Assembly: GCF_036588685.1 (NCBI RefSeq)
Contig: NC_086380.1
Span: 6,138,001 to 6,202,000, forward strand
Length of the DNA stretch: 64,000 nt
Source of the DNA: Mytilus trossulus
Lineage: Eukaryota
Reading direction: 5' to 3'
Shown: positions 1 through 64,000 of the stretch, piece after piece
How positions within the stretch are numbered: the stretch's first letter is position 1
How the letters are laid out: every line of letters starts with the position of its first letter
Notes under the pieces: generated by a model
Told to the model about the DNA's origin: nothing
The model's database searches: none
What the model saw: the letters and a program-made list of their open reading frames with translations, nothing else
Position numbers and translations under genes: made by a program

Positions 1-3000
1 ATTGCAGCCCCCTACAAAACTATGCAATAATTAATATCACTTTCATGTCGTCGATTCAGATTACTTTTTTATAGTAATTTGCGGAATCAGAAATTGAAAG
101 GTCATGTGACTTTATATTAATAACAAATCTTCATTTCAGTAATGGTAATACTATTTCTATATTGTGTGATTTTTGTTGTTTTCTCTCGAAATATTAAACC
201 AAACAAAGACAATTATAAAGAAATCGAAGTACTAGATTTCACATACATATTTTCGAAAGATTTCAATCATTCCGTGTTCAGTAGAAGCTTTAATTGTTTT
301 TTCAATGCGAAATATTCGAAAACCATTTGACAAATTCCTTGTTGGTGCGGATGCGTACGGTTGCCGTTATGACAACTACTAGACATTGTAGGATCAAACT
401 AGTTACGATTGTTCTTAATTTTATCATTTCGTAATGAGAGGCCTCACAATACACAACTCGTTTCGTTATTTTAGCTATATTTACTTCCTAGCGAACATCA
501 GTCAAGTGACGAACTTTCAATTTTTACCATTAACCTCTCGTATCGCATACACAAATTGCAATCGCCCTTAATATTTTCATTTGCCTATGTCTAGAAAAAA
601 AGTATACTTACACTGCTTTTTGGATCCAATTTTTCCATCCATTTATTATAAACTCAAATATCGCAACTTGAACCAAATAAAAAGTTCATGTTATAAAACC
701 AAATAAAAAGTAACATTAAATATGTTGGTAGGAAAACAAAGATACCCTCTGCGCACATTATTCAATCTATGTCAGTAATAAATGACAGGACTATACAAGT
801 AACATAGGAACCGATAATTCTATTTCTGACATTTAATGACTTATGTAAATCAGGTGTATAGGGGATTCAATGTTTTCCAGGGGAAGTTAAAGGAACAGTT
901 TAGACTTCATATTTTCTTTGAATGTGTCATAATCAATACAGCTCATTAATTTGTGATTTACTGGAAAATAATGAGTAAAATGGAGAACCAGTCAAAACAA
1001 ACTGATAAGATAGCTTATTATATAGTTCTAGCTTATGTTTTATATACAATGTACAAAAATACGGATAAGATAGCTTAATATATAGTTCGGCTTTCTATAA
1101 ACAAAGTATGATGCATCATACAAAATCTATTTTGAAATTGATTTAACACTTATTTTATTCACTAATTTGTTTCGGTTTTGCGAATTAATTGAAAAAAGCG
1201 TTTTATATATGATTAATTTGGTGTAATTTTTTGGAAGCATAATTGAATAAAGATTCTATGCTTCACTTTGTTTTAGTTTGAGAAGTATGATTGAAAAAAA
1301 ATACTTTAATGCACGAACTAAAGTGCTTTAGTTTTGGGAATAAGATTAAGATTTCAATACACTTAATTTCTTTAACATGGGCATTATTTATAACACAAGC
1401 GGTTTTAATTGATGACACCAAATGCGCATTTCGACTATTATTGTTTACTCAGTGATATTCGACGTCAATGGTGTAAATATCCTTATTCCTAGCTAGTAAA
1501 ACCAATAAAGAGACGAAAGCAAAGACATACTTAAAGAATGAATCAGAACTATGCGTTAACAGTTCGGATGGTAGACCTAAACATACGTTATCAATCTTCT
1601 CGAATTCCGAATAAAAGACAATAAGTAGTGAACAAGTTGTTATATATGTGAGCTTTTCGTAGCACTGGTAAATAATGACAAGAACAAATAAAAGAACTCA
1701 AAAAGCATCAACACGTTATATGTCGTGCTTGTTTTTGAGATATAATCTATTGAAAATATGGCGGGATAAAAAGTTTCTCTTCATTTTCCACAGCTTTATA
1801 ATTGACTTGTTATATTTCTCATAGCAAATTAGTTAAAAAAAAAAGATGTTTAAAGATTTTTAAGATGGCTTATCTAATATAAAAGTTTTCTGAAAAGTAA
1901 AATGAGTTTTAGCAAGAACTTTATTTTACAAGAATTGGATTCAAATATATAAAACCGATGAATTCCGAAAATCTTACAACATGGCTTAAAGAAATTGAGA
2001 ACAGTTCAATAATCTCACATTTACAAGAAAGTAGTTAATTTGTCAAATTTTGACTAAAAAATAGACATACGTATGCTGAGTTTAAGATACGAGCTCACTC
2101 CGTATTATGAGTTCAAAACTATAGTACAACACAACTAGAGAACAACAACTCTACAAAAGCAATAAAATCTCTGAAACCGACCTCAAATTCGGAAATAAAG
2201 TGAACGGATAGTATTTCGACCTTCCTAAACTAAATAAAATGATTTGCATTTCATAATAAAGTAAAGTAAGTAAAATTGTAAAGTCAAAAGTCAATATAAA
2301 TAAATACTTCCATGCTCACACCTGTAGCTAATATCAAGAAAAAAAACTTAATAGCTAAATCATTGTGTTTTTTTTTTCTCGCTCAATAATATGAAATCGT
2401 GTCAATTTAAGTGATTCCTTTGGTATAAAGAAAATCATCATACATACCAAGTATGAAATTGCATATTTATGCCATAAGCGCGTTTCGTCTGCAAAATACT
2501 CATGAGTGACGCTCGAATCATTTTTTTAAGGCCAAATAAAGTGCGAGGTTGAAGAGCATTGAGGACCAAAAATTCCAAAACGTTTTGCCAAATACAGATA
2601 AGGAAATTATTTCTGAGGTAGAAAAGCCTATGTATTTCAAACATCAAAAGTTTTGTTGACAGTTAACTTATAATTATGAACATATCAATGATAACATAAT
2701 ACATATGCTTTTGATAATATGTATACTAGGTAGATTTTGTTTCATTTTTCTTTAAATTGCTCGTTTCGAAATGCTCTTTCTTATATTATCTCAAACTTGT
2801 TCAGTTGTCTTTCTTGAAGGAAGGTTTTAGTATGAAGTTGGTGAATCCTGACATATAAGTTATTGCTACATGTTTTTTTCCTTTCTCTTTTTTGCAATAT
2901 GTTTTTAATAAATCCATCATGTTTAGATATATATTGATACTGATTTGTTATTTTAAACGATGCCATAAAGATGTTATTTTGGATATTGTGTTTTGAAATG

Positions 3001-4561
3001 TTGTTTCGTTATTCTCAGAATTAAAAAAAAAGTTTGAAATATTATTCGATTAATTAAACAGATCGATGCAAACGTTTGCATGTTCTAAGAATTTGAAGGG
3101 GGAAATGAATATGAAATATTGTGTTTTGACTAATAACTCTTAAATTACTCTTAATGAAATGTTGGTAGGTAATTTATTTTTACTTTTTCTTATTTTATTT
3201 TTCAATATATCGGAAATACTATATGATGATAGAACTTCATGATTTCAAACGCTTCCTTTATAATCTTTCAAATAATATTTGAATCAATTTTTTATCAAGT
3301 ATATGTTGCAGTTATATAAATGATTCTTAACCCATAGATACATTTTTGTATGACGTGTTTTAATTGTCAATTTTTCTACTAAGTGAAAACTTCATGTGAT
3401 CATTTTTAATTCAAAAAATAAAAGTAAAATACATGTGGTCATGAATGTTTCCATAAAGCATATTATAATTATACTTTTTTCCAAAAGCAAGTATACGATA
3501 TAAATACATTTTTTGACAAATTAAGTTTACACATGTACATACATATTATATCGTATACGTTCAGGAATCAGGATAATTTTTGTTTTCCTTGATTTTTTGT
3601 GTTCTGTTTAATTCCAATTTACATTATTATCAATTTTAGTAATCTTTTAGAAATAGAAGTCATCTGATTCACAAAGGCAAACATAATAAAACACTCTGGA
3701 AAATTAGATTATGTGATTTTTTTCTATCGCTACAAATTATTATATTGATAACTTTAAGTGAAAGCACTAAGTCTCATTGATAAAAATAAAGACGTTACTT
3801 TAATTGTTCTTGATAAAATTCATGTTGATCTAATTTTTTTTGGTCTGAAATGTAGTTGTTGAACTTTAGTGTGATGAATGGGTTTCATTTCACAGTATCT
3901 TATGGCTAGGTGTTCAGGTTTTTATAGTTACTCGATAAAAAAATCATTAGAAATGAGAGAAAAATAATTTTAAGATATATGAAAAAAGATAAATAAATTC
4001 AATATTTGATATCAAATTGTTTCTTAAATAAAAACCACGCATTATTGTCATGAAAACAATATCAGTTTCTTTTATAATATTTATTTATGTTTGCCTATTA
4101 TCTATCTTGAATATATATAATAATCTATACCAGACACAAATTATATATATTTACATTTAATATACATTACTACATAAAACATGTAGGCTTTTTATTCCGA
4201 TATCCAATGAAAATAGTGACAATGTAACTAACCTTTTGGATGACATCTCTTGGTATGCTTCTTTCATCCCAAACGAAGCTCGTCTCTCTCCCCATCACCA
4301 ATGCGTAGCTCAAATACATTCTGTAGCTTGCTTATCATTAAAAATACCAAGCACTGCAAAGCTTTGATCAAATCAGAACATGGGCATCTATTTATCGACA
4401 AAATGACAAGTAGTAAAATCAAATAACATTTCTTTTGTATTTGTTAGATTAGCTATCCAGATTTGATAATTGGCTTCATGCAATATTCAACCAGTGGGAA
4501 AGTTTGTATTGCTTAACATGTAAGATAATAGCACACAAAGGAACCCTCTGAATTTGTTAGA

Positions 4562-5340
4562 TAAAGTAAGAGCAATTTTATTTCAATTATCAACATTTAG
4601 GGAAAAAGTTATCATGTTGAAGGAAAGAAAATGTTGATGATTAATGGTTTGTATGAATATTAGAAAGAAAAGAAAACAATGAGAACAAGGTTATTGCACA
4701 ATACAAAGTAAAACGAAAAATGGGCAAACGTTAATGGATTGTTGGAGCTTTATTGAACATGTATTGTTCTGATTTAAATGTGTGGAACCACTTTTAAAGA
4801 TAAGTGAGGCGCGTCTTAAATACTTTTTATTGTGGATGTGTTCATATTTGAAACATTTAACTGATAGTACATAATATATAAATATTATCAAAACGTGTTC
4901 TTTATAAATGTATTTTAACATATGAAAAATAAAACGTAAATGGAACCACCAACAAATACTGAACTTTCAGGCAGATTAAATCAATCGTCAAAACTCGTTT
5001 CTTAAAAAAGACAGAAAAACAACTAAGACGTACAAATAAAGGCAAACAATGTAATCAAATAAGATCAATTTTATTTCAATTATATACATCTAAGGGAAAA
5101 GTTATCATATTAAAAGGAAATGACATGTTGATGATAAATGGTTTGTTTGAACATCAGAAAAACACATTGAGAACCGTTTTTTGCAAAATAAAAAGTAAAA
5201 AAAAGAAAAGAAAATGTTAATGCATTGATAGAGCTTAATTGCACATATATTGTTCTGATTAAAATATGTGGAACTACTTTAAAAGATACGCGAGATACGT
5301 CTTAATTTTCTTTTATGCTGTTGTTTTTGAATACTTGGAA
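4562..5340. repeat. Diverged direct duplication of ~300-350 bp (4562-4850 vs 5058-5340)
   Basis: Shared CAATTTTATTTCAATTAT..GGGAAAAGTTATCAT..ATGTTGATGAT..TATTGTTCTGATT..TGTGGAAC. Confidence 0.75.
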
Positions 5341-7408
5341 TACTTGATAATAGCAAGAACTATTATAATAGTCCTAGATAATAGACAATATAAAATTTAA
5401 TCGTTTCTTAAATACATTTAAGCATCTGTAAAATACACAAAAAAATGATTACACGTATCAACAAAAATACAAAACACACCAATCAATAAAATCTGACTCC
5501 TCCGATAAAACCAGGCGTGCAAACAATAACGAAAAACAACTAGTCAAAATAGCATGTAAACACTTTTTTGAGGAAATATAGTTTGCTAGAAAGCAGTTTT
5601 CTAGAACGACTGAATCCATGCATAAATCTGGCGTATAGTTAAGTTTAAACAAAATGTTTACAAATAAATTGCATTCGATTAGGAGAAAGGAGTTCTGCGA
5701 TCATGGGTGTTCAAAGATGGAGGTTGAAAACGTCGAATAATTTGACTTTTTTCATTGAGTCTGCAGGTTTTACAAATATTCATTCTTGTGCCCCAAATTC
5801 CGTTCTCAAAATCCTGAATCCACACCTGGTTTGTCATTTTCCCGAGTCAGGACACTTGCTGCTGTATTAACATTTGACATGTGAGCTACTAATAATAAAA
5901 GGAGATGCAGGTCATGAGTAAAAGATGCATATGCTACGATTTTTCTTGTATAGTCGTACACACTATTTGGTTGAAATTGCAACGTAAGAATTCATTATTT
6001 TTAATGTTTTATTTCTACAGATGAAAAGTGATTTAGTATTTTGATTTGAAACAAATACATTACTTAATTTAAAGAAAAAAGCTTAAGAATCCTTTTGCAG
6101 ATCGTAAGTGACAAATTACAAAATTCAGAAAAATTCAGGAATAATTGCAAGAAATTCTGATTGCATATATTTGAAACACAAATATGTTGTAGATAGTGTA
6201 AATGTAACCGGGAGACTGGCTACTGATTTGAAGTTGAAAACGAGATGCAACCCACGACCGGTTGCAGATGTTGGCGATGCCAACATCGACGATAATGACT
6301 AGGATCTAGTCACTTGACTGAGAATACTCGCTTTAACTCCACTTGTAGAATTAGACACAAGTCCTATGCAGTAATTAACAGTTTAATGATTCAGGATGGA
6401 ATCCATGTAGTTTTACAAAATGTTACAAATTGATGTTCTTTTACACATTGACATATTGATACAACTTAATAAATCGAGCGGATCTTGTCAGTACGAATGC
6501 CCGACTCTCACTGAAGTTTAGAACTTCAGAAAACATATTTAAATCAAGAATTTACTTGGTGACAACTAGATAATAGAAACGAGATTACAAAATGACAATG
6601 AAATAATACGATAAGAATTAACAAAAGATTATAACAAAAATCTGTCGATTGAGCTTTAGGTTAAATAGCGGCGTAATTGAAATTACTAAAGGATTAATTA
6701 TTCTTTACGTAAGAAAACTAAGAACTCTGTAAAGCTGTGACTTTATCTATTATTTACAAAAAGAATTATCTTGAAACAAATTTCTGACTTTGTGAAAATA
6801 TACTTGACACTTAATTATTACTTATAATACAAAAAGCTTTACAAAGAAAAATCGTTACATCATAATGAAATTACTTTGACGGACAAATATTGCAAATATA
6901 ATGATTTCGATAAAACAATGAATAGTTTAACAATGAAATGACATTTTATGACCGTACAGTTTGTCAACGAAAGTTCAAAAGTATCATATTTCTGAAGAAT
7001 ACCCTTTTCACACAGTTCCAAATGAAGATGCATAATTTACACAAATTATCCCTATCACACTAGTTTCAACTGCAGTTGTGGATAGTGATATTTAAATGCT
7101 GGCTGGAATACATTTGTTTTTGTTGCTTACAATTTACACAAAAGATTTGGAATATCGAATCTATTCAAAAGGATCTTTGATTGATACGTTCTTACTATAC
7201 GCATGTTATTTTATTTCATAAATGTAATATTTTCCTTGCAAAAAGTCTTTTTAAATTTAGCAACTTATATTTATTGTTAGTATTTTGGTTCTGTTTTAAC
7301 ACACTGGAATTTGTCAAATCTATAATAGTAGACCAATATGACCCAACCATATCAAATCGATCATAAATAATTTATTATGATAACACATTAAACAATTTAT
7401 TACAAATT

Positions 7409-7887
7409 TTAACCAAAGGCAGGGTTTCTACTGGTTCCATCACTATCACAAAACTCAAATTCGGCCAGGTCTACGTTACCAATACTACAGATGAAAGGCT
7501 TTTTACAAGCTAGAGAAGAACAATGCGTAACTCTCCTATCGTTAGAGGCACCTCCAACATAACGTCGCATGGCATAGTCTGTGAATTCTGCGCTACCATT
7601 TGATTTCATTCTCTCCAGTAGACCATGGAAAGAAGTTGGTGTTAAGTCCTTCATTTGATAATCTTTAGGCATGCTGTATTCTAGTGTCCAGTTTGCCACT
7701 TTATTTACGTTACTCAATTTGAAGTCTAGATGGTACTGTCTAACTTCTTGTGGTTGACCGGTCATTCTATCATATCTGACCAGCCGAATGCCAGGATTTC
7801 TTGTTGGTTCTCCGATGCCTTGTCCTCCCGGGATATACGTCCATGGAGTAACCGAAGGAGCACATAAATGTACTATAACTGGCAAAC
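7409..7887 (-). CDS. SMPDL3: SMPDL3-like exon 6 (APSVTPW...NPGIRL...W.LEY...Cys cluster, stop)
   Basis: Acceptor ccccgtag|; family C-terminal domain; TAA at 7411-7409. Confidence 0.9.
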
Positions 7888-10800
7888 CTACGGGGTAAAT
7901 AGTAAACAATACTTGACTTCCTCAAAACTTTAATTATGTGAATATAAATAATACATGAGTTATTTTAATTCAAAATTTAAAATAACGTTACAAAAGAAGA
8001 ATGTGTCTGAGGATACGAATTCCCTAGTTCAAGCTTTGTAAGTCTTTAAGTTCAAAAGGAGCATAACTCTAGAATGGTAAATGTATCAAAACCCAAATTC
8101 GAATGCTGTCTGCATGTTGCGTTTTTTAGCCATTGTGAGATGTTACAATACAACAACCTATAATAGTGAGGTTCTGGCCATTCATTGTTGTAGAGCATGT
8201 GATCTATATATCTTTATCTTAATTCTCACAAACCAAATCAAATTTTGAGATTTTCAAATATTCTTGTTCCTATTGTTGTTATTGAAACGCTAGTTAATAA
8301 TGTTTTTTTTTTATTACAGTGTCTGTCCTAAATACTTTGTCTAAAAAAAACCACACCTCCAGATTGTTTTGAAGGAAAAAAAAAATGGCCGGGTCATATC
8401 TTTGGGTTCAATTTGTTTATCGGTTGTTGTCTCGTTGACGAACTCCCCACGTTCGGAGTATTCGTAAAAAAACCAACAGTTACTGTCGTTCATGTTACTA
8501 ATCACTGCGTTAAATTCAATAAGTTCATCATGATGTTTTTTGTCATACGTACCAGATTTATAAGATATTCTGAAATTATCCATATGTTCATGTCCGAAAT
8601 ATAGACCTGCAATAGTGTCCGAGTACTCTAGTATGATTTCATTGAAGCGATGGTTAAACTGTGGGTACATCCATGTTGCCTTTTCTGTCGCTATAACTCC
8701 TGGGGGTACATGTGACATGATGATCACCTAAAACAAGTAAATTAAAACTTTTTGAACAAGAATGTGTCCAAAATACACGGATGCCCCATCCGCACTATCA
8801 TTTTCTATGTTCAGTGGACCGTGAAATTGGGATGAAATCTCTAAATTGTCATTTTAACATTAGAAAGATCATTTCATAGGGAACAAGTTTGCTAAGTTTC
8901 AAGTTGATCGGACTTTAAATTCATCAAAAACTTTAAACAAAACTTTAACCTGAAACGGGACAGACGGACAAACGAACAGACGGACGCACATACAAGAAAA
9001 CATAATGCCCATAAATGGGCATAAAAATAAAACTTTTTAGCATGATATGAACTAGCCCTATATAGATTAGACCGTTGGTTTTCCCGTTTGAATGGTTTTA
9101 CACTAGTAATTTTGGGGCCCTTTATAGCTTGTTGTTCGGTGTGAGCCACGGCTCCGTGTTGAAGGCCGTACTTTAACCTATAATGGTTTAATTTTTAAAT
9201 TGTTATTTGGATGGAGAGTTGTCTCATTGGCACTCACACCACATCTTCCTATATCTAATAAGATTTAATACTAATAAACTAAATAAAAAAATACGATTCA
9301 TCAGGATGTATAATAAGCATCACAAACGGTTATGAAGGATTTGTGGGACTTTCTCGTTGTGTTGAAGACCCATTTTCTCGTTACAATTCCGTTTCAAAGA
9401 AACATCAACCCGACCACCCATTGGTCTTCAATACAGGGTGAAAATCCCGCACCTAGGGGCAGGCGTCAGCTGTTCCCTAAATAAAACGTTTATATCTGAC
9501 TGTTCTCGTTGTTGAAGGCTAATGACTTGTAGCTGTTAATTTTTGTGTCATTTGGTCTCTTGTGGAGAGTTGTCTCATTGGCAATCATACCACATCATCT
9601 TATTTTTTATTTTTTTTATTTTTTTTTATTGTTTAGCGAAAATGGACGTCACACTTTTAATTAACAAAATAACTAACAAATAAAATGCATTTAGACACAA
9701 TATTGTTTGGACCTAACAAAAAAAAGAGATGTTCAACGCTCTCTAGACTCTAGTATCTTACGCTCTCTAGACTCTAGTATCTTTTACTCAATATATACTT
9801 TTAAAGAATAAGTACCCGTTCACTGTTATTTTTAGCATGTTCTAGAGTTTCAGCCATCCATTGGAACTGGTCTGCTGGGTCTGAATACCTGTACATCCGG
9901 GATATCTTATCTGATCTGTAGTATAGATTGGTATTCAGGGACATTATACGGAGTCCCGTTGATATCTGTACAGTATAATATGCTCCTAAAAACACAAAAT
10001 ATGCAAATAACCTGCAGTAAGAATTTTATGTAAATAAAAGTAAAAAAGATTAACAATGATATTTTTTTCATACAAATGCATTACAAAATAATAAGGGTGA
10101 TTATTATTTATATCTTAAACTCCATAATTTAAATGAAACGAATTGATGATTTACAATACTATAGTAAAAAAAATAATCAGGAATGCCTGTTAATCTGCAA
10201 CCAACATATTCATGATTTTCTACATATATATGATAGATTAGACTGTTGGTTTTCCCGTTTGAATGGTTTTACACTAGTAATTTTTTGGGGCCCTTTAAAA
10301 CTTACTGTTCGATGTGAGCCAAGGCTCCGTGTTGAACACTGTACGTTGACCTATGATGGTTTACTTTGATAAACTGTGACTTGAATGGAGAGGTGTCTCA
10401 TTGGCACTCATACCAAATCATTCTATATCTATTATAAGCAAGCCAATTAGTACACACTTTAAAGTTTCTATTCAGACATAATGTATAAAACTGTGATTTG
10501 TTTTAAAATGGTCCAAACAGCAAATCAAAGATGACCCTGCGTGTGTTTCTGTATTTAGATGCGAAAAGTCAAACTGCTTTTGGAAACTTGATGTATTATA
10601 TAGTGAATGTGATGCTTTTTGAACGATTACGTTTACGGGAAAACCATTGTGTTTTTAAATACACTTAAACAAAAAAGAGTCAAATCTGTATTCATGTTGG
10701 TAAGATGTCAAATCATGTTCTAAAACAATCAAACAAAGATCTTCAGTTTAGCACCAAATAAAATAAACTTATAAGGAAGAATCAGAAAGAATTAGAGAGA

Positions 10801-12389
10801 ACCAGAAAGAATTAGAGAGAACCAGAAAGAATTAGAGAACCAGAAAGAATTAGAGAATCAGAAAGAATTAGAGAGAATCAGAAAGAATTAGAGAGAATCA
10901 GAAAGAAACAGAGAGAATCAGAAAGATAATAAAGTAAATATATCCAGAATTAACAAAACTTCGAATACCTTTCTGGAAGTTTTTTTTCTGTCCATCGTCG
11001 TTTATCCAGTCTTTCCATCCTTCATAGATCTCATCGTACATCAAATTATTATTTGGCGGGAACTGATGGGCGGGGTAGTAGTCGTGATTCCCAAAGACAG
11101 GATATATAGGAGTAGAATTGAACTTCGATTTCAACTCTCGTGTGATGTTACGAACGATATCTCTGTACATGTCATGACTACCTACATTGTCTTTTATATG
11201 TGGTGAACTATCACTAGGAAGAAAATCAATCATAAAATAAACTATTTTAAGAAATGCAATTCCCTCGAATGTAATGAATAATATCTGTGTTTATGACATT
11301 ATCAACAACGTTTGTCTTGAATGTGTGGTGTTCTTTAACTAGCAAGACAATGTAAACTTGTTCTCGCTACATTGAAGACGCATTGGTGGCCTTCGGCTGT
11401 TATCTGCTCTATGGTCGGGTTGTTGTCGCTTTGATACATTCACCATTTTCTTTGTCAATTATTAAGTGCATGCATATTCATTTTGTTTGCTAAAAAAACC
11501 CGAATGTACAAGAAATGATCACGCTAAACTAAAAAAACAAACAACTAAAAGTTTTAAGTATCATTCAAAGTTCTCCCACACCCCACCCCAAAAAATAACG
11601 TATCCCCTCCCCCTCCGAAAAAACATAGATATTCCGTGTGGAATTTTTTTGCGGGTATCGCATGTAACTCTAGATTAGTGATAAAACATAATTTACCCTG
11701 TCCATAGGATAAAGTCAACATTTGGTTCTTTATCTCGCATTGCCTCAATACTACTAGTTACCAGCTTCCATGGAGAATCACACCAGCTGCTTCCGAACTC
11801 GCCTCGTGCTGATGCATTCCTATTACATGACAAGGCGACATCGAGGTATGTAGGGTCATAATGAAAATCTGTCACGTGCCAGAACCAACCTAAAAAGTAG
11901 TAATGGCTGTTCAAGTTTGATCTTCTGAATTAAAAATAAATATCTAAGATGTTTTCACAAAATATATCGGTGCAGGACATAATGGTTTATATCACAAACC
12001 TGTCAGTGCTAGAACAAACCCTATCGAATTATGAAAACAAATCAAGCAGGTCACTAAAAAAAGAGACAGTTCTATTCCGCGTCCACATGTCTTCTGTTTT
12101 AATATTCACAACATATACATGGCCTGCGTTTAAAAAAATTATCTTAAGTATACCAAGCTGTGAATGACTAAAATTATCAAATTTTGGCGTAGGATTTATT
12201 TGTAAAAAGGAGGTCTGATCCGAAGTGAGACACAACGACGGCAAGTGCCACTGGTAAACATGTGGAACGCTAGTGTGATGACCGGACCCCTTCCTCTTCA
12301 GAGCTAAAATTGTATTAGTACTTACCATCATCGGCATAAACAAAGTTTGTGTATAATATTAAAATGACAACAAGATAAACTGTCACCAT
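7409..12389 (-). CDS. SMPDL3: SMPDL3A/B-like acid sphingomyelinase-like phosphodiesterase, whole gene model: join(complement 12326-12389, 11697-11889, 10969-11213, 9816-9985, 8553-8727, 7409-7887), 441 aa
   Basis: Six exons with GT-AG boundaries and compatible phases (1,2,1,0,1) sum to 1326 nt. The protein has a signal peptide, calcineurin-like metallophosphoesterase motifs in order (HVTDFHYD, WTGDSSPH, FGNHD, SHVPPG, FGHEH), APSVTPW, NPGIRL and a C-terminal Cys cluster. There is no saposin domain, so it is SMPDL3-type rather than SMPD1. A versus B orthology cannot be resolved here. Confidence 0.93.
8553..8727 (-). CDS. SMPDL3: SMPDL3-like exon 5 (VIIMSHVPPG...FGHEHMDNFRI)
   Basis: Acceptor ttttag|GTG, donor G|GTACGT; HVPPG and GHxH metal ligands. 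Confidence 0.92.
8755..9027. mobile_element. Short HINE-like element in SMPDL3 intron 4 (second copy at ~57743-57985)
   Basis: AACAAGAATGTGTCC..CGCACTATCATTTT..; (GGAC/AGAC)n; terminal hairpin ATGCCCATAAATGGGCATAAAAA. Confidence 0.65.
9061..9258 (+). repeat. Dispersed ~200-bp repeat family A (copies at ~10233-10431, 13236-13425, 14588-14752 rev, 41095-41200 rev, 51480-51662, 55826-55997 rev)
   Basis: Shared GTTTTCCCGTTTGAATGGTTTTACACTAGT...GAGAGTTGTCTCATTGGCA..ACCACATCTT. Confidence 0.85.
9816..9985 (-). CDS. SMPDL3: SMPDL3-like exon 4 (GAYY...LRIMSLNTNLYY...DPADQFQW...SER)
   Basis: Acceptor tttttag|, donor CGG|GTACTT; LNTNLYY and DPAxQFxW family motifs. Confidence 0.92.
10778..10926. repeat. 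18-20-bp purine-rich tandem repeat (AGAATCAGAAAGAATTAGAG)n in SMPDL3 intron 3
   Basis: About 7 visible copies. Confidence 0.9.
10969..11213 (-). CDS. SMPDL3: SMPDL3-like exon 3 (DSSPH...PVFGNHDYYP...FQKG)
   Basis: Acceptor ttcctag|, donor G|GTATTC; GNHD motif. Confidence 0.92.
11697..11889 (-). CDS. SMPDL3: SMPDL3-like exon 2 (GWFWHVTDFHYD...CDSPW...FILWTG)
   Basis: Acceptor tttttag|, donor GG|GTAAAT; DxH metal motif and the CDSP motif. Confidence 0.92.
12326..12389 (-). CDS. SMPDL3: SMPDL3-like exon 1 (signal peptide MVTVYLVVILILYTNFVYADD-G)
   Basis: ATG at 12389, hydrophobic core, VYA|DD cleavage-like site, donor G|GTAAGT, phase 1 matching exon 2. Confidence 0.85.
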
Positions 12390-15300
12390 TATGATTGTCG
12401 TTCTGTGTAATCTGGGTCGATCTTTACAACGTGAACGTAATATAGATAAGATAGCTGTAAAATATTTGAGCATAAGTAGACTGCACGGAACGTACTTTTT
12501 TTTATTATTCACACCTGATTACGAAAAATTACAAACATATTATTAATTATATTAAGCCGCACAAAATTAAAATATATATTTTAAAAGTAAGAACAATTTG
12601 CATTTGATATTACCTACTAGTAATGCACTAGTTCTTACGGATGGGAAAATTCTAACATAAGCTAAACATGTCGAGATAATTATTCTAAATTTCTTCCAAA
12701 TATTTGTTTCAATATATATATTATATTTTTTTATATCTTAAGTTGGAACTTTTGTATGTTGTGACAATAAGACAAGAAATTTTGCCTGAACAATCAGAAA
12801 CGTAAAAATGCATGATGATTTCAAGAGCTTTTGAGCAGTTGGTAGTATATCATGAATTTTTGTTTGTTCGTTTAGTCTATGCAATTGCTAAGAGTAGTAT
12901 AAATATAGCATATTAAAGAGGGATTTGATTGGTTAACTTCAAGTGCTATATCCGATGTGACAAAATAAGAGAATGTTCGGACTAATTTTGTATATTGACT
13001 AAAACTGGAGGAACTGAGAATGTAATGATAACTTGTTATTTCAACTTTTTTATTTCTTGATACATGTAAGTATGACCATCCCAAGACATTACTTCAAAAA
13101 CAGCTGACAGAAAACTGCAACCGAGCCAGCCAAAGTTAACCTGACCAACCAGGAACGGCAAAATTGTAAATTTAATAATCCTAGCATCAAACCTTTTAAT
13201 TTAAGAATATGCGTCAAAGAAAATGTACCTAGATGTTTGTTAGTTTTCCTGTTTGAATGGTTTTACACTAGTCATTATGGGAGCCTTTTATAGCTTGCTG
13301 TTCGGTGTTAGCCATGGCTTCGTGTTGAAGACCGTACTTTGACCTATAAATGTTTACTCTTTCAAGTTGTGTCTTGGAAGGGGGATTTGTCTCATTGACA
13401 CCGATACCACATTTTCTATAATCTTACCACAGCAAATTATTTGTACTGTTTTAAATTCGAGACAGAATTTCAGAATTTAAAAAAAAACCATAGCAACAAA
13501 TAATCAAAACTAAAAAACGAGAACAACAAGTTAATGCTTTTGTGGGTCAGCTACCACGGAATGGGGAGTTAGTAATTGACAAATGTGAACAGCAAAATGC
13601 ACAAAATAGTAGAGCAAAAACCCAGAAGAAAAGATGCAATATTTGTCTTAATTTAACTAAAACGTATCCATCAAGGAAATGAAATCTTGATAAGATATCT
13701 GGTATTGACCAAAACCAAAACAGAAAATTGCTTTTGACATCATTACCCCCGAGAAAGACAGTGATAAATCTATAGCCTGTTTAAAGAACATAATAAAATC
13801 TGACTCTGCACATATCAAACGAAATATTGATCAAAATATCTATAAAACATGATGGACGATCTTTTTCTTTGACGCCGAAACGTCCAATGAAATTGAACAC
13901 ATTTGATGTGTGTATTTACTTCGCCATGACAATCCCAATCTCAATTAGGAAATTCATTTCTTTCCGTAAGAATTATTTTTCATCGTTGTACAAAAAGATG
14001 ATATCTTTGGTAGTATTGATATATTTTTGGCACTTTTGAAAGGAAATTAAAGACTTTTCTTATGATTCATCTGGTTGGCTATAATTCACTGCTGCTTGTT
14101 GCTGTGAAAGGTCAAACGGGTCACTGGTTATCAAAAGAATATTGTAACTAACTTTCAACATCGGTAGCATGTACAATGATTACCATGGAAAGGAACTGTC
14201 AACAAATAACGAATTGCCAATGGTATAACTCGCTTTGCAAAATATCAAATGAGTTATAGGAAAGACGAACCTTGATTAGTATAAATTAATTTTTCTTTCG
14301 TAAATGCGTGATTTGTTTGAATTTTTAATTGGTTAAATTGTTTTTTTCTAATGTTTATACTTTTCGTGCGTTTTTTTAAAATATGCATACACTTGGTTGC
14401 ATTACATAATATAGGATGTAAGGATTGGGCGATTGTTGTTTGCATTAATAAATGAGATTTACCTTATGATCGAAAATGATATATTTGTACCAATTCTTTA
14501 GAGTATATCACCTAGTTTTTTTAAACCTAGATATATATGCAGCCAAAAAAGGCCGGTTACGTCTAAAATGGCGAAAATTTTATAATAGATATAGGAAGAT
14601 GTGGCGTGATTGCCAATGGGACAACTCTTCACCCAAATAACATAGGTCAATGTACGACCTTGGCTCACACTAAACAACAAGCTGTATAGGGCCACAATAA
14701 AATTACTAGTGTAAAACCTTTAAAACGGGAAAACCAACGGTCTAATCTATATAAAAAAAATCGAGAAATAAGAATATTTTTTTTCTTAAGAATAATGGTG
14801 ATAGAAGTTTATACCATTCTTGTGTTGAGGATATTCCTATAAAGTTTTTATGTGTATGAAAATAAGAAGATGTGGTATGCCGTATATTTTGCCAATGAGA
14901 CTATGCCAATTATCCAACAGAGTTCAAAGAAGTGGATTCAACCGGACGACCTTTAACAATGCGAAAAACCTATACGGCTATCAAACGAATAGAAAAGCTC
15001 AAGAAATCGCAATTTCGAGTGAAATGTCGACCCCATATAACTTAAGGTGGCACATCACGGTATAAGTTTGTTTTTTACACATTTGACTTGATTTGGGGAA
15101 AAATAGCTTGTATACATGTGTTATATTAAAATTTTGTCTTTGGCAATTCATAATTTTTCTATAACAACTTTTTGTGCAAAGACAAAATTTTAATATAACA
15201 CATGCATAATATGGGAGCAAAATCTCCGCCTCATTTTTAAGATGGATGTTTCTTTTAGTTTTGTGTTATAATGGTGTTTCATGGTTTTGGAACAAAATTA

Positions 15301-15562
15301 AATGAAAAAACAAAATATGAGGAACCGACTTAGTTTTGTTGTTAGAGTAACTATAAGTGTTGTGTTTGTCCCAAATTTGAACAATATTTTGTTGTTTAAA
15401 AATTCAAATAATCCTTATCTTGACACCAAACTTACATACATAATTCATTCTCACAATAAACGGAAGATTTGTTTCTATTAAATAAAGAAACTTATGTTTA
15501 AGATTTTTTGTGTTTGATATTTAAAAAATGATGATGTATTCTGTCTCGTCAAATTAATACGT

Positions 15563-16386
15563 AACAAGAGGCTCTCGAAAGTCTGAATCGCTCACCTGTA
15601 AATTTTTTACTGAAATCTTTCATCAATGATTATGTTACTTAGTTTGTCAATATACATTAATGAGTGGCTATGTTCCATTTTAGCTACATTTGTATAATGG
15701 CTTTGTTTCTTGACATAAAAGGAAATAGGATACAAAATTTATACTTAGTCTAGATACTCTGAAACTCATTCAATCCAAGTTTGGCTGAAATGAATTCAGC
15801 AGTTTCAACTGTTCAAAGCAGAATATTTTTTTTAAAGTAAGCAAAAGAGATGAACAAACTATGAAAAAATGTCTTTAAATGGCAATAGGAGTCAATTGAG
15901 AATTTTGGTGGTGCTAAACCATATTTGCAGATCTGACTTTGCTGAACATTTTTGCTGTTTACAGTTTATTTTTTATCATTTATAACATTCTAGATAATAA
16001 GCAGAAACTTCAAAATTTCCTTCAAATTACCAATTTATTGGCACCAACCCGAATATACGTCGTTTGTTTCATCTGAAAATTTCGGGATTGATAGACATTC
16101 ACATAATGAACACTTATTACCATTTTCTCCAAATGCCTTGGGTTTTGAGATATAAACCAAAAACTGCAATTTACCCCTATGTTATATATTTAGCTATGAA
16201 AGCCATGTTTTTGACGAAACAGCAAATAAAACACAAACTATATTCTAAATACAATCAGGATCTTCAGCTTATGTTTGGTGGGAATTGGTTCAGTAGTTTC
16301 AGAGAAGATGTTTGAAATTGACAGACGACGACGGACGCCAAGTGCTGGCATAAGCTCACAGTTCCTTCGGAATAATCAGCTAAAAA
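15563..16386. mobile_element. HINE-like element
   Basis: Starts AACAAGAG...TCGCTCACCTG; ends ACAGACGACGACGGACG...GCTCAC..short hairpin..AGCTAAAAA. Confidence 0.55.
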
Positions 16387-16864
16387 TGAAAAACTTTTTC
16401 GGTACAAAAACATGTTTATCATAACAAATTCTAGAAAGAAAGTGCTTTGTGTACCCTTTAAAATAAAGCCCCAACAAGAATATGTCATCCATGCCAAGAA
16501 ATTGCCTCCGTTGAAATTCTGCAAACACCCCATATGACAAATTACATGGATGCTTAATATTGACCATATGGTATATGGCTGTGTTATAAGCGACACGTAC
16601 ATGAAGTTCATAAATTAATTTGTTGAATGAAATCAAATCTTTAAATACTAATGGGTGCCGTAGGAGGTACACCGGAATTTATAGCGAGGATTTTTTGGCA
16701 TGTAACAGATAGAAAACTCAGGGTAAGAATTCATAAAACAAAAGAGGAACAGTGGCAAATATTTCATGTATATTTTGAACACTGAGAGAGAATTACACCG
16801 GCCAAAAAAGGCTTCTTTTTCTTGTTTGTGCCTTCTGACTTTAAAAATTTATGTTTTGAATTGT

Positions 16865-16877
16865 AGTTTCACTTTCC
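16865..16877. promoter_or_regulatory. ISRE-consensus site between SMPDL3-like and cGLR1
   Basis: AGTTTCACTTTCC matches the AGTTTCNNTTTC-type ISRE/IRF consensus; motif match only. Confidence 0.3.
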
Positions 16878-17576
16878 ATATTCGGTATTTATTCTAATGC
16901 AAGCTCCACGTGGTAAAAATAACGAGATGCAGGAATATATAGTAACTTGGAGTTGGGCTATTTCTTTCTTTTCGGGCGTATACTCCAGACATGCATGTGT
17001 ATAACGTCACTATAGATTTTCGTATTAAATAAAGAAAGTTGTCGGTCCGGTACATGAACAGATTGGTTAGAAAGCAAGGTTTTAATTTCAATTAGATTGG
17101 AAAGCTTAATTCGAGGGTTGAAAATAGAGAGCACAAAAATGGGGGGGGGGGGGGGGGGGGTTCCACAGGGCATATTTCTATCTAATGAACTCTTCATTTG
17201 AAAGGTTTATTGTGATTTTTATTTAATTAAAAAAAAGAGAAATTCTAATATGAAGTCCTTATTACGCTTTGTAAACAAAGCCGTGTTCTAATGAGCATAA
17301 ACATATGTTTGACACATGCGCACGAACTTACTGTGTATATAAACGTTATTTCCATCGTTATCCTTTAAAATATATACATTTAAGCAGCTAGCATAAACTT
17401 TAATTATATATTTTTATAAAACAACATATATTTACCCTGCTCGTGGTTTTTAAACTTATCAAATATGAATTGTAATGCACAAACTCCTCGGGGAGGACAC
17501 AGGAAAAGCCAAACGTTTTTACGGTATTTTCTTACGCTTCGACCTATAAAAATACTGCATTTGTCATATTAGAATC

Positions 17577-17738
17577 GAAATAATTCCTTCATGTCATGCT
17601 CTATGCTCATTTTAACATGGGTAGGCATTATATTTGACCACATTTTACACCTCGCTAACGCTCAGTGTAAAATATCGACAAATATAATGCATACCCATGT
17701 TAAAATGAGCATAGAGCATGACATGTAGGAATTATTTC
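17577..17738. repeat. 162-bp imperfect palindrome/hairpin
   Basis: GAAATAATTCCTTCATGTCATGCTCTATGCTCATTTTAACATGGGT... pairs with ...ACCCATGTTAAAATGAGCATAGAGCATGACATGTAGGAATTATTTC. Confidence 0.92.
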
Positions 17739-18004
17739 TTAAACGAATGTAAAACAAATTGTGAATGGTCTTTCTACCTTTCTCCCGTCCTCTAAAAAAA
17801 CTATTAGTAATTCTCTTGGTATTCAGTTTTTTAAATACTAGCCTTTTCAGAACACTGAATCAGACGTCATATAATAAGAACATCACAACTAGAATGTTTG
17901 AAACTCAAATTTAAAGTTTAAATAATTTCAACACTTCATTGTACGTAAATCAAGTTTTGCTACGTCTTTTTCGAGAGAAGGGAGGCAATTCCAATGTTAT
18001 AGAT

Positions 18005-20155
18005 AAACTCATCATAGATACCAGGACTAAATTTAGTATATTCGCCAGACGCGTTTCGTCTACAAAAGACTCATCAGTGACGCTCGAATCCAAAAAAGTA
18101 AAAAAGGCCAAATAAAGTACGATGTTGAAGAGCATTGAGAACCAAAATTCCTAAAAGTGTTGCCAAATACAGCTAAGGTAAATCTATGCCTGAGGTAGAA
18201 AAGCCTTAGTATTTCAAAAAATTCAAAAATTTGTAAACTGTAAATTTATAAACATAACCATATCAATGACCATTCATGTCAGCACAAAAAGTGCTGACTA
18301 CTGGGCTTGTGATACCCTCGGGGAAATAAATCTCCACCAGCATTGGCATCGACCCAGTGGTTGTAAATAAACTCATCATAGATACCAGGACTAAATTTAG
18401 TATATTCGCCAGACGCGTTTCGTCTACAAAAGACTCATGAGTGACGCTCGAATCCAAAAAAGTTAAAAAGGTCAAATAAAGTACGATATTGAAGAGCAAT
18501 GAGAACCAAAATTCCTAAAAGTGTTGCCAAATACAGCTAAGGTAAATCTATGCCTGAGGTATAAAAGCCTTAGTATTTCAAAAAATTCAAAAATTTGTAA
18601 ACTGTAAATTTATAAACATAACCATATCAATGACCATTCATGTCAGCACAAAAAGTGCTGACTACTGGGCTTGTGATACCCTCGGGGAAATAAATCTCCA
18701 CCAGCAACGGCAACGACCCAGTGGTTGTAAATAAACTCATCATAGATACCAGGACTAAATTTAGTATATTCGCCAGACGCGTTTCGTCTACAAAAGACTC
18801 ATCAGCGACGCTCGAATCCAAAAAAGTAAAAAAGGCCAAATAAAGTACGATGTTGAATAGCATTGAGAACCAATATTCCTAAAAGTGTTGCCAAATACAG
18901 CTAAGGTAAATCTATGCCTGAGGTAGAAAAGCCTTAGTATTTCAAAAAATTCAAAAATTTGTAAGCTGTAAATTTATAAACATAACCATATCAATGACCA
19001 TTCATGTCAGCACAAAAAGTGCTGACTACTGGGCTTGTGATACCCTTGGGGAAATAAATCTCCACCAGCATTGGCATCGACCCAGTGGTTGTAAATAAAC
19101 TCATCATAGATACCGGGACTAAATTTAGTATATTCGCCAGACGCGTTTCGTCTACAAAAGACTCATGAGTGACGCTCGAATCCAAAAAAGTTAAAAGGTC
19201 AAATAAAGTACGATATTGAAGAGCAATGAGAACCAAAATTCCTAAAAGTGTTGCCAAATACAGCTAAGGTAAATCTATGCCTGAGGTATAAAAGCCTTAG
19301 TATTTCAAAAAATTCAAAAATTTGTAAACTGTAAATTTATAAACATAACCATATCAATGACCATTCATGTCAGCACAAAAAGTGCTGACTACTGGGCTTG
19401 TGATACCCTCGGGGAAATAAATCTCCACCAGCAACGGCAACGACCCAGTGGTTGTAAATAAACTCATCATAGATACCAGGACTAAATTTAGTATATTCGC
19501 CAGACGCGTTTCGTCTACAAAAGACTCATTAGCGACGCTCGAATCCAAAAAAGTTAAAAAGGCAAAATAAAGTACGATGTTGAATAGCATTGAGAACCAA
19601 AATTCCTAAAAGTGTTGCCAAATACAGCTAAGGTAAATCTATGCCTGAGGTATAAAAGCCTTAGTATTTCAAAAAATTCAAAAATTTGTAAGCTGTAAAT
19701 TTATAAACATAACCATATCAATGACCATTCATGTCAGCACAAAAAGTGCTGACTACTGGGCTTGTGATACCCTCGGGGAAATAAATCTCCACCAGCATTG
19801 GCATCGACCCAGTGGTTGTAAATAAACTCATCATAGATACCAGGACTAAATTTAGTATATTCGCCAGACGCGTTTCGTCTACAAAAGACTCATGAGTGAC
19901 GCTCGAATCCAAAAAAGTTAAAAAGGTCAAATAAAGTACGATATTGAAGAGCAATGAGAACCAAAATTCCTAAAAGTGTTGCCAAATACAGCTAAGGTAA
20001 ATCTATGCCTGAGGTAGAAAAGCCTTAGTATTTCAAAAAATTCAAAAATTTGTAAACTGTAAATTTATAAACATAACCATATCAATGACCATTCATGTCA
20101 GCATAAAAAGTGCTGACTACTGGGCTTGTGATACCCTCGGGGAAATAAATCTCCA
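18005..20155. repeat. Tandem array of ~364-bp units (~5.9 copies), derived from a dispersed repeat
   Basis: TAAACTCATCATAGATACC recurs at ~18005, 18368, 18732, 19096, 19459 and 19823; near-identical 78-aa ORFs repeat at the same period. Confidence 0.97.
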
Positions 20156-20874
20156 ATAGGTGATAATTTATGACTCGCCTGTTTTAACATGTAGATCCGC
20201 TACAAGTTATGTCGACACGAGACATCGGGTTGAATGTTTCAAGTCTGTTCTGTTGCGAATCTATATATATACCACCTAACCAAACGGACGCTCCGCTCTG
20301 ACAAGCGTTTTACTACTGGTCGGAATAATAATAAAGTTGTTCATATTGCGATATCTGAGTTCCCTGATACATAACTGATAATAAGTTCCTACAAGTCCTA
20401 GATGGTATTATTTTCAAATCACTTCTTAAAGTTTATAAATTTGCTTGTAAATATATCAAAACTAATGAACATACAAAGAGCGATTTTTCTAGCTTTTACT
20501 ACTAAAATGTTAACTGCTACATTACAGAACTCAATTCTAAACATTTATATTGCTATTGCATTGTCACTGTAGAAGGTTTTCAGATTTTGATTATAAAATA
20601 GAGAAAAGACTTGTGGGGACGGAGAAATTCAGATTATTATATTTTACTTAGAAAGCAACAATATTTATAGTAATGAAAGAAGTTAAAAAAATATTAATCG
20701 AATCGAAATTCTATATTTGAAAACCGTAAACCGTGGCTAAAACTATCACTTGATATCGACATTTTTGAAATGCAGTTTTAAGTTCAGGGATACCAATCGA
20801 GTTTAATGCCATATTTTTGCATTTGCCCTATAAATTGGAATACGTTTTTCCCCTATAAGTTCTTTGCTATTTAT

Positions 20875-21330
20875 AAATATAACGTCAATATTCAGGTTTT
20901 TGAAACACTAAAAATAGATCACTATTTACATGATAGGAAAAGAACTAAGAATTAAAGGACACATATAAAGAATTTAAATCAATATAAAAATGTCCGAAGA
21001 TATATCACATGTAATAAAAGGAATGTGGAATTCCCAGTAACTATTGCTTTTAGGATACCACAAATCTCCAGGGATATGGCAAATGCAGAGTGCGCTACCC
21101 AGTAGCCTTCAATTTGAAAATAGCAGTTTAAAGGTTTATGGTAAGTATGGAATGTTATATATGGTCATAATAAACTATTTTGATTTGGTAAATCTCATAA
21201 ATGTTTTTTTATTTAGAATATAGCTGATTAGTAAATACTTGTATTCTAGTAGATTTAACCAAAAAACAAATATATAAGGTGTTTTTTTTCTATCTATAGA
21301 ATACTGTGGATAATATAAGTTTTACTTTTT
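20875..21330 (+). promoter_or_regulatory. cGLR1 upstream module A (candidate promoter/first exon ending ATG 21138-21140)
   Basis: CTAAAAATAGATCA at 20908, GGAATTCCC at 21027, ATG|GTAAGT; phase 0 matches the acceptor at 23864. Confidence 0.55.
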
Positions 21331-22125
21331 ATACGCCCGTCAAAATTTTGAAAATTTTGAAAATTTTGACGGGACGTATTATGGTATATACAAATGTCCG
21401 GTGTCCGTCCGTCCGTCCGTTTGTCTGTCTGGCGTAAACATGTCGCCCCGTAACATGAGAACGACTTATCTAAATTTCATGAAACTTAATTTAGTTGTTT
21501 CTTATGATGGTCAAATGATCTCTATACTCTTTGGTGAAAATAAGATTCAAACTTTTTGAGTTACGGCACTTTGTAACTAAAACAGGGGTGTGGTTTTTTT
21601 TTTTCACATGTCGCAACGTATCTCAAAAACGATTCTTGGTTATTGCTTTAAACTTTACACACTTCTTTTTTTTTTATCTAAAGATCTGTATACTTTTTGG
21701 TGATGATTCAAAATTTCATTTATGAGTGATTGAGTATTTTGTAAAACGGGGGGAGTTTTTTTTACATGTCGCGTAGTATCTCAAAAACGATTTATGACTA
21801 TTGCTTAAAACTTTACACACTTCTTTTATATATTAATCTTAAGATCTGTATACTTTTTGGTGATGATTCAAAATTTCATTTTTGAGTTATTGAGTATTTT
21901 GTAAAAAAAGGGTGAGGGGGTTTCATAGGTCGTGCCATATCTCAAAAACAATTTATGATTATTGCTTAAAACTTTACACACTTCTTTGTTATTTTAGACT
22001 AAAGATCTGTATATTTTTTGGTGATGATTCAAAGATCTGTATATTTTTTGGTGATGATTCAAAATTTCATTTTTGAGTTATTGAGTATTTTGTAAAAAAG
22101 GGGTAGGGTTTTTTTTACAAGTTTT
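21326..22125. mobile_element. HINE/DINE-1-like non-autonomous element with internal ~159-bp tandem repeats
   Basis: Begins TTTTTATACGCCCGTCAAAA...TTTTGACGGGACGTAT (hairpin), then (CCGT)n microsatellite, then three repeat units at ~21606, 21765 and 21924. Confidence 0.7.
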
Positions 22126-22194
22126 TCACAATTTAAATACTAAAAGCATATCATATTTCAATACATGTGTATCCTATAATGCGGCTTAAATATA

Positions 22195-22590
22195 AATATA
22201 ACGTCAATGTCAGGTTTTTAAAAACACTAAAAATAGATCATTATTTACATGATAGGAAACGTCCTAATAAATAAATCAATATAAAATATCCGAAGATATA
22301 TCACATGTAATATAAGGAAGTGGAATTCCCAGGTAGTTACTGTTGCTTTAAAAGATATAACAAATGTAAAGTGCGTTATACCCAGTTGCTTTTGATGTAG
22401 AATAGCAGGTTTCAAGGTGTATGGTAAGTTTTGATTTTTTTATGTGGTCATAATACATATTTTGTTAGTCTTATTTGTGCCTTTATGTAAATAGTGATTT
22501 AGAAATTAACTGATGAGTAAACTCTTTTATTCTATCGGAACAATTTTTTTTATACCTATAGGATACGGTGGGTAATATAAGTTCATTTTT
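22195..22590 (+). promoter_or_regulatory. cGLR1 upstream module B (diverged duplicate of module A; ATG 22421-22423)
   Basis: CTAAAAATAGATCA at 22227, GGAATTCCC at 22322, ATG|GTAAGT; colinear similarity to 20875-21330. Confidence 0.55.
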
Positions 22591-23863
22591 TTTTTAGATC
22601 AAATAGTTTGCATAATCTACATAATTTTATACTTTCGATTTTGATCATTGCGTCTTAACAGAAATAAATTAATAAAATACAACCAAAGGATCAACATTTA
22701 ATATTTGTAAGATTCATTTTTTTCTTTCCCTTTAACCTCAGTGAGAATAGAAGTTTTCTTGGAAAATTCGAGGAATCAAGTTCACGTATTCAAATTAACA
22801 AATGAACTAGTAATTTTGCCAGAAAGAAAACAGTTTAGCTTTAATATAGATTTAGCTGAAATATTATTATTCTCATTAAATATGTAAGTGTTTCAATCTC
22901 ATTTTGTTTAATTGAAAACTGGAAAGTTAGTTTCGTTTTTATTGCATGCATGGGTTGTTCCCCTTAACCTATTAGATAGTTTCACAAAATGTTAAAAATT
23001 GTCCAACATTTTAATTTTTTTTTGGCAACATTAACATTGGCCGCCATCCAGATTTCAAAAAGTTTTTATATTGATGAATTCTATATCACATTTGGAATCT
23101 TTTGGTTACAAAACATTCTGGATCGTAGGCCAAATTTTTCCTAAAGCTTTCATGTCTGAAAATTGCCCCAAATCATCATAATTTAACAAAATGGACCTAA
23201 TTTGGAGAGTATTATGTACTTTAATTTATGAAAAGAACTAATTTATTGAGCATTGATAATTTTGAAATAGACCCATTTACGAAACAACTTGTGAACTTTT
23301 TGGTGTTTTATGATAAAATTGATATTTCAAGCCATTTTGAGTGAATCTTGTCCTTTGTTGAAAGCATTCAAACCTTTTCTATAACTATGACTTTTGTAAT
23401 GCAGTACACACCTCTATAATAAAGAAAAATGGAATCTTATTTGTCGGGTTACCAAATCACCTTCTTTTAAGATGACATTGTGCTAAGACAATATCTTCAT
23501 AGATTTGTATTGTATTTTGAATAGAATCGTTGCATTTCCATCAAAAACTTTGGTTTTAGGGAACACCATTCGTGCGTTTATGAGCGTCGTCACTCCGTTC
23601 CAAACGTTGTGCGTTGTTTGAAAGAATGATAATGCTATGCAAATAAATTCTTATAATTGATAATCAGAACTATACAGAATCATTAGGGAATTTTGATGTA
23701 GTACTTACGGAACAAATATTATTTCTAGTTAATACTGCATAATGACGATCACAAAGATACTTGATAAAATTTAGAAAAGCAGGGATATAGGCGATCCCCT
23801 CTATCTGATAAAGACGTCACAAATGCTTACAAAATTTACAAACTTTTCCATTTATCTTTTTAG

Positions 23864-25609
23864 AGTAATTTGCTGAGTGCTAATATGGATGTCTCGAAAC
23901 AGCGAGAGTCCTTTTATAAAACGTTAGAGGATCAAAACAAAGATGTTCCGAACGATGTCCGACAACGCCGATACTGCAAATACATTACAAACTTTGCATC
24001 TCATTTCGGTAAGGAAAGATGCATGGTGGTGGGGAGTACTACAGAAGGAACCAGACTGCGGTCAAACATAAATGAGGGAGATTTTGATTACCTGATTATA
24101 TCAGGAATATCCATACCCGTAGACGCTTTGGAACATAGAAAGGACCTACCTTGCTTTGTCCACATAAGAGGTGACAAATTTCAACATTCATTTTCTCACA
24201 ATTTGGTAGACGGGAAATACCTGCCCAGTCGTATTCTAAAAGAGGTCGACAAAGAAGCTTTTAAAATAATGAGAGGTCTATTCCATGTCCTTACGGTACC
24301 ACGTGTTACCAAGGAGAGACAAACTGTTCACGCCGAGTTCAACCGTGAAGCTAAACCTGGTATGTGTACAGAACATTATGCTGGCTTCGAGGTAGTTGGT
24401 GATGATTTAACTCACAGTATGAAATATCGTCTTACCGAACTTCTCAGTATGCTTGCTGAGACGACACATAACGACATATTTAGTTCTACAATAGGACAGA
24501 TCCTTGTAGGGTTAATAGTTGCCTCAGTGGGCGATCCGGAGTGTTCTCACCCGAAAAGAAGAAAACAGGAAACTGAGGCAAATGAAAGACGTACCACTGA
24601 CGATACATCAAACGAAAAAGTATGCCGGGTTAGATTTAACTACAAATCAAGCAAAGATTTTATTGCTGCATTCCCTATTGATGGAAAGCTGCAATGTCTA
24701 GAAGAATGGAAATGTAGAATACTGAATAGCGACAAAGTATTTTGGCCGAGCTCCGAAGCTGTTGATAAAATCTGTCAGTCGGAGGTGTACGTTGTAGCCA
24801 AGCCAGCAATTGTTGACCCATGTACCGGTATTGACTTTTGCCTCGGATTCAACCAAGCTGAAATGATCCTAGCTTCTTGTCTGAGCTCTGATCAAAGATT
24901 GTGTGTCCTGCTTCTAAAATCTCTTCAGAAAGGTTATCTTAAAAAGTACTCTTCAATACTTACAACTTTTCACTGGAAAACAGCCTTTTACCACAAATGC
25001 GAACACATTGATTCAGGTCTCTTTGATCGTCATTCGACTATATTGAATGCCCTTGAAAAAGTGTTGTCCTACATGATAGATTGCTTGGAGAGAAAGTATC
25101 TGAAGCATTATTTCATAGAGAGCAACTTAATAGCCCATATTACTGAGACAGAAACCAATGAAATCAAAGGAAAGATCAAAGAAATTATCGCAGATCCAGA
25201 AGCAGCTCTCCAAGTGTATTTCGATATGAATAAAGAATGCGAAAGCTCAAAACAAGAAGAAGAAATTTCTATGATAGAAATGGAAGAATTGAAGAAATGT
25301 AAATTTGATACTGCAATTAGGATACCAAAAGTATTAACAATGATGTCAGATTTACAAAAAGAAGCCAGTGACGGTTCTTCACTCACAAAAGCTATTTTTG
25401 ATACGTTATTTATGGTAATCGAAGAGGAGACAGATATTCCATTAAAACGATCAGATACCCCACAGAACCCAATGGACCTTTTAAGAAAAGTTATCATTCA
25501 TAAAACAACAAAATTTAACACGCGAGAAGAAGAGAAGGAGGCCCTAGGCAACGTCAGGGCTGCTGGGTTTTCCCTAGTTAGTCAGGCATTTTTTGGTGGG
25601 TTTAAGTGA
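23864..25609 (+). CDS. cGLR: Mab-21/cGAS-like receptor nucleotidyltransferase, copy 1 (main coding exon; first in-exon ATG at 23885 gives 574 aa)
   Basis: VVGS-x14-DFD active-site motif, third Asp in KDFIAAF, EW..R...WP...I...VYVVAKP, FNQAE.IL...Q.LC.LLLK, TFHWKT and CL...LKHYF..SNLI Mab-21 motifs. Splice acceptor ttttag| at 23863 is in frame. Confidence 0.9.
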   Translation, partial: SNLLSANMDVSKQRESFYKTLEDQNKDVPNDVRQRRYCKYITNFASHFGKERCMVVGSTTEGTRLRSNINEGDFDYLIISGISIPVDALEHRKDLPCFVHIRGDKFQHSFSHNLVDGKYLPSRILKEVDKEAFKIMRGLFHVLTVPRVTKERQTVHAEFNREAKPGMCTEHYAGFEVVGDDLTHSMKYRLTELLSMLAETTHNDIFSSTIGQILVGLIVASVGDPECSHPKRRKQETEANERRTTDDTSNEKVCRVRFNYKSSKDFIAAFPIDGKLQCLEEWKCRILNSDKVFWPSSEAVDKICQSEVYVVAKPAIVDPCTGIDFCLGFNQAEMILASCLSSDQRLCVLLLKSLQKGYLKKYSSILTTFHWKTAFYHKCEHIDSGLFDRHSTILNALEKVLSYMIDCLERKYLKHYFIESNLIAHITETETNEIKGKIKEIIADPEAALQVYFDMNKECESSKQEEEISMIEMEELKKCKFDTAIRIPKVLTMMSDLQKEASDGSSLTKAIFDTLFMVIEEETDIPLKRSDTPQNPMDLLRKVIIHKTTKFNTREEEKEALGNVRAAGFSLVSQAFFGGFK

Positions 25610-26915
25610 TGGTTAACGTCCTTAATACTGTCTCTACTGTCGTTTAAGGTCAACTTGACTTTATTATGGTTATATGACTTTAAGATGTGGCATGGCACTC
25701 AAAGTGCTTGCCTATCGTTTACGATTGTAAGTGAATGTAAATAGTTGATTTCTCTTTTTTATTTGTAGTTTATATGTAAATATGTGTAAGATGCATATCC
25801 TGTTATTCTTATTATCTTCATTTTGGACTACGGAATTGAAGCACAGATTCTGAAATAAAAGGACTGTTATTTTGATTTTCTTTTGTGAAGTGCATGTACA
25901 AGTATTATCTTGCAATTTTGAATACTTTATTTTGTATTTCCATTGTACTAACGAACTAAAAGCTATTTGTTGATTTTTTATTTATCTAGTTAAGAATTGA
26001 AAACACTAAGTTGCTCGATTGGTGCCATATGTGGAGCAGGATCTGCTTACACTTCCGGAGCACCTGAGATCACCCCTAGTTTTTGGTGGGGTTCGGGTTG
26101 CTTATTCTTGTAAGTTTTCAATGTTTTTTCATGTGCACTATTGTTTGTCTGTTTGTCTTTTTTATTTTTAGCCATGGCGTTGTCAGTTTATTTTCGATTC
26201 ATGAGTTTGACTGTCCTCTGATATCTTTCGTCCTCGTCTTTAATAATGTTCTATGAAGTCAAAGATAGGGCATTGTTATTCGCATTTGACAATGATAATA
26301 CATCGATCCCTATTAATATTAAAAGTTTTTTTGCTATTGCCCTTGTTGTGAGCTTTTTGTTTATTTTGATAATATTTTTTTTCAATTCCTTTATCAGTAT
26401 ATCATTTATTTCATGGTTTCACATTTTGCGGTATTTTGTTTAAAAATCAGTTCGCCCAACGGGGTTATTTGACAAATATGTACTTTCGGTTTTCCATTTT
26501 CGGTACCTTTTTTTAAATAGTTTTGAAGTAATTGTAGTTACTTGAATCCTTATACTCGTATATATAATTTATTTGTATTCAACTTTTTTTTTATATATTA
26601 TATTTTTTACAAATGTTATTAAATATAAACGTTTTGTGAAATTCCATTGTATGTTTAGTATGTGTCAATTTTACAAATAAATAGTCTGTCTATACCGATG
26701 TTTGATATTTCACCTTTCCCTTTTTTCATCCTTCTCATCTTTAGATATCAACCAATCAACATATTGGCTTTGATGTTTCCGGGACAAATCTGAACAGTTC
26801 AAATGTAGCAACATCTTTAGATCACCACACGACATTCAACATTTCATGTAAGCCACTGTCTTCAAATAATATGTATAAATATATTCAAGTAATATGAGGC
26901 AGGCATAACCTGTGA

Positions 26916-27364
26916 ATGGGGACGAAGTCTGTATGTAATTTTTTTTTACTTCAAGCATGTTAATAAAGGATACGGAAATACCGTAACGTTCCCGATTTTG
27001 GTTCTGTTGTTAGGGATTTAGCTGTGACGTTCTTTAAGTTATGACGTCATATTCAATGTAAACAAAAGAAACCCTTCCATCAGGTAACGGTTTTTTTTCA
27101 AATCAAACAATTATAATATTAAAATTTTATTGAGTTCCAATCTTATATTTTACTGGACTGATCAATATTAAAAAAAAATCAGTCTCATGCAAACAAGACA
27201 GATTCCTGCGCAAATGCGGGAAAACCGGAACAGGAACTAGATCTGAAAAAAAAAGTTATTGATTTTGAGTTCATTAGTACAATGAAAAATTCGGGAAATT
27301 TTCCCTATTTTTTTATTTTTTTATTTATTGATTTTTCTACCGTAATTGGGGACTTCGTCCCCAT
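26916..27364. mobile_element. MITE-like element with 14-bp terminal inverted repeats
   Basis: ATGGGGACGAAGTC (26916-26929) and GACTTCGTCCCCAT (27351-27364) are exact reverse complements. Confidence 0.65.
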
Positions 27365-28334
27365 ATAATTAGCAAAACAGAGATTTTAAGGACTAACAAT
27401 CATCAATTAAATCAGTACGATGTACAATGATCAAGACTTTTAATCTGGCAGAATATGATTTATTTGTTAGTTTTTATTTGCTTGAACCAGTTTGCTGAAA
27501 CTAAATCATGTTTTTGTTACATCACTGTCTCAGGTGAATAAAGGGAAGATTGAGCGCTGACAAACATATGTTTGACCCCACCATTTCTGTTATATGCATG
27601 TCTCAAGTCTGATAACTTTAGTTCAGTTGTTTTCGTTTGTTCATGTCTGTGTCATATTTGATTAAATCATTTCACACGTGTCATGTCGGGGCCTTCCACA
27701 GATGACGATATGAAATGTTGTTTTTTATGAATACAATATGGAAGCCTATGGCTTTTAATCTACTTCATTTGAACAGTTGTGGGTAGCTGTTTCATTGGCA
27801 TACATGCCACATTTCTTACTTTTATATTTTCGTTGGAAAAGTATAGTTTTAATTGAATGGCTATCCTGTTTGACTAACATAGCACAACCAGTTATAATGG
27901 ATGTACAATTACGTGCCCTACAATAAACAACCAAAATAAAGCATTTGCAAAACCATTAATCAAAGTGAAATTCAATATTTTATAGCGCGAACAGCCGGAA
28001 CAAAAATCATCAAGTTTCATATCCTTATTCTCATACGGTTTAAATCCACTGGTACATCGCTACATTGAAGTCCTGATTTACATTTGTGATCTTGATTGAA
28101 ATCCGATTTTTAAAATCATATTAAAGGCGTGACTGGTAAAAAATAATATTTATAAAATTCCTGAACCAATGCATGTATGTATCATTAACTAAGCCTTCTG
28201 TGCACGATTTTGCCACCTAAAGGTAAACAATCAACAAAGGAGCGTCGATATTGAACACGTGTTAAACATGTACAATCATATATTAGTTTATTTCAGTGAC
28301 AGATCTATGCGTATTGCAATCACCGGATTTTTAC

Positions 28335-28632
28335 GGAGTTTTCCTAAGTTACATCATCCATAAAATTTAAACTAAAAATAGATCATTGTGAACGTGACTG
28401 AATACCAATATCAAATCCGTATGTATTTATTTTAAAGTAAACATTTAGAGCATACAACTCAATATGGATTATAAAATACAATATATCAAAACAAATATCC
28501 CACGCAATGATCTCAACTACTGATGTGGATTTTCCAGTAACTTTTGCTATACAGATGTTACACGCCTTGCTCAGCAACTTTCGATTTAACAATTTCATAA
28601 CAATTGTCAAGGTGCGTGTACTATTGGTAAGT
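28335..28632 (+). promoter_or_regulatory. cGLR2 upstream module A (candidate first exon ending TTG|GTAAGT at 28626)
   Basis: CTAAAAATAGATCA at 28372, ATGTGGATTTTCCAGTAAC (kB-like core at 28527) homologous to the cGLR1 modules, ACTTTCGATTT at 28577, donor at 28627. Confidence 0.5.
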
Positions 28633-29433
28633 GCAAAACTTTATATTTGTTCCAAATATTAAATAAGCTTGTATATAAACCTCACCTGTAGATTTTGACC
28701 TTTCTTAATTCAGAAAAGAGCTTATCTTTAAAAATTGTTATTCTATTATTGATGTGAAGGATGACTAAACATAGAATTTTTTATAATTGAGTTTCATTTA
28801 AACACATGTCTTGATTAAAACTACAAATTATTTTTTTTTCTCCTCTAGGATATATGCATATAAATTTGAAAATTATATTAAAAGTTGTAAAATAGAATAT
28901 ATAAAAAATCAGATTAGATAGTTGCATATATTATACGTTTACTTTCGTTTTGAAACAGTGCATCTTTACTTAAAACAAGTATGTTATAGTGACAAGTTGA
29001 ACATAAATTAATATTTTCATATCACTTGACTAAAATGAAATAGACAATCGAAGCGCTGAACTAAAAACATATTAGCGAATTTTATTTTACAAAAGCAAAA
29101 AAGGAGGCCAGTTATATAGAAAGTATTACTGTTTTTGCTACCAAAGCTACTGGCTGAAAGTTTTTTTGTAAGTATGTCAACCTTGTTTTGTGATATTGGT
29201 AACTGGAATATTAACTCGTCTTGTCATTTAGATACGTGTAATGGTGAAATTGGAATCCGATTTGCTGTCATTTGTTTTTGTCCATAAGTTCATTGTGGTT
29301 AAACAGTACAGTATTCGGATTACAGAATACATTTGTAGGTATCGTCTTTTCAGTTGATATTTATATACCTATTATGTGACCTCTACATTTGTACTTGTTA
29401 TTTACTACGTAGTAAGTTATTAGCAGTCAAAGG

Positions 29434-29522
29434 CTAAAAATAGATCATCTCCAATACAGGTGACGTGTAATGTGGTTTTTCCCAATTTAATACTTTTCGC
29501 TTTGTCGAGGAGTATGGTACAA
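29434..29522 (+). promoter_or_regulatory. cGLR2 upstream module B (compact; ATG 29514-29516)
   Basis: CTAAAAATAGATCA at 29434, TGACGT at 29461, GGTTTTTCCC at 29474, CTTTTCGCTTT at ~29493, ATG|GTACAA. Confidence 0.45.
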
Positions 29523-31420
29523 ACATAGATAATCACATCTTTGCATTTTTGAGTCTAAAACGAGGGATAATTTTTTAGAGTGTAATGTTATAAAGGCATC
29601 GTTCATTCTTCTTTTGTGGGTATGTTGTTTTTAATTTCTGTAAATTGTGTGATTCTAGATTACTTCAATCAAATCCTTTTTTTTTTAAAGAAAAATTAAA
29701 ATCAAAATGTAAATACAGCATTGTTTATCAAGACAACATTCTTGTTCCTGTGTATAATTGATTTGTTTACAATTTTATTTTTGATAAACAGAAGAAAAAA
29801 AAACATTCCCGACAACAAATACATTCTTTACGGATTTATCATGTTCATACGAGAAAATTAATGCGCTCATAAACTATATCATCCTTTACACACCTTCCAG
29901 TTCGATTAATACAACCATGTTTTTTTTACGCTAGGATAAACACAGATAAATCTTTTAGATTTATTTAAACAATAAACGATTGACAATTTATAAATCAAGT
30001 AGTAGCATGTCCAACGCAAGTGCACTTTCGTTATAGAGTTGTATTTCCTACATTAATGGACAAAAAGTACCGAGGCCTCAATATGATATTATGTTATTTT
30101 CTGAGGCACACCTCAAACAAAGTCATATGTTATTTATCAGACTATACACAATCAATATGTCAACACAAGTTTTAAAAACACAAAGAGACAAATCGTAAAA
30201 TAAGTATGGATAGAAACCAGAATGTGTGTATTTGCTGCATTTTTCACCAAAAAAAAAACAAAAAAAAAGGATTTGCTATGAAGAGTTCGACAATCTAATA
30301 CTATTCTGGTTAAAATTGAGTGTGTCGATTTGTTTTGGTTTCAAAGAATGCTCGATTTGTCTCCCCTATCCCATCATGAAATAATAGGAAGTTAGTTAAA
30401 AAATAGCGTTATGTCATTTCTAATATTTATATTTTATTGATTGAATGATCGACCATTACTGTTTATAATTGTTGCCACTTTACGCAATACTGACTCAACC
30501 GTGACAGTCACATTTTTGTGTAAAGGGTGTCATACTACGAGGAACACCCCACCGTAAGTATGCATTGAACACAAACTGACAATCAAACTTAACTAAGATC
30601 GGAATTGAATGCACCTGTCCTCAATGGTGTTCAAATAACATCCTCTGTATTGACATGCTAGTTCTCGCTGTCGACGATAAGTGAAATTACAAAATGTCGA
30701 ATTCCAAAGAAAATTCAAAATTGAAAGCACATTATCATGATAATCAAATGGCAAAATCTTAAGCGCAAACACCAATGGAATACATCAGTCATATTCCTGA
30801 CTTGATATATGCATTTCCTTTTACAGAAAAGGATGAATTCAACCTGGTTCTATAGCTAGCTCACCCCTCATTTGTATGACAGTTACATAGAATTCCACTA
30901 TGTTTTCGACAATGTAGCACACTAACACAATAGCGGGATGTATGAATATCATGCCACGCCAAATGGATATTACCAAATTAACAACGAGACACTCATTTAT
31001 TATTTGTGAAGTAAATTAGGAATATTTTTAACGTTGGTGATTTATCGTACTAGTATTCACATTCTCCATTCATTTAGTATTTTAGTTTTACTATCCACTT
31101 TGTAATAAGTGTCTGATATATTGATATTATAAAACTGAGGGCTTTTCTAGACTTACTATAATTTGAAGTTTTCAGTATACCCTTTTAATCACACTAGTCA
31201 AGATTAGAAACAAAGGAGGTATCTGAAAATGATTAGGAAATTGGTTTTAACATTTTAGTATAGATTTAGTCCTGAGGAGACTTACAGCTTTTAACATATG
31301 AACTATTTATTCTCGAAAACCGTATGTTCATCTCTAGAGTGTTTAGCGTCGTTAGGAGACTGTTACATTGAAGGTAATCCTGATATCCTTCAATTGATAT
31401 ATATATATATACATATATAT

Positions 31421-31607
31421 AACTCGTCTAAACATCAACCCAACAATGTTAGATCTGTAAATTTGCTTTCGCAAATTTTTGGTTCTTCCCTCGCCGGGAT
31501 TCGAACCCATGCTACTGTGATATCGTGACACCGAATCGCCTGCACTGCAGCCGTCCCGCTAGACCACACGACCACCTGGGCTCTCAAAAAAAGAGCTTTC
31601 GGTGGCC
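31421..31607 (-). mobile_element. tRNA-derived SINE-like element embedded in a (TA)n microsatellite
   Basis: Minus strand reads GCCCAGGTGGTCGTGTGGTCTAGCG (A-box-like) ... GGGTTCGAATCCCGG (B-box); (TA)n on both sides. Confidence 0.7.
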
Positions 31608-31981
31608 ATATATATATATATATATAAGTCTCAGTCCTTAGTTTATCTACAGTATTCATAATAAGTCAACTCTTGTATTATAATTTCGCTCTTGGCTGTT
31701 GTCTTTTTCCTTTGATTTCAATATTGGCAGGTTTCCTGCCGAGAGTCAGTGGTTCTCTCCGGGCCTTCAGGGGTCTACTACGAATACAAGCTGGTCAACA
31801 TGATGGAGCCACGAGTGCTGAAAGTAGTGTCATCTCCAACAATAAAACAATCATTTGGACGAAATCAAATACTTTGTGACTATGTCTTAAAAGAACCTTC
31901 ATCATGATTCTACAAAAATAAAGTTACGATCTATTTCCTTATCCTTGTAATGGTTTTTTTTTCAGAAGATATCCCGTTAAT

Positions 31982-33838
31982 ATGTTAAAGAGAAATATGC
32001 AGAGTGCCTATGTATATCTCCAGAGAAAGCTACAGTACTTTTACAAAACGTTAGAAGAACACTGCAAACAAGTGCCAAACGATGCAAGACAGCTCCGATA
32101 CTGCAGATACATTACTAAATTTGCCTCTCATTTCGGGAAAGAGTGGTGTATGGTGGTGGGAAGCACGGTCGAAGGAACCAGACTGCGGTCAAACATAAAT
32201 GAAGGAGACTTCGATTATCTAATCATTTCAGGAATATCAATACCCGTAGATGCTTTGGAACACAGAGATGATCTACCTTGCTTTGTTCATGTCAGAGGTG
32301 ACAAAATTCAACATTCATTTTCTCACAGTTTGGTAGACGGGAAATACCTGAACAGTCGTATTCTAAAGGAAGTTGACGGTGAAGCCTTTAAAATTATGAG
32401 GGGTCTGTTCCAGGTCTTTACAATGCCATTTGATTCTTCTTCTCATGATGTTGACTTAAATCGGGAGGCTAAACCTGGCATGTGTAAGGAACACTACGTT
32501 GGCTTCCAGTTGGTTGATAAAGATGCCGATAATTTATACATGAGACAACCGGAAACAGACATGAAGGCTACGAATAATTATTTTCAATCGGTAATGGCCT
32601 CAAGTGATTTATCTCCCAGTATGAAATCTCTTCTAACCAATATACTTGGTATTCTTGCTGAAACATATCCAAATGACGATTCTAGTACTGCGATTGGTCA
32701 AACATTTGGTGGGTTGATCGAAGCAGCCACCTCTAATTCTGCAATCGCCAAATCGACATCTGCTCAACCGAAAAGAAGCAAACAGAGTATAAGGAAAAAC
32801 GACAAACATTACATGGAAGATTCATCTGGCAAAAAAGTATTCCGAGTTAAATTCAACTACAAGTCAAGCAAAGATTTTATTGCTGCATTTCCTCTTGAGG
32901 GTAAACTGGAATGTCTTGAAGAATGGAGAGTTCGGATACTGACCAGCAACAACATATTGTGGCCAAGCCCAGAAACAGTCGAACGGATATGTCAGTCGGA
33001 GGTGTACGTTGTAGCTAAGCCGGCAATTGTAAACCCTTCTGCTGATATCGATTTTTGTCTAGGCTTCAATCAGGCGGAACTTATCTTAGCCTCTAGTCTT
33101 AGTTCTGACCAAAAACTATGTGTTCTACTTTTAAAAGCCCTCCAAAAAGGTTACCTTAAACGTTATTCGTCAGTTCTTACCACTTTTCACTGGAAAACTG
33201 CATTTTACTACCAATGTGGACAAATCGATCCTGCTCTCTTTGACCGCCATTCAACAATATTATTAGCCCTTGAAAGTGTGTTGTCCTACATGATAGAGTG
33301 CTTGGAGAAAAGGTATCTCAAGCACTATTTCCTAGAGAGCAATTTAATAGCTCATATTACTGAGAAAGAAGCCAATGAAATCCGACAGAATATTAAAGAA
33401 ATTATTGAAGATCCAGAAGCGACTCTCCAAGTGTATTTCGATATGAATAAAGAATGTGAAAGGTCAAAACAGGAAGAAGAAATATCTTTAAAAGAAATGG
33501 AAGAAATAAGGAAACGAAGAAATGATCCTTCAAATAAAAAACAAGCTGACAATATAATTAGCATGATGACAGATTTACAGAAAGTGGAAACCAGCAAAGG
33601 TTCTAAACTCACACAAGCTATTGTGGATACGTTATATATGGTTATTGAGGAGGAAACAGATCTTCCATTTATTAGACCTAATACCCCACAGGAGCACTAT
33701 AGCACGGACGATCTCTTGGCACATGGCTCTAGATATTTAACAACAAACTTTCGCTCACAGAAAGAGAAGAAAAAGGCAGCAGAAGAATTAACGGCAAAGG
33801 CTATTGCTACAGTCCTTTCTAAATTTAGTTCTAAGTGA
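31982..33838 (+). CDS. cGLR: Mab-21/cGAS-like receptor nucleotidyltransferase, copy 2 (618 aa; alternative start 31997)
   Basis: Uninterrupted ORF with G60-S61, D76, D78 and D298, plus the same Mab-21 C-terminal motifs; clearly paralogous to copy 1. Confidence 0.92.
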   Translation: MLKRNMQSAYVYLQRKLQYFYKTLEEHCKQVPNDARQLRYCRYITKFASHFGKEWCMVVGSTVEGTRLRSNINEGDFDYLIISGISIPVDALEHRDDLPCFVHVRGDKIQHSFSHSLVDGKYLNSRILKEVDGEAFKIMRGLFQVFTMPFDSSSHDVDLNREAKPGMCKEHYVGFQLVDKDADNLYMRQPETDMKATNNYFQSVMASSDLSPSMKSLLTNILGILAETYPNDDSSTAIGQTFGGLIEAATSNSAIAKSTSAQPKRSKQSIRKNDKHYMEDSSGKKVFRVKFNYKSSKDFIAAFPLEGKLECLEEWRVRILTSNNILWPSPETVERICQSEVYVVAKPAIVNPSADIDFCLGFNQAELILASSLSSDQKLCVLLLKALQKGYLKRYSSVLTTFHWKTAFYYQCGQIDPALFDRHSTILLALESVLSYMIECLEKRYLKHYFLESNLIAHITEKEANEIRQNIKEIIEDPEATLQVYFDMNKECERSKQEEEISLKEMEEIRKRRNDPSNKKQADNIISMMTDLQKVETSKGSKLTQAIVDTLYMVIEEETDLPFIRPNTPQEHYSTDDLLAHGSRYLTTNFRSQKEKKKAAEELTAKAIATVLSKFSSK

Positions 33839-34830
33839 CTGTGATCTTTGGTTAGTATGTTTCAGCTATCAAATATACTGTTTCGTTATAAAAACTAATT
33901 GAGGATTAACATTCAAGGAGGAAGCAATATGTAGTTGTTCGACTCATCCATTTTCAAAGTTTTAATTAATTAGTCAACTAACCTTTATAATGTTGACTCT
34001 GTGATGTATCGCAACATTACAAGCATACATTTCCCCTTGTTTTCAGATTTTGATAAACGAGTGTATGATTGTGAAGTGAGTGTATAAATCTTATCTAGTG
34101 AATGTAGTGATCTTAACAAATAAGCAAAGACACCTAATTAAATGAGTGCTGAAAGTTTGTTAAGTGAGTGCACACCGTGTTAATTTTTTCTTATTGGGTG
34201 TAGGGACATTGTTAGGTGAGTGGACGTATCTTATTAAGAGAATGTAGGGATTTTGTTCATTGACTATAAGGATTTTGTAAAAGTGTGTGCACTCTGCGTA
34301 TGAATCTTGTCAAATGAGTGATAGAAATTTTGTTAATTAATTTTATCGATCTTGCTGTAAATTATTTTACAATTATGTATGAGATTTTGAAAGAGAATTT
34401 AAAGGGTACATTTATTACATTTTATACTGCAATCAGCTATTTTACTGTACAGATAAAGCTATACGTATAAACGTTAGCTTTATACGTCAATGACCCCAAT
34501 TGACCTATAAGCCCCGCCTCCTTATTGTATTTCATCAACAACATCACGTCACGACCATGACAACGTAAAGTAACAATGGTCAAACTTTTTTGAATTTAAA
34601 CTTTTATGTCTTCAAATTGGTTATTTATATATCATGTTTATCAAATGCTATTAATTAAGTTCATTTTCCCTTTCTAATTCCTTAATACGCCAATGTCTTA
34701 CCACCTGGACTACGCTCATAGGGAAATACCCCAAAATGGTACCCCAAGAGGGAAATTCCAAACACTTTTTTTAACAATTTTTGTTACATGTTTTTTTCAT
34801 TTTTCATTTTTTTTTTCGATTTCAGTATAA

Positions 34831-34978
34831 AGACAATATACGTATAGTGTCTTGAAATATGAAATTTATTTGTATTCGGCACGAAACGGGAAAATGCTCG
34901 GTAGAACCTCGCATTTTCCCGTTTCTAAGCCTCATACAAATAAATTTCATATTTCAAGACACTATACGTATATTGTCT
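34831..34978. repeat. 148-bp imperfect palindrome/hairpin
   Basis: AGACAATATACGTATAGTGTCTTGAAATATGAAATTTATTTGTAT... pairs with its exact reverse complement ending at 34978. Confidence 0.93.
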
Positions 34979-35344
34979 AAATAATAGAACCACTGGGTTA
35001 CGCTTAATTTAATTAATCATCTAATACATAGGGCATTAAACGTTAGGCATTCATTTAATATATACCATTGATATTACTTATATATTGATATTATACTTTT
35101 TTATTGTAGCTTTTCTATGTTAATTTATTAAAATATTTCAGTTTATTTTATATTGATATCTTATATGAATTATTTCAAATAACCGTATCTTTTTATCATA
35201 TCAAGCTTTTTATATGTTAAACAACATCTGAAGGATTGTTTTTCGATATGTTGTTTTGTTCGGTTGGCCTGAAGTGGCAATTTCGAAGGAAAATGGTTTG
35301 TGGTGAAATACTGTTTTTGTGGATTTCTTTTCTTTTAAGAACCA

Positions 35345-35900
35345 AATACATAAACTGTTCTACAAGCTTAAAAGAGGGGGGGGGGGGGGGAAATAAAATG
35401 TTTATTTATTCGTTTCACAGCCTTTTTAATTTGTAATTGACAACTTCAAAAGGGAAAAAATGACCATCATACGATAAAAAATAGATAAAAAGGTTCGACA
35501 GAGACTGTTTTACAAACTTAAGCACAGTTAAATTTCAGCTACTCGTTTCACAGTAGCCCTTTCAATTTGTTATTGACAACTTCAAGAGAAGAAATATAAA
35601 TTACATAGCAAACGATACAATATAATAGAAAGAATAGAAAGAGAGTATCCTTGAAACTTAAGCTCATTTAAATTTTCAGCTTTTCATTTCAAAGTAGCCC
35701 TTTTAATTTTTATTGACAAATAATAAGTTACATAGCAAACGATACAGTAGAATAGAAAGAATAGAAAGAGATTGTTCTACAAACTTAAGCTCATTTAAAT
35801 TTCAGATTTTTATTTCACAGCAGCCTTTTTAATTTGTTATTGGCAACTTCAAAAGTGAACAACATTGTAAATCAAATGATAGAAAGGACAGAAATGATAA
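35345..35900. repeat. Degenerate ~130-140-bp tandem repeat, ~4 copies
   Basis: TTTCACAG..GCC.TTT.AATTT...TTGACAAC recurs at ~35412, 35545, 35686 and 35812. Confidence 0.75.
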
Positions 35901-36029
35901 AAATGATTATCGGTAATTCGTATATTTTCCCTTTGATCTTACTGCCTAATATTTTCGAGTATCGACGTACTGGCTGTGTCACTGAAAATATTAAGCAATA
36001 CAGTGTGTGACGTCATAATTATTATAAAC

Positions 36030-36157
36030 AGAATAATAGGTATTTTCGTTTTTGATAGTGACTATATCATGTTGAATATCTTATATCGGCCTAACGGGAT
36101 CGTCTAGATATTCCACATGATATAGTCAGTATCAAAAACGAAACTACCTATTATTCT
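36030..36157. repeat. 128-bp imperfect palindrome/hairpin
   Basis: AGAATAATAGGTA..TTCGTTTTTGATA.TGACTATATCATGT pairs with ACATGATATAGTCA.TATCAAAAACGAA..TACCTATTATTCT. Confidence 0.9.
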
Positions 36158-38684
36158 ATATTTGTGTTCCCTTTCTTGTTACTTCAAGTTAGCAAGAGCA
36201 TCATTGATGTTATCTGCGGCAATATATCAACTCATCATAAATTATTATCATATAATAAGATGAAGTAAACCCAAAGAGTTATTCGTCCTTTCTTGCAATT
36301 AAACAAAAAAATACTGAATTATTTCATGTCACGTGGTAAGGTGTTACCCAATATAATTGGTTGTAGCATCAACTGCTGGGTTCATCGTAGATTGTTCTGC
36401 ATTGTTTATGCGTTCATGTGGTGATAAAGAAATAACAGTTCAGCGGAATACAGTGACTTGATTATTTTGTTTAAGACATTGTTAAAGTTTGTGGTAGTTT
36501 TGTCAGTCATCTTCTCAATTAACAATATAAAGGTTAAAGCTCATTTTTTAATCATAGTGATAAGGAAAAGATCAATGTATAACTTTATAATAATATCCGT
36601 CTTCCAAGGACTCGTTTCGGACTGGGTCGGATTCAGATAGTTATTGTAAATCTCTAGTGATAGGACCCGTTAATGTCTTTTAAACAGCTGTATAAACTAC
36701 TGTAGCAATTATTTAGAGCTGAAAGATCACACACTCAGTCAATTTTAAAATACCAAACATACATCATATGCAATACAATGCAAAATATATATGTGAATGG
36801 GGTTGGGTGGAAATTTTTACTGTTTAGAAATGCAAATAATGAAGGGGTACACCTACTCTTTTGGTGGTTTGGCTATTCATTATACAAGGACCAACCCACC
36901 ATGCTTTCTTAAAATATTCCGTACCAAGTGAGGAAACTGGCAGTTGTTACCAAATACTAGTAGTTAATTATTTTTCCATGTATATTGGCGTTTCTTTTTG
37001 TAAAATGCAGTGGCCCTTCACCTGTTCTTATGTTCTTATGTTTTTCTGTAAAGTAAGTCTGTTCCCCCGGTTTTAGTTTGTAGCCCGGATTTGTTTTCTC
37101 TTAATCGATTTATGACTTTTGAACACCTGTATATCACTGTTGTCTTTTTTTACATAATAAAGTACGATTTAATAGATTTTACAATTTTGAAGATATTACA
37201 GAAAGGCTATATATATGTTCAATGATGTGTTTTTAGTTTCACTCAATAGTTTAGAGCTATTTCATGTATATTGGTGCATAGAGAGCGAAACATTTAAAAC
37301 CGGTATTTTATCTATTCAAGTCGCTATAGGGATGAACATACATGAACTGATTTAAAAAAACAAAAACACATGTTATACAGGCACGTCATCTAGGAATTTG
37401 TTATGAACAGATAATTTCACATTCTACATCTCTGTAGATCGGTTCTCCTTGACGGACAAAGATAATAAAAAAAAAAAGGACAACATAAAATATCTTGAAA
37501 TTTTCCTATCACTGACATGGCAGTTTCGTAAAACGTACGATTGCAAATTCACGAAAGTACAAATTTGGATCAGTAATTTTGTTGTTGTTGAACAGTTTAT
37601 TATTTTGCTATTAAAGATGCCAGCTAAAACTTTATTGTTTTCATTAATTATAATGGTTTACATTTTCGTTTTGGGATATTGGAAACTTGAATGTTTAGTT
37701 TCGTTTTCAGTACATACTAGAGTTGTTTATCTTTGTCTACCAGATGGTTAGATTTGTAAAAGGCATTCAAACCATTTTAATTATTTTGCATTTAAAGTCA
37801 AATGAAACCTCAAATAAAAAAAAAAATGCATCCGTTTTTTATAACTAAATGAATAGTTTTCATTATACAACTTATATACATATACTGTTTTCTGGGGAAA
37901 ATTCTTTAATTTGTCCACATTTAGAAGAAGTTTATTTATTTTTAATTGCTTGCTTCCAGGAAGCAATTCGCCGACATTTTTTCCGTATGCTTAGTGACCT
38001 GAGCGTGACCCTCCCCGTACAAATTCGGTAATTGCAATACGCATGGATCTGTCATTTAAATAAACAATTATCTGATTATACATGTTAGACACGTGCTCAA
38101 TACCCATGCTTTTTGTTATGTGTTTACTATAAGGTGATAATCGGACAACTTCGGCATCAAAACACGGCATTTAATGAGCAGCCATATTTGTTAAATCATA
38201 ACAGACAGAGATATAAAAAATTGACGATTATACGATATATTTGCGTCAAAAATGAAAAAATCCTGCACAGAACAATAAATTTATGATATATACATGCATT
38301 GGTTCAAGAATTGGATAAACATAATTGTTCACCACTCACTCGTTCCTTATGACTTTAACGTTATAATAATGCAGTACACACGAATTTAATAAAGGGTGCC
38401 TAATTTACATGGCCTATAGTAAACATCTTTCTGCAATCTGCTTCCAAATTCCCAGTTAAGTGGTTCTTCTAGGTGAATATATTTGGTGCGTTACCTCCAT
38501 ATTTACATATGTTCATAATTTAAAAATTTGATACGATCTTTGGATTACACATAAAATATGAATGGACCTGTAATTACGAGTTTTGTTCCCTTTATGTAAC
38601 CCCTTCCCATTTTCTAAAACCAGATACAAATATGTCACATATAACTCTGTTTCAACATAATAAGTTTTTTTAAAAGTTCGAATA

Positions 38685-38791
38685 CTAAAAATCGATCGTC
38701 ATTTATACAGATTTAATAAATTTATAATGCAGCTTTGCTAACAACTTTCGCTTTGAGTTTAATTTGAAGTCTGTCAAAAATTATGGTAAGA
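38685..38791 (+). promoter_or_regulatory. cGLR3 upstream module A (ATG 38783-38785)
   Basis: CTAAAAATCGATC at 38685, IRF-E-like ACTTTCGCTTT at 38744, ATG|GTAAGA; in frame with the acceptor at 47158. Confidence 0.45.
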
Positions 38792-39579
38792 ACACAGAAA
38801 ATGTCATTTATCCTTTTATAGCTATATGATTATAGAAAAAGAATGAACATTTTGGAAATGCTTTTTTTTTCTAATATGTATCGACAAAGCAGATCGTATG
38901 CGGACAAATGCTCAAGGAGTAAATTGATTTAACACAGTGATGACGGCTGTAACCATATTTTGACTATTTTACCGATTATGTCTGTTTTTTTTCACGCATC
39001 GTTATAAAAATAACGGATTTGATGCGACTGTTATAAAAGTGGTTTAGCGCTATAAAATCAGGTTCAATCCACCATTTTCTACATTTGAAAATGTCTGTAC
39101 CTAATCAGAAATATGACAGTTGTTATCCATTCGTTTGATGTGTTTTATCCTTTTAATTTGCCATTCGATTAGGGACTATCCGTTTTTCAATTTTCCTCGG
39201 AGTTCAGTTTGTTTTGTGATTTCACTTTTAAATCTATATTTCTAGAGAAAAAAACCTGTCAAGATGGAAAAGTGAAAAAAAAAAAAAAAATAATTAAAGA
39301 TAAGGAGATTGAAATTTAAATTGCAAATGGAAATTTCTGTTTCGTCAATGTAATAAAAACAAAAAAGATATTTGAATAAAAAAAGTAAAATCACAAAAAA
39401 CTGAACCCAAATGAAAATTCAAAAAGTAAATTCCCTAATCAAAAGCTCAAAAACATCAAACGAATGTTTATCAACTGTCGTATTCCTGACTTGGTACAGT
39501 CATTTCCCATGTAGACATTTGTGGATGAAACCTGGTTTTGCACGTGCACAGAAAATTAGGTTTGTTAACTATTAGTTTG

Positions 39580-39775
39580 TCTTCTACCTCAGGCATAGAT
39601 TACCTTAGCTGCATTTGGCAAAACTTTTAGGAATTTTGGTCCTCAATGCTCTACAACTTCGTACATTATTTGGCCTGTTTTTACATTTTTGCGGGATTCG
39701 AGCGTCACTGATGAGTCTTTTGTAGACGAAACGCGCGTCTGGCATATATACTAAATTTAGTCCTGGTATCTATGA
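39580..39775 (-). repeat. Solo copy of the 364-bp satellite monomer family (others at ~2476-2695, 59355-59410, 63055-63140)
   Basis: Reverse complement of ATAGATACCAGGACTAAATTTAGTATA..GCCAGACGCG..TTTCGTCTACAAAAGACTCATCAGTGACGCTCGAATCC. Confidence 0.85.
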
Positions 39776-40542
39776 GGAATTATTTGTTTTGTCTAAACAT
39801 TTTTTTTTCTTCCTGGAAGTCCCCTCACAAATTACGAATTGATAAAATCCACTGTAAGGGTGAACATAGATGACTTTATCTAATACACGTGAGTTAAATC
39901 TTTACACCAGTACGAATTAATCATGTTCATGAAAGACATGTGTTAGTTTTCTTCCAGCGCTAGTATCGACAAAGGCCCATCTTAAACTTGCAATAAGCTG
40001 AAATTTCTGAGTTTTCCGTGTTGAAGATTTTACTGTGACTTATAGATATAAAAACAGTAATAAAATTGCTTTTCCTTTCGTTTTTGATTAGTGCATGTTC
40101 TGTATTATGTCATGGTAAGATAGCTAATGTCCTTTAGTGTAAATATTGTATTACAGACATTATTTTAGATTAAAGACCTTATCATGACAGGTATTAAAAT
40201 AAAGTCAATGTTTACTTTTTTTTGTACAAATACAGTTATCAATACTTTTTACAAATGATAAACCTATCCTGAAGTTTTGAGTATTGCGGAAGTGAGACAC
40301 GTCCTTGTATGTATAAGTTGTGTACAAATAATTAGCATTAACTTACATACTATTTGTCACTTTTACCGAAGATATACTATGAATTGTATAACTTCATATA
40401 GTGATTGTTCATGGTCAGTCTTTGACTGCCAGTCATTGTCACTGGACCTTAATCTCAAATTATCGAGCTCATTTGCCATCAGATACATAAAGGTCACATA
40501 TATCGTTGTTATAACGTATTACATTTTTGAAAATTTTGAATA

Positions 40543-40660
40543 CTAAAAATCTCGATAAAAATAGATCATGATGTAATACGTACATTTGTTTTGCAGCTTT
40601 CAAAATAACTTTCACTTTCCCTTTCAAATCAATACAACGGCTGTCAAAATAATGGTAGGT
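40543..40660 (+). promoter_or_regulatory. cGLR3 upstream module B (ATG 40652-40654)
   Basis: TAAAAATAGATCA at ~40556, ISRE-like ACTTTCACTTTCC at 40608, CTGTCAAAA..ATG|GTAGGT; colinear with 38685-38860. Confidence 0.45.
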
Positions 40661-42035
40661 ACATAGATATTATCACCTTAACTTTAGGACTGTATAACTA
40701 TAGAAAATAGCTGATCATTTTAGACATGAAGCTTTTGTGAAGCCTACGACGTCTGCAGAAAGCTCGAAAAAGGGACAGTGATCCAGCGGCTAGACGTTAG
40801 CTAACTTATTTAAAGCTTTATATTTTAGAAGCTAAACGATCGGGATTCTTTATACTTTATATTATATATAGATGCCTTATCTTACAATGTTTCCGTCTGT
40901 TATATGCCCATGGTCCTATAGCGTATGTTCATGGTTCAGTGACTGCTTGAAAAAAAAAAATTGTAATGTTAGCTTCTGTCTTATTATGAGTAATATCATA
41001 ACTTTATTTAGTATTGCGAACCAGATAGCCGTCATTTGATCTCGACCGTATTTTTTGGATAGGTGAACAAGGTTAAGTTATCGTGGTCAATAAATATAGA
41101 AAGATGTGGTGTGAGTGCCAATGAGACAACTCTCCATCCAAATAACAATTTAAAAATTAAACCATTATAGGTTAAAGTACGGCCTTCAACACGGAGCCTT
41201 GGTCCATATTTTAGATTCTTTAAGCAATAGTACTAATATATTTGATATATTGAGTGATTGTAAGGGGTACATGTTCGACTAGTAGGTACCTTTGACCGTA
41301 ACCTCATTTTCATGGTTCAGTAATCAATCGTAAGCTTTTCAGATTTTTTCTTATACTATATGTAATTAATCAACGATATAAGGTGAATGGGAATATTGTA
41401 TGATGTATTTAACCTTGACCTCATTTTCACGGTTTATTTCTAAGTGTAAAGATTTTCTGATATGGTCTGTTTTCTATAACGATAAGCAATATATCAACTA
41501 TATTTTTCGAATGGACTTTGACCTGATTTTCATGTTTGTTGGGATACTATAAACAATACGTCAACTATATTTACTACATTGGTTGATTGTAAGGTGTACA
41601 TGGCATGGTTCATCTGATCTTCACCTCATTTTCTTGGATCATGTTAAGTTTATGTGTTTGATTTTGAAGTGATACATTTTCCCCAACCATAGTAGCGAAA
41701 TACCAACTGCACCTGCATATGGAATAAACATTTCCTAACTTATTCGTTATGCATTGGCTTGCTGCTGTTATTCAATTTTTGTTCATCGCCATCAGTGTCA
41801 GAGCCAAATAGTCGATGAACCAGGATTATGTCTGACGTGACTCGGTACTTATACATGTTGTCATTATGCTATTGTGCTTTGGTAGATTTTTGTATTCTTG
41901 ACTATTGTGTTTGCTAATGTGCTTTGCCTTTTTTCCTTTCTTTGTTGACATATGTGTTTGTATTTATAGTGATAACCTGCCATGACCAAAGTATACACAG
42001 GCTAATGATCGCTGAATAAGAACTTATCATAACAT

Positions 42036-42926
42036 TCTACCGCCGATGCTCCCTTAATTCTTTATTGGTACCTAAAATTATTCTACAATACAAAAAAAAC
42101 AAAAAACGCGCAACCTTTTTTTGATATCCCGATTATCTTCGTCACTGACACGAGTTTCATGACCATCATACATCTTTTCTTTACCATCATATCAGAATTC
42201 TTCCTAAAGGTTTTTTTGTCAGCCGTCATCAGGTAAAAACGACATATCTAAAAATTCAACTTTATATACAGCTAACAAAGGACAATTGAGTACATTAAAA
42301 ATTACACCACTCCAGACCCTTTTGTTTTCCGCATAATTAATATTGTCAATAAGTAAGTTCCGGGTCGAATCCGATTCCGATACTATGTTATCTGTTAGCT
42401 TATCTGTACGTTCCGCATGTGACTGGAACACCACCAAATGGCGTAATTAAGATTTTGCTATATACACGGGCCACAATCACAGGGTTGACACGACTAAATT
42501 CAATCATTATCAAATTGTTCTCTATTGTAGTATTCAATCAGTAAGACTTTTAAAATAACAATACCAATACTAAAAATCTGGACTTAGAATAAGGCGTTTA
42601 GGTACAGTTTTCAGTTTGGTGGCGGACATGACGTAAAAGAGCGAATAAATGAGTTCAACATTATTTATAGCGAATATAGGACAATGCTGTTGATTAAAAA
42701 AATCTCCATTCCAGAACCTTTTGTTTTACAATAATTCATATTGCCAATAATTGATAAGTTCCCAGTCGACGGGTTTAACCAAAAAGATTATAAAAGCTGA
42801 GAAAACTGGGTATCCTATAATCGGCATGACTTTATAAGATGACAATACCAATACTAAAATAAGACTTACGCATAGTGATATACCCTAATGCGGTCACGGA
42901 CTAGCGATATCACGGGTGTGTTCTAG
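42036..42926 (+). mobile_element. Possible non-autonomous Helitron
   Basis: The 3' end has a GC-rich degenerate hairpin followed by TTCTAG; there is an internal duplicated motif (AATACCAATACTAAAA; ATAAGT..C.GTCGA). The 5' TC boundary is tentative. Confidence 0.35.
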
Positions 42927-43124
42927 ATGATATAGAAAGTGAGAGGTTTAACTAGCTATAAATCCAGAATTAATCAAGGATTATGACCGTTGTTTTTCAT
43001 TCGTTTGAAATCTCTGAGCTTTTGATTTTGCCAATTTTTGTTTTCAGTTTTCCTGTTTTTGTTGTTGTAATTTTTACTAATTTCAAACCGTTGTTTACAC
43101 TTCTTGTTTCTTTTCATACATAAC

Positions 43125-46100
43125 TATAATACAGATAATATCAACCGTAAATAACGGTGAGACGGTTAATATCAACCATAAACAACGATAATACAGTTAA
43201 TATCAACTATAAATAACCTTAATACAGTTAATATCAACCATAAATAACGATAATACAGTTAATATCAATCACCAATAACGATAATACAGTTAATATCAAC
43301 CATAAATAGCGATAATACAGTTAATATCAACCATACATAGCGATCAGACGGTTAATATCAACCATACATAGCGATAACACAGTTAATATCAACCATACAT
43401 AACGATAATATAGTCAATATCAACCATAAATAACGATAATACAGTTAACATCAACCATAAATAACGATAATACAGTTAATATGAACCATAAATAACGATA
43501 ATACAGTTAATATCAACCATCAATAACGACAATACAGTAAATATCAACCATCAATAACGATAATACAGTTAATATCAACCACAAATAACTATAATACAGT
43601 TAATACCAATCATCAATAACGATAATACAGTTAATATCAACCATAAATAACGATAATACAGTTAATATCAACCATACATTACGATAGTACAGTTAATATC
43701 AACCACCAATAACGAGAATACAGTTAATATCAACCATACATTACGATAGTACAGTTAATATCAACCATAAATAACGATAGTACAGTTAATATCAACCATA
43801 TATAACGATAACACAGTTAATTTCAACCATACATAACGATAACACAGTCAATATCAACCATAAATAACGATAATACAGTTAACATCAACCATAAATAACG
43901 ATAATACAGTTAATATGAACCATAAATAACGATAATACAGTTAATATCAACCATACATAACGATAATACAGTCAATATCAACCATAAATAACGATAATAC
44001 AGTTAACATCAACCATAAATAACGATAATACAGTTAATATGAACCGTAAATAACGATAATACAGTTAATATCAACCATACATAACGATAATACAGTTAAC
44101 ATCAACCATAAATAACGATAATACAGTTAATATCAACCATCAATAACGACAATACAGTAAATATCAACCATCAATAACGATAATACAGCTAATATCAACC
44201 ACAAATAACTATAATACAGTTGATACCAATCATCAATAACGATAATACAGTTAATATCAACCATAAATAACGATAATACAGTTAATATCAACCATGAATA
44301 ACGATAATACAGTTAATATCAACCATACATTACGATAGTACAGTTAATATCAACAATACATAACGATAATACGGTTAATATTAACCATACATAACGATAA
44401 TACGGTTAATATCGACCATACATAACGATAAAACAGTTAATACCAACCATACATTACGATAATACAGTTAATATCAACCATACATAACGATAAGATGGTT
44501 AATATCAACCATACATAACGATAAGACGGTTAATATCAACCATACATAACGATAATACAGTTAATATCAACCATACATAACGATAATACAGTTAATATCA
44601 ACAATACATGACGATAAGACGGTTAATATCGACCATACATAACGATAATACGGTTAATATCAACCATAAATAACGATAATACAGTTAATATCAACCATAA
44701 ATAACGATAATACAGTTAATATCAACCATACATAACGATAATACAGTCAATATCAACCATAAATAACGATAATACAGTTAACATCAACCATAAATAACGA
44801 TAATACAGTTAATATGAACCATAAATAACGATAATACAGTTAATATCAACCATACATAACGATAATACAGTTAACATCAACCATAAATAACGATAATACA
44901 GTTAATATCAACCATCAATAACGACAATACAGTAAATATCAACCATCAATAACGATAATACAGCTAATATCAACCACAAATAACTATAATACAGTTAATA
45001 CCAATCATCAATAACGATAATACAGTTAATATCAACCATAAATAACGATAATACAGTTAATATCAACCATGAATAACGATAATACAGTTAATATCAACCA
45101 TACATTACGATAGTACAGTTAATATCAACAATACATAACGATAATACGGTTAATATTAACCATACATAACGATAATACGGTTAATATCGACCATACATAA
45201 CGATAAAACAGTTAATACCAACCATACATTACGATAATACAGCTAATATCAACCATACATAACGATAAGATGGTTAATATCAACCATACATAACGATAAT
45301 ACAGTTAATATCAACCATACATAACGATAATACAGTTAATATCAACAATACATGACGATAAGACGGTTAATATCGACCATACATAACGATAATACGGGTA
45401 ATATCAACAATACATTACGATAATACGGTTAATATCAACAATACATAACGATAAGACGGTTAATATCGACCATACATAACGATAATACAGTTAATACCAA
45501 ACATACATTACGATAATACAGTTAATATCAACCATACAGAACGATAATACAGTTAATATCAACCATACATAACGATAATACAGTTTATATCAACCATACA
45601 TTACGATAATACAGTTAATATCAATCATACATAACGATAAGACGGTTAATATCGACAACACATAACGATAAGATGGTTAATATCAACCATACATAACGAT
45701 AATACAGTTAATATCACCATACATAACGGTAAGACGGTTAATATCAACCATACATAACGATAATACAGTTAATATCAACCATAAATAACGATAATACAGT
45801 TATATCAACTATAAATAACCTTAATACAGTTAATATCAACCATACATAACGATAATACAGTTAATATCACCATACATAACGGTAAGACGGTTAATATCGA
45901 CCATACATAACGATAATACGGTTAATATCAACAATACATTACGATAATACGGTTAATATCAACAATACATAACGATAAGACGGTTAATATCGACCATACA
46001 TAACGATAATACAGTTAATACCAACCATACATTACGATACTACAGTTAATATCGACCATACATAACGATAATACAGTTAATATTAACCATACATAACGAT

Positions 46101-46498
46101 AATACGTTAATACAAACCATACATTACGATAATAAAGTTACAATCAACCATACATAACGATAATACAGTTAATATTAACCATACATAACGATAATACGTT
46201 AATACCAACCATACATTACGATAATACAGTTAATATCAATCATACATAACGATAAGACGGCTAATATCGACAACACATAACGATAAGATGGTTAATATCG
46301 ACCATACATAACTATAATACAGTTTATATCAACCATACATAACGATAAGACGGTTAATATCAACCATACATAATGATAATACAGTTAGCATCAACCATAC
46401 ATAATGATAAGACGGTTAATATCAACCATACATAACGATAAGACGGTTAATATCAACCATACATAACGATAAGACGGTTAATATCGACCATACATAAC
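43125..46498. repeat. 31-bp minisatellite (AATATCAACCATAMATAACGATAATACAGTT)n, ~109 copies
   Basis: Direct reading of the sequence; period 31 (e.g. 43261 to 43292). Confidence 0.98.
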
Positions 46499-47157
46499 AA
46501 AAACATATACAAAAAGGCAACAGTTGTTTTTATGTCATTTTGTGCTTCTTTGTTCAATATTTGTTTGTTTTTATAATGATTAAATTTTTTTTAACATATT
46601 TACCCATAATGTGTGCTTGTTTAGTTCACATATTATTGTCAAAACAATAGTATTTTATGCGACTGTCATACAAGTGAGAGTTTTTACAACCAGGTTTTAT
46701 CCACCATTTTTTATATAAGAAAATGCCTGTACCGTGAAAGGAATATGAAAGTTGATATTCATTCGTTTGATGTCTTTGAGCTTTTGATTTTGCCATTTGA
46801 TTAGGGACTTGTCTTTTTGATTTTTCCGCAGTATTTTTGTGATTTGACTTTTTACTGGTGCTAAAAAGCCATAAACCGATTGAGAATAAAAAAAAACTGA
46901 TTACAAAGTAAAACCGAGGAGAACACATCAATTCTCAGAAGAAAACACATTTTCCACAATACTCCTCCAAACAATTTTCATGACAAAGGTGGTATCGAAA
47001 GGCATTTTTATGGAATATAACCGATAGGAAAAAAAATGAAAATGAAAATAACGAAGAAAATTGATGTTGTGTCACATATGAAAAGGAGAAGATCGTCAAT
47101 CCTGATTATTTCAAATTTATTTTTCTATCCATTAGATATCTTAATTGTATTTTTTAG

Positions 47158-48957
47158 AGTAACATGCAGAATGAAAACTGGTCTGTCCAGAATTTCTACA
47201 AAATGTTAGAAGACCAAAGCAAACAGGTACCGAATGATGCACGGCAAAGCAGGTACTGCAAATATATTACAAAATTTGCCTCTCATTTTGGCAAAGAGTG
47301 GTGTATGGTAGTGGGGAGCATGGTAGAAAAAACGAGGCTGCGGTCAAACATGAACGAAGGCGACTATACCCGTAGAGGCTTTAGAACATTGAGAGGATCT
47401 ACCTTGTTTTGTTCACGTTAGAGGTGACAAATTTAAACATTCATTTACCCACAGTTTGGTAGACGGACAATACATCCACAGTCGTATTCTAAAAGAAATC
47501 GATAGAGAGGTTTTTAAAATAATGGGCGGTCTGTTGCAGGTATTTACAATGCCACTTGTTTCTAAGGGGTTACTTTATAATCAGGTCGGCATCAACCGTG
47601 ACGCTAAACCTGGCATGTGCGAAGAACATTATGTTGGCTTCCAGATGATTGGGGGAGCTAATGAAGAAATTTATATAAGAAAACAGGATACAGACATCAC
47701 AGCCACGAAAAAATATTTCCAATCGGTAATGGATTCAAGTGATATATCACCAAGTATGAAATCTCTTCTTAACAACCTTCTAACCGTACTTGCTGAAATA
47801 AAACCACACAACAAGTCTGGTACTGCCATGTATCAAACCTTTGCTGGTTTAATAGAGGCAGTCAATTCTGATAATGCAGTACACAAAGTAGCCAAGCCGA
47901 CGTCTTTTCATCCAAAGGGCACAGAGGCAAACGACAGACAATACATTGAGGATTCATCTGGCAAAAATGAAATCCGGATTAAATTCAATTACAAATCCAG
48001 CAAAGAATTCATCCCTGCATTTCCTCTTGAGGGAAAACTGAAATGTCTGGAAGAATGGCGAGTTCGTATACTTACCAGCGACAAAGTTCTGTGGCCGGCC
48101 GCGGAAGCTGTGGAAAAAATCTGTCAGTCGGAGGTGTACATTGTAGCTAAGCCGGCAATTGTCAACCCTTCTGCCGACATCGATTTTTGTCTCGGCTTCA
48201 ATCAAGCGGAAATTATCCTAGCTCTGAACAAAGATTATGCCTCCTACTCCTTAAATCCCTCCAGAAAGGATACCTTAAACATTATTTTTCAGTACTTACC
48301 ACGTTTCACTGGAAAACTGCCTTTTACCATCAGTGTGGACATATCGATCCTGCTCTCTTTGATCGTCATTCTACAATATTATTAGCCCTTGTAAGTGTTT
48401 TATCCTACATGATCGAGTGCTTAGACAAAAGATATCTCAAGCACTATTTCCTAGAGAGCAATCTAATAGCTCATATAACTGAGACAGAAGCCAATGAAAT
48501 CAAAGGGAAGATCAAAGAAATTATTGCAACCCCAGAAGAAGCTCTCCGAGTGTATTTCGATATCAATAAAGAATGTAAAAACTCAAAACAAGAAGAAGAG
48601 ATATCTTTGAAAGAAATAGAAGAAATGAAGACACGGATGAATAATCCGTTCAATGCAAAACAAACCGACACAATAATTAGCTTGATGTCCGATTTGCAGA
48701 AAGCAACCAGTAGCGACGATTCTAAACTCTCACAAGCTATTGTGGATACGTTATATATGGTTATTGAGGAGGAAACAGATATCCCGTTTGTTAGACCAGA
48801 CACCCAACAGCAGCAGTGTAGCCTCAAGGATCTCTTGGAAAAGGCTACTATGTATTCCACAACAAGCTTTTCTTCAAAAAATGAGAAGAAAAAGGCACTA
48901 AAAGACTTACAGGCAAGGGCGTTTTCCACGGTACTTTCTTCTATTCGTTTTAAGTGA
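47158..48957 (+). pseudogene. cGLR: cGLR copy 3, disrupted
   Basis: Aligns along its full length with copies 1 and 2. It carries a 29-nt deletion at ~47365 that removes FDYLIISGIS, an in-frame TGA at 47390-47392 (AGA in the paralogues) and a 13-nt deletion at ~48221. The ORF track shows it split into three pieces. Confidence 0.88.
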
Positions 48958-50329
48958 GCTTGACGTTGTTTTGTATTATTTTGGTTATAAGATATACCTA
49001 ATGTTTATCAATGTTTGAATTACATTTAGTCTTTTTTTTAATTTCTTAAGAAGGTATGAATATGTTCTTATTTGACAGGGCCCCATTCAATGTTACAATT
49101 AATCTGTCATCTACCTTTCTCTATCTAATTCTGTGTTATAGCGCAGCATTACATAACTTAAGTAAAACACTTTGTCACATGTAAATATGGCACACAAGAA
49201 GTAAGTATATACAAAATACAATAACACACGATCATAGAAATAAATAAAACAATCTGTGAAATATTTTAATAACTACTATACTTTTAAATACTTCATGTAA
49301 TTTTAAAAATAATGAAGATATATCTGTTAGTACCTTTATATCAGCCAATCAAGCTGGCAAATTTTCTTTTTTAATTTAATTTTATATTTATTTCATTAAT
49401 TATCACATGTTACTGATGAGTAACATTCCCAGGAATTTAAATAAAAGTACTAAGAACTCATATCTTACTAATTTTATATCTTTCGATTTTTATATACGAT
49501 ATGAATGCTAAATATAACTGTCCAGGTCTTACGACACATTTTAAAGCATTGAACCCTCGACTTAATAGTCTCAATCAATATCACGAAAAGACCATCAAGC
49601 AAGAAACACTAATGTCCCCTAAAACAACCAATAAATTAGAATACAATAAAAAATAAATATTATATCGGTATAATAGTCAATAGATAACACCAATACTATC
49701 AAAACAAAAGTAAAAGATTGTGTTCAAATTTAATAACTTTTATTGTGTGAGTTTTCTAGTACATTGTATGAATTATCAAACAGTATTTTGGTGGGGAGTA
49801 TTTTTTTGTTGTTTCTTTTGCGGATAAAAAACAATCGCTAGAATAAATTCTGCCAATTTATAGGAGCACATTCTAAAGAGGGACCAAAGATACCAGAGGG
49901 ACAGTCAAACTCAAAATTCGAAAACAAACTGACAACCTCATGGCTTAAAATGAAAAAGACAAACAGACAAACGATAGTTCGCATGACACAACATAGAAAA
50001 CTAAAGAATAAGCAACATGAACCCCATCAAAAACTAAGTATTGATAAACAATTTAAATCCGCCAAAAAAAAAGACCGAAAAAATATTTCGTTTACCTTAG
50101 TCAATGAAAATCATGAAATTTTACACACGCGAAATCCACCCGATATCTACGTTATGTAACCGGGTGATTTAGATATCTTGCCATACCACGATTATTAAAT
50201 TTACGACTCTCTGAGGTTTAATTTTAGAAAGTAACGTATTGAACAACAACAGATTTCATGATGCATAAATCAAAACACATCAAACATTTCGTACTATATG
50301 AAACGATTTTGTACGAAATGGAAACATGT

Positions 50330-51002
50330 TATACCATTTCGTTCCGTTTGACAAAAATGGTATAACATTTCATACTATTTGAAAAAAATGGTATACCATT
50401 TGAGAAAATTGTATACCATTTCGTACCGTTTGAATAAAGTATAAGTAAGTAAGTACATGTATATCATTTATTATAGTGACATGTGTAGTATATATAATAT
50501 TACATAATAAGAATACAGTAGTTAAATAAATTTACACCCGGCCCGTTGGACCTATAAGTCACTTTAAACCTAATGTTCAAATTTGTAATACGCAATGTGA
50601 TTGTTACTTATAAAAAAGTTCCTTTCTTTTACAGAAAAATAAATTTAAATATTTAGCAGTTTGTCTTTGATGAAGTGTCATTAAATTAAATTGAATAAAT
50701 GTTGTATTATTTAGTACCATTTGAAAAAATGGTATACCATTCCGTACCATTTGAAAACAAAAATGTATACCATTTCGTATTATTTGAAAAAAAAATGGTA
50801 TACCATTTCGTACCATTTGACAAAAATTGTCTACCTTTTCGTTCCACTTGACAAAAATGGTTTACCATTTCGTTCCACTTGACAAAAATGGTATACCATT
50901 TCGTTCCACTTGACAAAAATGGCTTCCCATTTCGTATCATTTGACAAAAAAGTATACCATTTCGTACCATTTGACAAAAATGGTCTACCATTACGTACCA
51001 TA
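50330..51002. repeat. ~31-bp tandem repeat (GGTATACCATTTCGTWCCAYTTGACAAAAAT)n in two blocks (50330-50432 and 50712-51002)
   Basis: Repeated TACCATTTCGT motif; inverted ACGAAATGG motifs at ~50313 and 51167-51212. Confidence 0.85.
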
Positions 51003-54000
51003 TGAATCAATGTTATATTATTTAATACGATATCAAATTGAACTTTATTATATCACACTTAGTTGATGAAAAATATACCGATTTAAATTTTCAAAATATC
51101 ATGGGAGAATTAGTATCGAATGTAATTTATTATAAAACCAGTAAACAGAATACTCATACAAATGGAACGAAATGGTTATACTATGAAATGTGTTTGCTAT
51201 CGTACGAAATGGTTGATACTAAATTATTATGATTGATAATATTCAAAGCGTAAAATGTCTGATGAGTCAGTCTGCTTTTCAAGTCCATATCACATTTCTT
51301 TTAGATTGTACCCAAATAAAAAGATGCGATACTGTGACACAACGATATCTGTAATATTTCCCCGTCTTGCTCGTAGTATACTAACCACTGCATTTGTCCC
51401 CATCATGATAATGACTTAGATGCCTTCTCATTAACGGTGGTTTTATAATCAATAAAATCAATTAAAATAAAGTAAGCCCGTTAGGATTCTCGTTTGAATT
51501 GTTTTACACTGTCTTGTCGGGGCCTTTTATAGCTGTCTATGCGGTATGGGCTTTACTAATTGTTGAAAGCCGTACGGTGACATATAGTTGTTAATATCTG
51601 TGTTAGTTTGGTCTCTTGTATACAGTTGTCTTATTCGCAATCATACCAAATCTTTTATTTTATAATAACACATTTACAAGAATGATATATAATTATCGAT
51701 AAACACTTCGAATTTGCTCATGCATGTGGTTGAATTGTGTCAAAACAGAAAGCTTAGTTAGAATTTGGATGAAAAAATATAGGAATTACGAGAATTTAAT
51801 ATTTATAGAGAAACAGTATAGGCATTCGATTAGTTTTGGAAAGAAAACTTGCCTCCTTTTTGAAGTTCTAATCAAAGTTATGAAATGCCGTTCTTCGAAC
51901 CTTATTTAATGAAACTGAGACAAGTCTATTTTTCTGAAGAAGAAGATAAGTTTAATAGAAAATCCAGGATGTTTGAAGCGTGCGGATTGATATTCAAGTC
52001 TTTCATGTATGTTTTTTGTGTTGGTTTTATGTTATCCATTGGATCACTCTCTGTTGGCTGCTAGTACTCTCATATTTGTACTTTTGTGTTGTTTGTCATT
52101 ATGTAACTATGCTTTGTGCTTTGTGTTTATGTGACGAGTTAATTTGAATTATGTTTCCTGTAAAACACAGTCTTAGGTTAGGGAAGAGTTCAATTCAAGC
52201 GAACAAATTTGTCCCCACCACATTATGTATATGCCTGCCACAAGTCAGGAGCCTGTAATTTGGTGGTTGGTGTTCGTGTCAGTGTTTCATTTTCGTTCTT
52301 CAGGTGTTGTTTTGTTAATGAATGGTGCCGTTGGTTTTATACTTTGATTTGTGAAACTACCAAATTGAATGTGATCGTTATCCTTATCAATATAGCAACA
52401 TTTGTAAAAAAAACACAGTTGATATTTTGTAATTGCAACCGATTTCTAGAAAAAATATTGTGGATTTAAATTTGATAGGTTGTGATATAATGTGATGACA
52501 TCTATCTACTGAAAAAAACCCATCTTGAGTTGCAATCGCATTTTGTAATGATTAAGTCACAAAAAGTCATATTACGCTCATTTAAGAAAAAGATCGCACA
52601 CATATATTTTGAAATGTGTTTCTTCATGAACCAAGTGGTGTTATAAAATCATTATAATTAAATAATACAGTTCCTCGATTTGAAACTACCAGTGGGCCGA
52701 TGAAACGGTTTCCTCAGCATCTAAAATCACGGATAAACACATTTAAATGGAAAAAAGACTGACATTGCAAAATGTTTGAACAAATCAATAAGTAGTTCAA
52801 CATTCAATGTCATTAGGAAATAAGATATACTTACATCGTAAATCATCACAACAACAAATTATTTCTGTTATTTTTATTTTAAGATGAAAGAATATGTCTG
52901 TTTCCGTTAATTATATATCTCATTTGAGTAAAGGAAGAGAGCTTCTTTTCTATCATGATTGAAAAACAATAAGGAGATGTAGTGTGATTGCAATTAGAAA
53001 TTTATTCATCACTTGAAGTGGTTGTACTTTATGGTTGCAATTATAGGAAACCGTACGACTTTAAGAGAGAAACACCGGTAATCCGATACTTATGTCATAG
53101 ACTAAAGCTATTAATACAAAATTACATGCAAAAGACTGTTATGAAAAAAATATGAATTCATTTCAAATAGGTACACCCACATACAATTAGTATAAATAAA
53201 ACTGAAAAAAATAAGCAAGAGACTTTGCACTTAATTATAGTAATATGTTTCCTTTACAGACCACTTTAAAAGTAATAAATTTTTAACTAAATTAAAAGAT
53301 ATGTTATGAACCTAGCATTGCATACAACTTTATATATCAATGTCTATTTACATATTTGCAAGAGTTGTACGGTGATAAGCAATCTCATTAAAGCTGCTCT
53401 GCTATTCTTTCTGAAACGTTTTGGTTATTTTGACTCAAGGCTGAATTAAAAGTATGCATTCAGTTCAGGTAAAATTTTAATATGACACTAGTTTCTGTGC
53501 GCGCATGGTGTCTTGAACTATAACTATTATCAGCTAATCATACAATCAATGGTTGGGAAGTCAACCTCTGAATTTGTTTTGAAAATGATGAAAATAGAAA
53601 AGTAGTTATAATAAAAATCAATCTGTATATGAACATATCGCCATGTTTAAAAACAGAGTGAGTGGATCTCTAGCTCTCTGGTAGCAAAACTAAACAATGC
53701 AAAATTGGAAACACTGACTATCAGCGGTTAATATACCACACGTCCAGCAGCAGTGCTATCGTTATAGTGATATAAATTTAAGACAATCGCGCTGGAATAA
53801 CCATGAGAACAGATAGTTTGAAGTCAAATATTCCATACTGCATCGGCGGTGTCAAAAATGAATTGGTAATAATGTCAGTTTAAAGGGAACCACTTATGGT
53901 AGTTCAAATATAACTGATATGCATTTTTACAAGCATTTTAGTCATTTTATATCCCAACCTAATATTTAGATCCGCTTTCTCAACAATAGCTTATTAAATT

Positions 54001-56109
54001 TTAAAACGTTTTCATAGTTTGTAAATGAGTTTGATTATAAGGTAAGCTCAGAGGAAACATTAAGTGATTGGTCAATGACGTTTGTTTTGCATATGTATAA
54101 GCATTTGCAGATTTTATTTCCGTAAGATTATTTGTGTTTAACACTTCATCCATGGTTTTATGACTCTGTATGTTTGACATAGGTTACTTGTTAAATTTTG
54201 TGATTAAACCAGTCTAAGATGAACGAATAAGGTTGAATCAATTATATTTGGCATATAGTTAGATTTATGAGTTTGACTGTCCCTTTGGTATCTTTCGTCC
54301 CTCTTTTATATGAGCAAAAGAACGTTAACTTAATTAAAATATGCTGTTTGAATTACTTGATAAAGTTTGTGTTATGAAGGTTTGAAGGAAACTGCTTTCA
54401 ATCAGTCAATGCTATTTTAGGATGCATTTGTATATTGATTATCATTTCTAGTTTCCATTGGTTTTGTCCTGCACCTCATGTTAAGGTCGTTCAATGTTTT
54501 GCATAGTTTAAACTACAGAAACACTGAATTAAAAAGAACTGCCAATTTTGATTTTACAGTCATAACGTTTCAATGTCTTTTGTTTTTGTGATTTTTTACC
54601 ATGATTTCGTTTTTTTCATTTGCTGAAGTTTTAAACCTTTTTACGGTCCTCAATGCTCACTATCGTCGTACTCTATGTTGCCCTTTTTTATTTATTCAAA
54701 CGTCAATGATAGGTCATTTGAAGGTGAAATGGGTGTCGAGCTTTCAAAATTTCAATCCTTTTATCTATGACGAGCTTATTTGGTATTTTCTGTACAGTAA
54801 GGCATACATTTAGGAATATGTTATTTGCTGGCTGTCTGTTGATTCGTCACATTTTCTTTTGAACTTTGACTGTTAAATGATTCAAATATATTGTTTCAAA
54901 GCCATTTACCATTTCACAATGCTTTGTAGATAACCTTACTATGTGAAATGTTAATACCTTGTTTTGTTATAAAGTCACATATTTGTTTTTCTTGTTTTTC
55001 GTAATTCTTAATTTTAAAATTTTTAAGCTTTAACTCATTGAATTAAATCTATGCATCACACGCCTAACAGTTTTCTAAGCAACATATTGTATTGAAAGGT
55101 TACTTACATTTACTATATAAAGTTCTTTTTAAAGAGGTATAGCTGTAAAATTGATGTAAATCGATGTTTTTAAACTACTCATGTGATTTGATAAAGTCTC
55201 AAAAATAAGTAGGAACTACAAAAACTCCATGGAAAACAATACACACTATCTGGAAGTGTATCTATGTGTCGTTGGTATTACTTATGAATTTTGCACTGAT
55301 AAATGACTGTCGCTGTTAGAAAAAAGAAATGTCAAGTTGGATGGTATAAATCTAAAAGTGGAAGTTAATATTTTTAATAGCAGCATGTCCCTTCTGGTGT
55401 TTCATAATTCGCTCATTAATGATCAACAAGTCTGATAAAATAAAATGGTATATGCGTGGTGATGGGTATTTTTAACTGAAAAAAACGCAGTTTATGTTCT
55501 CTCCTTACGTGTCTAGACATATTATATAAGCTTTTATTCACATATAAACTGTACAGAATATGCAACCACCACCTTTCATGAAAATATAAGTATTATAAAA
55601 AGCCTTAAATGCATCATAAAAAGCCTATATCCATATTTTCGCGGTTAACGTCATCTGTGGAATTGTTTGTGGTAATGATGTTGATAAATAAAATAAAGTA
55701 TTTTTGAGTAATATTCGAATTCATTTGTATGTATAAGTAATATGTAGGTTTGAATAAAAGATATGGGAAAGCTATACACGCCCTAGACAAAATGTCAATT
55801 ATACAATAAATAATAATGATATTAAAAAGAAGATGTAGTAGGATTGCCAATGAGATAACTCTTCACAAGAGACCAAATGACACAGAAATTAACAACTGTA
55901 GGTATTTGTACGGACTTCAACAATAAGCAGCTATAAACGGCCACGAAGTGACAATTTGATACACTTCAAACAAGAAAACTAACGGTCTAACTTATGTATA
56001 CATACTATAAAAAAAATCCTAGTTATTTGCTAGAAAAGTTTGTAACGCTTGCAGTTTTAGTTTGTACTATTATTGAGAGCTTGCTAAAACAAATTACTAT
56101 AATTTAGAG

Positions 56110-56290
56110 CTAGCTATAAAACCAGGTTCAGTCCACCGTTTTCTACATAAGAAAATGCCTGTACCAAGTCACCATTTGAAAGTTGTTATCCATTCGTTTG
56201 ATGTGTTTAAGCGTTTGATTTTGCTATTTCATTAGGGACTTTCCGTTTTGAATTTTCCTCGGAATTCAGTATTTTTATTATTTTTATTTT
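56110..56290 (+). repeat. Dispersed repeat family C (copies at ~39045-39230, 39380-39540 rev, 46665-46855, 30680-30900 rev, 59060-59260 rev, 60930-61085 rev)
   Basis: Shared AAAACCAGGTT.A.TCCACC.TTTTCTACA..GAAAATGCCTGTACCAAGTC..CATTCGTTTGATGTG..TTAGGGACT. Confidence 0.8.
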
Positions 56291-57057
56291 TGAGAATTTA
56301 TTATATATCCTATATGTATCATGTCTTTAACGTTAGGTTGATATAAACTTATAATGTCAGCATACGGAATATTTATCTGATGGATTCGAATAAAAAAATA
56401 AAAGACAGACTTTAAGATTCAAATACATCATATTTATTTCTTGGTCCACTAACATTTACTTTTACAAAAATATATATCACAATTGCAGTTTTCTAGCATA
56501 AGTGACTCTGAGGATATTTAATTTCAATGTCAAGATTTACTTAATTGATATTAATAATCTTATACAAAGGTTAAACGTCTCACAGTCGGCATTTAAACGG
56601 TCCAGATTAGAAAGATAAATGGTTCTTAATGAAGACAAATTTTGGCTGCATCAAAATTAGACAACCACTGATATATCTTTAACACTCATTCGGTAAAACT
56701 ACAACATATATCAAACTCATTAAGAAACTTTCATGTAATAACCTCTGGTGAATGAATATTTACTAATTTTAAACATTTATAAGATCGAAAGTGACATTTT
56801 TCACAGCAAAGTGATTTTTTTGCAAGGTACGATTTGATCTTTAGTTTTGATGTACGGCATTAATATATCAAAATCTCAACCAGTGAAATACCAAATGAGA
56901 AAAGAAAAATGCACCTCTTATAATTGACAAATTTACAATTTAAATAGTACACTGGTATTAAGAAAAACAAACAACATCGTTATTGGGAAAACAGATGCAG
57001 ACAAATAGAGAGTCAAACAATGCTCGCTTAGCATGAAAGTAATCTTATGAATAAATT

Positions 57058-57287
57058 AAGACACGACGGGTGCCGCATGTAGAGCAGGATCTGCTTACCC
57101 TTCCCGAGCACCTGAGATCACCCCTAGTTTTTGGTGGGGTTCGTGTTGTTTATTCTTTAGTTTTCTATGTTGTGTCATGTGTACTATTGTTTTTCTGTTT
57201 GTCTTTTTCATTTTTAGCCATGGCGTTGTCAGTTTGTTTTAGATTTACGAGTTTGACTGTCCCTTTGGTGTCTTTCGTCCCTCTTTT
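57058..57287 (+). repeat. Dispersed repeat family B (copies at ~26020-26235, 58838-59040, 49877-50037 rev, 61100-61316 rev, 54262-54305)
   Basis: Shared GAGCAGGATCTGCTTACCCTTCC.GAGCACCTGAGATCACCCCTAGTTTTTGGTGGGGTTCG...GAGTTTGACTGTCCCT. Confidence 0.85.
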
Positions 57288-57742
57288 AAGACCTCATATG
57301 TTACGTCTTTTGCACATTCGTTCCAAATATATATAATGGAATAATGTCATGATTTATAAAAAAAAAAGATAAGATTACTTAGGAAATGTTGCAATGGTAA
57401 ACATGTTTTCAATGTTTTGCTGATAAAATTTAAACATAAAAAATATTATAATGTTCTCAGAAAACCATTTCATATGATCAGTAGATAAAAGGTACCTATG
57501 TTTCAAAGCACCTGGGGTAAATTCATGATCATAATAATAAATATAAAGGTCTTCCTTAAAAACAGGAGATTAAAAAATGAAAATAATATGTAATTAAAGA
57601 GGGACGAAAGATATCAGAGGGACAGTCCCTTTGTTTGTTGATCATACAAAATGAGAATAATATTTTATAAATGTCATGCACCAAAAGCGCATTTATTTCT
57701 ATCAAAAACAGTTATAGCCAAATATGTGTTCAAGGATAAAGA

Positions 57743-57985
57743 AGAATTTGTTCAAAGTACACGGATTCCCTACTCGCACTATCATTTTCCATGTTCAATG
57801 GACCGTGAAATTGGATAAAAAAAAATATATTTGGCTGTAAAATTAGAAAGATCATATAAGGAACATGTGTACTAAGTTTCAAGTTGATTGGACTTCAGCT
57901 TCATCAAAAACTACCTTGACCAAAAACTTTAACCTACATACTGACGGACGCACAGACCAGAAAACATAATGTAGGTTGGCATACA
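57743..57985. mobile_element. Copy of the 8755-9027 HINE-like family
   Basis: CGCACTATCATTTT..TGGACCGTGAAATTGG..CTAAGTTTCAAGTTGAT..AAAACATAATG is shared. Confidence 0.6.
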
Positions 57986-60900
57986 AATAGTAAAACAGTA
58001 AATGAGCTAAAAAGCAATAACCCCTTTTATATAATAATCAATAACTATAATGCCAACTTTCCTGAGGTAGTTGAAAACATAGCATCTTTATATTTCTTAA
58101 CCTTAAAGATCATCATCTCAGTGCACAGCTCAAATATTGTGTACTTGAGGATCACAGAAAAAACGATAACGTCTAGAAAATAACGATTTATAGTGTTAAT
58201 GTTATTAAAATAATTTATATTTAAAAGAATCATGCAAGTGACTAGTATCTATACAGGAACATGTTTTTACAAGTTCCTTTTCCTGATTATTACCACATAG
58301 ACAAAATGATAATGCATTTCACGCGAATTTTTCCGGTGCGTAGAATCTTAGAATTGTCGAGTTTGAACTCATCTATGTCAAGTTGGAAAGGCCGAATGTT
58401 AAGTTTAAGGTTAATGTAGAATAAAAGTTCAAAATTATCCTATAAATGACCAAGAAGTCTGATAAATAAATAAAACGGTCAATTCTTGTTGATTGTCTTT
58501 ATTAAAAAAAACCATTTTATTCTATCGCCTTTAATGTCTAGAGATATATAAACAAATGGCTATTGTGCACATAAATATTCATAGGAAACAACAAACATAG
58601 GGACATGTATACGTATTTAATAAAACAACACTTTTAATGCATCTATAAAAAAATTCAATAAAAACATATATATGTCTAACTGAATTAACATTATGTCAAA
58701 CTTAAAAACTTTCTTAATGTATACATGAACACAACAGAAAAAAATAAACTTATGCCTTGTAATATAATAGATCATCGTCTATCTGATTCCCATCGATTGT
58801 AACATTATCTCTGCAACCTATTACTAACTTTAAGTTAGCAGGATCAACTTACCCTTCCAAAGCACCTGAGATCGCCCCTAGTTTTTGGTGGGGTTCGTGT
58901 TGCTTATTCTTTAGTTTTTTATGTTGTTTCATGTGTACTATAGTATGTTTGTTTGTATTTTTTATTTTTTAGCCATGGCGTTGTCAGTTTGTTTGCGATT
59001 TATGAGTTTGACAGTCCTTATGATATCTTTCATCCCTCTTTTATCATGAGCAAAAGTAAAATAACATATATAAACCTACTCTGGGAATATTTGAAAAAGG
59101 GAAGTGTCTAACTGGCAAAGTCAAAAGCACAAATACATCATGCATGATTGAGAACTGTCATATTGATGACTTGGTACAAGAATTGTTTTATGTAGAAAAT
59201 GTTGGATTAAACTTGGTTTTATAGCTAGCTTAACCTCTCACTTATATAACAGTCGCATGGAAATAATAACAGAGGTGGAACTAGTGATACAGAACCTACT
59301 GACGAGGCACTGAAATTATCCCAGGTTTTGCTATCGTCTCTCTCGTTAAGTTTTATGTAGACGAAACGCTCGTCTGGCGTACTAAATTATAATCCTTGTA
59401 CCTTTGATAACTATTATAATATTGAGAAGATGTGGTATTAATTACAAGGAGACAAATGTCTACCTAGGTTCAAATGAAGTCAATGTAAATAAATTTTAAT
59501 CTGTTGTTTCTATAGCATCATATCAAAGATAAGCTGACTCTATCTCATAATGAAACGATATGAAAAACCAAAATCTTAACACCAGTCTTATTTATTTCTC
59601 GACCTTGCTCCATTTACTTTGACAATAAATATTATAATTCCAATATGACAACAGCTTCCTATCAAGGTTTTCTTAATAGATATTAATTACCTCAGACAAA
59701 GTCAAAATGTCAAATGAGACGTTATTAGTTAACACAAATAGAAAAATATGAATGGTTATTATTCCAGACAAATTGTGGCTGCTTTGAAACTAGACAATGG
59801 CTGATACATCATCATCACAGACTTCGTAAAAGTACAAAGTATATAAAAACGGCATATTAAAATTTGATAGTATTCCGTAGTTTGTGTGTACTATATCAAT
59901 TATACCACCAGGACCTCTAACACTGGAACAATAACCTCATATCAAATATTATCTAAACTAGAGTTAATAAAGTAAACATAAATGTCGTCCATTCATGTAG
60001 GCGTCTGTAACATTAATTAGGTATGGTCGTTAATTGTATTAAAATTCCATCACTAAACATTATTTTAAGAACACATGATGTAAAATTTTAACAAACTTCA
60101 AGATACTTTTTGTCATAGAAACATTCACAGACATAAAATTTTAGCACTTCCAAGTTATCAAAACAAACAAAAAAAGTAACCCAAATAAAAACAGGCCATC
60201 ACTATTTTAACTTTTCTAATACATTTTGCATCATATAATTTAAAAAAAAAATGGATAACGCTTTGCACAATATGAAGTCTTTTTAAGTTAGAACTGTTTT
60301 AGAAATTGCAACAACTTGACCCTAAAGGTCGTCTTTTGTAGGAAATTTAACTAAATGCTTAAAAAAAACCAAATAATTTTCACAATAAAATGCAGAGAGA
60401 AATATAAGCCAAGAATAATCATAGTAATTTTCATTATAAAAATTTCAAATATGAAATAATAGCTAACCTTCGTTGCCATTTATAGTTGGATTGGTCATTT
60501 ACATTTCGTATTTTGATATTATAGCAAATATGGTTTAAGATAAATATAAGATCTATGATATTTTAGATGATTAACTATATTATCAACAATATCACATATT
60601 ATTCATATATTATTCTAGATAGTTGATTATAAGATAAACAATATTAACCATGCTTCTAGTTATAAGATCGATATTTAGACACTTCACAAGAATGTCATCT
60701 TATTATAACATGTTTTGTTATTTTGTCAACATTTTAAACTGTCCATTACAAATGTATGCTCTCCCTATTATTCAAGCTTCTTCTTCACTAATCTATGCAT
60801 ATTGTAAGCCGAACAATTTCTTTCTGCGCAACTTAACGTTTTAAAAGTTGGCTTCTGTCTGTTCCTGTCAACTATTCGATTATATTATGCCTACATAATC

Positions 60901-63900
60901 TTTTTCATTTCTTTGAGTGAATAAAGAAAAAAATAAAATCACAAAAATACTGAACTCAGAGGAGAATCCAATCGGAAAGTCCATAATCACATGGCAAAAC
61001 CAAATTACAAAACACATAAAAAAAACGAATGGACAGAAGCTGTCATATTCCTGACTTGGTACAGGCATTTTTAAATGTAGAAAACGATGAACTAAGAAGA
61101 AGCAAACGATACCAAAGGGACATTCAACCTCATGGGTCTCCAATAAAATGAAAAAACGCCATTGCTTCATAACGAAAGCAGAAGACACAAACTACAGCAC
61201 ACATAAACCATCATAAAAAAAACTGAGCTGAACGAATCGTACATATAACCGGTGGTGATCTCAGGTGACCCGGAAATAAATCAGATCCGGCTCTACATAT
61301 GGCACCTGTCATGTTGCTAAATATATTGCCATTGTTTTTTTTCAAATTAGCGGAATTTACTTAATATATACTTTAATGTTAAAACAAAGGCTCCATAGGA
61401 TACAATAGATTTAAAAGATGAGGTATAAGTTCTAATGAAACAACTTTCCAACCAAGTCATAATTTGTAAAAGTAAAGAGTTATAGGGCCTTTACCACGGA
61501 GCAGTTTAAATCACTGTGCATGTTCCAGCACATGGGCAACCTATCTCTAGTTTAATAAAGGGTCCCATGAGTACAGATCCAGTTTTAGTTGAATCATTCA
61601 TTTGCATGCCCAATAGACATCAGCTACGTTTCATAAGGTTATTTACACAATTTTGAAACTTGTAATTAAAAAAGCGAGCTATAATTTTATTATTCCATTT
61701 TAAAACTATTATGAAAAAAACTTACATATTTTAGTTTACAGTTTTAATCTTGCCTTTTTCACTTTTAAAGGTTATACATCTTAGCTTCATATACAAGATT
61801 TTTACAAATCTGCATTTGTATTCTGGATATGATTGGTCTAAATGCACATTACAACATTAAATGAAACGACTTGCAATTGACACGAACATTAACAATGAAC
61901 ATTATAATGCAGAGACATATTTTCCTGGTTCATATGCTAGAATTGTCTTTTGTTTAAATCAAACCAATCTCAAACTCATATTTTCAGCTTATGACTTTCA
62001 AAAGAAGTTTAAATCGAGACTGATAGATGTGAGAATGGTCAAATTTGAATTTTGAGATATCAAGTTGGAAAATAAAACAAAAAACAAAAAAAATACCTAA
62101 CTCCATTCAAAAATCAAAACGAAAAGTTTCTTTTGAATGGCAAAATCAAAAGAAACAAACTCCTCAAACGAATCGAAAAACTGTGAAACTCCTGACATAT
62201 ACAGTCATTGCGTTATGTGCATCTTGTAGCTCGTGTTAAAGGGTAGACTAAAGATGGGTAGAAGAAAGGTCAGCTTTGAAGTGAGAGAATTGTACGACAC
62301 AATTGCACTACTTATGTTCGTTATTACCATAAGCTCATATATAATTAGAATTCTGATAAAAGTTGTTAATCCTGATGTATTGATAAATGCAAAACGCAAT
62401 TCATATCATTAAATTAAACGCATAGACTTATCATTTAAACAAATAACTTCTGTGCACCAAAGACTATTGAGAAAGTGCAACAATAATTGTAGAAAGTACT
62501 TATAGTTCAAAAAATCCTTTTGATGTGTCTATAAAGATTAATTATCAGATAGCTAACACAAAGGTTATTCAACTTTATTTTCATTTTTTTTGGAGAAGAC
62601 ATGTCCATAACAGATAAAAAAATTACCATGGATATAATCCACTTTCGAAGCAATCATCCCCCTCCTATATTCCTGTCTTTGGCATTTTTTGATGTGATTT
62701 TAAGCTGTCGTATTACTTCTCATAAGAAATAAGACGTATGCCCTTTTGGGACAAAATGCTGTCACTAGACTTCTTTCAAGGCTTTATTATAGGATAAGTG
62801 CTACTTAGACTGAAGTTGTCTGTGTAGTATATACATCTTTCTATGTCTATTGTTTGTTTTTTATTATCCATCGTATGTCTTTGGATCATGTTATTGTCGG
62901 ATTTTCTGATGAGTAATGATCTTTTTTACTTTATTTCAGCCTTATTTGTCTATAACACATTAGAAAGACGAGTTATCATTTTAAGAAGAAAAAAGACCAC
63001 ATGTATTATTTTGTTTGACTGTAATTTATATTAACTTGAAACAAAATACGAAAAAGTTATCAAAGGTACAAGGATTATAATTCAATACGCCAAAAGCGCG
63101 TTTCGTGTACATAAGACTCGTCAGTGACGCTCAAATAAAAATAGTTAGAACCGTTTTATTTTTCTACCTAGGTCAATAAAATTGTACAACGAATAAAATG
63201 ATTGAAATATTCTTGCAACAATGTTACATTGAGTCGTTAGCATCAGTTATAACGAAAACGAAAGTGTCAAGTTTGCATTTAAAAAAAATTTCCTTAATAA
63301 CCTTTGATATATATAAACATAAGATAACTATTTATTTAAGTTTGTTTTACATATAGCTCTTCAACGGTGTAAGAACTTATACATCCTCTGATTTCAACGG
63401 TTAAGCTTTGAGGGATCCTGGTGAAGGTAAATCCAGAAAAGCGCTCGAACGCATGAAATTATTAGACATGCGGTTTTCAATTTTTCACATGACTGTCTCG
63501 ATACCTCTGGTGGTGGACTATTAGTCCTCGAGGGTATCGTCAGCTCAGTTGTCAGTACTTCGATACTGATATGATTAAACAAACCTTTCCAAAATTGTCC
63601 GTTTATAAATTTTGAATTTATTAAGAAACTATGTTTTCAACTCCATCAGGCCAAGTGGACTTTAGATGAATTTGGCTATTACGATTAGGTTTTTTTTTAC
63701 ACATAGCTCTTCAACAGTTTCGGTACTTATACATCCTCGGATTTCAAATGCTTGGCTTTGAGCGTTCCTAATGAAGGTAAATTTAGAAAAGCGCGTCGGA
63801 CGCATGATATTACTGAAACGTGTTGTTTTCAATTTTTTAAAGAAGAGGCTGTTAAATACAACACGTAATATATCATTCATTCTCTACATAAGGTATTGTC

Positions 63901-64000
63901 GTATAAAACTTTGACAACCGATGTTCAAACTTTATCACTAACTTCCCAAACGACAAAGGCATATGAAAAACATCACAAACATTTACTCTTGTGTGCCTTG

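Follow-up and report, generated by a model that had tools for sequence, protein, structure and literature searches.

Families of cGAS-like receptors (cGLRs) are very large in bivalves, and to our knowledge little is known about how their paralogues are regulated. In clustered arrangements of alternative first exons, such as those of protocadherin and UGT1A, several promoters and first exons feed one downstream exon. Start-codon introns are phase-0 introns placed between codons 1 and 2; the available part of Nielsen and Wernersson (2006, PMC1626468) describes their enrichment in proteins that are short, lysine-rich and ribosomal. As to induction of the sensors, the accessible text of two papers identifies cGAS as an ISG (PMC10855445) and gives a 13-fold rise of oyster CgcGAS after poly(I:C), STING and TBK1 not being downstream of it (PMC8218723); to that extent, neither contains a promoter dissection of cGAS. 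In Drosophila, according to the available portions of Clark et al. (2013, PMC3807682), MEF2 works in combination with NF-kB sites at the promoters of immune genes. For cGLRs, no promoter analysis was found in the available sections of PMC8713801, PMC10316007, PMC5869526 and 10.1101/2023.05.08.539652, and literature searches returned nothing relevant for cGLRs in Mytilus, no cGLR mention among the papers listed for alternative promoters or first exons, and nothing for ISRE feedback on the cGAS promoter.

The window analysed here is a stretch of 64,000 nt of Mytilus trossulus (NC_086380.1, 6,138,001 to 6,202,000 of the forward strand), and all positions are counted within it. It contains three neighbouring genes for cGAS-like proteins, each preceded by two related segments, six in total, that are designated modules:

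Module 1a, type K, 20908..21140, + strand: 14-mer motif at 20908, TATAAAA at 20983, kB-like site GGAATTCCC at 21027, ATG at 21138-21140, donor GTAAGT
Module 1b, type K, 22227..22423, + strand: 14-mer, TATAAAA at 22280, kB-like site at 22322, ATG at 22421-22423, donor GTAAGT
Gene 1 coding exon, 23864..25609, + strand: intact cGLR-fold protein, 582 aa counting the upstream Met
Module 2a, type K, 28372..28626, + strand: 14-mer, TATAAAA at 28470, kB-like site GGATTTTCC at 28527, IRF-like site at 28577, TTG replacing ATG, donor GTAAGT
Module 2b, type I, 29434..29619, + strand: 14-mer, kB-like site at 29474, IRF-E-like site at 29492, ATG at 29514 with the weak donor GTACAA
Gene 2 coding exon, 31966..33838, + strand: acceptor 31966, start MLKRNMQ at 31982 in exon 2 (P0001)
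Module 3a, type I, 38685..38785, + strand: 14-mer with two mismatches, IRF-E-like site at 38744, ATG at 38783-38785, donor GTAAGA
Module 3b, type I, 40555..40654, + strand: 14-mer with one mismatch, IRF-E site ACTTTCACTTTCC at 40608, ATG at 40652-40654, donor GTAGGT
Gene 3 coding exon, 47158..48957, + strand: broken in this assembly

We consider it fairly likely that this tandem cluster of three cGLR-fold genes carries the six segments as duplicated upstream modules, which would act as alternative promoters and first exons and are predicted to be switched on by NF-kB and IRF signalling. The 14-mer, a MEF2-type motif, is exact at the start of modules 1a, 1b, 2a and 2b, and in all six modules it lies on the strand of the genes. 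Four exact matches were observed in the window, against 0.00 expected; at up to two mismatches there were eight against 1.6 expected, and the two outside the modules were on the - strand. The segments, with their kB-like and IRF-E-like sites and their ends (ATG|GT at 21140, 22423, 29516, 38785 and 40654, TTG|GT at 28626), lie where the original prediction had placed them, and the frames that it gave for phase-0 splicing to 23864, 31991 and 47158 check out. The attribution of kB sites to gene 1, IRF sites to gene 3 and both to gene 2 was also correct as a description.

A single module repeated six times had been proposed. Six segments there are, but they are not uniform: they fall into two lineages, each with three members, and comparison of entire segments gave no significant similarity from one lineage to the other. 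Type K modules (1a, 1b and 2a) have the 14-mer, then a TATA box (TATAAAA in 3/3), then a kB site, and type I modules (2b, 3a and 3b) have the 14-mer and an IRF-E without TATA, which makes gene 1 K+K, gene 2 K+I and gene 3 I+I. Similarity gave z values of 5.0 to 53 within lineages (0/200 shuffles each), against 0.1 to 2.0 between them. Module 1b is a duplicate of 1a (69% identity) and 3b of 3a (68%), and the kB or IRF site is kept at a homologous position within each lineage. A possible history starts with the duplication of an ancestor that carried a single module of each type, K and I; genes 1 and 3 would each then have dropped one module type and duplicated the other. Both modules of gene 2 have abandoned the ATG-only design, through the TTG of 2a and a new donor in 2b.

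The exact 14-mer was found 334 times in the genome, against 26 times for the reversed control, as might be expected if the module were a transposon or satellite fragment. Among the first 30 of these 334 sites, however, 19 belonged to one repeat family (a 500-bp tandem unit in L019), 3+3 to two others and 5 were singletons, and none clustered with the window modules; as far as these 30 go, the genomic 14-mers are mostly in an unrelated repeat. A genome-wide search with 4/6 modules gave no match outside the cluster, within a limited reach, as 3b was missed by the 3a query. An origin as a mobile or satellite fragment thus appears extremely improbable, and the check for a common repeat, which had been called for at the outset, leaves the segments as locus-specific 5' modules duplicated together with the genes. 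The 14-mer was also considered as a common core-promoter element, and this was rejected, the genome-wide excess being repeat-driven. A composite of the motif and an IRF pattern, incapable of matching 3a or 3b, had three genome matches, namely 2b and two unrelated sites. No module was seen at a distant paralogue cluster (80 kb, G000:C1 22.76-22.84 Mb), where there were three motif matches with two mismatches and BLAST matches of at most 32 nt.

Use of the modules was examined with contigs from five runs presumed to be RNA (X1, X3, X8, X11 and X15), placed over genes 1 and 2; the joints listed were 15/30 in one run set and 15/26 in the other. The contigs stop matching exactly at the acceptors 23864, 31966 and 31991. 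Those of X1, X3 and X8 start matching at 23862-23863, that is, at acceptor 23864 of gene 1. In the X3 contig, 145 nt precede this acceptor, and X3 depth in the bin 20800-21183, over 1a, amounts to 145 nt at the contig's depth; from this arithmetic we infer the splice 21140^23864, which the contigs fit and which is not among the joints listed. Module 1b has coverage (X11 depth of 4.81 in the bin 22336-22719), with no 1b joint among those listed. A direct joint was obtained for 2b, where record 1 of X11 joins 29506-29618 to 31965 with GT..AG (cut +1, hence 29619^31966), and 3a is documented by annotation. Of the junctions named beforehand, 21140^23864 was therefore recovered by deduction, 22423 had coverage without a joint, and 29516 gave way to 29619^31966. 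No cover was seen over the 2a exon in the five runs, which is not evidence of silence. A joint leading from 32293 back to 24167 was rejected as a splice, since it reflects cross-mapping of gene 2 sequence to gene 1.

These data could be read as one working promoter per gene, the second being left over from a local tandem duplication and in decay, with motifs that persist by descent. Splice evidence concerns one module per gene (1a deduced, 2b direct, 3a annotated), 2a has no ATG, and the 1a/1b and 3a/3b similarity continues beyond the modules, both upstream and within the intron (z 4.9-10.8), as block duplication would give; among the joints listed, none spliced both modules of one gene, and none crossed between genes. 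At about 69% identity, however, both copies retain a strong donor as well as the 14-mer and the kB or IRF site, and the K copies retain their TATA too; 1b has its X11 depth, and orthologues have multiple annotated transcripts. We find a single working promoter per gene rather unlikely and prefer alternative first exons. Upstream pieces of X8 (128 nt for gene 1, 112 nt for gene 2) matched none of 1a, 1b, 2a and 2b at 85% identity, which indicates that there are other first exons, or more diverged ones.

A start-codon-only first exon had been claimed for all three genes; this stood for gene 1 and for the gene 3 orthologues, and fell for gene 2. In gene 1, the start codon alone is joined by a phase-0 splice to a single long coding exon: the annotated protein (P0010) begins MSNLL, that is, M-SNLL, and annotated M-SNML starts are present in M. 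edulis and M. galloprovincialis. In two species, the protein of the orthologue is common to at least three accessions, and there are also isoforms with a shorter start, which is consistent with varied 5' ends. For gene 3 the evidence comes from orthologue annotation: the N-terminus of M. galloprovincialis VDI03513.1 (P0096) equals the translated 3a exon joined to SNMQ, and M-SNMQ starts are annotated in M. edulis and M. californianus. An in-frame Met at codon 9 of gene 1 and at codon 4 of genes 2 and 3 makes the exon-end ATG nearly redundant.

In gene 2, the X11 contig continues past the ATG at 29514 and 2b uses the donor 29619|GTATGT, 2a has TTG, and the annotated protein begins MLKRNMQ. The predicted donor 29516 (GTACAA) is unused in the sole contig covering it, and the predicted M-RNMQ start was absent among the 107 proteins returned. 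By the contig and the annotation that match this assembly, the first exon contributes no coding sequence, and the 2b leader contains a 4-codon uORF. The acceptor may have shifted 25 nt upstream; in the frame from 31966, an exon-end ATG runs into a stop after four further codons. Contigs of X11 and X3 begin at 31965, corresponding to acceptor 31966, and some animals also splice to 31991, the older acceptor (an X8 contig at 31990, with its 112 upstream nt unplaced); other alleles may differ from the non-ATG-only design. Orthologues of gene 2 start with MEDSENQ- or MINSNGQDTE-, encoded by exons that contribute more than an ATG. The sequence upstream of gene 2 contained no convincing exon for either, and the closest resemblance (22759) lies in the intron of gene 1.

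The proteins of the gene 1-3 clade have the cGAS/cGLR fold with conserved catalytic-type acids, as judged from alignment and a structural model, and enzymatic activity is putative. The active-site motif h[QT]GS x8-20 [DE]h[DE]h was recognised, with G58, S59, D74 and D76 invariant in 56/56 aligned proteins and the residue before GS being V/A/T, mostly not Q/T. For a cGLR, a third acid is expected 50-90 residues after DxD; D117 (0.93 acidic) is 41 residues downstream, and D266, conserved in 53/56, lies on a predicted strand about 190 residues past DxD, beyond a low-confidence insertion. Homology with structural match extends over the NTase core and the C-terminal helical bundle: Pfam Mab-21_C was matched (E 2.4e-10), the best phmmer match was cGLR1 8gjy (E 1.8e-4, C-terminal part only), and in Foldseek comparisons of the model (pLDDT 79.8) both MB21D2 (E 1.8e-12) and cGAS (E 1.3e-11) aligned over about 470 columns, with E values spanning 1e-12 to 1e-10. 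The expectation of three working sensors was not borne out. Gene 3 has lost 29 nt after about 47365, and with them the region of the second catalytic Asp (D76); a TGA follows shortly after, and there is a 13-nt deletion near 48222. Both deletions are frameshifting; 3a and 3b therefore drive no enzyme here. Intact orthologues exist (P0007 and P0097).

A kB or IRF site is present in 6/6 modules, against 2.7-8.7% of equal-length non-coding windows, with patterns picked after the sites had been seen and six modules amounting to about two independent observations, the lineages. By the consensus patterns, GGAATTCCC and ACTTTCACTTTCC are near-perfect kB and IRF-E sites, and such sites were found near the start, as in a predicted NF-kB/IRF-inducible promoter. 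The K modules would answer Rel and the I modules IRF, with MEF2 as a candidate co-activator shared by both, and such a response would create ordinary positive feedback on sensor level. The feed-forward loop originally proposed, in which STING-NF-kB/IRF signalling induces its own sensors, is plausible by analogy.

The kB sites are 42-57 nt 3' of TATA, within the predicted leader, and the kB and most IRF sites are probably inside the transcribed leader rather than upstream of it. This would also suit first exons that are real but constitutive or tissue-specific, driven by MEF2 and TATA, with kB and IRF strings conserved for other reasons and no immune feedback; the MEF2-type site, not kB or IRF, is best conserved, and transcripts occur in runs of unspecified treatment from several studies. 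The near-perfect match of GGAATTCCC and ACTTTCACTTTCC to the consensus and the own site at a homologous position in each lineage argue the other way, as do MEF2 and NF-kB sites at fly immune promoters in the available part of PMC3807682. We judge such constitutive or tissue-specific exons quite unlikely, and keep inducible modules as the preferred reading.

More broadly, K+K, K+I and I+I paralogues predict differing responses to Rel and IRF stimuli, a small testable case. It is a doubtful proposition that mussel cGLR clusters diversify regulation by shuffling interchangeable NF-kB-type and IRF-type cassettes, both built on a MEF2 site; because a cassette ends in a phase-0 ATG, duplication, exchange or even splicing to an adjacent paralogue would leave the enzyme unchanged. 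If true, paralogues would be assigned to antibacterial or antiviral arms, and the immune role of fly MEF2 would extend to molluscan nucleic-acid sensors; the cluster hints at MEF2 as a possible co-regulator of molluscan immunity. If the sites are inert, what remains at the locus is a tandem duplication of the ordinary kind that includes 5' exons.

Precedents exist for every element, namely start-codon introns, alternative promoters and induced oyster cGAS; what is new, modestly, is that the MEF2-type site is conserved and that the paralogues combine K and I modules differently. As in protocadherin and UGT1A, several mussel first exons would feed one downstream exon; unlike in those clusters, there are only two per gene and no protein variety would be added. 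With the start-codon introns described in the accessible part of PMC1626468, genes 1 and 3 share the ATG-only first exon and phase-0 splice, but here the intron is in putative immune-type enzymes of 580-630 aa and would be on two alternative exons per gene. The cGAS-like receptors of Li et al. (10.1101/2023.02.22.529553), in the sections available, share with the mussel proteins the GS-x14-DFD motif, a conserved candidate for the third acid, the Mab-21 helical domain, the cGAS/MB21D2 fold and bivalve tandem expansion; the mussel proteins differ in V before GS, where the motif has Q/T, and in D266 about 190 rather than 50-90 residues after DxD. Like the induced cGAS of PMC10855445 and PMC8218723, as far as their available text goes, these are sensor-type genes with IRF/kB-type sites, predicted to be raised in immunity; oyster CgcGAS has zinc fingers (PMC8218723). 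Finally, in the available portions of PMC3807682, fly immune promoters have a MEF2 consensus near NF-kB sites, and the mussel CTAAAAATAG fits the core of KCTAWWWWTAGM; the fly MEF2-TATA element is a compound TATA (CTATAWAAGM), whereas a TATA core is absent from the mussel site, and the TATA box of K modules is a separate element 53-98 nt farther downstream.

Each of the three neighbouring cGLR (cGAS-like receptor) genes is preceded by two segments, designated modules 1a/1b, 2a/2b and 3a/3b, that begin with a 14-mer MEF2-type motif. All six motifs were found where the original prediction had placed them, as were the kB-like and IRF-like sites and the start codons followed by GT (ATG-GT or TTG-GT). 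The window holds 4 exact copies of the 14-mer (0.00 expected) and 8 with at most two mismatches (1.6 expected), six of the latter being sense-strand copies upstream of the genes. Between motif and donor, 6 of 6 modules hold a kB or IRF string, compared with 2.7 to 8.7% of non-coding windows of equal length, an apparent enrichment that is suggestive only, the patterns being consensus sequences picked with the sites already in view. CRE-like half sites (ACGTCA/TGACGT) adjoin the 14-mer in 1a (20882), 1b (22201) and 2b (29461).

Modules were aligned pairwise and scored against 200 shuffles. Modules 1a, 1b and 2a grouped together (type K, z 7.6 to 53), as did 2b, 3a and 3b (type I, z 5.0 to 18.8), whereas the nine K-I pairs reached only z 0.1 to 2.0 when entire segments were compared and did not exceed 2.8 in the exon part. 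There are thus two lineages, with K+K at gene 1, K+I at gene 2 and I+I at gene 3. The six predicted segments are real, but their uniformity was overstated, and the kB, both, IRF series across the genes, although present, is a product of descent and amounts to about two observations, not six. K modules have kept TATAAAA (20983, 22280, 28470), with the kB site 42 to 57 nt downstream; I modules are without TATA. If transcription starts about 30 nt after the TATA box, the kB sites would fall within the 5' leader.

Could the modules be fragments of a repeat? The 1.3 Gb genome contains 334 copies of the 14-mer (26 for the reversed control). Among the first 30 of these matches, 19 belong to one repeat family (a 500-bp tandem unit in locus L019), two further families account for 6, and the remaining 5 stand alone; none clusters with a window module. 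Genome searches with 1b, 2a, 2b and 3a matched nothing beyond the cluster, within a limited reach, as the 3a query also missed 3b. A repeat origin is therefore highly improbable. Two arrays lie nearby: a 364-bp array (5.9 copies, 17996-20155) just upstream of 1a, and a 31-bp array (109 copies, 43115-46498) within the first intron of gene 3.

Long coding exons, each a single exon with a Mab-21_C domain:
23864-25609, + strand, gene 1
31966/31991-33838, + strand, gene 2
47158-48957, + strand, gene 3

The nearest relatives of the window's proteins are Mytilus proteins, and one paralogue encoded elsewhere in this genome has the exact sequence of a protein recorded for M. trossulus. Residues G58, S59, D74 and D76 are invariant across 56 aligned relatives, D266 being present in 53. 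The predicted structure (pLDDT 79.8) matched MB21D2 and cGAS (E 1e-12 to 1e-10), and by fold the cGLR label is a fair one for these putative enzymes. Their third-acid spacing deviates from the cGLR motif in the available part of its published description (10.1101/2023.02.22.529553). A second tandem cluster (G000:C1:22774000-22838000, L035-L041) comprises six further genes of the cGLR-like family, of which three or more look broken; the module was not found within the 80 kb examined there. Upstream of the cluster, at about 7400-11300 on the - strand, lie acid sphingomyelinase-like phosphodiesterase exons (Pfam ASMase_C). SMPDL3A-type enzymes degrade cGAMP in mammals; this may be a chance neighbourhood.

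For gene 1, the predicted M-SNLL start agrees with the recorded protein (P0010), which begins MSNLL; orthologues begin MSNML, with at least three accessions per protein in two species. Contigs from runs X1, X3 and X8 start matching at 23862-23863, at the acceptor, with 23, 145 and 128 extra letters respectively. Since X3 depth over the 1a bin corresponds to 145 nt at the depth of that contig, we infer the joint 21140^23864, which is not among the joints listed (15 of 30 and 15 of 26). The 128 letters of X8 match neither gene 1 module at 85%. Run X11 shows depth over the 1b bin, with no joint among those listed. That only a single module per gene is live is unlikely.

At gene 2, one splice was observed directly: X11 record 1 covers 29506-29618 with zero mismatches and is joined to 31965 (GT..AG, cut +1), that is, 29619^31966. 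It runs unspliced past ATG 29514, the start of a four-codon upstream frame, and acceptor 31966 is used by X3 also. The predicted M-RNMQ product did not hold up: this joint skips the ATG-GT donor, the recorded protein starts MLKRNMQ within exon 2, and none of 107 proteins examined begins M-RNMQ. In frame, an ATG spliced to 31966 meets a stop after four further codons; this would account for 2a carrying TTG and for 2b having given up its donor at the ATG. Acceptor 31991 is used in one X8 contig, whose 112 upstream letters match none of 1a, 1b, 2a and 2b at 85%; from this and the orthologue starts (MEDSENQ-RNMQ or MINSNGQDTE-SNMQ) it follows that the older acceptor survives elsewhere. The introns behind 1b and 2a can be aligned over about 600 nt, and both contain a second GTAAGT (22884, 29168); there is a good acceptor at 22741, and 22759 translates as LENSRNQ, similar to the M. 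edulis MEDSENQ start. With slight X15 depth in both bins, 22742-22883 and ~29040-29167 are a possible cassette exon. Downstream of gene 2, 34664-34814 holds two kB-like sites (34721, 34750) and IRF-like strings without the 14-mer, possibly a separate enhancer.

For gene 3, the evidence is the annotation of orthologues, not reads. They begin MSNMQ, as predicted, and the N-terminus of M. galloprovincialis VDI03513.1 is a translation of exon 3a, with the join at the ATG (score 62, against 13 for the next best). In this assembly the gene is broken: it has a 29-nt deletion in the catalytic DxD region, and it also carries a TGA and a separate 13-nt deletion. The records of M. edulis and M. galloprovincialis show it intact; the breakage reflects either a null allele or a mistake in the assembly.

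The segments are probably alternative promoter/first-exon modules, duplicated, lost and re-duplicated along with the genes. Module 1a would be spliced to the gene 1 coding exon, and each gene would draw on both its modules, with K modules taking Rel input, I modules IRF input and MEF2 as putative co-activator; STING would feed back onto the cGLR genes. Non-immune control of the modules seems distinctly less probable.

No literature on Mytilus cGLR promoters was found in a search outside subscription journals. The segments are real, in part as first described, and a fresh instance of designs already known. In the available parts of the reports, eukaryotes in general show an excess of start-codon introns (PMC1626468), and the proposed feed-forward loop has precedent: cGAS was identified as an interferon-stimulated gene (PMC10855445), and poly(I:C) induces an oyster cGAS (PMC8218723). 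Fly MEF2 acts at antimicrobial peptide promoters via a compound MEF2-TATA box, from which, as described in the accessible portion of that work, the mussel MEF2-type site differs (PMC3807682).
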